Source of the DNA: Macrostomum lignano
Lineage: Eukaryota
DNA length: 64,000 nucleotides
Assembly (NCBI GenBank): GCA_002269645.1
Contig: NIVC01002093.1
Coordinates: 141,485 to 205,484 of the forward strand
Direction of reading: 5' to 3'
Below, in pieces: positions 1 to 64,000 of the stretch. A model generated the notes under the pieces. The model was not told where the DNA came from. It searched no databases and worked only from the letters and a program-made list of their open reading frames with translations. Numbering within the stretch: the stretch's first letter is position 1; every line of letters starts with the position of its first letter. The position numbers were made by a program, and so were the translations under genes.

Positions 1-817
1 GAGTTCCACGACGTTGTGCTTGCGATGTGCTGGCGCATTGTCGTGCAGCAGGATCACGCCAGATTCCAGCAGATCAGGGCGCTTCTTTCGTATTGCTGGG
101 CGCAGCTTCTCCTGCAGAATCCACTTGTAGTAGTCCCCATTGACGGTGGTTCCTTGTGGGACTGCCCAGTTCAGCAGGATTCCTTGGGAATCAAAAAACA
201 TGACGTGCATGATCTTCATCGCGCCCTGCTTCCTGATGGCCTTCTGAGGTCTTGGAGAATGTGCTGGAAGCCATTCGGCAGACTGGGCCTTTGTCTCAGG
301 ATCCCAGCTGTAAACCCACGTCTCGTCTCCAGCTACAATTCTTGATAGAAAATCCTCCCCTTCTCGATGGAACCGACGCAGGTGGCTGCTTGAAGCCACA
401 GTTCGCTGCATCTTTTGCTCACCTGTCAGCAGGTGTGGCACCCACTTGCAAAACTTTTTTCTGCAGGTGAAGACGCTCCGTCAGAATGGTGTGGACGCTT
501 CCTACTGACACACCAACGTCTTCTGCCAACTCTTCGCAAGTCCGTCGCCGATCATCATCCAGGAGCTCTTGCACTTTCTTCACAACAGTCTCGTTGGTTG
601 CAGTCATCGGCCTTCCAGAGCGATCATTGTCCTCAACGCTCTCTCTTCCCTCAGCGAACAGCCGGTACCATTTTCGAACTGTCTGCTCAGTTGGTGCACA
701 TTTGCCAAGCACTTGCTGAAGCTCCCTAAACATATCCGGTGGCTTTTTTCCTTGCAGAAACTGAAACTTCATCAAGCTTCGAACGTCTTGCTTTGAAAAT
801 GATTCAGCCATGGCCAA
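1..817 (-). pseudogene. Mariner transposase with one frameshift
   Basis: HTH region in ORF 419-817. After a frameshift at about 448-458 the frame reads WVPHLL (427-444), GDETW (316-330) and HDNAPAH (25-45) with no stops to the window edge. The third catalytic Asp would lie outside the window. Confidence 0.93.
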
Positions 818-997
818 GAAATTGAGTGGTAGCTGATAGAAATGTTCGCTGCTCTAACATAGTTGCAAACTGAGACTTAAAACCCTAGGAACGTTTAGGC
901 CATAGACATAACTTGGTGAAATCGCTAAAATTCTGTTTACAAGGCTTTTTAAAAATAAATGCCAAAGGACCGAAAAGAACTTTTTGAATACACCTCG
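1..997 (-). mobile_element. Tc1/mariner DNA transposon, 5' portion (runs off window start); terminal repeat resembles irritans/Hsmar2-type ends
   Basis: Minus strand starts TA|CGAGGTGTATTCAAAAAGTTC (TA at 998-999, terminus at 997), followed by a transposase frame. Confidence 0.9.
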
Positions 998-1241
998 TAT
1001 AGCTCGCAGCAGCAGCTCAAGAAATTGAAGTTTAGTCTATGGCCATAGACATATTGAGCTCTCACTGCGAGAAAAATACACTAATTAGATACGGAAAATA
1101 CAGTTTTTCGAATATTTAATCCCCTTAGCAATGAGCTAGAGCTCATTAAAATAGCCTAAAGCCTGCTCCGGAAAATTTGCAGTTTTCCCATATAAGTTTC
1201 AACACTGAGTTGCCACTATTCAAGGAGGAGTTGTCGAAATG

Positions 1242-1262
1242 ACACACACACACACACACACA

Positions 1263-1319
<57 letters not shown>
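1242..1319 (+). repeat. (CA)n microsatellite
   Basis: Direct reading of the sequence. Confidence 0.98.
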
Positions 1320-1324
<5 letters not shown>

Positions 1325-2421
1325 ACACGTGAACTTTAGTATATGCAGATATAAGATAAGAAAGAAGATAGATAGATAGAGAGACAGAGAGATAGCTTTA
1401 AAAGCAAGCAAAAATACCTTGAAATTAAATTGAATGAACTTACAAATGAACTATCATACGAATATTATACGTACGCACAAAGCAGACACAAACAAAACAT
1501 TCTTTGTTAATTTGTTTTTGCACCACTCACAAATCGAATGTGGGTAGTGCATTGAGGTAAGATGAACTTAGTATAGAAGAATAAGGGAATCATACCGCAA
1601 TGTTTTATGCACGACTTAGACTTGATTGATCAGTGGCTTAATTTTGTTCTATTAATTCTGCACTACTCAAAAAAGCACTCCAGGATTTGATATTGCACCA
1701 AATTTTGTCCCTGGAGTCTCGGAGGGGCTCCTCTCGTGACCGAGGTGCACTTATCTCCGAGCACTGCCACCTGAAACCTGCCACCTGCAGGCACGGTGGA
1801 CAGCGGCTATGCTAATTTCTCATATATCTCTATTCATCTAATTTTGAGAAACTTTGAAGTTTTTTGTCACAAAACCTAATGGAAATGAGAATGGAACCTA
1901 CGGAATCTGCCAATTTTACTATAGAATCTGCGAAGTTGACAACAGAATCTGCCAATTTCACTTGCTCCAACGAACCCCCACCCCAAAAAAGCTTTAAAAC
2001 GTTTTAACACTTGTTAATTATTATTTTATTTGTAATTTTTAACAGAAAATTAAACAAAATTGTTTTCCTAAACAAAATAGCCTAATATGGTGCCTAATGG
2101 TATGATATGGTGCCATATGGTATTATCTGGTGTTCTTCTCTGTGCTCCTCTTGAACTCGTCGCCGCATCTCTAATGCAGCCCGTCGCGCGTTTTCTGTTT
2201 GCGTGCACCGCCTGGCCTTTTTTGAGCGGTAATGGACCAGGTGGCCTAAGCGCCAGCGACGGCGGCGTTGGCGGCGTTGGTGGCGTCGGCGGCATCTCCG
2301 GCACCTGCGGGATAGGAGTCGGGGGCGTCTGCGGGATAGGGGGAGGCGGGGGCGGGGGCATCTGCGCGGGCATCTGTGGGAGAGCGTGCGGCGGGGGCGG
2401 GCGCTGCTGAAGGTCCAACAA

Positions 2422-3276
2422 CTCTTAGGGCCGCTCGCAGTTGGGCTACTGTTAACCGGTCGAGATCAGACATGGCGCCAGATGAAAAATCTTAGAGCTA
2501 AAAAAATTGAGCTCACGCAGGCAGCCAAAAAATGACAAGTCGCCTGTACTTCACAAATGCACAGTTGCTCGAATGACCTAATCGCATGACCACACTCACC
2601 TAGGCTCACTTTACAGGGCTGCGTCAGCATCTGGGTTCCCCCAACACTAACCGCGTGCACACGACATTGGTGGGAGGGGCGGGAATCCCTCGCCGGATGT
2701 ACACTCGCTGGAGGCCCACCCTGCTGGATGTACACTCGCTGGAGGCCCACCCCGCTGGAGGTACACTCGCTGGAGGCCCACCCTGCTGGAGGTACACTCG
2801 CTGGACGCCCACCCTGCCGGATGTACACTTGCTGGAGGCCCACCCCGCTGGAGGTACACCTGGACCCCGCTGGAGGTACACCTGGACCCCGCTGGAGGTA
2901 CACCCCGGGGGAGGTGGTACACCCCGAGGGAGCAGCTTGCCGCGTCGGTGCTAGAGGCCGACATCAGCCCGACGGACCTTCGCAAAATGACCCTATCTGC
3001 CAGTTTATAGTAGTTTTGTCAAAGAGAAATTAATTATTATTTTATTTGTTATTGAGTATTTATGGAAATTAGCTCGTATTATAGTTTCAGAAATCAATTT
3101 TTTTCTTTAAAAAAAAGGTTTATTTAATTTTATTTTTAACAGAAAATTTTTTTTTGTCCTCCTGCCGCCTCCTTTCTGCCGCCTCTGCCGCCGCGTCCGC
3201 CCGTGGTGCTCGTGAGTCCTTGTCGTTACTCCTGAAATGTTGGTTTACTAAAAGATTATACATTCTGTAACATAAT
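2422..3276. repeat. Segmental duplicate, copy 1 (copy 2 at 6610-7391)
   Basis: Near-identical from CTCTTAGGGCCGCTCG to CTGTAACATAAT. Contains the first 17 codons of the SAP ORF and a 32-bp minisatellite. Confidence 0.92.
2695..2905 (+). repeat. About 32-bp minisatellite (GGATGTACACTCGCTGGAGGCCCACCCTGCT-like); second array at 6889-7110
   Basis: Tandem units visible directly. Confidence 0.9.
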
Positions 3277-3756
3277 CAAAATGATCAAAATTTCTTTGGC
3301 CGCGGCCATGGCCCCCTTGCCCCCCCCCCTCTGGATCTGCCCCTGGTGTCAGACAATGTATTTTCGATGGGGAAAAACAAGAAAGGGTTTGCCATAAAAA
3401 ACTATGAGAAACTGTTAAGGTGGACGCCGAAAAAGCGGGCAACCTCAATAAACAACCCACCTCAAAGAGCGCTCAATCTTACTCTCCCCAGTTAATGGCT
3501 CAGCCAATGACGAACGAGTTACACACAGATTCTCGCGGGACCCCTCGCGAGATCTCGCGAGAATTGAGCCTTTCCTCGCGAACCCAACTGTAGATGGTTT
3601 CATGCTCATTCCATGGATGGCAGAATAGCCATACATGATCATCGATGTATTACTTTCCATACATGGACATGTATGATTGTTAATTCTTGCTGTATATACT
3701 ACTCGTTAAGGCACATTTGAGTTTTAAAGAAATAACCAAAAGAACTATAGCTCAAA

Positions 3757-4150
3757 CTAGCCATTTAGCCCCCTCCGGGTGGCTTCTTAGCAGTTTAGCG
3801 CTTGTCTATAAGCAGTTTTGCACAGTCGCTGAGCAAATCTCACTAATATTCGAGAAGTTCTGCAGTAGCAAATCTCTAAGCAGTTGTACACCAATTTTAC
3901 TGAGAGCTAAAAATTTCTAAAAAGTTACATTTCTTAATGTTTGAAACTTTGCAATGTCAATTCATTTATAGTTCTTTTATGATTATTCGTTATTTTCAAA
4001 TCCTCACCAGATTAGCACTATTCTCCCACATTAGCCATACACCCCCAGATTAGCCCCACTTCCCCCAGATTAGCACTACTCCCCCCATATTAGCCGCACA
4101 CCCCCAGATTAGCCCCACTCTCCCCAGATTAGCACTCAGCCCAGATTAGT
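3757..4150 (-). mobile_element. Non-autonomous Helitron 3' fragment (inverted copy of about 31150-31506)
   Basis: Minus strand ends GCCACCCGGAGGGGGCTAAATGGCTAG|T and includes 17-bp CTAATCTGGG-type repeats. Confidence 0.85.
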
Positions 4151-4481
4151 GTATGCCTTAGGTATTGCCTACTAGCTCTATGAAAGTATGAAGTTGCTAA
4201 GCTGCTAAATTTAATAAGACTGAATTGGGATAAAACTGCCGATATGTATTAAAAATTGATTAGTGAACTGTATTAAATGCTGAGAGAAAAAAGATTCTTG
4301 AAAGGATCCTTTATTTCAGTTTGCTAAATATACTGAGGAGCCCGCCGAGAGGAGAACTGCAGACTGCTGAGGGGAACTGCAGATTGGCGAAAGGATCATT
4401 CATGCAGACTGCAAAGGGACAAACTGAAAACTGCTTAGGTAGTTCTTTCAGACTTAATTAAGTTCTAGGCTGCTGAGGATA

Positions 4482-5893
4482 GTGGCGCCGCCGCGTCATC
4501 AACTGCCGCACCATTACGCCGCTGGCTCTGCGGTCCGACCATCGGCTGCTCATCTGCGACCTTCGGCTTCGGGACCCGCTCTACCGTCCGCCAAAGCGGC
4601 CACCGCGGCGCTACTACCGCGCGCTCAGGGACGCCGAGACGCGACGTCGCTTTGCCGGTGCCTTTGTCACTGCGCTGGGCGACAAGCGTGGAGGAGCCGA
4701 GTACGCGGAGGTGAGCGCTGCAGTTCGAGCCGCTGCGGAGCAAGCAGTCCCGCTGATGCGACCGGCCCAGCGCGGGCAGCCGGTCTGGCAGGACGACCCC
4801 GCGATCGACGAAGCGAGGGAAGATCTGGAGAGGCTCCGTCTGAGTGGGCGGCAAACTCGCGAGGCGGAGGAGGCTCTGGCGGCTGTCTACCTGCAGCGGC
4901 AGCAGTCCGCTGTCGATGACGCCATCTAAGCCGTCTCTGCCGCAGGGCCCGATGCCAGAGGGCGCGTGGCCTGGTCCGTCATCAACACTCTAACGGGGCG
5001 AAAGCGGCGCATCGCGCTCAACCTGGCAGGCGACACTCCGGATGAGCGCAGGAACAAGCTGCGCGAGTTCTTCGCCGCCATTGTCAACGCGCCGCCCCTC
5101 CGCTTCCAGAAAATCTGAGGCTGCCGCCGGAGACGCCGTTGCCGGCGGAGGAGAGCTTCAACGTTGCCCCAGTCAGCACAGCCGACGTTGTGAAGTTCGC
5201 TCGGCAGTCGCCGGGCGGCAAAGCGCTTGGTCCGGACGAGGTGCCCACCGAGGCGCTGCAAATCCACTGCGTGGCCACTGAGGTTGCCAGAGTGATGAAC
5301 CGCGTGCTTTCCGGTGAGGTGGCGCCAAACGAATGGACCACGGCGCACATCGTCGCCATTCCAAAGAAGCCGGGCACCACCAAGCTCGAGGAGCATCGAG
5401 GCATCTGCCTACAGTCCTGCGCCGCGAAGCTGTTCAACCGCATGCTGCTATCGCGGTTACAGCCTGTGCTGGACCCGTACCTGCGGCCTGAGCAGAACGG
5501 ATTCCGGCCCCATCGCGGCACGGTGACGCAGATCCTGGCTCTTCGGCGAGTCATCGAGGAGGCGCGCATCCGCCAGTTGACCCTGATCCTGATCTTCGTC
5601 GATTTCAGGAAGGCTTTCGACTCGGTCGTGAGGGACGCGCTCCCAGAGGTGCTCCGTGCGTACAACGTGCCAGAGCTGCTGATTTCTGCTGTCATGGCGC
5701 TGTACCACGGCACGACGGCGGCTGTCTCAACACCGGACGGCCTATCAGATTTCTTCGAGACATCCTCCGGGGTGCTCCAGGGAGATACGCTAGCGCCGTT
5801 CCTATTTATTCTGGTGCTTGACTAGGTGCTACGGACTGCTCTGCCTTCCAACGACAACGGCTTCCTGCTGCGGCGACGCGTGGGTCGTGGGTC
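4482..5893 (+). mobile_element. Decayed RTE-like non-LTR retrotransposon fragment (end of APE endonuclease, linker, RT N-terminal half)
   Basis: Frame from 4483 reads WRRRVINCRTITPLALRSDHRLL (SDH endonuclease motif). Stop at 4927-4929, frameshift at about 5098, then KALGPD...FVDFRKAFDSV...GVLQGDTLAPFLF, stop at 5823-5825. Truncated before YADD. Confidence 0.88.
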
Positions 5894-6661
5894 TGGGCTG
5901 TCCCAGTCTCTTTGCCGCTCGTGCTGTAACAGACGCATGTCCTGATCGTATCGTAGGACGACATTCCAATCGTAGTCTGCTTCCATGAGCTCGCCGATAT
6001 GTATGTTGAAATAGAGATAAGCCTTCAAGCGCCGCACATCGATGCTTCCATCGCTTCCTTTTGAGACGAACTGGTTGGACTCAAGCAGCTGCTGCATTAT
6101 TCTGGCGTTAGCAGCGATCCATTGCCCAGTGCTGATGCTGTCAAGACTGGGCGCACTGCTCTTCGCCGCGCCCCGGTCGCGATCATGCGGCAGCCAAGCC
6201 ATCTGCTCCCGTCTGCCATCCACGAAGTTTGGGATGAGCAGAGGGCGTCGTGCCGGCCGCGCCTCCGCCGAAAGCGAGCCAAAAAGTGCCGAAATCAGGT
6301 CGACCTCTCCAGCTGTGGCGGCGGCATGCAGACCGATTTCCTGCCGGAGTTGCGCCTCTCGCTTCTTCAGTTCTAGCAGCTCGATCCGCGACCGAGCTTG
6401 CTGAATTTCGCTGTCAAGTCGGCTCACTTGGGCGATGTTGGCGGTGTCAACATTATCCGATTCTTCCCCGCTCAGCAGCTGATTCATCGCAGCATCTGCT
6501 TCGTCCCCTTCTGCATCATCTGGGACTTCGGCGTCACCTGGCTGTGGTGGAGCAGCTTGAAGCCGCTCAATAAGCTCTTGCTTGTTTCCCGAAACCGGTA
6601 GGCCATTGTCTCTTAGGGCCGCTCGCAGTTGGGCTACTGTTAACCGGTCGAGATCAGACAT
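5880..6661 (-). pseudogene. SAP-domain gag-like ORF of a DIRS/Ngaro-type retroelement, 3'-truncated
   Basis: N-terminal LTVAQLRAALRDNGLPVSGNKQELIERL matches the SAP consensus. Followed by a coiled coil, LLIPNFV, QWIAANARIM and YDWNVVLRYDQDMRLLQ...W, resembling the W..VL.YD...R motif of DIRS-like gags. RT and recombinase are absent. Confidence 0.65.
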
Positions 6662-7391
6662 GGTGCCAGATGAAAAATCTTAGAGCTAAAAAAATTGAGC
6701 TCACGCAGGCAGCCAAAAAATGACAAGTCGCCTGTACGAGTACTTCACAAATGCACAGTTGCTCGAATGACCTAATCGCATGACCACACTCACCTAGGCT
6801 CACTTTACAGGGCTGCGTCAGCATCTGGGTTCCCCCAACACTAACCGCGTGCACACGACATTGGTGGGAGGGGCGGGAATCCCTCGCCGGATGTACACTC
6901 GCTGGAGGCCCACCCTGCTGGATGTACACTCGCTGGAGGCCCACCCCGCTGGAGGTACACTCGCTGGAGGCCCACCCTGCTGGAGGTACACTCGCTGGAC
7001 GCCCACCCTGCCGGATGTACACTTGCTGGAGGCCCACCCCGCTGGAGGTACACCTGGACCCCGCTGGAGGTACACTCACTGGACGCCCACCCCGCTGGAG
7101 GTACACCCCGGGGGAGGTGGTACACCCCGAGGGAGCAGCTTGCCGCGTCGGTGCTAGAGGCCGACATCAGCCCGACGGACCTTCGCAAAACGACCCTATC
7201 TGCCAGTTTATAGTAGTTTTGTCAAAGAGAAATTAATTATTATTTTATTTGTTATTTTTAACAGAAAATTTTTTGTCCATTTTTTTCTTCCTGCCGCCTC
7301 TGCCGCCGCGTCCGCCCGTGGTGCTCACGAGTCCTTGTCGTTACTCCTGAAATGTTGGTTTACTAAAAGATTATAAATTCTGTAACATAAT
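6610..7391. repeat. Segmental duplicate, copy 2 (of 2422-3276)
   Basis: Visual alignment with only small indels. Confidence 0.92.
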
Positions 7392-7786
7392 ATATGATTA
7401 CATCATAATTGCTATAAGCTAAAGCTGATGTCTTGCTAATTGGGAGTCTGCTTTTGGGGTTTGTTTGCCTCATAAAAAAAGAAATACAAACTGAATATGT
7501 CAGTTTCAAGGTGCCGGGTTGAATCACTCATAATGACCAATGGGTTTGTATTTTGCGTTTTTTTCGAAAGTCCGGTACCCTGAGCCAATCGGAGAGACTG
7601 ACAAGTATGGACTTTCCGCAAGGCACGCGTTGCCCCCCCCTCCCCCAGAGACCTGTGAGAATGCCAGAAAACAACTCGTAGTTGCACAGCGCGTATTTAA
7701 GTTGCGGGTTTACCTTGCACTTCCGCTTGGCAGCCCGGGCCTCCCTCGCCGGCTGCGTTTGCAGCCGTCGCTTCTCCTTCTGCGTC

Positions 7787-8300
7787 AGCGGCGGCGGCGG
7801 CGGCGGGGGTGTCGGCGGCGGTGGCGGAGATGTCGGCGGCGGCGGCGGGGGTGTCGGCGGCGGCAGCGAAGGTGTCAGCGGCGGTGGCGGAGATGTCGGC
7901 GGCGGTGGCGGAGGTGTCAGCGGATGCGGAGGTGTCGGCGAATGCGGCGGCGGTGGCGGAGGTGTCGGCGGCGGTGGCGGAGTTGTCAGCGGCGGTGGCG
8001 GAGGTGTCGGCGGCGGTGGCGGAGATGCTGGCGGCGGCAGCGGAGGTGTCGGCGGATGCGGAGGTGTCGGCGGATGCGGAGGTGTCGGCGAATGCGGCGG
8101 CGGTGGCGGAGGTGTCGGCGGCGGTGGCGGAGATGTCGGCGGCGGAGGTGTCGGCGGCGGTGGCGGAGATGTCGGCGGCGGCAGCGGAGGTGTCGGCGGA
8201 TGCGGAGGTGTTGCTGCTGCTGCGGCGGCTGGTGCTGCTGCTGCTGCGGCTGGTGTTGCTGCTGCTGCTGCTGCTGCTCCGGCGCCGGCGGTCGCGGCGG
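7787..8300. repeat. GGC/GGT-rich imperfect trinucleotide tract (related shorter tract at 2255-2405)
   Basis: Direct reading; produces the spurious poly-Gly, poly-Pro and poly-Ala ORFs. Confidence 0.9.
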
Positions 8301-8666
8301 CAGTGTGCAACAGTGCTTGCGCAAAAAAACTAATATGAATTTAGTTCATATGTTCATAATGTTCTAATGTTTATAAATTTAGAATGTCATAGCACGGGAA
8401 CCAAGGGAGATGATGGCATCGTGATTCCGAGGAAAGTGGAAGTTTATTTTTTTTAGTAAAGAGCGCTATTTGACAATTACTTGGAAATCGAAAATATTTG
8501 TACAAATTTTAGTTTCTTATATCACTTTAGTCACAGTTGCGTCTGATACATCCTACTTCTAAGTAAGAACAGTTAAAATCCTTAAATCTGTTCTAATGCA
8601 CATTGCCAGGCAATGGCAAAGAAAAAATTGCCAAACAATGAAAAATTAGCTTTCAGCAAAAACTTT

Positions 8667-8782
8667 CAGCATTTAAGCTCTCAGCATTTAAGCTCTCAGC
8701 ATTTAAGCTCTCAGCATTTAAGCTCTCAGCATTTAAGCTCTCAGCATTTAAGCTCTCAGCATTTAAGCTCTCAGCATTTAAG
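8667..8782 (+). repeat. 15-bp minisatellite (CAGCATTTAAGCTCT), about 8 copies
   Basis: Perfect tandem copies. Confidence 0.97.
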
Positions 8783-10233
8783 CCTTCTGGGCCTGCTTGC
8801 ATGTAATCTTCGACCTTCATTACGCTCGTAGATCGGTTGCTGCTGCTGCAAAGTTTGGATTTGGATTTGAATTTGGCTAACCGAATTCACACAGAAGTTC
8901 GAAGCTCGAAAAGCTGAAATGCCATAGATGATTTGCCACTTAGCCTTCGTGATAAGATATTCATTGGTTTAATAAGCAGCTTTGGCTACTACAAGTAGCA
9001 ATAACGAAACCTACTAGTATTCACAAAACACAAACTACACACAAAATAAACGTTTACAAAAACGAGTATTGTGATAAATACAATATGAATATATATTGCA
9101 TGCACGATAAGCAATTTTTAGGCCCTAGACAAACCTATTTTTGGAGCGTCAGAGATTTTAAAGCTATTGGCCCTAATTGCCTATCGCCGGTCGGCGAGTT
9201 CTACCAGTCTTTCTCCAATAGTCACAGCACGGTACAAGAAAAGGAAGAACGCAGATGAACAGGAACCGAATAGATTTAGAGAGTGATAATCCTATGTGAT
9301 ACAGACTGATAATTGGCTAGACGATTTAATTTGATTACTTCAAGTTACAAGCTTCAATGCAACTCGCGGCGCAGATAATTTCGAACTGATAATAGCGGAA
9401 AATGATAACGAGACAACGATTAATAATAATAACTTAGTTACGCAATGGCAAGCAGATCTCAGCTGAAGAAGAAAAACCGAACAGGACCACGGAGAAGACT
9501 CCTAACCCCTGGCCTAAACCAGAACCTACACTCAAACGAGAGCCCTGCCGAATTGATCGTTTAACGGAGCACTGACTAAATTCTATTAGCGCTGCCCTTC
9601 AGTGTGACACTGAGGCCCTCTGGGTCGAGGCCACGTACTTGGTCAAATCCGACAGTCTCTAACTAGACCGCGCTTAATAGCGACGACTGCAGACAGGAAA
9701 CTGCCGTATCGTTACGCTACAAGACTGAAGCGGTCGGGCAAGGGAACAAGGGCAAGGGTGCTGATTTTTTTTATATTTTTCGATAAATGGTTCACGAAAA
9801 CATATATTGGACTGCCGAGAAAACAATTGGACGACCGATCCAATTCTGGAGTCTTTACAGTAGAAACTCGAATACTTGAGTTTCGATTTTGCACGACAAA
9901 AAGTCCAAATAACTTTTCTGGACGACCTTCTGGCGCGCTGGGACCGGCGCCATTCGACTCGGGTTGCCGAAATCTATAAGAACATCTTGTTCGCATAGCG
10001 TGAAAGCCACTCTGCAAAAATGCCAAATTGCCGACTGCAAATTGTAATCCAGGTCCACTTCTCAAATTCACGCCAGACCAAGCTGCTCATGGTAAAGATT
10101 CTGCAAGTAGTCAGGTGCTCCCGCAACCTCCAACTAATCAAAACTACCCGAGCCGCTGAGCATTTTAGCATTGCACTGAGAGCTAAACTGGACTAGCTCT
10201 TTTTACAGTTTCTACAGTAAGGACTCCATTATA

Positions 10234-10324
10234 GGAGTTTCTACTGTAAGGACTCCAGTATTGGAGTTTCTACTGTAAGGACTCCAGTATTGGAGTTTCT
10301 ACTGTAAGGACTCCAGTATTGGAG
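10234..10324 (+). repeat. 29-bp tandem repeat (GGAGTTTCTACTGTAAGGACTCCAGTATT), about 3 copies
   Basis: Direct reading. Confidence 0.9.
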
Positions 10325-10922
10325 TCGTATTGGAGATTAATGTAGAAGTACATATGTACTGTGTACATATACAATTGGGGATAGTCATGTACAGCTACAA
10401 TTTGGGATTAATGTACATATACGAGTACATGAATTATTGTACATGGGATTAACATGTAGTATTGTTTCGAGTTGTACATGTAATCTTGGTACGCGCGCGG
10501 GCCGGCTGGGGAGGACACTGTTACATGTAGAAGTAGATTAATGAAGATCCCCAGGGCCGGAATCATGGCCAGATCATGGATGATCCATGCATGCACCCAT
10601 CCATGCATCATCCCTGATCATCTATGGACCGATCCATGTTCATAGATGGTTTCATGCTCATTCCATGGATGGCAGAATAGCCATACCTGATCATCGATGT
10701 ATTACTGGACATACATACATGGACATACATGTCATACATGGACATGTATGATTGTTAATTCTGGCTGTATATACTACTCGTTAAGGCACATTTGAGTTTT
10801 AAAGAAATAACCCAAAGAACTATAGCTCAAATTTCAGAACAAGACCTGCAACATACAAAGTACTACCACAATAATACTTCAGGCACTACTTTAAGGTATA
10901 ACTTAGAATCAACCATTGGCAC

Positions 10923-12055
<1,133 letters not shown>

Positions 12056-12900
12056 TCTAATCTAATATATCTAAAGTAGCAACCCCCCCTCCACCGGCCC
12101 TGTCTGTCTGTGGGTATGTAACAGGTTATCTCCCAAAAGGCTCAACCGATTTTCTCCGTTTCTTCGCCAAAAGATGTCAAATGTGCCCGGGACGGTACAT
12201 GTAATTTTATTAAGCTCTAGCTCAATGCTAAGGGGATTAAATATTCGAAAAACTGTTTTAAATGGCCTTTTTAGTGTATTTTTTTATCAGCCTGCGCGCA
12301 GCGAGAAACTTCACAGCCAATTTTAATGATTGCGCCAGAGCCAACTGATAAGAAAATTCACTTTGCCCCACTGCCCAGATAATTACTCTATTTAACTTGC
12401 GTAACCAATTAAGGGGGGGGGGTATAATAAAAATTCTGGATGCTTCCAATCCAATATACTAAAAATCAAAACTATGTACCTATAGGAACCTTCGTTTAAC
12501 TTGTCTGTGGGTATGGAACAGGTAATCTCGATAATGGCTAGATGAATTTTTTTCGGGTTTGAACCATCTGAAAGAAGAACATCTCAGGATCATTCGTGAG
12601 TTTGAAAATTGGAGAAATTCGATCGGGAAGTGGGTTAGTTTTTTGTTCAAAGACTGTACCCCCTGAGTTTAGCCATTTTCTGAACATTTTGGACACTTCT
12701 AGGCAATCTGCTGAATGCCTAGGTTAATATTTTGCTGCACATTTTATATCACTGGAAAGCTTGTCAGAAAAGGAATTCAATGGTACAAGTTTTAAAATTA
12801 GAACTTTTTGAATAAAATAATTATTGAAGTGTTAAGGCATTTTTTTGCGAAAAAATTAATTTACTTTGCACATTGGCCGTGTGTACCTACTGTACAATTC
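12056..12900 (+). mobile_element. Helitron-like 5' segment of a different family (TCTAATATATCTAAAGTAGC...)
   Basis: TC start, (TCTG)n, CAACCGATTTT motif; internal blocks shared with 19050-19250. Confidence 0.55.
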
Positions 12901-15900
12901 ACTCGCTGTTAGGCGAGTGATTGCATAACACATGCAGCGGCGCCGCCGATAGGGTGGGGTCTGAGAGAAGGGGTAGAGAGAAAGGGGACGAGTGTACTGA
13001 ATATTTGTATCTCCGCATGCACATTGACCAACCGCCAGAGCTGTTGACAACTGCAGTTAGTGAGAAGGCAGGGCTTCACTCTCTTTGCCCAGAGCTTTGG
13101 CTGGACACTTCATATGGCCGAACTGCAAGTTCTCACTCAATTTTCAAATCTAAATATACTAAATCTCTAAGGTTTGTATGTCCATAACGCTCTAGTCTAA
13201 ATATACTAAATCTCTAATATTTGTTTGTTTGTATGCTTGAATGTCCATAACGCTCTAGAGACTGCAATTCTTCACCGATTTTGATCGTGTTTTCGCCAAA
13301 AGATTCAAAATTGTCTGGAAAGAAGACAGTTGAAATCTAAATATACTAAATCTAAATCTAAATATACTAAATCTCTAAGGTTTGTATGTTTGTCCATAAC
13401 TCTCTAGAGTGAGCAATTCTTCACCGATTTTCATCGCGTTTTCGCCAAAAGATTTGTAATCAGCCTGAGATTGTATGGTTAAAATCTTTTTAATCTGCTT
13501 CAATGCTAAAGGGATTAAATATTCGAAAAACATGCTTTTTTGAAAAGGTCAAGCAGCTCTTTCGACTTGAAATGCATTATAAAAATGCTAGAGAAAAAAC
13601 TGACTGGCTGAATTCTGATTCTGATAAAGATTGCATCACAACAAGTTGAAAACACTGTGCCAAGTTGAAAGACAGAAATTGTTGCGTAACCATATTGCTA
13701 ACTTTAATTGAGACTGATGCTGACTGCCTGCTGAGTATTTGATTATGTCATAGCTGCTTCGTGTGACTTTCACTCAAAGAGAATTTGTGTTAGTATTCGT
13801 GTAACGTTCTAGAGATCGAACCGATTGACCAATTTTAATCGCGTTTTCGCCAAAAGAGTTGTAATTATCTGGAAAGAAGACAGTTAAAATTTCTTTAATC
13901 GGCTTTAATTATAAAGGTATTAAATATTCGAAAAACGAGTATTCCCAATAAGAGGGCAAACTAGGTTGAATTCTTGACTGGCTGAATTCCAATTCCAATT
14001 ATGATTGCGCCATAACTTTTCTCTCTCCACTGTGTAAGCTTCATTACTGGTTGCAGTGCGCAAGGAGAAAAAATGCTCAGTGGCTGCGTGTGTACATTCT
14101 GACCCTGGCTCTGACTGGCGGACTCCATAGAAAATTGCTATTTATAGATTTCACTCAATCAAATGTGCATTTGCTCCGCCTGCACGCCTACACACTGAGC
14201 AGCCTATCACTGCTTTGTATTTTAACTGCAGTTCTGAAGCATATATCGCCGATTTTGTTGTCCTCCCATCAATAGGCGGAGTAGCCGCACTGTAGGCACT
14301 AGGACTAGGTTTAGGCTAGGCGTAAGGTCCAAGGTTCGAGTCTGCCTCCCCAGCGGATAATTAAAATTAAGATAATTCAATAATTTACAGCTTGTGCCTC
14401 GACTAATTGGAACATTTTTTGAATAATTTCAATTGAAACATTTTTATTAATTAGCAATTAATTTTTTGCTACTCGGCACAAGCCACTAATCAAATTTGAT
14501 TTGTAAAAACTGCTTCGAGTATAACTGATCCCATCAATGGGTATTGTCTAGCTCCATAAAAGTACGAAATTACTCAACTGCAGACAATGCTGCTAAATTG
14601 CTTACAGGTATTGCTAAATGCAGAGCTTTTCAAGACTGCCGATATGTATCGAAAATTGATTAATGAGCCGTACAATTCTGAGCAAATTGCAGTTTTCTGA
14701 GGGAACTGAGGTGCCGGCCAGAGAAGAACTGCAGAGAGTGCTGAAGGGATAAGTGAGAATTGTTAATGGAACAGTTTTAGACTGCAAATGGAATGACTGC
14801 AGATTGCTGAGGGGAACTGCAGATTGTTAAAGGGATCATTGAAGTCTGCAAAGGGGACAAACTGCAGACTGCTGAAGTAGTTCCTCCAGACTTAAATCTA
14901 ATTTATAGATTTCACTTAACTGAGCATTGGCTCTGCCTGCATACAACCCGTGCACTGAGCAGCCTATCACTGCTGTGTATTTGACTGCAGTGCCAAAGCA
15001 TATATGGCTGATTTTGTCGCCTTCTGATCAAAAGGCGGAGTAGCCGCACTGTAGGCACTAGGACCAGGTTTAGGATAGGCGTAAGGTCCCAGGTTCGAGT
15101 CTGCCTCGCAGCGGACAATTAAAATTGAATTAATTATTTTATTTTAGCTTGTGCTTTGATTAATTGGAACTTTTATGCTTAATTAACAAGGCACACTTAA
15201 TGAACTATTTTTGCTATTTGGCACAAGTCGCTAAGCAAAGTTGATTTGTAAAAACTGCTTCGAGTACATGTATTACGAGCGTACTGATCCCATCAATGGG
15301 TATATGGCACAGTTCCATGAAAGTATGAAATTGCTAAACTGCAGACCATTCTGAAAAAAACTGCTGAAGGTATTGCTAAATGCTGAGTTTTGCAAGACTG
15401 CCGATATGTATCGAAATCGTTAATGGTACAGTTGTAGACCGAAAATGAAATGACTGCAGACTGCTGAGGGGAACTGCAGACTGTCGAAGGGATCATTGCA
15501 GATTGCAAAGGGGAAACAACTGCAAACTGCTGGAGATACTGCTGGATACGCTCATAGTTCCTCCAGACTTATGAGCGTATAGCGGCAAACTGCCGAGAGG
15601 AAAACTGCCGACTAATTGGGAGATAATGGCAGACTTCTGAAGCTAATAACTAACTATTGAGTTTTGAGTGGATATTAACTGTGAAAGATTGAGTACAAGT
15701 TGTTTAGAGGATTACTGCGGGCTGCTAAGTGAAATCTTTTTTGCTAAGGGGACAATTCTATGCCGCTGAGGGTATACATGCTTAATTTTAATAAAAGTTG
15801 TAGAATGCAATGAATGTTGAAGATACTCTTGCTGGGGGCTGCGTTATTCTTCTAGAGCAGTACTAATCTGCTGTACATGTAAGTACTAATTTGAAAAGGG

Positions 15901-16074
15901 TATTACTAATCTGGGTGAAGAGTGCTAATCTGACGTAAAATGAAGTAATAAATATGCAAGACGATTGCAAATCAAATTTAAACTGCAAGTTGCAAAGATT
16001 TCAAATGGTTTCGATTATTGAGAAGCATATGGAGATCAGTGGCCATCTGCTTGCAGATTTTGCGGAACTGTGCC

Positions 16075-16235
16075 GATGAACCATTGCTAAACTGCTGGTA
16101 AACCATTGCTAAACTGCTGGTGAAGCATTGCTAAACTGCTGGTAAACCATTGCTAAACTGCTGGTGAAGCATTGCTAAACTGCTGGTGAACCATTGCTAA
16201 ACTGCTGGTAAACCATTGCTAAAGTGATGGTGAAC
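16075..16235 (+). repeat. 22-bp minisatellite (GAACCATTGCTAAACTGCTGGT); paralogous array at 20945-21095
   Basis: Direct reading. Confidence 0.92.
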
Positions 16236-17689
16236 CACTGCAATTTTTTAATAAATGCTACTTTAAACAGAAGAAAACTCAACGAAACAAAAAGCAAAGA
16301 AATAATCACCATGTCAACCATAAGAGAGGCGGTCTGTCGAGCACAAAAGACTCAATGGGAAATGCTAAGATGTCAGGGCTGGTATGGGAAACTGCTTTGA
16401 TGTCAAGACTCATGGGAGAATTTCTACGATCTCAAGGCTTACGGGGGAATTGCTATAATGATGTGATTCTGGAGAGAATTGCTTCCATTCCAAGTTTCAT
16501 TTGTGAAATTGCTGAGTTATAAAGGCTCATTGGAAAATTGCTTTGCTGTCAAAGCTCATGGTGATAATTACTCGAATGCTGTGGCTGTTGGGGAATTCCC
16601 GAGATTGTTAGGGTAAGGTAAGGGTTAAACCATAAAAGAATTGGCCTGTCAAACATTAAAGACTCATTGGGGAATGACAAAGCTCATGGAAGATATCTGA
16701 ATGACTGAATTGTACTGTGGCTCAAGGCTTAGGGGGAATTGCTGTAATTGCAACACATGAGGATGTTGTGGAAATTGTGTTGCTCAAAAATGAGTTGCTA
16801 TAATATCAAGGCTCATTGGGAAATCGCTGAGATGTCAAAGCTCACTGGGATCCCTGTACTGCTGTAGGCTGTGACTCATATGTTATATCTGAGATGCCAA
16901 GGTTTACAGGGGAATGGCTTAGATTTCAAAGACTCCTAAAGGGAATAGCTGAAATTCACGAAATGACAAGGTTCATTGGGCAATTGTTGAAATGCTGTGG
17001 TTCATGGTGGGAATTGCTGAAATGCTGTGAATTGGCAGGGTTAGGGTTCAATAATAAGACATCATAATTGTCAAAGTGCCAAGACAACATAAGGTTAGTC
17101 GCTAAATTTTCAGGCTCATGGGTAAATTGCTTATAAGCTTTCAAAAGCTCATAGTAAAATTGCTGGAATGCTTGGACTGAGAGGGAGTTGCTGAAATGCT
17201 GTGACTCGGCTGCAGGTTAGGGTTAGGGTTAGAGTTATGGTTATGGTTTTGGTTAAATTATAGAGCGATCGTCGTATCAATCATTAATGATTTATCAAGG
17301 AATTGCTAAGATTAAAGGCTCTTGGGGTGAATTACTTGAATACTTTGGCTCTTTTGAGAATTGCTGACAGGTAAAGGCTTTCGATGAAATTTAGATTTCA
17401 AAGCTTATGAGGAATTTACTTTAATGCTGAGGCTCAAGGCTCATGGGGGAAATTGCTAACATGCCAAGACTCACTTATGGTTTAGGGTTAGGGGCTTAGG
17501 TGAGTTTCGGTTCAATCAAGATTAACCGCTGTCAACCATCAATTAAAGACTTGCTAAGATAGCAAAGCTCATAGGGGTATTGCTGAGTTGACAAGGCTCA
17601 CAAAGAAATTGCTGAGTTATCAAGGCTCATAAGAGGATTGCTGAATTCTTGGGAGAGGGGAGTTGGGTTGTTAGGATGTCAAAGCTCAC

Positions 17690-18320
17690 TGCGCTGGGAG
17701 AATGCTGAGATTTCATGGCTTATTGGGAGCATTGCAAAGATGTGAAGGCTTACTAGGGGTATTGCTGAGATCTCAAGGCTTACTGGGGGAATGCTGGGAT
17801 GTGAAGGCTTACTAGGGTTATTGCTGAGATCTCAAGGCTTACTGCGGGAATGCTGAGATTTTAAGGCTTACTGAGGGAATGCTGAGATGTTAAGACTTAC
17901 TGGGGGAATGCTGAGATGTTAAGGCTTACTGGGGGAATGCTGAGATGTTAAGGCTTACTGGGGGAATGCTGTGATGTCAAGGCTTACTGGGAGAATTACT
18001 GAGATGTCAAGGCTTACTGGGAGAATTACTGAGATGTCAAGGCTTGCTGGGGGAATTGCTGAGATCTCAAGGCTTACTGGGGGAACTTCGGAGATCTCAA
18101 GGCTTACTGGGGGGAATTGCTGAGATGTCAAGACATACTGGGGAGTTGCTGAGATCTCAAGGCTTACTGTCATAATTTGTGAGATGTCAAGGCTTACTGG
18201 GAGAATGCTGAGATGTCGAGGCTTACTGGGGGAATTGCTGAGATGTTAAGGCTTACTGGGGGAATGCTAAGATGTTAAGGCTTACTGGGGGATTACTGAG
18301 ATCTCAAGGCTTACTGTCAT
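17690..18320 (+). repeat. 28-29-bp minisatellite (GAGATGTCAAGGCTTACTGGGGGAATTGCT); paralogous arrays at 21110-21310, 33520-34000 and 51295-51370 (inverted)
   Basis: Direct reading. Confidence 0.93.
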
Positions 18321-18872
18321 AATTTCTGAGATCTCAAGGCTCATGGACGATGGCTGAATTGTTGGGGGAGGGGTGTTAGGTTGTTGGGCGATTGTCAGAA
18401 AGTCAGGTAGTACGGCTCATGTAGTAGCTCATGTAATTCAGATAATGAAAAAGTACACACAAGTGATGCTGATTTCTGCTAATAGGAAATACCAGCGCAT
18501 TTATTAAATGTTTGATTCTTTGATTTAGGCTAATAAACAGAGAGGGTCTAAGGCCGTCACGGATTTGCATTTTGAGCTCCTGCTGCGGATCAGAATATGC
18601 CCCGGCCAGTGACGATATTCACAAAGAGTTTGTGCTTGAAAGGATAAGCACTATTTGCTGATTGAGAATGGGTTTTGGGCTGATGAACGAAACTTTTTGG
18701 CTAATGAAAGTTCTGATTCATGGCAATTTTTTTTGCCAAAACGAGAAAAGGTATTTTTGATTAATGGAAATCAACCTTTTAGAAAATTATTATAGTAAGG
18801 TTGCTCTTGTGCGAAAATAAAAACCAATTGGTGTCATTTTCAAGGCTCCCCAGCGGGGGGCTAAATGGCTAG

Positions 18873-21834
18873 TCTAAATATACTAAATCTCTAATATTTG
18901 TTTGTTTGTATGCTTGAATGTCCATAACGCTCTAGAGACTGCAATTCTTCACCGATTTTGATCGTGATCGCGTTTTCGCCAAAAGATTCAAAATTGTCTG
19001 GAAAGAAGACAGTTAAAATGTCTTTAATCTGCTCCAATGCTAAAGGGATTTAATATTCGAAAAACAGTTTTAAATGGGCGAATTCAATTCAAATTTTATC
19101 AGCAAGAAACTTCACAGTCAATCTTAATTGATTGCGCCAGAGCCAACTGATCAGAAAACTCATGGACCCCACTGCCCAGATAATTACTTTATTTAAATTG
19201 CGCAACCATACCAGGGGTCAAAAATAAAATTATTCTGGAGGCTAGCAGCGAGCTCTTTAAGCGTCAAAGATCTGTTTTTCGTAACGCTCTACAGACTGCA
19301 ATTCTTGACCAATTTTGATCGCGTTTTCGCCAAAACTTTTGTAATTATCTGGAAAGAGGACAGCTAAAATTTCTTTTATCTGCTTCAATGCTAAAGGTAT
19401 TAAATATTCGAAAACAAGTTTATCTAAATGCTTTTAATGGAAGGCCAAGCAGCGTTGAATTCTTGACTGGCTGAATTCCAATTCTAAATGATTGCGCCAC
19501 AACTGCGTACTGCTCGCTATCTCGCTATAACTGTCTCGCTATAAACTGACTCTGAGCTTTTCAGCAGGAGGCAGTGTGCCAAGCATTGCGCAGGCACTCT
19601 GGAGGGAGAGAGAAATCAGCCAGTGCATTTTAAAAGTATTGAAATTGAGAGACTTACTTAACTGTGCAATGGCTCTGCCAGCACCAAAACTGTGCACACT
19701 GAGCAGGCTATCACTGCTATGTATTTGACTGCAGTGCCGAAGCATATATGTCTGATTTTTGCGCCCTTCCATCAGTAGGCGGAATAGGCCTCCCTGGTGG
19801 ATAATTAAAATAAGTAAATTCATTCATTTGTAACTTGTGACTCGACTAAATATAACATATTTTTTATTAATTTTAATTGCAACATTTTTTATTAATTAGC
19901 AAATAATTTTTGCTACTTGGCACAAGCCACTTATAAAATTTGATTTTAAAAAACTGCTTCGTGCATTACTGATCCCATCAACGAGTACTGCCTCGCACCA
20001 TGAAAGTATGAAATTGCTATTAAACTGCAGGCCATGCTGCTAAAATTGCTTAAAGATGAGCCGTAAAATGCTGAGCACATTTTTAGATTATTGGAAGATT
20101 GGAAGATTATTGGAAAGGAGAACAGAAGATGCTGAGGGAACTGCAGATTGTCAAAGGGATCATTCATGCAGACTGCAAAGGGAAAAATGGAACAAACTGC
20201 TGAGGTAGTTCCTCCACACTTATGAGTGCATAGCAGCAAATTGTTGAGGGGATAACTATCTACAGAGTTTAAAGTGGATAATAGCTGTGAAGTATTAAGT
20301 GCAAGTTGTTGAGTGGATAACTGCGGACTGCTGAGTGAAGTATTGTAGTTTGCTGATGTTAATGAAAGTTGTAGACGGCACAGTGGATATCTGCACGCTG
20401 CTAAGAGTATGACTGCAGTCTGTTTGTGGGATTAGAAGTGATAGCTAATTTCAGGATGTTGTGGAGATAACTGCCGATTTCTGGGGGGGGGGGTTAACTT
20501 CAAACTGCCGAAGTTACTAAACTTCTTGAATTTAGTTTGAATCTTGAATCTTGAATTAGAAGTTTTAGTAACTGCCGAAGTTACTAAACTTCTTGAATAG
20601 TATAAGGCTTTTAGCAGAAGGTCGGCAGTTCGAGTCTGTAATGAAGCAGCGAATTTATCTTTGTGACAATAATCATTGTTTCCTATGAGGATTCATGCAA
20701 ATTTTTAGCATTTTCATTTTGTAGATACTTTTGCTGGGGCTACGCTAAGCTTTAAGAGCAGCGCTAATCGGGGAGAGCAGTGCTAATCTGATGTATAAAA
20801 TAAAATAATAAATATGTAAGGGGATTACATATCAACTTTAACCTGCAAGTTGACAAAGCATTTCATATGGTTTCGATTATCCAGAAGCAATATGGCAATA
20901 AGCAAAGATTAGTGGCCATCTGCTCACTGATTGTGCAAAACAGTGCTGGTGAATCATTGCTAAACTGCTGGTGAAGCATTTTTAAACTGCTGGTGAAGCA
21001 GTGCTAAACTGCTGGTGAACCATTGCTGAAATGCTGGTGAACCATTGCTGAAATGCTGGTGAACCATTGCTGAAATTCTGGTGAACCATTGCTAAACTGC
21101 GGAAAGCTTTCAAGAGATTTCAAGGCTTACTGGGGGAATTGCTGATATGTCAAGGCTTACTGGGGCAATTGCTGAGATGTCAAGGCTTACTGGGGCAATT
21201 GCTGAGATTTCAAGGCTTACTGGGGCAATTGCTGACATGCCAAGGCTTACTGGGGGAATTGCTGAGATGTCAAGGCTTACAGGGGAATCGCTGATATGTC
21301 AAGGCTCATGGACGATGGCTGAATTTTGGGGGGGGATTTCTAGGTTATTGGGCGATTGTCAGATAGTCAGGTAGTACGGCTCATGTAGTAGCTCATGTAA
21401 TTCAGATAATGAAAAAGTACACACAAGTGATGCTGATTTCTGCTAATAGGAAATACCAGCGCATTTATTAAATGTTTGATTCTTTGATTTAGGCTAATAA
21501 ACAGAGAGGGTCTAAGGCCGTCACGGATTTGCATTTTGAGCTCCTGCTGCGGATCAGAATATGCCCCGGCCAGTGACGATATTCACAAAGAGTTTGTGCT
21601 TGAAAGGATAAGCACTATTTGCTGATTGAGAATGGGTTTTGGGCTGATGAACGAAACTTTTTGGCTAATGAAAGTTCTGATTCATGGCAACTTATTTTTC
21701 AAACGTGAGAAAAGGTAATTTTTGATTAATGGAAATCAAAATTTTGGATAGTTATAGTAAGGTTGCTGTTGTGCCAAAATAAAAACCAATTGGTGTCATT
21801 TTCAAGGCTCCCCAGAGGGGGGCTAAATGGCTAG
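18873..21834 (+). mobile_element. Complete non-autonomous Helitron
   Basis: 5' TCTAAATATACT at 18873; 3' CCCCAGAGGGGGG hairpin plus CTAG at 21831-21834. Confidence 0.82.
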
Positions 21835-22404
21835 TCCTATATACTAAAAATGAGTTGTCTGTGGGTATGCGATAGATTTCAGAAAAATTGGCTCAATCGA
21901 TTTTCTTCAAACTTGCACCATTCGATCAGAAATTTTCCTGGGACGGTACATGCATCTTGGCTAAGAAATTGTTCAATGTTAAAGGGATTAAATATTCGAA
22001 AAACATGCTTTTTTGCAAAGGTCAAGCTAAATTTTCGACTTGAAATGCATTTTAAGAATGCTAGAGAAAAAACAGACTGGCTGAAATCCGATTGTGATAA
22101 AGATTGCATCACAACAAGTTGAAAACAGTGTCAAAGAAATGCACACACGACTTGAATGAAATTGCGTAACCATATTGCCAACTTAAATTGAGACTGATTC
22201 TGGCTGACTGAGAAATTGATTATGTCATAACTTTTTACTCCAATTGACTTGCTGTAAGAATTGAATTATAAGGGCCACAAGTCATGTTCTCCAATTGAAA
22301 AGAGATAGCCGGATGCAAGCAGACTAATGTAGCGACCTTGGTTCGAATCTTAGTAGTGAAAAATGTTTTTTTTTATTAAAACACCTTAAAAAACACAAAA
22401 TGCG

Positions 22405-25375
22405 AAACATTAAAGAGCCACCATGTCAAACATAAAAGAGCTATCATGTCAAACATATACGTGACTACATGTCAAACATAAGAGTTACCATTAAGAACAT
22501 TAAAGAGACACCATGTCGAAACATTAAAGAGCCACCATGTCAAACATGAAACAAACACCATTAAGAACATTAAAGAGCCACCATGTCGAACATTAAAAAG
22601 CCACCATGTCAAACATTAAAGAGCCACCATTTCAAACCTAAAAGAGCCACCATGTCGAACATTAAAAAGCCACCATGTCAAACATTAAAGAGCCACCATT
22701 TCAAACCTAAAAGAGCCACCATGTCGAACATTAAAGAGCCACCATTTCAAACCTAAAAGAGCCACCATGTCGAACATTAAAAAGCCACCATGTCAAACAT
22801 TAAAGAGCCACCATTTCAAACCTAAAAGAGCCACCATGTAGAACATTAAAGAGCCACCATATCAAACATAAAAGAGTTACCATGTCAAACATTAAAGAGC
22901 CACCATTTCGAAAATTAAAGAGCCACCATGTCAAACATTAAAGAGCCACCATTTCGAAAATTAAAGAGCCACCATTTCAAACATTAAAGAGCCACCATGT
23001 CAAACATTAAAGAGCCACCATGTAGAACATTAAAGAGCCACCATGGCAAACATATACATGACTCTATGTCGAACAATCAAGAGCCACCATGTCAAACATA
23101 TACATGACTCCATGTCAAACATTAAAGAGACACCATGTCAAACATTAAACAGCCACCATGTCAAACATTTAAGAGCCACCATGTCAAACATATAAATGAC
23201 TCCATGTCGAACATTAAAGAGCCACCATGTCAAACATAAAACAGACACCATGTCAAATATTAAAGAGCCACCATGTCAAACATTAAAGAGCCACCAGGTC
23301 AAACATGAAAGTGCCACCATGTAAAACATTAAAGAGCCTCCATGTCGAACATTTAAGAACCACCATGTCAAACATAAAATAGCCACCATGTGAAACATAT
23401 ACGTGACCCCATGTAAAACACTAAAGAGCTACCATATCAGACATATACATGACTCCATGTCAAACATAGAAGAGCCCCCATGTCAAACATAAAAGAGCCC
23501 CCATGTCAAACATAGAAGAGTCACCATGTCAGACATTGAAAAGCCACCGTATCAAACATAAAAGAGTTACCATGTACGAGCGTAGAACAAAAAAGAGCCA
23601 CAATGTATAACATAAAAGAGCCACCCTGTTAAACATAAAAGATAAACAATTTCAAACGTAAAAGTAAGCGAATTTTAAAGGAGCCGCTATAAAGCTAAGG
23701 AAATTGTCGCACTAGCTACTTATTGTCTGGTGGATGCTTGCTATTTGGGGATGCTATCTATCTTGGGGATGCTTGCTATTTGGGGATGCTATCTATCTTG
23801 GGGATGCTTGCTATCTGGAGGATGCTTGCTATCTTGGGGATGCTTGCTATCTGAGGGATGCTTGCTATCTGGGGGATGCTTGCGATCTGGGGGATGCTTG
23901 CTATCTGGGGGATGCTTGCTATCTTTGGGATGCTTGCTATCTGGGGGATGCTTGCTATCTTGGGGATGCTTGCTATCTAGGGGAGCCACCATGTCAAACA
24001 TATACGTGACTCCCTGTCTAACATTAAAGAGCCACCATGTAAAACATATACATATGACTACATAACAAACATTAAACAGCCACCATGTCGAACATTAAGG
24101 AGCCACCATGTCGAACATTAAAGAGCCACCATGTCGAAAATTAAAGAGCCACCATTTCAAGCATAAAATAGCCACTATGTCAAACATTAAAGAGCCACCA
24201 TGTCAAACATATACATGACTACATGTCAAACATATATGTGACTCCATGTCAAACAATAAAGGGCCACCATGTCGAACATTAAACAGTCACCATGTGAAGC
24301 ATATACGTGACTCCATGCCAAAAACATACATGACTCCATGTCACACATTAAAGAACCACCATGTCGAACATTAAAGAGCCACCATTTCAAGCATAAAAGA
24401 GCCACTATGTCAAACATTAAAGAGCCACCATGTCACACATTAAAGAGCCACCATGTAGAACATTAAAGAGCCACAATGTAGAACATTAAAGAGCCATGAT
24501 GTCAAACAATAAAAAGCCATCATGTCAATTAATAAAGAGCCACCATGTCGAAGATTAAAGAGCCACAATATGTAGAACATTAAAGAGCCACAATGTCAAG
24601 CATTAAAGAGCCACCATGTAGAACATTAAAGAGCCACCATGTAGAGCATTAAAGAGCCACAATGTAGAGCATTAAAAAGCCACCATGTAGAACATTAAAG
24701 AGCCACCATGTAGAACATTAAAGAGACACCATGTCAAACATTAAAGAGCCACCATGTCGAACATTAAGTAGCCATCATGTCAAACAATAAAGAGCCACCA
24801 TGTTGAACATTAAAGAGCCACCATGTCAAATATTAAAGAGCACAATGTAGAACATTAAAGAGCCACCATGTCAAAAATTAAAGAGCAACAATGTAAAAAA
24901 TTAAAGAGCCACAATGTCGAGCATTAAAGAGACACCATGTCAAACATTAAAAAGCCACCATGTCAAACAATAAAGAGCCACCATGTTGAACATTAAAGAG
25001 CCACCATGTCAAACAGTAAAGAGCCACCATGTCGAACATTAAAGCGCCACCATGTCGAACGTTAAAGAGCCACCATGTCAAACATTAAAGAGCCACAATG
25101 TCGAACAGTAAAGAGCCACCATGTCGAACATTAAAGAGCCACCATGTCGAACGTTAAAGAGCCACCATGTCGAACATTAACGAGCCACGATGTCAAACAT
25201 AAAAGAGCTACCAAGTTAGACATAGAAGAGCCACCATGTGAAACATATATGTGACTCCATGTCAAACATTAAAGAGCCACCATGTAGAACATTAAAGAGT
25301 CACCATGCCAAACATTAAAAAGCCACCAATTCAAACATAAAATAGCCACCATTTCAAACACAGGAGAGACATTTT
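22405..25375 (+). repeat. About 23-24-bp satellite (AACATTAAAGAGCCACCATGTCA/G), interrupted at 23735-23980 by the 18-bp array; short paralogous array at 35040-35225
   Basis: Many tandem units read directly. Confidence 0.96.
23735..23980 (+). repeat. 18-bp minisatellite (GGGGATGCTTGCTATCTG); also at 25470-25720, 35230-36360 and 48750-48840
   Basis: Direct reading; source of the GCLLSG and DACYLG ORFs. Confidence 0.95.
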
Positions 25376-25968
25376 CAAACGTAATAAGAAGCGTCATGCC
25401 AATCATAAAGGAGCCCCTAGAAAGCTAAAAGGAAATGTTGCACTATATACTTTTTGTCTGGTGGATGCTTGCTATTTAAGGATAGATACTTGCTATCAAT
25501 TGGATGCTTGCTATCTGGGGTTCTTTCTATCTGGGGTGCTTGCTATCTGAGGGATGCTTGCTATCTCGGGGTGCTTGCTATCTGGGGGTGCTTGCTATCT
25601 GGGGGTGCTTGCTATCTGGGGGTGCTTGCTATCTGGGGGTGCTTGCTATCTGGGGGTGCTTGCTATCTGGGGGTGCTTGCTATCTGGGGGTGCTTGCTAT
25701 CTGGGAGGAGGGGGGATGTTTGCTGTCTTGGGATGTTTTCTTTTTGCATTGCGCTTCATTTGAGCAGTTTTTCTGTTGTCTTTGTGAAGACTATTTGGCG
25801 GGTTTTTTTTACTTGTAGAGAACAGAAGTTCTATCCAGATGTCCCCCATCGGGGGGCGAAGATTGCTAGTGCTGAGCTAATTTCTACATTGTTGAAAGAA
25901 TCATTGTAGTAGACGATGCTGCTAAACTGCTGAGGTTATTGCTAAATGCTGAGTTGCGCAAGACTGCC

Positions 25969-28869
25969 AATTTGCCCTTCGGCGCCGAGCCAGGACCCTC
26001 CAAAGGCGAGCGCTCGAAACCAAAGACCCATCTGACAGAGAGGCCTATACCCGTGCGATCCACGAGTTTAAGGGCCAAGTCAGAAGGGCCAAGACGGCCA
26101 AGTGGCGCCAATACTGCGAAGGGCTTGAGGGCTCTCGCCCCGTAGCCCGCGTGGTTAAGGCACTCACAAATGACCGTTTTTCTAAACTCTCTGTTGTAAA
26201 GAGACCTGACGGCTCGGTCACAGGGAGCTCTGAAGAGACTCTGGAGCTAATGCTCAACAGTTTCTTCCCTAAATCTCCGACTCAGCAGGGCCCGCCTGAC
26301 CACACAGTGGGAGGGCAAGGCCTAGCAAAGTCTATAATCACCAAAGACCGCATTATTAGAGCGGCAAGGTCCTCTAACCCGTTCAAGGCGCCTGGGCCCG
26401 ACGGCATCTACCCAGCGTTCTTGCACGAGGCGGCGAAAAACCACCGCTTTCTGGACCTCCTCTGTCGTCTCCTCCGAGCTTGTGTGGAACTGGGCTATGT
26501 ACCAGTTGCGTGGAGAGAGGCCCGGGTGGTCTTTATCCCCAAGCCTGGAAAGAGCGATTACCAATCGGTGAAGGCCTTCAGGCCTATCAGCCTCACTTCT
26601 TTCTGCCTCAAGCTCCTCGAGAGACTGGTGCTCTGGCGCCTACTTTCAGTCGAGCTGAAGCGCTTCCCACTCTCGCAGAACCAGCACGCCTTCCGCGCGG
26701 GCAGGTCTACCGAGAGTGCCCTCCATGTCATTGTTGACTTCCTGGAGAGGGCCGTTCTTGGCAGCGGCTTTGCCCTCTCGCTTTTTCTGGACATTGAGGG
26801 GGCCTTCGACAACGTCATCTTCGAGGCCTTTTGCAGAGCCCTGGAATCCAGGGCCACGCACCCTCACCTTGTCCGGTGGATCATGTTCATGATCCGGAAC
26901 CGCACTGTTGTGGCCCACCTGAACGGCAGCTCTCTTTCGGCGCCTGTCCAAAAAGGGGGCCCCCAGGGCGGAGTTCTCACCCCCGTTCTCTGGAACATGG
27001 TCATGGATGAGCTGCTTTGCAGTGATCTCCACGACCCCATTCTCAAGGTGGGCTATGCCGATGACGTGACCGCGATCTGCGCGGGCCCCTCGGTTGACAC
27101 CATCAGAGATCTTCTGCAGGGCTTTCTGGGACGAGCGGAGCGTTGGGCAAACCAATGTGGTCTTAGACTCTCAGAGTCGAAAACCACAGCGGTCATGTTT
27201 ACCAACAAACTGCTCTGGACCATTAAGCCCCTCACCCTCTATGGAAAGAACATTTCCATGGAGAAGCAGGTCCGCTGCCTGGGCCTCACTCTGGACCACA
27301 GGCTCAACTGGACTCCGCACATTCAAACTAAAGCCAAAAAAGCCCTGGCTGTCCTGGCTCAGATCAGGCGCGCCGTGGGCACCACCTGGGGGCTCACCCC
27401 AGGAAGCTGTGGTGGATTTACACTGCAATCATCCGCCCCTCGATCAGTTACGCCAGCCTCGTGTGGGCTAGCGGTCTGGGCGTCAAGAGTAACCTCGACG
27501 CTCTCTACAAAATCCAGGGCAGAGCCTGCCGCATGACTATGGGCGCTCCACCCTCTACTCCTTTTGAAGGCATGAATGCCTTCCTCTGCACCCCTCCTCT
27601 GGATATTTATATCAAAGGAGAGGCGGCGAAGAGCACACGGCGTCTTGTGGATGCTGGGGTGGCCTTCAAGAAAGTGCGGGCCTTTAAGAAGCGGCCGCTT
27701 ATCCCGCACTCTGACCTCTGCCTCAAGGCTCTAGAAGAATGTGGCGGGCTCAACATCCTCTCGGACTCGATCCCAGCCACCCTTCTCCTGAGCCAAAGGT
27801 ATAAGGTCACTATTCAGCCTCGACATGAGGCGAGTGACAGCTGGAGCGATTCTGAAGTCCACTGTTACACTGACGGCTCTATGAAGCATGGTCTTTCAGG
27901 CTTCGGAGCGTGCGTCTTCTTCAAGGGAGAAGTGGCGTGGAGCTACTCCCAGCACACTGGGCTCAACTCCAGTGATTTTCAGAGCGAGGTGCTTGCCATC
28001 AGCTCCTGCGCGGCAGAACTGCGCCGAAGGCAGCTTAGCGGTCGGAAGCTTATTTTTCACTCTGACAGCCAAGCAGCCCTTCGGGCCCTCTGCCGCTGCA
28101 CCACCAGCTCCAGGTCCGTCCTGGACTGCAACACCCAGCTCAACGGGCTTGCGCTAGGCAACCAGGTGGAGCTCAGATGGATCCCGGGCCACGCCGGCTT
28201 CCTCGGCAACGAGCGCGCCGACCTGCTGGCCAAGGCTGGCTCCGCCGGCGCGCTGCTGGGGCCGGGCCCGGGAGCCCCCATCCCCGCCTCGGTGATCAAC
28301 TCCCGCGTTAAGCGCTGGGCTGACTCCGAGCATCTCCGCAGGTGGCACGACACCCGGAACTGTAGGCAATCCCGGGCGGCCGTCCCCTGCCCCTCCCCTC
28401 TCCTGCGTAGAGCCCTCCTCAGGCTCAACCGCAGAGACCTCAGAGCAGTTAGCATGGCCCTCTCCGGGCATGGCTGCTTCTCTCGTCACCGCTTCCTTCA
28501 GGGCCAGGTACCCGAGGAGCGGTGCCCCTTCTGCCGCTCAGGCAGTGAAAACGCCGAGCATTTTATCTGCCACTGCCCGGTTTTCACCAGGGCCAGGCTC
28601 ACTCACCTCGGGCCAAACCCGGTTCTCTCCGACGTTTGCAGGCCCGAGAGCATCCCGCTGCTCGCCCGGTACCTCAGGGACACGGGACGAGCCGATTTCT
28701 TCCCCACTGTCGGTGAGGAGGATCACGCTGCAGGCGAGACCGACGGGTCCCCCTGAGCGACTTCACTTCAACGGAAGTCATTGGTCGCCAGGGGCTAGCG
28801 GAATGGGCGGTCTCCTCCGCCTCCCCGCTGCATCCGCCGGACGCCCCCTGCAGCTAAGTCAAGTAAGTC

Positions 28870-28902
<33 letters not shown>

Positions 28903-28919
28903 CTTCATCATCATCATCA
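25969..28919 (+). mobile_element. 5'-truncated non-LTR retrotransposon with RT, RNase H and C-terminal CCHC motif (LOA/R1-related clade likely)
   Basis: Frame open from 25974. KAPGPDG, FRPISLTS, LDIEGAFD, PQGGVLTP and YADD (27054-27065); RNase H YTDGS...SDSQAAL...WIPGH...GNERAD; CPFC...EHFICHC. The 3' UTR ends in AAGTC repeats followed by (ATC)n. Confidence 0.92.
25974..28756 (+). pseudogene. LINE ORF2 (RT-RNase H) with a single 1-bp frameshift
   Basis: Adding one C to the CCCC run at 27397-27400 restores [27 protein letters not shown] and joins track ORFs 26151-27536 and 27461-28756. Confidence 0.9.
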
Positions 28920-31506
28920 TCACAATATACTAAATCTCTAAGGTTTGACCGGTATTCCAGTCTACAGCCTGAATGCCTGAACCGATTTTTTTCAAACTTG
29001 CTTTATTCAACTCAAAATTCTTGTGAGATTGTGTGGGTGTAATTGCATTGAAAAATTCGAATGAGAAGTTGGTTAAATATTCGAAAAACGAGTTTTCCCA
29101 ATGCTTTCAATGGGAGGCTAGAAAAGGTCAAAATCTCACTAACTGAATTTCAATTCCAATTAAGATTGCGCCACAACTTTTCTCTGTTCACTGTGTACGC
29201 CTCAATACTGGCTGCAATAGGGGAGAGTAAAATAATGCTCAGTGGCTGCGTGTGTACATTCTGACCCTGGCTGACTGGCGGACTGCATAGACAATTGCTA
29301 TTAATAGATTTCACTCAACTGTGCATTGGCTCTGCCTGCACAACCTGTGCACACTGAGCAGCCTATCACTGCTATGTATTTGACTGCAGTGCCGAAGCAT
29401 ATATGGCTGATTTTTGCACCCTCCGATCAGTAGGCGGAATAGCCGCAGTGTAGGCACTAGGACTAGGTTTAAGCTAGGCATAAGGTCCAAGGTTCGAGTC
29501 CGCCTCCCCAGCGGATAATTAAAATTAAATAAATTCATTCATTAGTAGCTTCTGCCTCGACTATTTTGAGCATTTTTAGAATAATTTTTTGCTACTCGCA
29601 CAAGCCAGTAAGCAAATTTGATTTGATTTGAAAAATCCAAAGATCCCATTAATTGTTATTATCTAGGTCTATAGAAGTAGATATTACTAAACTGCAGATG
29701 ATGCTGCTAAACTGCTGAGGTATTGCTAAATGCTGAGTGGTGCAAAAGATTGCCGATATGTGTCGAAAATCTATTAGTGAGCCATAAAATGCTGAGCAAA
29801 TTTTTAAATCATTGAAAAGATCATTGCAGTTTGCTGAAAATACTGAGGGGCCAGCTGAGAGAACTGCAGACTGCTGAGGGGATAAATGAGAATTATTAAG
29901 GAAACACTTGCTGACTGCAAATGAATTGACTGCAGACTACTGAGGGGAACTGCAGATTGTTGAAGGGATCATTGCAGACTGCAAAGGGGACAAACTGCAA
30001 ACTCCTGACGTCGGTTAGTTTCTCGAGACTTATGAGCGTATAAGCTGCAAACTGCCGAGGGGATAGCTGCAGACTGCTAGGATAATAATGGCAGACTTCT
30101 GAGGAGGATATCTAACTGTGAATAATTGTAGCTTGCAGAAGGGACAATTCTGGGTCCCTGAGGGATAAATGAATAATATTAATAAAAGTTGTAGAGTGCA
30201 AATGAGTTGTATGACTGCAGTCTGTTTTGCGGAATTAGAAGGGATAATTTCAGGTTGTTGTGGGGATAACTGCCAATTTCTGGGGAGGGTTTAACTTTAA
30301 ACTTCTGAGGCGATAATAGTAGTCACCTTTTAGCAGTTTGGGAGTGGTGCTAATCTGGGGAGCGGTGCTAATCTAAGGGAGTGGGGCTAATATAAAGGAG
30401 TGGGGGGGGGGCTAATCTGGGGGATTGGGGCTAATCTGGGGGATTGGGGCTAATCTGGGGGATTGGGGCTAATCTGGGGGATTGGGGCTAATCTGGAGGA
30501 AGTAGCGGTGCGAATTTTTGCGGAGTGGTGCAAATCTGGAGAAGTAGTGCTAATCTGGGAAGGTGAAACTATCTGGGAAGCGGCGGTAATCTGTGGAGCG
30601 GTGCTAATCTAGGCTGAGTGCTAATCTGGGCTGAGTGCTAATCTGGGCTGAGTGCTAATCTGGGCTGAGTGCTAATCTGGGCAGAGTGCTAATCTGGGCT
30701 GAGTGCTAATCTGGGCAGAGTGCTAATCTAGGCTGAGTGCTAATCTAGGCTGAGTGCTATCTTAGGCTGAGTGCTAATCTGGGCTGAGTACTAATCTAGG
30801 CTGAGTGCTAATCTGGGCTGAGTGCTAATCTGGGCTGAGTGCTAATCTAGGCTGAGTGCTATCTTAGGCTGAGTGCTAATCTGGGCTGAGTGCTAATCTG
30901 GGCTGAGTGCTAATCTGGGCTGAGTGCTAATCTAGGCTGAGTGCTAATCTAGGCTGAGTGCTAATCTGGGCGCAGTGCTAATCTGGGCTGAGTGCTAATC
31001 TGGGCTGAGTGCTAATCTGGGCTGAGTGCTAATCTGGGCTGAGTGCTAATCTAGGCTGAGTGCTAATCTGGGCGCAGTGCTAATCTGGGCGTAGTGCTAA
31101 TCTGGGCGCAGTGCTAATCTGGGCGCAGTGCTAATCTGGGGGAAGTGGGGCTAATCTGGGGGTGTGCGGCTAATATGGGGGGAGTAGTGCTAATCTGGGG
31201 GAAGTGGGGCTAATCTGGGGGTGTATGTCTAATGTGGGAGAATAGTGCTAATCTGGTGAGGATTTGAAAATAACGAATAGTCATAAAAGAACTATAAATG
31301 AATTGACATTGCAAAGTTTCAAACATTAAGAAATGTAACTTTTTAGAAATTTTTAGTCTCAGTAAAATTGGTGTACAACTGCTTAGAGATTTGCTACTGC
31401 AGAACTGCTCAGAGATTAGTGAGATTTGCTCAGCGACTGTGCAAAACTGCTTATAGACAAGCGCTAAACTGCTAAGAAGCCACCCGGAGGGGGGCTGAAT
31501 GGCTAG
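28920..31506 (+). mobile_element. Complete non-autonomous Helitron with 17-bp array
   Basis: 5' TCACAATATACTAAATC; 3' GCCACCCGGAGGGGGGCTGAATGGCTAG (CTAG at 31503-31506). Confidence 0.82.
30340..31260 (+). repeat. 17-bp minisatellite (CTAATCTGGGCTGAGTG)
   Basis: Direct reading. Confidence 0.96.
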
Positions 31507-34452
31507 TCACAATATACTAAATCTCTAAGATCTGACCGGTATTTCAGTCTACAGCCTGAATGCCTGAACCGATTTTCTTCAAACTTGCTTTATTCAATTG
31601 CAAATTCTTGTGAGATTGTGTGGTTGTAATTGCATTGAAAAATTCGACTGGGAAGATGATTAAAAATTCAAAAAACGAGTTTTCCCAATGCTTTCAATGG
31701 GAGGCTAGAAAAGTTCAAAATCTCACTAACTGAATTTCAATTCCAATTAAGATTGCGCCACAACTTTTCCCTCTTCATTGTGTAGTAGGCCTCAGTACTG
31801 GATGCAGTGTGGAAGGGAGAGAAAAATGCTCAGTGGCGGCGTGTGTACATTTTGCTCTGGCGGACTGCATAGACAATTGCTATTTAAAGATCTCACTTAA
31901 TTGTGCATTGGCTCTGCCTGCATACAACCTGTGCACACTGAACAGCCTATCAATGCTATGTATTTGACTGCAATGCCAAAGCATATATGGCTGATTTTTG
32001 CGCCCTCCAATTAGAAAGCGGAGTAGCTGCAGTGTAGGCACTAGGACTAGGTTTAGGCTAGGCGTAAGGTCCAAGGTTCGACTCTGCCTCCTTGGTGGAT
32101 GATCAAAATTAAATTTATTCATTTATAGCTTTCCCTCAACTAATTGGAATATTTTTGTTGAATTCGCAAGGCACACTTAATGAATAATTTTTGCCATATA
32201 CAAAATTATTCAAATTCACTAAGCAAATTTGATTTGTAAAAAAACTGCTTCGAGCATTACTTATCGCATCAATGGGTATTGCCTACCAGCTCCAAGAAAG
32301 TATGAAATTGCTAAGCTGCTGAATTGGGTGAAAAAATGAATTGGCTGAATTGGGAAAAAACTGCCGATTTGTATCAAAAATTGATTAGTGAACTGTAATA
32401 AATGCTGAGAAAAAATTAAGATTCTTGAAAGGATCCTTTATTTCAGTTTGATAAGTATACTGAGGAGCCCGCCGAGAGGAGAACTGCAGACTGCTGAGGG
32501 GAACTGCAGATTGGCGAAAGGATCATTCATGCAGACTGCAAAGGGGACAAACTGAAAACTGCTTAGGTAGTTCTTCCAGACTTATAAGGCTATAGCTGCA
32601 AACTGCTGAGGGGGACTGCTTCGAGGATTGGTAGACTTCTGAGCTGTTGTTTGCTGAGGGGACAGTTCTAGGCTGCTGAGGAGATAAATGCTTAATAATT
32701 GTTATAGACTGCAAGGGGATAACTCCAAGCTGCTAAGATAATGACTGCAGTCTGTTTTGTAGGATTAGAAGGGATAATTTCAGGTTGTTGTGGGGATATC
32801 TCAGGAATTGCTAAGATGTAATGGCTCTTTGGGGCAATTTCTGAGATTTTAAGGCCCTTGGAGCATTGCTGATATGCCATGTCTTACTGGAAGAATTGCT
32901 TGAATTGAGGTTTCAAAGACTTATGAGGGGAAGTGTTGAGATTACAAAGCTGAAGGGGGGGAAATGCTGCAATTGCTTTCTTTTGGGGGATGCTTGCTAT
33001 TTAGGAATTTAGAATGCGTATTTGTGCCAAGACTGCCGATATGTATCGAAAAGTAGTGAACCGATTAGATAATCGTACTAAATTGTTAGCAAATTTTTTT
33101 TGTAGAAAATATCATTGCAGTTTGCTAAGCAGGAGACTGAGAAGCTGGCCAACAGGAGAACTGCAGATTGTCAAAAGGATCATTCATGCAAACTGCAAAG
33201 GGGACAAACTGCAAACTGCTAAGGTAGTTCCTCCAGACATATAGATCATATCGTCTGAACGATCATATCATAGATGTAAAAATGTGAGATGTGCAGACGG
33301 AGTTCCTCCAGACCATATTCAGAAGCAATGATATGATCTTTGCTCCAGACTTATGAGCGTATGGCTGCAAACTGCTGAGGTGGTAATTGTGGACTACTGT
33401 GGACTGCTGAGTAAATTATTGTTTGCTGTTGGGACAATCTAGGCCGCTAGAATGACTGCAGTCTGTTTTTTGGGATTGGAAGGGATAATTTCAGGTTCTT
33501 GTGGAGACATCTCAGGAATTACTGAGATGTCAAGGCTTACTGGTTGAATTGCTGAGATGTCATGGCTGTTTGGGGTAATTTCTGAAAATTTCAAGGCTCA
33601 TGGGAATTTCTGAGATGTCAAGGCTTACTAAGGAAATTCTTGAGATGTTAAGATGTCAAGGCTTATTGAGAGAATTACTGAGATGTCAAGGCTTATTGGG
33701 GGAATTTCTGAATGGCAAGGCTTATTGGTAGAATTGCTGAGATTTGATGGCTTTTTGGGGTAATTTCTGAGACTTCAAGGCTCACGGAGAATTGCTCAGA
33801 TGTCAAGGCTTACTGGGGGAATTACTGAGATTTCAAGGCTTACTGGAGGAATTTCCGAGATGTCAAGGCTTACTGGCCTAGGAGAATTGCGTAGATGTCA
33901 AGGCTCAAGTTTAATTGCTGATGTCGATGCTTACTGAGGGAATTTCTCAGATGTCAAGGCTCGTGGGGGATGGCTGAATTGTTGAGATATCAAGGCTCAT
34001 TGGGGAGTGGCTGAATTTTTGGGGGGAGGGGGTTAGGTTGTTGAGCGATTGTCAGATCGTCAAGTAGTACGGCTCAAGTGGATCATTTAATTTGATGATG
34101 GAATAGTACACAAAAATAATGCCCATTTCTGCTAATAGGAAATAAAAAAATCAGAGATTGGCATATTGAGCTCCTGCTGCAGACCAGAATATGCCCAAGC
34201 CAATGAAGATATGCACTAAGAGTTTGTGCTTAAAAGGATAAGCACTATTTGCTGATTGAAAAAGGGTTTTAGGCTGATGAAGGAAATATTTTAGGCTGGT
34301 GAAAGTCTTGATTCATTGCAATTTATTTTTGCCAGTAAGCGAAAAAGTAACTTTTGATTAATGGAAATTGAAATTAATGGTTATTCTTGGGTCAAAATAA
34401 AAACCACTTGGTGTCAATTTTAAGGCCCCCCAGCGGGGGGCTAAATGGCTAG
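31507..34452 (+). mobile_element. Complete non-autonomous Helitron
   Basis: 5' TCACAATATACT at 31507; 3' hairpin plus CTAG at 34449-34452. Confidence 0.82.
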
Positions 34453-36507
34453 TCTATATACTAATTTTGCGCTGTATTCGTGCGTGCGTGCGTGTAATTG
34501 ATTTTTTCGAGAATGGCTCAACCGATTGTCTTCAAACTTGCACCATTCGATCAGAAATTTTCCTGGGATGGTGCATCATGCATCTTGGCTAAGAAAGTGA
34601 TCAATATTAAAGGGATTAAATATTCGAAAAACAGGATTTTCTGCAAAGGTCAAGCAGCTCTTTCGACCTGAAATGCATTGTAAGAATGCTAGAGAAAAAC
34701 CTGACTGACTGAATTTCAATTCTGATAAAGATTGCATCACAGCAAGTTGAAAACAGTGCCAAAGAAATGCACACACGACTTGATTTAAATTGCGTAACCG
34801 TAATGCTAACTTAAATTGAGACTGATATTGGCTGACTGAGAAATTGATTATGTCATAACTTTTTACTCTAACCGATTTGCCATAAGAATTGAATTATAAG
34901 GGCCACAATTCATGTTCTCCAATCGACAAGAGATAGCCTAGATGCGAACAGACTGGACTGCTAATTCAGCGACCTGGGTTCGAATCTTAGTAGTGCAAAA
35001 TAATTTTTCATTAAAACATCTTAAAAAATAAATGTTAAACATAAAAGAAGCACAATGTCAAACAAAAATGGCACCATTTCAAACATTAAAGGCCACCATG
35101 TCAAACATATATGTGACTCCATGTCTAACGTTAAAGAGCCACCATGTCAAACAATAAAGAGCCACCATGTCGAACATAAAAGAGCCACCATGTCAAACAC
35201 AAAACAGCTACCATGTCAAACATAAATGGGGTGCCTACTATCTTGGAGTGCTTGCTATCTGGAGATGCGTGCTATCTGGGGGTGCTTGCTATCTAAGGGT
35301 GCTTGCTATTAGGTGGATGCTTGCTATTAGGTGGATGCTTGCTATCTAGGGTGCCTGCTATGTTGGAGTGCTTGCTATCTGGAGATGCGTGCTATCTGGG
35401 GGTGCTTGCTATCTGGAGATGCGTGCTATCTGGGGGTGCTTGCTATCTGGGGGTGCTTGCTATTAGGTGGATGCTCGCTATCTGGGGGTGCTTGCTATTA
35501 GGTGGATGCTTGCTATCTGGAGATGCGTGCTATCTTGGAGTGATTGCTATCTGGGGGTGCTTGCTATCTGGGGGTGCTTGCTATCTAAGGGTGCTTGCTA
35601 TCTAAGGGTGCTTGCTATTAGGTGGAAGCTTGCTATCTTGGGGTGCTTGCTATTAGGTGGATGCTTGCTATCTGGGGTGCCTGCTATGTTGGAGTGCTTG
35701 CTATCTTGAGATGCGTGCTATCTGGGGGTGCTTGCTATCTCGGGGGGATGCTTGCTATCTTGGGGGTTCTAGCTATCTGGGGGTGCTTGCTATTAGGTGG
35801 ATGCTTGCTATCTGGGGTGCCTGCTATCTTGGAGTGCTTGCTATCTGAAGATGCGTGCTATCTGGGGGTGCTTGCTATCTGGGGGTGCTTGCTATCTGGG
35901 GGTGCTTGCTATCTAAGGGTGCTTGCTATTAGGTGGATGCTTGCTATCTGGGGTGCCTGCTATCTGGGGGTGCTTGCTACCTGGGGATGCTTGCTATCTA
36001 AGGGTGCTTGCTATCTTGGGGTGCTTGCTTTCTAAGGGTGCTTGCTATTAAGTGGATGCTTGTTATCTTGGGGTGCTTGCTATTAGGTGGATGCTTGCTA
36101 TCTGGGGTGCCTGCTATCTGGGGGGTGCTTGCTATCTGGAGATGCTTGCTATCTAAGGGTGCTTGCTATTAGGTGGATGCTTGCTATCTTGGGGTGCTTG
36201 CTTTCTAAGGGTGCTTGCTATTAAGTGGATGCTTGTTATCTTGGGGTGCTTGCTATTAGGTGGATGCTTGCTATCTGGGGTGCCTGCTATCTGGGGGTGC
36301 TTGCTATCTGGAGATGCTTGCTATCTGGGGGTGCTTGCTATCTGGGGGGTTGCTTGCTGTCCTGGGATGTTTTCTTTTTGCATTGCACTTCATTTGAGCA
36401 GTTTTTCTATTGTCTATGTGAAGGCTTTATTTGGCCGTCTTTTTGATACTTGTAGAGAGCCAGAGATTCTATCTAGATGCCCCCCATCGGGGGGCGAAGA
36501 TTGCTAG
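34453..36507 (+). mobile_element. Complete non-autonomous Helitron (same family as 21835-25869)
   Basis: 5' TCTATATACTAAT; 3' CCCCCATCGGGGGGCGAAGATTGCTAG|T (CTAG at 36504-36507). Confidence 0.82.
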
Positions 36508-36539
36508 TGTTTTCTAAAACAAAACGCTTTCGCAGGGGA

Positions 36540-36800
36540 ATGGGGTAGAGTGAGGTGAGGGAGTGGGGTAAAGTGAGGAGAAGGAGTGGGGTAGAGTGAG
36601 AAGAGGGAGTGGGTAGAGTGAGGAGAGGGGGTGGGGTAGAGTGAGGAGAGGGAGTGGGGTAGAGTGAGAAGAGGGAGTGGGGTAGAGTGAGGAGAGGGAG
36701 TGGGTAGAGTAAGAAGAGGGAGTGGGGTAGAGTGAGGAGAGGGAGTGGGGTAGAGTGAGGAGAGGGAGTGGGGTAGAGTGAGGATAGGGAGTGGGGTAGA
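36540..36800 (+). repeat. About 23-24-bp purine-rich minisatellite (GGGGTAGAGTGAGGAGAGGGAGT)
   Basis: Direct reading. Confidence 0.93.
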
Positions 36801-37839
36801 GTTTGCAAACAATATTCCTAACAAAAAACATAACGATCCTACCTACATCGCCGAAGAGGTTTACATTATGCTGGTCTGGACCCCTTCTCTTCGGTGGAAA
36901 AAATCAGAAGTAAAAATGCATTTACACACGGGATTTAAAAGAAAGGGCAATCTAACAAACAGTCGGAATCATGTAAATAAATTAAACTAAAAAGTCAGGC
37001 TCATCTGGATGGAATGGTAAGAGATGAGCTCTCCCAGCGAAACAAGTCCACGTGTCACGACTCACCAGCCCTCCCCCATTGTGAAACTTAAAATAAAAAC
37101 GCAGTAAATCAAGGCTGGTCAAGACTTGAGTTATTTAAATCAACACAGAAGAGCCAAAACTTTGCCATATATTTGTCCTTCTACAGTTGCCAACAAACCC
37201 TCCTCCTTTCTCATCCGGGTTTTTGTAAAGACTTCACTTTAAGTGGATGAACGACCCTTTGCGAGAACACGCTAAACGACACAATATACATTTTCAGTCG
37301 ATGCCGAAGTGTGCACGTAACGATTGTGCAATGGATTAGGGGACTGCAAGTCAACGCAAGTTGCAAAGTGATAGAAGCGCACCCATGACAAGTCAGTTGA
37401 GGGGGGGGAAACTAAGCCATAACACGAGGTGCATAGAGTACATTACACACGCAACCCCACCCGCAGCGCACAAGCCAAGTCACCACAATTTTTACCTCTT
37501 ATTTCACAGTATATGAATTCACTATCAATGAAAAGGAACGGAAGAGGTAATCGTCAAGAAGAAACTAACCTCTATCGCTGTACTATAGAGTGTCGTAGTC
37601 GTATCCAAATCCTCATCGGCCATACTAAATCTGAAGAGATAAGTGAGATAAATTCCCGTATTCATCGATACATCGGTCATCGCGAAATCGACCCTCCCTC
37701 CTACCCTCCACCCCTCCCTCCTACCCTCCACCCCTCCCTCTTACCCTCCACCCCTCCCTCCTACCCTCCACCCCTCTCTCCTTCCCTCCACCCCTCTCTC
37801 CTTCCCTCCACCCCTCCCTCCTTCCGGACGGTCCGGACG

Positions 37840-38760
37840 GTCATTGAGTTTTAAGTTTCGGTACGTCCGCTCAAGTACCTCTTACAACTGCCTGTCATAG
37901 GCCTTGGCTGTAAACCCATGGATGTATAGGGCATAGGGCAAGTGCCATTTTCCTAGCGCACGGTGTATGTTCTTGAGCCCTTTCGGAGTCTATTAACTTT
38001 CAGGCGGTGCATCGTTGCGAAGCTGGGACACAATCTTTTTGGATCAACCCGCGGCCGCCTCTACTCCACCCATTCGGCGTGAAATTGGGTGGTCGGGCAG
38101 GCAGTGACGTGAGGTGCGCCCCCGCAGGTAGGGCCCGAACTTTATAGAGATGTCGGGGCCCTGGACGACAACGTCTACCTTAGTAATGTGTTTTCGTTTG
38201 GCATAGGGCTTGCACTTTTGTTTGACCTCTAATTCAGCCTCCTCCTCTTCCGAATCACTCCCGCTGGCCTCTTCTGAATCCGCGTCTGCCTGCTCTTCGG
38301 AGGCCTGGTTGTCCGTTTCGGGTTCGTAGTCCGCATCAAGATCCACATCGTCCATTTCGTGGTCCTCCGACGAATCAGAGTCAGGAGGTACAACAGCCTT
38401 GCGCTTGGGTGCCTGCAATGAATTGGAAGGAAGAAAAAAGTCTATATATGAATGTAGTGGACTAACAGGGCTTACTAGGGTCAATAAAGTGAGCAGAACA
38501 ATCTACTTATGCCCATGTTAAACCATAAGTTGCAGCATCTTGTGAAGCCGGGCCAGCTTATACCGGCCTTCTTCAGTGTTTGGGTAAAGGGCCTCAAAAG
38601 CCGTTTTGAAGGCCTCATTACCGGACAGCAACGTGGAGAGCACGGGCGTGTAAACACTGAGGCACGTAGGCACTAATTTAATCAATTTCCAGCATTTATC
38701 CACAAAATAATTGTGTGTTGTGCCTACTATTTCAAAGATTGAAGTTTCGGTACGTGCGCT
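37840..38760 (-). pseudogene. Degenerate copy or copies of the orphan gene at 40738-44130
   Basis: YTPVLSTLLSGNEAFKTAFEALYPNTEEGRYKLARLHKMLQ (about 38520-38665) and the acidic KRKAVVPP...DVDLDADYEP exon with the following domain align to 42460-42600 and 43540-44130. Contains in-frame stops and a deletion. Confidence 0.8.
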
Positions 38761-39077
38761 CATTTATCGGGATGTCTGGATTGCTGCGTTGATTTCTGTC
38801 AGAATTGCTGCGTGGATTGCTGTCTCTGCATTGTTGCGTTGAAGTTTGCCTTAGTTGCTGCTGGGTATATTACTGCCTGGATTGCTGTCTAATTGCTGCG
38901 TCAATCCGTGCCTCAATTGCTTCTTTATTAATCTAATACACTGACCAAAACGGGCTCTCTAAATCTTATACTTATACCAGTAAAAACGAAAATCGAAAAC
39001 GAAAAATTTAAGAGGTCAATTTTCCAAGGAATTTAGAGGGTCAAAATTTCCAAGAAAAATCAGTCTAGATTTTTCAT

Positions 39078-39155
39078 TATCCGGACTCAGTAGCTGAGGC
39101 TGATGGCTGCCGGACTCAGTAGCTGGGGCTGATGCACCGCCGCCGGACTCAGTAG
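39078..39155 (+). repeat. Short tandem repeat (CCGGACTCAGTAGCTG...), about 3 copies
   Basis: Direct reading. Confidence 0.75.
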
Positions 39156-40737
39156 ATAGTGATCGTTTTTCTAGTGTTCAATTGCAACAATGAAATAGTA
39201 TTTTATATTAGCACATATAATGTTTCCTGGCCAAATACTACCTTTATAACAAGAGTTGCGTTCCTCGGGATTTATTCAACATAGTGTTAAAGATGACATA
39301 GAATTGAACCTGTGTTGAAAACGAAAAACGAAAATTAATTAATGACCCAGTCTTGGAACCTTTTGTTCTACACTATTTCAAACCTTTAAAACCCCTCTAT
39401 GGTTATCCATGAATAACAATTGTTGATTTTATTCACGAAATCGAAATCTGAATGCGTTTTCCTTAAGTCATGGCGATTTGATTTACACATGTGCATTTTG
39501 GAAAGTTAAGCTCAGATTTTTGTGAGCCTAAAAAATTAAAAATTGTACTTCTGCCGCGAGACCGCTCTGAACGACTGGAAATGAAGTGAATAAGCACTGT
39601 ACGAAGTACCGCAGTTGAACTCATTATATTAAGGCTAAAAATGGGATTCTTCAAATTTCACCGTCACACATAATTGACCGGCATAAATAAGGGGTCAATC
39701 TTTGACCCGGTGAATTCTCGAAGTTGAAGCCATTATAGTAATGCAGAAAATGGGCTGTTCGGATTTGACCCCGTCGCAAAATTAACTGGCATAATTAATG
39801 CGCAAAATATTGAAACAGTAAAATGTGCTTTATATTTCATAATATTTCACAGTTTGAGAAGGATTCAATTCTCAGAATGTTTAGTGTATAACAAACGAAC
39901 ATGAAGCTTTTCCAAATGAGTTTATGGTTTTGATTGAAATTAATAGACTTAATTGTTATTCTGCTTTTTTATTGACGGTGCGAATTAAAGGAAGGACTGG
40001 TAAATAAAGGAAAATAAGAAAATAAAGCAAAGCAAATTCACTGTATGAACTGTATGAACAAATTCAGCATTGTACCTTTATTTTTGCCTCTCTACTCGTG
40101 TAATTTGGCCCCTTTTGTGCCTTTTAGTATAAGCATTGCTGCTTTTTAATCTCCCGTCAATAGCCTAATTATTGTCCCCGTTAATAGCTAATTTGTGCCT
40201 CCCAGACAGGTATAACAGTGCCTTTCCGCATTTCCCTGCCAGATTTGTTAATTTTTCATGCGAATTAAAATGTCACATTATTAATAAAGAGAACGAATTC
40301 GATACAAGTAAAACGTTTGTAAAGCAGCACAAAATAAGCAAAAGGAAAAAATATCTCATGTACAATTGCATGCTAGTCCCTCTAAGAGAAGTATTATTAT
40401 AGTTGTGTAGCTAAAACTTCATAATATTGTTATTATATTGTTTTTAGGCCCCTTTTGTGCCCTTTTGGAATAAGCATTGCTGCTGTTTAATCTCCCGTTA
40501 TTAGCCCAATTCGGCCCCCGTTAATAAATAATTTCTGCTTCCCAACCAGATTTCTGCCTCCCCATTTCTCTGCCAGAGTGTCATAATTAAACTAATTGAG
40601 TTCGCAAAGCACACGCGTAAAAGTTTAGCGCAAATGAAAATCAGAAGACTAAGCAAAGCACAAAGAAAAAGCAAACAAATTAAATTTTATTTTAAAACCG
40701 ATATCAGGTCTCTATACTGGTTTTTGTAGATTCGTAG

Positions 40738-43700
40738 CTAACGGCGACTGCGTGTCCTCTTTTTATTGGGAGCTCGTGCGTCCGGATTTGTACTCTGGAA
40801 GTATTTTGTTATTATACGGTTTATAATTCGAAAGTCGATTTATACTTTTCTACATTTCTATTGTTAGAGCATTTTTACACACTTACAGCTTTTGGACCGC
40901 TCTGGGTCTGTCCGCTGCCGCTTAGCGACTCGCGTAAGGCGCGGGCTGGCACTATTGTCCGGAGAACTACGGGACGCGGAGGCGGACGCGGAGGCGGACG
41001 CGGAGGCGGACGCGGAGGCCGACTGTGTCGACGCAGTGCTGCATAGAGAAATAAAGAACTGACTGTGAAAAAATTCACCGTGTCTGAAAAAGGTCTGTAT
41101 GAAGGTCAAATATGTGGTAGGAAAATTTTACCTTTCCGTGCCCGTGGGTTCGTCGGCAGCAGTAGTCCCCCTTTTGGCTCGTGAGGGCCTTTTGCCTTTG
41201 CCGGAGGCGGGGGCGAATGCGGCAGCTGTCGCACTGTTGAATGGAGAAATATAGAAGTAAGTGTGAAATTAATTGACAGTATTCAAAAATATCTGTATGA
41301 TGCTCAAATATGCGATAGGATAATCTTACCTTTCCCTGCTTGTGGACTGCTTGGTGGCAGCGCTCTCCTTACCAGGTGCGCGCTTTTTGCCTCTGCCTGA
41401 GGCGGGAGCGGATTCGTCTGAGGCGGGGGCGGATTCGCCGGCCGTCGCACTGTTAAATGGAGAAAAATAGAGGCAAGTGTCGAAATAATTGACAGTATCT
41501 AACAATGTCTGTATGATGGTCAAGTATGTGGTAGGAAAATTTTACCTTTCCGTTCTGGTGAGCGCTCGCGCGTCGGCAGCGGCAGTGTCCCTGTCTGCAA
41601 TTCCTGGCGCACTGTTGGATGGAGAAATATAGAAAGAAGCATGAAAACAATTGACCTAGTGTAAAGGTGTCTCAATGATGGTGAGTTTTGTCGTGCGAAG
41701 AATTTACCTCTGTCTGGCTGAGGGCACTAGGGCGTTGGCGGCAGTCTTTGAGATCGTGGAGGGCTCCGTCGGCGCTTGGGCGTCGGCGACGGACTTGGCG
41801 ATTTTGACGGCTGGGCGTCAGAACTAGTGGTTGGAAGGAGATAGATATGATGGCGTAAAGCATTGATCAGGCTATAGGATACCTGTATGTGGGTTAATTA
41901 ATTAATAAGTAGCATTTTAACTGCTCGCAGCCGAAGCATTGCGCCTCTGCGACTGAGGAGAAGTCTCTTTTTGCTTCCTTGCCCGGCGCTGTGCTGTCAC
42001 AGTGTCGTCAATCTAAATAATTGGCGAATAGTTTTGGTGCATTTTCAGCTGGCGATACAGAATAGGTTCTTTGAACCTATTTAGTCCTTATCTAAATTCA
42101 ATTTATGATGAATGGCTTGGAGAATACGAAGAAGGATTAAAAACTCGAGTTCAATAAACATTTACGCTTGGAGTCAATGAAGTATGCTGTAATATAACAC
42201 TTACCCATTGGACCTGCAGATTTTCCTTTATCACCTCGGCCTTTAACTGTCTTGCAAACAGCGTCTCGTGGGTCCTTAATTGGCTTGGGCTCGGCTCATC
42301 GGGCATTGGAACGTAGTGGGGTAAGCAGGCATAGTCGAAACGCTCTTGATCGGAGGCAGCGTTGGCATACTTGCTCACAGTTTCATGCAGCACTCGTAAG
42401 TTGGCTCCCATCTTCATAGTAAGATTACATAACAAAGCCACGAGGTCGGGCGCTTCCATATATTGCAGCATCTTGTGAAGCCGGGCCAGCTTGTACCGGC
42501 CTTCCACAGTGTTTGGGTAAAGGGCGTCAAACGCCGTTTTGAAGGCCTCATTACCGACAGCAACGTGGCGAGCACGGGCGTGTAAACGTGCTGCCAACGG
42601 CTTGGAGGCGTGGTAACGAAAGAACCGAACTCGTCTACTCTGCCCCAATAGCGGAACGGGCTGACGAAAACGTTGTGAGCCGGCGCTTCCGCTGCTGTGG
42701 CCGCCGCTGCCGTGTCTGCAGGCGCACTCGCTGCTGCTGCTGCTGCTTCTTCTTGCAGACGCACCGTCTTCTTTTAGGTTCATTTTTTCTAAGGCTGCAC
42801 AGGTCGAAGGAGCGCTGCAGAAAAGCAAAAAATGACAGATTTAGTTTTGATATACTCGTACATGTCAATACGACGCTTGTAACATTTTATGTACGTAAAC
42901 TTTTAGCGGGGTACGTACACGTGCGTACATTTGGATACCCAGTATACTGGATATGGAGTAGTGCCATTGAATTCAAAGAAAAGGTTCAAATTTGGATTGT
43001 GATAATTTTAAAACTTTAAACAGATTTTCTTAAATGCGGCAACAATGAGAATTGCGCTTTTAGTGCCGCGAAATTAACATCATTAGTTTACAGTTCCCAT
43101 GGTAAAATTTTTCTGTGTAAGTCAGAAAGTGACTAGTTAAGGGCTATATTCAAGATAATTAAGATAAACATAATATGCGGTAGCGTGCTTACCACACCCG
43201 GAACTCTGCTATGCTGCGCGTCGGCCCCGGCGCTAGCGACGCGTTGAGCTGCACCGTCCATGAAGCGTTCGGCGGCGGCCTTGACATGGTCGGGGACGGG
43301 CCGTTCCGGGTCCAGCCCGACCAACTCCGCAAAGTACATATATACTTGATCGCGGAAATCCTCCGCCGCCTGAACGACATCTTTGCCCAGCTCGATCAGC
43401 GCGTCTGCTTCTTCTTCGGTGATGGGTGCGTACCACATTAGGTTGTCTGCTGCAATGAGTTCGTCGTTTGGCGCCCGTCGCAAATGCTGCTCAGGGCGCG
43501 AAAAGAAGTATCTGTAGAAATAATCTGGACGCTCATTGAGATTCAAGTTTTGGTACGTTCGCTCGAGTACTTGTTGCAACTGCCTGTCATAGGCTTTCGC
43601 CGTAAAGCCGTGAATGAATAGGGCGTATGGCAAGTTGTCGAAGTAACAGAGCGCTGCTGTGCCATTTTCCGAGCGGACGGTGTACGTTCTAGAGCCCTTT

Positions 43701-44130
43701 CGGAGTCTATTGACTTTGAGGCGGTGCGTTGTTGCCAAGCAGGGACAAAGTATTCTCGGATCAACCCGCGGCCGCCTTAACTCCACCCATTCGGCGTGGA
43801 ATTCGGTGGCCGGGCAGGCAGCGACCTGAACTTCGCCCGCGAAGGTAGGGCTCGCACTTTATACTGATGTCCGGGGCCCTGGAGGACAATGTCTTTCTTA
43901 GTAAGATATTGTCGTTTCTTATAGGGCTTGCGCTGTTGCTTCACTTCTTTTTCGGCGTCCTCCTCTTCTGAGTCACTCTCCCTGGCCTCTTATAAATCCG
44001 CGTCGGCCTCCTCTTCGAACGCTTCGTTCTCCGGATTGGGTTCATAATCGGCATCGAGGTCGACATCATCAGTGACGCGCTCCTTGTCCGATGAATCAGA
44101 TGATTCCGGAGGTACAACGGGCTTGCGCTT
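40738..44130 (-). pseudogene. Orphan multi-exon gene: acidic N-terminal segment, globular domains, basic low-complexity exon-repeat tail
   Basis: Predicted exons at about 44130-43190, 42825-42204, 42010-41920, 41611-41546, 41449-41330, 41233-41132 and 41038-40893, mostly with GT-AG borders. Stop near 43990 and a 1-bp deletion near 42556. No family recognised. Confidence 0.65.
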
Positions 44131-45026
44131 TAAAAATAAGACTCGAAACTTAGAAAATAAAAGTAGAAACTGCTGGGCTCACCGAATGTGCTCACCATTC
44201 GGACGGCGGTCAGGAAAAATGACGATGCGAGCATCACCCAGCTCGGGCTGCTCCTTTATTCGCTGCTTTGTAGCTTTCAGGCTCCGCACATATGAATTGC
44301 AATCGTGCAGCACGGCCTGCAGCAGGTTCAGCAGATCCCGATCCAGATGCTCACTGAGCTTCAAGCGATTCTCCAGCTCCTTTTCAGTGTAGTACACCTG
44401 CCAGCCATGCGCCACAGCCTGTTCACAAGCGTACAGAGGCGGAATGTTGTGGAACAGCTCACCACTGAGGATGAAGTTCGGGCAGTAGCCTCTTGTCGGT
44501 CTCAGGTTAGCCTTTATCGACGTGAGGTGCAGCGCAGCGTTGTAACTTCTGATGTTCTCCAGGAAATCGCGGCTTAGAGTGTGGCGCCCAGCAGATGCAG
44601 AATGCGCTCATGCAGAACTGCTGGTACGATCTTCACGGGTAGCTTGAGCTTGCCGGCTGCACAGCAGAGTCCTGGCGCCTCGCCTTCCCAGCGCAGAGCA
44701 CTGCATTGTCCACAAGGCAAACACATCCGGCCCAGCTGATGCGCCTGTGTTCAGGCTTAAATGGCCTGTTGAAAGTGAAAGCGAGAAATAAGATAAAAAT
44801 ATTAATAAACTAAACAGTAGTTTTCAGACAAAAAAACTTTGCTCACAGGGCTTCTTCATCTGAAAAATCTGAAGCGTCAGACGCCATGCTGACATCAGGC
44901 AGGAGTGAGCTAACACGCTTAGGAGTCCGGTTGGCCCAGAAGCTAGTGGTGGAAAAGCGAATGAGAAAATTTATACACTACTGAAACTTGGAGCATAGAA
45001 AACTTGAGATCTATACTCACTCGGTG

Positions 45027-45230
45027 TCAGAGGAGAACCCGGGTGTAGCTAGCGGCGGGACAATGCGCAGAGTCGTAGTGTTCGGTATGTCGATTGTACA
45101 GGAGCCGCACCACGGCCGCAGCTGGCCTTACATCAGATGGAACCTCTTGAACCAGCTGTAGATGGCCATCGTCAACGTACTGGTAGATGGCATAGTCAAA
45201 GTCCAGCAGCTTAGCTGTTAAGGTTGCCCT
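45027..45230 (-). pseudogene. Second OTU C-terminal module
   Basis: KLLDFDYAIYQY...VVRLLYNRHTEHYDS, paralogous to QLLDVDYAIY...VRLLYNRHLRHYY in the first module. Confidence 0.7.
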
Positions 45231-45691
45231 CAGATATATGCGAAGCACAACTCAACTCGGCACGTTATTCCTTTTAAGCCTTTAGTTTAGGCGAAGCTTA
45301 GTTTAGCTTTTGATTTCGTCTATAGACTGTTATAGTTAACACACAGCGCGTATTGAGTTAGCAGCTGTTGGCTGATCTCAGGATTTCGTGGACTATATTG
45401 TCCGAAAAATGCAGCTCACCAAACGCCATCAGCAGAAAGATCAGGCTCTACAGATGATGTGCTCCTACACCAGGTTGGCTGCGCATTGTGCTGAGACACA
45501 CTGCCAAGGGTGCGAGATTGATAGATTATGCACGGCTTAAGACCTGATATGAAAAAAGTGTGATTTCAACAACGCGAGTAAACTGAATTTCCCCAACTAC
45601 ATTTAAAAGCACGGAGCACAGAGACTTCCCAATTAAATGAAATAAAGGCAAACTCACATAGGAGTACTAAAATTCACCACATAGTAGTGCC

Positions 45692-46045
45692 TGAGGTGGC
45701 GGTTGTACAGCAGCCGCACTGTGGATAGATAGCATAGTCGACATCAAGCAGCTGGTTCAGCAAGGCCGCAATGAAATCATGGACCTCAACTCTATCTCGC
45801 TGTGTGTCATGAAGAACTCCTTCGACTGTCAGTCTGTCAGCCTGTAGCAGTTCTCGTTGTGCTTCAACAAAGGGCGAGACCGCTCACTAATAAGCTGCCG
45901 TAGCTGCTGGGGAGTCAGGTTGCTGTAAACTGGAGTTCCAATCAAATGGTGCTGTACAGCATAAAACCAGCAGTTGCCATCACCGGACATCGAGATGACT
46001 TGCGAGGCACTGATGGGCACAGTTCTAGGCGTAGATGACACGAGA
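45692..46045 (-). pseudogene. OTU cysteine protease-like exon of the Helitron
   Basis: SGDGNCWFYAV (catalytic D..C) and VRLLYNRHLRHYY (His motif), with frameshifts between them. Confidence 0.8.
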
Positions 46046-46086
46046 CTGCGAGATTTTTATGTGTAAAAAAGGAATATTTGTCCTTG

Positions 46087-48052
46087 TTAGCATTGTATCA
46101 CGCTGGCGCGCGTTAGATGCACGATTTACTGTGCGTCTAATGTAGGTGTCTATGGCAATTTTCTATCTGAGTAAAGGCAACAAGCGTGCGTCTAACGCGT
46201 GCGTGTAATGCGCGGAAAGTGAGTATATTTTAATAAGTATACTTCTGCTACAAGTACAACGAACGAATAACAGGGAACTGTGTAAACAAGGTAGACTGCG
46301 TAGACGATTACCTATCATTGACAGGGAAAGCGAATGAGGATGAAGGCGTTCTGCATTTGGAAGTTCAGTGTGGGAAAATTATTACTCATTGTTATTACTC
46401 ACTCTACGAATTGAACGTGCAGTTGTTGACAGTGTTGTAGAAGTTATAAACCACAGTTGGTTTCTTCTTGGCGTCATCACTTGGCGTCCCACCAGCAACG
46501 TCCGACGTGTCAGAAATAATCAGTGACTGGCTCATGACGGTAGAAGAGTCTTTCATAATCACGTCTTGCATGGAATCATCCTTGTGTAGTGCAGAAGCCA
46601 AGCTGACCGACATGTCTCGCATTTCGCCGTCCCTTCTGGAGCCAAAGCGTAAGTAGCGTTCTACAGTTCGCGTCTGCTTATGGCCAGTGACTTTGCAGAT
46701 ATCGGACGCGCTGTAACCTGCGTTAGATAGCTCCTTTATTACCGTGGATCGAATGCAGTGCGCAGTGTATGACTTTGATAAATTCGCCTTCTTTGAAATG
46801 ACGGTCATCAGCTGGCCCAAAGGATTCACACCAATTGCCTTGTTCGGGCAGTACCATGCTCCATTCGCCCAACCAGTCTTTTTCGGCAGTAAGAAGAAAG
46901 GATATCTTTTCGCCGTCTCCGAACTGCTTGATGGAATGGATTGCTCACGCTTAGCTAAATAGAGCTTCATAGCTTCCACAGGGCAGCGGCTTCTGTCTGG
47001 CAACGCACTCATAATAGCTTGCTTGACATCGTCACACGAGTTCCTGGAGAGTTCTTTGCCAATATTCTTTACTGTTCCAGCAACAAAGCGCACCACTTCA
47101 ATCCCATCGGAATCCGTCTCAAATCGAAAGGAATCATCGCTCAGTGAACGGATCCACTCGCGACCTCTGTTTCCAAAGTAGAAAATAACGTTGTAGTACA
47201 CTTCATGAAGTAGCACCTCTGGAGATTTCCGATCGAAGTAGTCAGACAGCCTCTTCAGATCAACAGGCTCGATCGATTGGAAGTGTCGGGCGCGTCCGCC
47301 TCGGGCAATGAAGATTCTGCCCATTGACTTCAGTGTCGTATTGGAAGCATAGAATGCGTCGTCAGTTAGAATATTGATTCGCCTTGTCGACATGAAATGC
47401 CGGTAGAGCGCAGCTCGGATACAAATCAACGTGGCTGGAGCAAAGTATTCGTCATTCCTCTTGCGAAGTGAGCCATAGAAGTATCGCAATAGACTGTCGA
47501 TCTCGCGCGGTGTAGAAGTCGCCAAATCACGCTGAACTGACGGATGGTTCTCCATGAAGCTCTGCAACTTACCGACATAATATTCGGTAGCCTTTGTCAC
47601 ACTTTTACTAGCAGCGGTGTCCTCGATTTCGGGAACGAGCTGTTCCAATTCAAGTAGTTCAGCTTCTTCGTCAGGTATCTTCTTGAAAAGTGCCTCCAGA
47701 AGATCCTCCTCTTCTCGATCAATTGCCGACTCCGGTAGATTATCAGGCTCGTTCAGAATGTCGTCAATCTCATTGGTGGACAAGCCGGAAATCATTTCGT
47801 TTGGAAATTTGCTCAGATTCAGAAGTCTGACTTTAGTTGGTGGCTCAGCCATATTCTCTCACAAGTGATTTTAATTTAACAGCTTCTTATTCCCTTCTTC
47901 GCAACACTCAATCAACTTGCGTGCCTTTCACGCATTTTTGTCTATGGTTAAGACAAATTAACTGAGCGTGCATCTAACGCGCCATCTAAAGTATTAAGCC
48001 AACGTAATACAATGCAACTCATACATCAACGAGCGCACGAGTGCCATAGACC
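46087..48052 (-). mobile_element. Crypton-like DNA transposon (boundaries approximate)
   Basis: Recombinase ORF flanked by inverted blocks: 46108-46123 versus 47967-47982 (16-bp perfect) and 46090-46102 versus 48003-48015 (one mismatch). Confidence 0.7.
46404..47852 (-). CDS. Crypton-type tyrosine recombinase (DUF3504/KCTD1-ZMYM-related), intact 482-aa intronless ORF
   Basis: Catalytic residues in order: FGNRGRE (R), GTVKN (K), AHCIRST (HxxR), TGHKQ (H), ERYLR (Y). Upstream YFAPATLICIRAALYRHF and F..SN..LKSM helices are typical of Crypton recombinases. Confidence 0.9.
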   Translation of the reverse strand: MAEPPTKVRLLNLSKFPNEMISGLSTNEIDDILNEPDNLPESAIDREEEDLLEALFKKIPDEEAELLELEQLVPEIEDTAASKSVTKATEYYVGKLQSFMENHPSVQRDLATSTPREIDSLLRYFYGSLRKRNDEYFAPATLICIRAALYRHFMSTRRINILTDDAFYASNTTLKSMGRIFIARGGRARHFQSIEPVDLKRLSDYFDRKSPEVLLHEVYYNVIFYFGNRGREWIRSLSDDSFRFETDSDGIEVVRFVAGTVKNIGKELSRNSCDDVKQAIMSALPDRSRCPVEAMKLYLAKREQSIPSSSSETAKRYPFFLLPKKTGWANGAWYCPNKAIGVNPLGQLMTVISKKANLSKSYTAHCIRSTVIKELSNAGYSASDICKVTGHKQTRTVERYLRFGSRRDGEMRDMSVSLASALHKDDSMQDVIMKDSSTVMSQSLIISDTSDVAGGTPSDDAKKKPTVVYNFYNTVNNCTFNS

Positions 48053-48754
48053 ATTTAAGCACGCAAAATCGATGTATGAATCCTACATAGTAGTATATTA
48101 GCTCGAAGTATAAAATCAAGTACTTAGTCTACAAAAAATTCAAAACATTCTTACATGTTGTTGCACCTTTCGTAACTAAATACTCTCGGTAGTGCTCCCT
48201 TTCAGCTTGCAGTCTGGCATCTCGCGCAGCGGGTGACTCTTCTGCTCTACGCTGACCTGAGCGCTCCCTTTCAGCTTGCAGTCTGGCATCTCGCGCAGCC
48301 GGTGACTTCTGCTCTACGCTGACCTGAGCGCTCTCGCTCGGCTTGCAGTCGAGCGTCACAAACTGTCGGAGATTCTGCAGCAAGGCGTCTCTGCTTCCCC
48401 TGTCGCCTTTCTTGCAGGCGCTGCTCCCGAACGTCAGCAGTCTTCTATCTACGGCGCTTTTCTGACTCGCGATTTTTCTGGGCAGCGCTTTTAGCTCGAC
48501 GGTAAGCCATCAGAGTTAACCGTAGATTAACGACTTTTGCGATCCACGCAACTTTCGTCAACTCAAGCAATAGATCAATGGAGCCGTTCGAAGGAGCAAA
48601 CAAAGAAGATGTTGTTAGTCTGCGGACCCGAGTCATAACTGGCTCCGACTGCGAACAAAAAAATGCTAAAACACTAAAAGCATAGGCAAAAACAGGTTTT
48701 ATCAACTTTAAAGGGACATCGTTGTAAATATCAACAATCAAATTAGTCAAGCAT

Positions 48755-49094
48755 GATGCTTGCTGTTTTGGGGATGCTTCCTGTATGGGGATTGCTTGCT
48801 GTCTGGGGAATGCTTGCTGTCTGAGGGATGCTTGCTGTCTCCCCCAGCAAGTTTGGTTCTTTGAGTTAGGCTGATAAAGAGGGTTCTAAGGCTGTGAGCT
48901 CCTGCTGTAGACCAGAGTATGCCCCGGCCAGTAACAATATGCACTAAGAGTTTCTGCTTGAAAGGATAAGCACTATTTTCTGAATAAGAAAGGGTTTTGG
49001 GTTGATGAAGGAAACTTTTTTAGCTGATGAAAGTTTTGATTCATGGAAATTTGGTGTCATTTTTAAGGCCCCCAGCGGGGGGCTAAATGGCTAG
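48755..49094 (+). mobile_element. Helitron 3' fragment in opposite orientation to the gene block
   Basis: 18-bp repeats, shared subterminal sequence, CCCCCAGCGGGGGG hairpin plus CTAG at 49091-49094. Confidence 0.8.
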
Positions 49095-49419
49095 TCGGCC
49101 TCGACGCTATGGCAGTTGTGTGTGAAGCGTGACCTCTCGATAGTAAAATTGTGTCTATTTTCGTCCAAAAACCAATTCAAAACGGCTAGGACACAACTTC
49201 CCAGACGGGAATTGATCACTAATTGATTCTAGGGATTTGTGTCATAGGCATTTTCCACTTGGCGCAAGCCAAATGATGACCATAGACTAAACGTCTGGGA
49301 CGAAAAGTTAAGCGAAACAGTCTGAAATTACCATAGACGAAACATGTTAAATGAAGTTGTGGTCTTATAAGCTGGAACTCTGCAGCAGAGGATACATGTT
49401 CCTGTTTCTCCTGTTTGCC

Positions 49420-50608
49420 CTAACCTCTATTCATGTCACTCATACGAATGATGAATTGGTCGAACTTGCTGATTGAAAGCATTGTCGGCTTGAATGGAAA
49501 TGTGGTCAACTTTCTCAGCGACTTGAGTATGGGTGGACGTGACGAGGCGAATGACGAAGAGTTGATGGAGTTCATCCGATTCATTGAATGCGGTAACGAT
49601 GATGCTCTTGCACCACTGCCAAGCGAAGAAGAGGCTTGCCCCGAGGATCCCATGCGGAACAAACCATGCAATTCGGCCGATGTGAGTGTAACGTCTAAAG
49701 ACATGAATGAACTGTCGATTTTAGCTTTACTCATCGAGTATTGCGGAACAATGGGTCCATGATTCATTATGCCCACGTTGCCGTTTTCGTATATGTATAC
49801 AATCTGTTTATTCAGCTTTGTTGTATGGAATAAAAATATCCTCGCAAACGCATTGATACAGGAATATACAGATTTCTCATCTGCAAATGAATATCCAAAT
49901 ATAACCCGTTGGGAATATCCAAAGATGGGGGGCGGCTTGACCATAGACTATTCGCAGATAAGCAATCTGTTGTATTCCTGTTTCGATGACTGAAAGGCGC
50001 GCAAAAATTTACTTATTTCACAAATTCCGTCGACACAATCGTTTGTGGCCCAAACGAAACTAGGCACAATAGGCCAGAGCTTTCTGAATTGTTGGAGTAA
50101 AGTAAATTGCGGGTCCAAAAGACCCATTTGAACCAGCGAGAAAGCCATTTGAGAATATTCAATGGATATTGGCGGCACGCGTTTCATGAAAGAGCAGCCT
50201 AGGAAAGTATGGTGAATCGTGACGATTTTGCCAATGAAGTTCGAATCGCTCCTCAAGAGTCGGGTTTTTCACCTTCTTTATGTCCACAAGTTTCAGTGGG
50301 CACGAAGAAAGTTAGTTTTTAACTTCCCAGAAGTGAGGATCGTCCTCAGACATGCGCGAGAGTTTGTACGCTTGGCCACACGGAGGCTGTGCGTTCCTAT
50401 TTCCGCTTTTCGCCAAAGGTTCACCATGGCTTTGCAAGTTTTCATAACGCTTGCGAAAAGCGTCGGCCGTCACGCTTGCCCAGTGGCTTCCTAGCTGGTT
50501 AATAAAGCGCTCTCGGACTCCACTCCAATTCACGACGGGTTTAGTGCATAGCGCCACCAATCGAAACAAGAGATCATCGAGCTCACTGGTCCACTTGGTG
50601 TAGTCCAT
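49420..50608 (-). pseudogene. Myb/SANT-like domain fused to a PARP-like ADP-ribosyltransferase domain, disrupted and intronless
   Basis: MDYTKWTSELDDLLFRLV...VNWSGVRERF...FRKRYENL (Myb-like). Same frame across a stop: VDIKKVKNPTLEERF...RLLFHET (50180-50191)...IFSNGF..GSNGSFGPAIYFTPTIQKALAYC. After a frameshift: RLLICE*SM.KP...GY...DEKSVY (49864-49881). Confidence 0.78.
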
Positions 50609-50934
50609 TTTATACGATTACTTGTTTTGTTGCTGCAATATAATTATGGCATTTCACAGTCAGTTTAACCTTAAGAAGTCGGGAAGGTCATTTCGACCAC
50701 TTACAACTCCCCAGCGCAGTCGGTTCAAAATATCTATGACCAGCGCACAAATTCTATACCCACCGTTCCAGTCGGCTATGGATCGAACTCGACCAAAAAT
50801 AGAAGTAAAGCACACAAACTTTGCAAAGATGGTTCGTATTACCAGTAAAAACAATAACAAACCAGCAAACATAGCGGGAAAGTTTCATTCAAATTTCGAA
50901 AGCATTCAAAGCTTTCTAGCACCTTAGAAGATGA

Positions 50935-51555
50935 CTAGCCATTTAGCCCCCCTCCGGGTGGCTTTTTAGCAGTTTAGCGCTTGTCTTTCCCTTTCTCAAT
51001 TAGCAAATAGTGCTTATCCTTTCAAGAAAAAAATCTTAGTGCGTATTGTCATTGGTCTAGTTATATTCTGGTCTGCAGGAGCTCAATACGCCAATCCCTG
51101 ACGGCCTTAGACCCCTCTTTATTAGAATCAAACCTTTAATAAATACGCTGGTATTTCCTTTTAGCAGAAATTAGCATCACTTACGTATACTTTTTCATTA
51201 TCTGAATTAAATGAGCTACTTAAGTCGTACTACTTGACTATCTGACAATCGCCCAGAAATCTACCCCCTCCCTCAACAATTCAGCCATCCCCCATGAGCC
51301 TTGACATCTCAGCAATTTCCCCAGTAAGCCTTGACATCTCAGCAATTCCCCCAGTAAGCTTTGACATTGCAGCAATTATGCTTGAGCATCAACTTTAAAG
51401 GGACATCGTTGTAAATATCAACGATCAAATTAGTCATGCATACTCCCGTAAACATTTCCAATAGAATAAAGCAAGTTTGAAAAAAATCGGTTCAGGCATT
51501 CAGGCTTCAGACTGAAATACCGGTCGGATTTAAGAGATTTAGTATATTGTAATGA
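50935..51555 (-). mobile_element. Complete 621-bp non-autonomous Helitron
   Basis: Minus-strand 5' TCATTACAATATACTAAATCTC; 3' GCCACCCGGAGGGGGGCTAAATGGCTAG|T. Confidence 0.82.
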
Positions 51556-52850
51556 CTAGCATAATTCGACCCGTTGAATTTTAGAGTTTACACCCGAAGT
51601 TAGTACTCTTACAGTTATTTAAAGTACTCATAATTCTCTAGTATAACTTAGCCGTGCATTAATTCATTACTGTTTTTTAAATACCTTACCATATCTCGAT
51701 TTCTAAGTTTTAATGCAGTATCAAAGCATTCTACATCGAAATAACTTGCTTTTATTTGGGATAGTGGTACATATTGTGTAATTTTGGGACGTAATATAAA
51801 GCAGGATTAATGTATTATTATATATGAGGGTGTTGTCTTCACTGACTACAATATAATGGCGTTGTCCTGACCCTACGTTAAATCTGTATCTTTATATACA
51901 AAGTGCAAATGTACACCCTTATTTGTAGGCATAATAAATTAATAATAGGAAGACTTTTAATGCGAGTAATTTAAGTTTCTTAATGTCGGCATAACATTTT
52001 ACCGTTTCAACGCCACACTACTATAAGTGCATTAGCTTGTTGTACTATTGTCATGTTGCGCACCATCGAAAGTATATATTATTCCTCTGTAATGGTGTGT
52101 TTCATACCAGATTTCATTTCAGTTTAGCATAGCGCGCGACTGTTTCTTTTTCAGATCCAAAGTTGCTCTTGCTGCCATAGCAACCGAGATGAATTTATTA
52201 TAACTAACGCACGCTATTACGTCACTAATGTACCGTCTGGTACCAATGTACCCATTGGTTTTAGCATGCTGAATTTAAACACAATTCTGGAAAGAAACAT
52301 TCCGCCTACATGTGCTTCTCATTCTTTCCTATACTTTTTAAACTGCACTTTTCATTGTCTTTTCTGTTGATCTAAAATGTTTGATTGATATTTATGGACA
52401 ATACACAGTCCAATGAGAAAAGGGTTTTCCAAATGTTGAATAAGTCTAACGGGATGAGAGCCTTGACAAAGTAAACGGTATTTAAGAAACGTTTTATATA
52501 AAATTATATTTATTTCACCATATATCACCACGATACTGCGCTACGGCTTGACAGTAGTTAAGACTAATCGCTTTGCCATAATCTTGAACAGAAGCGCCAC
52601 GAATCGCTAGAGTTTCGCCTTCCGTCCAATTCTTCACTTTTGTCGAAGAGCTGGCCCAGAAAACACAGGGCACCGAAGATCCAGAATGATCTACAATCCT
52701 GACTTTAGCCAAGTCAATGTGCTTTCCAGCACTTGTTACGACTTCCTGTGGCTCATCGATTGCACAAATCTTGCCACGAACGTCAACCTTCCTCTATGTG
52801 AACGGTGAAAGAATGAGAATTAGTAGAAATAAAAAACTGAAAAATGCAAG
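51556..52850 (-). mobile_element. 3' end of an RPA-carrying Helitron
   Basis: RPA-like last exon, AT-rich 3' region, hairpin AATTCAACGGGTCGAATT, then ATGCTAG|T (CTAG at 51556-51559). Confidence 0.7.
52515..52793 (-). CDS. RPA1/RPA70-like OB-fold, terminal exon (upstream exons missing)
   Basis: After a CATAG acceptor: RKVDVRGKICAIDEPQEVVTSAGKHIDLAKVRIVDHSGSSVPCVFW...LAIRGASVQDYGKAISL, matching the VDV.G...D.SG..V...W...AIKG..V.DF pattern of the RPA1 OB-B fold. Confidence 0.75.
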   Translation of the reverse strand, partial: RKVDVRGKICAIDEPQEVVTSAGKHIDLAKVRIVDHSGSSVPCVFWASSSTKVKNWTEGETLAIRGASVQDYGKAISLNYCQAVAQYRGDIW

Positions 52851-52854
52851 GTTA

Positions 52855-55622
<2,768 letters not shown>

Positions 55623-55955
55623 ATAGAAATTTTAAAGGATCCAAGGGACATAGGGAGAGTCAGGGAGAGGCCAGAGTTTGCCAATACATGTTTTAGAGTC
55701 AGACAGACATTGCCTGACATTCTGTGAGGTACCCCAGTCCAGTCAACAATATCAATGTTTGCCTCAAATCCTAATTTTACACGAATGTGTCCATTTATGT
55801 CTACCTCTATCCTACTAACTATTAACAAGTTTTTGTTTGTGTATGACCTTAGATTTCAGAATATACATGCAAAAGTAGTTCCGAGATTGGAATTCCCCGG
55901 GTTCAAAATCCGCGGGTTTCAACAGCTTGTCTCCCTAATACTAAAACTGCTGCGA

Positions 55956-55986
<31 letters not shown>

Positions 55987-56890
55987 ATGTAGCAAGTGAA
56001 CTCCTACAATTCTGCCAAGTCAGCGTTGAAACTTATATGGGAAAACTGCAAATTTTCCGGAGCAGGCTTTAGGCTATTTTAATTTTTAATTTTCCAATTT
56101 TAACATCCCTAAAAAAGCAGAAAACTGCTTTTTAAACCCCCAATAACCTTCTTTGGCCACTCTGCCTGGGGCTGCAGCCAGTTTGTAAAAATAGCCACCC
56201 CAACCTCCGCCCGCGGGCCGCTGTGTATTGAGGGGTGGTGGGTGCGCGTGTTCTGCGTTCAATGCAAATAAAACTCCCCGCGTGTTGGGGGGTTGAGTTA
56301 AATTTAATGCTTCCCCCAGAACGGGGGTTGGGCTTGGGCTGAGTGTACATAGCAGTTGTACAGTGTAAACAGATAGACTGTGTCGAGATTCATTTGGTTT
56401 TATTATTGGCGCCTTTTTTCTATAGGCAGCCCTGTGTATTAGTTTGGCAGTGAAATTCAATGAATTGCGAGCTTCTCTAGCAAGCAGTCGGGAAATCGGT
56501 AAATTTCAAACGCTAACTGTTCCTTGAGTTTTAAACTTTGAGAGGAGAGACTTATATTGCTGGAAAGATCTTGCAACGCTGAGTTTAGGGATATAAGTTG
56601 TTTGCTTTAAATATGAAAAGAAAAAGCACCGCATTTAAAAAACTATTTCCATACTTTTAACTTTCTGCAAAAATTGTACTCAGTTTTGCGTGACGTAATA
56701 GATAAAGTTGGGGGAGGGTTCAACTTCTCACTGCTGCTGTGTATTGGAGGGTTGATTTAGATTGCGCAATGTTTTTGTTAACTTTGACTGAGACTGATAC
56801 TGACTGACTGTGAAATCGGTTGCGCAATGAATTGATTCAATTAGTTCAATATTTTTATCAGTGCCTTTTAACACGAAGCTGTGCGTAGTT

Positions 56891-56938
56891 CTAACCCTAA
56901 CCCTAACCCTAACCCTAACCCTAACCCTAACCCTAACC
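56891..56938 (+). repeat. Interstitial telomeric repeat (CTAACC), 8 copies; paralogous tract of about 4 copies at 59028-59052
   Basis: Direct reading. Confidence 0.95.
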
Positions 56939-59149
56939 AATGAATCCGGAGAGTTGAGTTGTTTGACGGAAAAAATTCGATTGAGTCCAGTTTAGCGGAG
57001 ACGATTTCAATGTTTTAATTTTGACGGAGGAGATAATTAATGATTGATTTCTGTTTTATGGAGACGATTTTGATGGATTTAAGTTTCAAGGAGAGGATTT
57101 CGAAGGAGATCCAGTTTCACGGAGAGGATTTCGATGGTTTTCAGTTGCACGGACAGGATTTCTGCTTCGCGGAGAAAATCTTGATAGATTTGGCATCTTC
57201 AATCAGTCAGAGAAGAGAGTAAAGAGAAGAATGAAAAGAGAAGAGAGATGAGATGATAGAAAACAGAGTAGAAATGAGTGGAGAAATTAGACATGACAGA
57301 TGGGAGAGAAGAGGGGAGTAAGGCGGGAACGAAGGAGAGAGAAGAGAAGAGGAGAGAGGAGATGAAGGGAGAGGATATGAGAGAGGAGATATGAGATAGC
57401 AGAGAGGAGACAGGAGAGAGAAGAAAGGAGGGATAAGAGCGTACAGAGGCAATAGAAGAGAGGAAAGAGAGGAGAGAGGTGAGAGGTGAGAGGAGAGAGA
57501 TGAAAGATCAGAGATCAGAGATTTAAGAGAAGAAAGTAGTGAGGAGAAAGAAGAGGGTAAAGATGAGAGTGCAGAGAGGAGAGAAACGAGAGGAGACAGG
57601 TAGTAGAAAGGAGTGTAAAAAACAGGAGATAAGAAAGGAGAGGGTGAGTGTGAGAGCATATAGGAAAGTGTAAAAGGGAGCAGAGGAGAGAGAATAGATA
57701 AGTGAGTAGAGAAGAGATATGAGGGAGGAGAGATAAATAAGGGAGTAGAGATGAGAAAAGAGAGAGAAGAGATAAGCGAGAAGAGTAGGAATAGAGGAGA
57801 GAGAGAGAGAGAAGCGAGAGAAGGGAGAGAGGAGGGAGAAGAGAAATGAAAGATCAGAGATGAGAGAGATGAAAGAGTGGAGAGGAGTAATTAGTGAGGA
57901 GAAAGAAGAGAGTAAAAATAAAAATCAGAGCGCAGGGCGCAAGAGATGAGAAATGGAAGTTGATAGATTGTAGAGGATTTGGAGATGATTTGGAAGATGA
58001 GATTCAAGTCATGGAATTTCAGCTGATGGGAGTTCTTCCCCTTCAGAATTCCGGTGATGGGAGTTCTTCCCCTTTCTCCAGAGGAGGAGTTCCACTCTCT
58101 TCTATATACTAAAGCTGACGTCGTGGTCCGGTGGTAGGGTGGGCCGGTGGGCCGGGTTTGTCGACGATCTCCTCCCAGGATTCTTGCAACTCAACTTTCA
58201 AACCGGTACCAAAACGTGTCAAATGTCCCGACGATGCTACAATTTAAAATTCATTTTCAAATTTCAATTTTAAGTGCTTCAAAAAAGCAGAAAACTGCTT
58301 TTTTTAACCCCCAATAACCTTCTTTGGCTAATCTGCCTGGGGCTTCAGCCAGTTTGTAAAAATAGCCACCCCAACCTCCGCCCGCGGGCCGCTGTGTATT
58401 GAGGGGTGGTGGGTGCGCGTGTTCTGGGTTCAATGCAAATAAAACCCCGCCGCGTGTTTGGGGGTTGAGTTAAATTTAATGCTTCCCCCAGAACGGGGGT
58501 TGGGCTTGGGCTGAGTGTACATAGCAGTTGTACAGTGTAAATAGATAGACTGTGTCGAGATTCATTTGGTTTTATTATTGGCGCCTTTTTTTCTCCATAG
58601 GCAGCCCTGTGTATTAGTTTGGCAGTGAAATTCAATGAATTGCGAGCTTCTCTAGCAAGCAGTCGGGAAATCGGTAAATTTCAAACGCTAACTGTTCCTC
58701 GAGTTTTAAACTTTGAGAGGAGAGACTTATATTGCTGGAAAGATCTTGCAACGCTGAGTTCGAGGATATAAGTTGTTTGCTTTAAATATGAAAATAAAAA
58801 GCACAGCATTTGAAAAACTATTTCCATACTTTTAACTTGCTGCAAAGATTGTACTCAGTTTTGCGAGACGTAATAGATAAAGTTGGGGGAGGGTTCAACT
58901 TCTCACTGCTGCTGTGTATTGGAGGGTTGATTTAGATTGACTGACTGACTGTGCAGTTGCGCAATGAATTGATTCAATTAGTTCAATATTTTTATCAGTG
59001 TCTTTTAACACGAAGCTGTGCGTAGTTCTAACCCTAACCCTAACCCTAACCAATGAATCCGGAGAGTTGAGTTGTTTGACGGAAAAAATTCGATTGAGTC
59101 CAGTTTAGCGGAGACGATTTCAATGTTTTAATTTTGACGAAGAGGATTT

Positions 59150-59310
59150 CTGTTACGTGGAGAGGATTTCGATGGTGTTCAGTTTCGTGGAGAGGATTTC
59201 GATGGTGTTAAGTTTCGTGGAGAGGGTTTCGATGGTGTTCAGTTTTGTGGAAAGGATTTCGATGATGTTCAGTTTCACGGAGAGGATTTCGATGATGTTC
59301 AGCTTCACGG
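59150..59310 (+). repeat. 30-bp minisatellite (GAGAGGATTTCGATGGTGTTCAGTTTCGTG)
   Basis: Direct reading; expanded only in the second tandem unit. Confidence 0.9.
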
Positions 59311-61754
59311 AGAGGATTTCTGGTTCGCGGAGATAATTTATGATTGATTTCTGTTTTATGGAGACCATTTTGATGGATTTAAGTTTCAAGAAGAGGATTT
59401 CGAAGGAGTCCAGTTTCACGGAGAGGATTTCGATGGTTTTCAGTTGCACGGACAGGATTTTTCTGTTTCGCGGAGAGGATCTTGATGGATTTGGCATCTT
59501 AATCAGTCAGAGAAGAGAGTAAAGAGAAGAATGAAAAGAGAAGAGAGATGAGATGATAGAAAACAGAGTAGAAATGAGTGGAGAAATTAGACATGACAGA
59601 TGGGAGAGAAGAGGGGAGTAAGGCGGGAACGAAGGAGAGAGAAGAGAAGAGAAGAGAGGAGATGAAGGGAGAGGATATGAGAGAGGAGATATGAGATAGC
59701 AGAGAGGAGACAGGAGAGAGAAGAAAGGAGGGATAAGAGCGTACAGAGGCAATAGAAGAGAGGAAAGAGAGGAGAGAGGTGAGAGGTGAGAGGAGAGAGA
59801 TGAAAGATCAGAGATCAGAGTTTTAAGAGAAGAAAGTAGTGAGGAGAAAGAAGAGGGTAAAGATGAGAGTGCAGAGAGGAGAGAAACGAGAGGAGACAGG
59901 TGGTAGAAAGGAGTGTAAAAACAGCAGATAAGAAAGGGGAGGGTGAGAGTGAGAGCATATAGGAAAGTGTAAAAGGGGAGCAGAGGAGAGAGAATAGATA
60001 AGTGAGTAGAGAAGAGATATGAGAGAGGAAAGACGAGGGGAGAGAGGAGACAGGAGAGAGTAAATTTGAAAGACCTGGGAGAAGAGATAAATAAGATAGT
60101 ACAGATGAGAGGAGAGATGAGAGATGCAATGAGAAAAGAGATGAGTGAGAAAATAAGAGAGAGAAGAGATTAGAGATTAGAGAAGAGATGAGGGGAGATG
60201 AGAGGAGAGAAGAGAGTATGGAGAGGAGAGAAAAGAGAGGAGAGGAGACAGGTGATGCAGTAGAAAGGGAAGAAAGATGGTAGATAAGAAAGGAGAGGGT
60301 GAGAGCGTATAAGAGATACGAGAAATGAGAGCAGAGAGAAGAGAGAAAGTAGAGCGGAGACAATAGATAAGTAAGTAGAGATGAGATATGAGAGAGGAGA
60401 GAAAAGGGGAGAGATAATAGAGAAGATAGGAGAGTAGACAGGAGAGGGTACAGACGAAAGACGAGGGAGAAGAGATAAATAAGGGAGTAGAGATAAAAAG
60501 AGAGTAGGGGTAGAGATGAGATGAGAGAGAGGAGAGAGAAGCGAGTCACGATAATAGCGAAGAGAGGAGAGAGTAGATATGAGAGACGTAAGAGTCTTTG
60601 AGCTATGGTCTTTGAAAGGTTTGTAAAGAATTTGGAGACGATTTGGAAGATGGGGTTCAAGACATGGAATTTCAGTTGATGGATAATTCAGGGAATGGAA
60701 TTCCGGTGATGGGAGTTCTTCCCCTTTCTCCTCCGAAGGAGGAGTTCCACTTATATACTAAAGCTGACGTCGTGGTCCGGTGGGCCGGGTTTGTCGACGA
60801 TCTCCTCCTAGGATTCTTGCAACTCAACTTTCAAACCGGTACCAAAACATGTCAAATGTCCCGACGATGCTACAATTTAAAATTCATTTTCAAATTTCAA
60901 TTTTAAGTGCTTCAAAAAAGCAGAAAACAGCACAAACCAGACAGCCAGATGTCTATATATCGCATTCCATGGACTTCCCACTTGACGCTATTTTGTATGG
61001 TTGCGCCACAACTTTTCTCCTATCTCTGCAGTGTATTTCATTTCAGCTGGGGGAGGGTCGCCGGCACTTGAGAATTGGCGGCCTACTTGCTCAGTGTTAA
61101 AAAGGGGTGGAGGTGCACACTGCGCGAGAATGGATGGCTTGATTTTTTAACTCATCACAGAGTGTACATTGCGCTCTGCAAGTAAGAAACGGGAAAACTT
61201 GCACCTTAATTTCTGCTTTTAATTTTCAAGCTACAGAAAAGTGAATCACACCGTTGGAAAGAGTTTGAAAAACTGAACAGAATGGTATAATTTTCTGTTC
61301 CGAAATCTCAACTGCATCAGAGCAATTTGTCATAGAAAATTTCTTGATTTCAATTGTGAAAACGTTAAGTGGCTGGGGAGGGGTTTCATTAATTTCAATT
61401 CTGACTGTGCAATGCACAAGCCTAGACTCTCCCTGTGCATTTGGGGAGGTGCATGGGCTATAGACTGTACTGTAGATATTTACTGTACGCTTGCAAGTAA
61501 CAAGGCGACATAAATGAATATAAATGAATAAATTCGGCTAAATGCAGTGTACATTTGTGAGAACCGGGCTGCGACAGTGATGGCGCAATGCATATGCATC
61601 AACGGGGGCAGGCGATCGTTTCAGTAGCTCAATTTCGCTGGCCCAAGAGCTAGGGTTAGGGTTACGATATGGAGTTCTGCAGATTCAACATTCCAACCAT
61701 GGGATTCCGGGGATTTCAATTCAGCGGATTTCTCCTCCAACGGAGGAGTTCCAC

Positions 61755-64000
61755 TCTCTACATATAAAAATCAAAACTCTGTCTGTCTGTCTGTCTGTGT
61801 GTGGACAATTTTGATCGCTATGGACTCCCAAACCGCTCAACCAAATGACACCAAACTTTACACCCACCCTAAACTTACTACGGAGAATGTCTAAGGCTAC
61901 CTATTAATTTCCTAGACTCAAGTCTTCCTACCTAAAAGTACAAAAAACTGCTCAAAATGCGCGATTTTTTCACTAAATCCTCCATAGCGCCGCTCCACTT
62001 CGACCGATTCTCTTCAAATTTGACACAGGCAATTTTCAACTATTGTGACACAATCGTGTAAAATTTCAAATCTCAAAGTTAATCCTGAGCGGTGCTGTGC
62101 ACTTTTAAAGTTAGGCTGTTTTTTTCAGCGTAGCAACCACCCCAACCTCCGCCCGCCTGCCTCTCTTTCCCGATCTGGGCCCAGATGTGTAAAAGGGTTT
62201 CAAAATTGACTAACTTTCAGCTGCCATAAGTTTGCTCCACGTAAAGCGATTGACTTCAAACTTGACACAATTCTTCATTGACTCATTCTCTATCTAAATG
62301 TCAAGTTTCAACTCTGTAACTCAACCGAAAAAGAAACTGTAAGCATGTGAAGTTTGTCTGCTTTATCTGTTGTTTGTGCCACTCACTCATTCCCCCAGAG
62401 CCAGACGAAGGGTCAGGCGATAGGGCTCAATGTACATAGCGAATGTACAGTGTTTTGGAATAGCCTTCTCTGTACCCCCGCGAGTGGAGAGGCGTGGAGA
62501 GGAGAGAGTTTAGCCAGAGATTCAACCACTGTCCTCACTCCTGTATAAGACAAGTCTGCAGGAGTTAAACAAGGATGGTAAATCAAGGCGATGTGGGATG
62601 GTTTGTAAAAATAGCAAAAAATTAATGATTACAATGAACTGATTACAATGCAATTTTACTAAATTGCTTACACCATGAAAATTTTAACATTAAGATACGA
62701 ATAAGGTACTTGAAAATTTAAATAACCTCCTAAGAAATGCGTATTTCCTTGGTTGTTAGACTGCTGCAGACTGTGGTGGTGGAGCTAGAGAATGGAGATA
62801 CACAAATTCCTCTCAGGACTGCTAATTGGCCAGAAAGAGCACGAGAAATTATAACAACCATGATAGTACCACATCCCACAAACTGGCTTTCGAAGCAGGG
62901 ATCGGCAGATTTTTATCTCAAAGGCCAGATAAAGAATCAAGCTTATAGCTGCAGGGCAGATGAGAGTGAAAAGGAAAAGGAATAGACTATTAGAAAGGGA
63001 GGAAAGGCGAGAGGGGATAAAAGAATAGATAGAAGATATTAGGAGAGACGAGGGGGTCGAGGGCAGAGCAGAGAATATGGGAGTCGGGAGGAAGAAGCGA
63101 GAGGAGAGAAGAGAGAAGGGAGATGGAATTAGAGGTGAGAAGATGGAGAGAGAAAAGGGGAGAGATGAGACAGAGGATCAATGAGAGAGGAGAGTAGAGA
63201 AGAGTGAGAAGAGATGAGAGATAAGAGAACAGAGAGGCAGATGAGAGAGGATCGAGAGGAGAGATTAGAAAGGATAGAGAAGAGAGGAGATAAGAGGGGG
63301 ATAGAAGGGAGAGAGAGGAGTGAGAAGAGGAGATAAGAGATGAGAGAGGGAAGAGTGAGAAGATGAGATAAGATATAAGATATTAGAGATAAGAGAGAGA
63401 GAGAGTCGAGAAAGAAGAGAGGAGAAAGGAGAGATGATAGAGTAAAGGGAAAAGGAGGAGAGAGGAAAGAGATTAGATTGTGGAGATGAGAGAGATGAAA
63501 AAAAGAAGATTGTGAGAGTAGAGATGAGAGATGAAGGAAGAGAGAGCAGAGTGCAGAGAGACGAGAGAAGAGAATAGAGGGGAGAGAGTATAGAAGAGGG
63601 AAGAAGAGAGAGGAGTAAGGAAAGAGGGGTGTCAGAAAGGGGAAAGAGAAGAGTACACAGTAGAGAGGAGAGTAGAGATGACAGAAGAGAGAGGGGAATG
63701 AGAGAGCGAAGATGAGAGTGAACAGACGATATAAGAAAGGAGAGAGGAGAGTGAGAAGAAGAGAGAAGACAAGAGAGGGAGAGAGTATAGAAGAGAGAAG
63801 TGAAGAGACAAGAAGAAAGAATTGAAAGGATCGAGTCCTCCTGAGTCAAAAAAGGGGAAAGAGAGGAGTACAAGTGGAGAGAGGTGAGAGAACATATGAG
63901 AGTAAAGATGACAGAACAGAGAGGGGAGATAAGAGATCAGAACAGACTAGAGATGGAAGAGTAGAGAGAAAAGAGGAGAGATAAGAAATAAGAGATAAGA
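61755..64000 (+). mobile_element. Second copy of the 52855 Helitron-like family
   Basis: Same 5' terminus and collinear body. Confidence 0.75.

Follow-up and report, generated by a model that had tools for sequence, protein, structure and literature searches.

The 64,000-nucleotide stretch of Macrostomum lignano DNA analysed here (the window) carries, on its minus strand, what is probably a dead pseudogene, present once, from a PARP-family gene not known from elsewhere, around which Helitrons have accumulated. Judged from its sequence, the locus is a pseudogene without a present role as a protein, and it encodes a predicted PARP-type ADP-ribosyltransferase domain for which statistical support covers the first ~100 residues only. 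The pseudogene is held in a short island of unique sequence with transposon-dense surroundings (Table 1).

The assignment to the PARP family comes from profile searches. The stretch from LSSCPL to AYCA, translated with the internal TGA read as X and otherwise unchanged, matched the Pfam PARP profile PF00644 with E = 2.1e-11 and 44.1 bits (curated gathering cut-off 26.7 bits), covering profile positions ~21-103 of 199. The stop-masked full-length reading gave E = 9.6e-11, and repaired variants scored 45-58 bits against the same profile. The HMMER check with PF00644 that an initial annotation of this DNA had proposed thus came out in favour of the domain. In a phmmer search of PDB chains, the top matches were ZAP/PARP13, PARP1 and PARP10, at weak E-values of 0.02-0.1 and with ZAP scoring best. 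The alignments paired LLFHET with LLWHGS, FGPAIYFT with FGKGIYFA, QKALAYC with SKSANYC, and LLICEVSM with ILLGEVAL (PARP1). The catalytic His, Tyr and Tyr were correctly placed in pairwise alignments to PARP1, PARP10 and ZAP; their counterparts in PARP1 are H862, Y896 and Y907. Two neighbouring positions differ from the usual residues: Glu takes the place of the Gly that follows the His (H-E-T versus H-G-S/T), and Ala that of the Ser before the second Tyr (QKALAYC versus SKSANYC). In active PARPs, both the Gly and the Ser are nicotinamide contacts.

The candidate central strand, NRLLICE, lies beyond the damaged part of the reading frame. When it was joined in the frame of the initial annotation with PARP1-like spacing, the Pfam score rose from 44 to 57.7 bits and the match reached profile position 120, a gain that hinges on trimming of the spacer (gap repair) and is lost with the longer spacer. 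Another frame for this strand (IAYLRIVYG) was rejected, as it gave zero gain in Pfam score.

The initial annotation had described a full His-Tyr-Tyr-Glu layout. The His, Tyr and Tyr of this layout stand on the profile match given above, but the Glu region matches no profile or structure. Profile positions 120-199, which include the catalytic Glu region, were not aligned in any PF00644 search of the repaired variants, and the C-terminal part alone matched no Pfam family and, by sequence, no PARP chain in the PDB. An AlphaFold single-sequence model of the C-terminal stretch had a pLDDT of 35 and was unusable. The third triad residue, on the last PARP strands, is Glu in some PARPs and Ile, Leu or Tyr in mono-transferases. 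By eye, DEKSVY...NAFARIFLFH can be matched, free of gaps, to the ending typical of tankyrase-type PARPs, EY[VI][VI]Y...QAYP.YLI.Y (EYVIY...QAYPEYLITY). This gap-free register favours the choice of Glu made in the initial annotation, as a lead only. Placement of RIFLFH by eye on the PARP10 strand IFVIFH was dropped for the DEKSVY register, which keeps the spacing of the QAYP-like motif; both placements are without statistical support. Partner domains of the WGR, macro, WWE, ankyrin or zinc-finger type were not detected.

The peptide strings quoted in the initial annotation were all present on the minus strand at their given places, and the ORF list contains fragments of the gene only. Three-frame translation allowed the whole reading to be followed. 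Frame A opens with an ATG at 50608 (MDYTKW; MDYTKWTSELDDLLFRLVALCTKPVVNWSGVRERF...AFRKRYENL...FWEVKN) and, after 98 codons, meets a TAA at 50314-50312; it continues beyond this stop from LSSCPLKLVDIKKVKNPTLEERF to LLFHETRAANIH (whole run LSSCPLKLVDIKKVKNPTLEERFELHWQNRHDSPYFPRLLFHETRAANIH) up to a TGA at 50161-50159, and then through IFSNGFLAGSNGSFGPAIYFTPTIQKALAYCA up to a TAG at 50062-50060. Beyond a +1 frame change, it leads through ...QSSKQEYNRLLICE to a TAG at 49950-49948. The final 175 codons, SMVKPPP...FADEKSVYSCINAFARIFLFHTT (DEKSVY)...MNRG, are open down to the stop at 49420. The three stops listed in the initial annotation (50312, 50159 and 49948) are therefore in place, but the extra TAG at 50060 brings the count to four. 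Its single frameshift was likewise found, as the +1 frame change within the damaged spacer (49969-50062), which is ~22 codons longer than the matching PARP1 loop.

A 49-nt GT..AG segment within the spacer (50012-50060, minus strand) is a candidate very short intron: once it is excised, the TAG at 50060 is gone and the frame is whole again, so that some of the apparent damage might be intron. The Pfam score did not rise when this segment was excised, and even if the intron is granted, three different stop codons are left. An intron across the first stop was rejected by our own reasoning, since it would delete the first PARP strand, which the Pfam profile matches. The TGA stands opposite a conserved Gly and the last TAG directly follows a conserved strand, which marks both as true lesions that an intron would not explain. 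Since it combines a frameshift with four in-frame stops, of which two interrupt conserved PARP elements, the sequence is read as a pseudogene, and the hidden working gene of the initial annotation is not borne out.

A 17-mer, ATGACCATAGACTAAAC, is present in three copies (82-100% identity) at 49276-49292, 49327-49343 and 49937-49953, the third of which contains the in-frame TAG at 49948-49950. These copies may be due to chance, or to a small conversion or insertion that made the TAG.

Table 1. Features of the PARP-like locus and its surroundings (positions are those of the window).
Feature	Position	Strand	Remarks
PARP-like pseudogene, whole	49420-50608	-	~380-396 codons after stop read-through and frame correction (three-frame translation)
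N-terminal open stretch, 98 codons	50315-50608	-	Three-helix Myb/SANT-like pattern (W6, W27, R..RY), then linker
Stop 1, in-frame TAA	50312-50314	-	In linker immediately 5' of first PARP strand
PARP catalytic domain, first part	50063-50311	-	LLFHET (His), GPAIYFT (Tyr), LAYCA (second Tyr)
Stop 2, in-frame TGA	50159-50161	-	Within conserved helix RAANIH*IFSNGF; opposite Gly of PARP1 (FAGILSQGL)
Damaged spacer	49969-50062	-	Contains stop 3 (TAG 50060-50062) and the +1 frameshift
NRLLICE, candidate central beta-strand of PARP fold	49951-49971	-	Counterpart in PARP1 LILLGEV
Stop 4, in-frame TAG	49948-49950	-	Directly 3' of conserved strand
C-terminal open stretch, 175 codons	49420-49947	-	DEKSVY, ARIFLFH, then Ser-rich tail
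Tyrosine recombinase ORF, intact, 482 aa, Crypton-like	46404-47852	-	Pfam Phage_integrase, DUF3504, QRICH1
RepHel N-terminal remnant, 142 aa, IRSYN..TS motif	44182-44607	-	Helraiser 7LCC residues 176-290, E = 2.8e-5
OTU-like GDGNC motif	45832-46056 (motif 45984)	-	Weak, Pfam E = 0.056 only
RPA-like OB-fold fragment, 92 aa	52518-52793	-	Pfam REPA_OB_2 E = 4.4e-9; upstream of pseudogene
Unique island, 1,836 bp, holds pseudogene	49097-50932		Bounded by 32-nt inverted repeat, which is two Helitron termini
Helitron A, complete, internally deleted, non-autonomous, ~620 bp	50934-51555	-	5' TC..ACAATATACTAAAT, 30-bp minisatellite, GC hairpin, CTAG
Helitron B, 5'-truncated 3' fragment	48851-49095	+	Hairpin and CTAG

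The region ahead of the PARP domain had been assigned to the Myb/SANT family. The W..L..W..R.RY pattern is indeed present in the N-terminal stretch, but the best score with Pfam Myb_DNA-binding (PF00249) was 20.1 bits (E = 6.9e-4) over a partial profile, below the cut-off of 24.4. An AlphaFold single-sequence model of the N-terminal fragment predicted helices at residues 3-20, 28-39 and 48-60 with a mediocre pLDDT of 65. In a Foldseek search of the PDB, this model gave a best E-value of 0.4 and no match at E <= 0.001, the top matches being winged-helix folds, and phmmer of the region against the PDB returned zero matches. The Myb/SANT domain is accordingly no more than a candidate here, with the residue pattern retained as an observation. 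Literature searches for an architecture combining Myb and PARP gave nothing relevant.

Relatives of the gene were sought at several levels. Neither the repaired 396-aa protein nor the repaired PARP part had a match in a word-indexed collection of 5.8 billion proteins, the PARP part not even at E <= 10. As this search depends on words of 5 residues in common, it would miss very distant PARPs. An exhaustive search of 1.84 billion representative proteins with the exact 98-aa N-terminal ORF gave no match, no relative came up when metagenome and viral contigs were scanned with back-translated patterns, and an exact look-up of the window ORFs returned no record. For the copy search by tBLASTn that the initial annotation had proposed, the outcome within the 64-kb window was one copy of the PARP-like gene, the decayed one, and no intact copy. 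The terms 'single copy' and 'no relatives' as used here refer to the 64-kb window and to the public protein and contig collections that were searched. As a sequence without detectable relatives, the locus may represent an undescribed PARP lineage.

The borders of the island are Helitron termini. The sequence GGGGCTAAATGGCTAGT occurs 7 times in the window, compared with 0.13 expected, and is preceded by a GC-rich hairpin ~10 nt before the CTAG 3' end, with hairpin z from -2.2 to -3.4. Together, GGGGCTAAATGGCTAGT, the GC hairpin and CTAG are a canonical Helitron 3' end. The hairpins of the two termini that flank the island are significant (z = -2.3 and -3.4). A 5' motif, TC..ATATACTAAAT, also recurs, and directly follows CTAG at four sites. 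The 3' end of Helitron A aims at the gene and stops ~325 bp upstream of its ATG, before the island. That of Helitron B lies ~325 bp past the stop codon of the gene, on the strand opposite to Helitron A, and is aimed back at the gene. Both of these 3' ends have the gene on their downstream side and are oriented towards one another, so that neither of the neighbouring Helitrons includes it. At the five remaining Helitron termini of the window, no copy of the PARP-like gene is present, and no similarity was found between the island and the Helitron units.

The sequence that follows the CTAG of Helitron A opens with TC, as it does where other Helitrons of the window are joined head to tail. The island was rejected as the start of a Helitron unit, as the resemblance of its first 400 nt to Helitron 5' regions was at the level of shuffled sequence. 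The reading of position 51556, upstream of Helitron A, as a degenerate Helitron 3' end was also discarded (no hairpin, z = -0.25).

Elsewhere in the window, Helitron-like units of ~2.9 kb form a head-to-tail array on the plus strand (18874-21835, 28920-31507 and 31508-34453), with CTAG|TC joints and a 30-bp minisatellite in each, and further Helitron termini are located at 3756 (minus strand) and 34437 (plus strand). A segment of ~56 nt, of which 32 nt are identical, is found exactly twice, at 48701-48757 and 51385-51440 (both minus strand), flanking the island. Each copy adjoins a different minisatellite, and the flanks are otherwise unrelated.

Downstream of the pseudogene, the next intact ORF on the same strand is that of the tyrosine recombinase, 1.6 kb away and ahead of the RepHel remnant. 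Its homologues share 30-54% identity. Over residues 9-92, the recombinase is identical at 83 of 84 positions (99%) to the C-terminal end of a 'protein kinase' that UniRef lists as a gene model of Macrostomum lignano, a match that points to a young multi-copy element and a chimeric annotation, and to M. lignano or a close relative as the probable host. The RepHel remnant is 4.8 kb from the pseudogene and comprises the pre-Rep-domain region only. No Rep or helicase Pfam domain was found in the three minus-strand frames from 46.4 to ~41.7 kb, and Rep, helicase and Walker A motifs were found nowhere in the window. The initial annotation had located the gene between a Helitron 3' end and a RepHel gene on the same strand. 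A 3' end ~325 bp upstream and an N-terminal RepHel fragment on the same strand agree with this description, but the next gene is the tyrosine recombinase and the RepHel is a stub of 142 aa.

Two further repeat pairs are dispersed in the window. One (43524-44130 and 37832-38406, 78% identity) starts, with its first member, ~50 bp below the end of the RepHel remnant at 44182 and runs into the N-terminal part of an unassigned 241-aa ORF (43136-43858); this repeat may have truncated the RepHel remnant. The other pairs 52855-53962 with 61755-62846 at 84% identity.

In one alternative, an old autonomous Helitron included the PARP-like gene as an accessory ORF. This element would have started at the CTAG|TC after Helitron A, with the Myb-like PARP first and OTU-RepHel next, and later insertions, those of Helitron B and the tyrosine-recombinase element among them, would have broken it up. 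The PARP pseudogene and the OTU-like and RepHel N-terminal fragments do lie on one strand within 6.5 kb, all three are similarly fragmentary, and the CTAG|TC junction type is found at four other Helitron ends in the window. Moreover, RPA-like and OTU genes occur in known Helitrons, and Helitrons are able to capture genes of the host. With the RPA-like fragment upstream and the OTU-like and RepHel fragments downstream, all on the same strand, the region has the look of a decayed autonomous Helitron with an extra gene, which keeps the idea of a cargo gene alive. However, the minus strand downstream has no matching 3' end, the next terminus being inverted, and the start of the island resembles Helitron 5' regions no better than shuffled sequence. 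The abundant Helitron family of the window never carries the gene, the protein collections without a relative include M. lignano gene models, literature searches for a Helitron with a PARP or ADP-ribosyltransferase gene yielded nothing relevant, and an unrelated younger element, the tyrosine recombinase, sits between the pseudogene and the RepHel remnant. We therefore regard this alternative as unlikely. As the gene is outside both Helitrons, the RepHel is a stub and there is no second copy or relative, the locus offers no positive evidence for cargo. The transposon cargo suggested by the initial annotation is not supported: the gene is not enclosed by the 5' TC and 3' hairpin-CTRR ends of one element, and is not repeated with the seven termini of the window. 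The fuller proposal, that an ancestral autonomous macrostomid Helitron carried a DNA-targeted PARP-type ADP-ribosyltransferase (a helical DNA-binding module plus PARP) as an accessory gene, of which the locus is the fossil, appears more doubtful still.

The gene might otherwise be the remnant of another kind of insertion, either a host PARP gene retrocopied by LINE machinery or sequence that travelled with the adjoining Crypton-like element. Obvious long introns are absent, non-LTR reverse transcriptases are present in the window, and the same-strand recombinase gene is close by, all of which are compatible with such an origin. On the other hand, the island has neither a poly(A) tract nor a target-site duplication, and no host PARP is similar enough to be detected as the parent. 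The recombinase is intact and ~99% identical to another genomic copy, whereas the PARP gene is heavily decayed, so that the two are of different ages. We give this origin only a small chance. Least probable of all is a live gene whose lesions are assembly errors, short introns or stop codons that are read through. It could draw on the 49-nt GT..AG segment, which removes one TAG and restores the frame, on the frequent indel errors of long-read assemblies, and on the 175-codon stretch that is still open. Against it stand the three different stops that are left, of which one faces the conserved Gly of the helix and another immediately follows the conserved strand, the lack of any improvement in profile score upon removal of the intron, and the unrecognizable last third of the domain.

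Under the preferred explanation, a dead PARP-family gene surrounded by Helitrons, the ancestral product would have been an NAD+-dependent ADP-ribosyltransferase of ~380 aa with a PARP fold, and its N-terminus would have been a small helical targeting module, possibly Myb/SANT-like. The two changed NAD+ contacts may have arisen by decay after the death of the gene, or the protein may already have been a catalytically doubtful 'pseudo-PARP'. The flanking Helitrons would have inserted independently around this older sequence.

The wider window contains further mobile-element sequence. ORFs for the reverse transcriptase and RNase H of non-LTR retrotransposons, together with one of 279 aa that has a SAP domain (E = 2e-13), are located at 5139-5825 (plus strand), 26151-28756 (plus strand) and 5822-6661 (minus strand). 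Between 54000 and 64000 there are long simple-sequence tracts, purine-rich on the plus strand, with an extreme strand skew (GC skew up to 0.87); the minus strand is CT-rich there and gives rise to long spurious Ser/Leu-rich ORFs. Scans of the window for Rfam families and tRNAs gave no match. Repeats make up more than half of the Macrostomum lignano genome, in which simple and tandem repeats account for 15% (PMC5730564), and the tandem-repeat-rich window fits this genome.

In its present state, the locus is a fossil PARP-family gene, broken and set in a graveyard of transposons, and its value is mainly for annotation. Two of its aspects are not ordinary, namely the absence of relatives and the adjacent same-strand remnants of Helitron proteins. 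Should intact copies sit inside Helitrons elsewhere, this would be, to our knowledge, the first Helitron with its own ADP-ribosyltransferase, and such copies would establish a new class of chromatin or repair modifiers that are encoded by transposons and stem from a PARP lineage without described relatives. Such a finding would bear on how transposons manipulate the DNA-repair or chromatin responses of the host.

Compared with known PARPs (PF00644, with ZAP/PARP13, PARP10 and PARP1 as the nearest structures), the locus shares the order of elements: a strand, a helix, the His in 'hhFH.T', the Tyr in 'G.GIYF', the second Tyr in '..YC' and the 'LL..E' strand. It differs from them in its very low pairwise similarity (best PDB E ~0.02), in having Glu for Gly and Ala for Ser, in its unrecognizable last third and in its broken frame. 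An altered set of NAD+-contacting residues on a PARP fold is also seen in ZAP/PARP13 and TASOR, which have catalytically inactive 'pseudo-PARP' domains (PMC7532188). However, these pseudo-PARPs are intact, conserved and functional, whereas the locus is a nonsense-interrupted single copy without detectable relatives. With respect to Helitron gene capture, read-through capture starts directly downstream of the Helitron 3' terminus (PMC4778049), and the pseudogene likewise lies immediately downstream of a hairpin-CTAG terminus. It differs in that no recognizable Helitron has its two ends on either side of the pseudogene, and in that the pseudogene is not repeated with the copies in the window. 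A last likeness is to the accessory genes of Helitrons, which include RPA-like and OTU genes: RPA-like, OTU-like and RepHel remnants are all found near the pseudogene, on the same strand.
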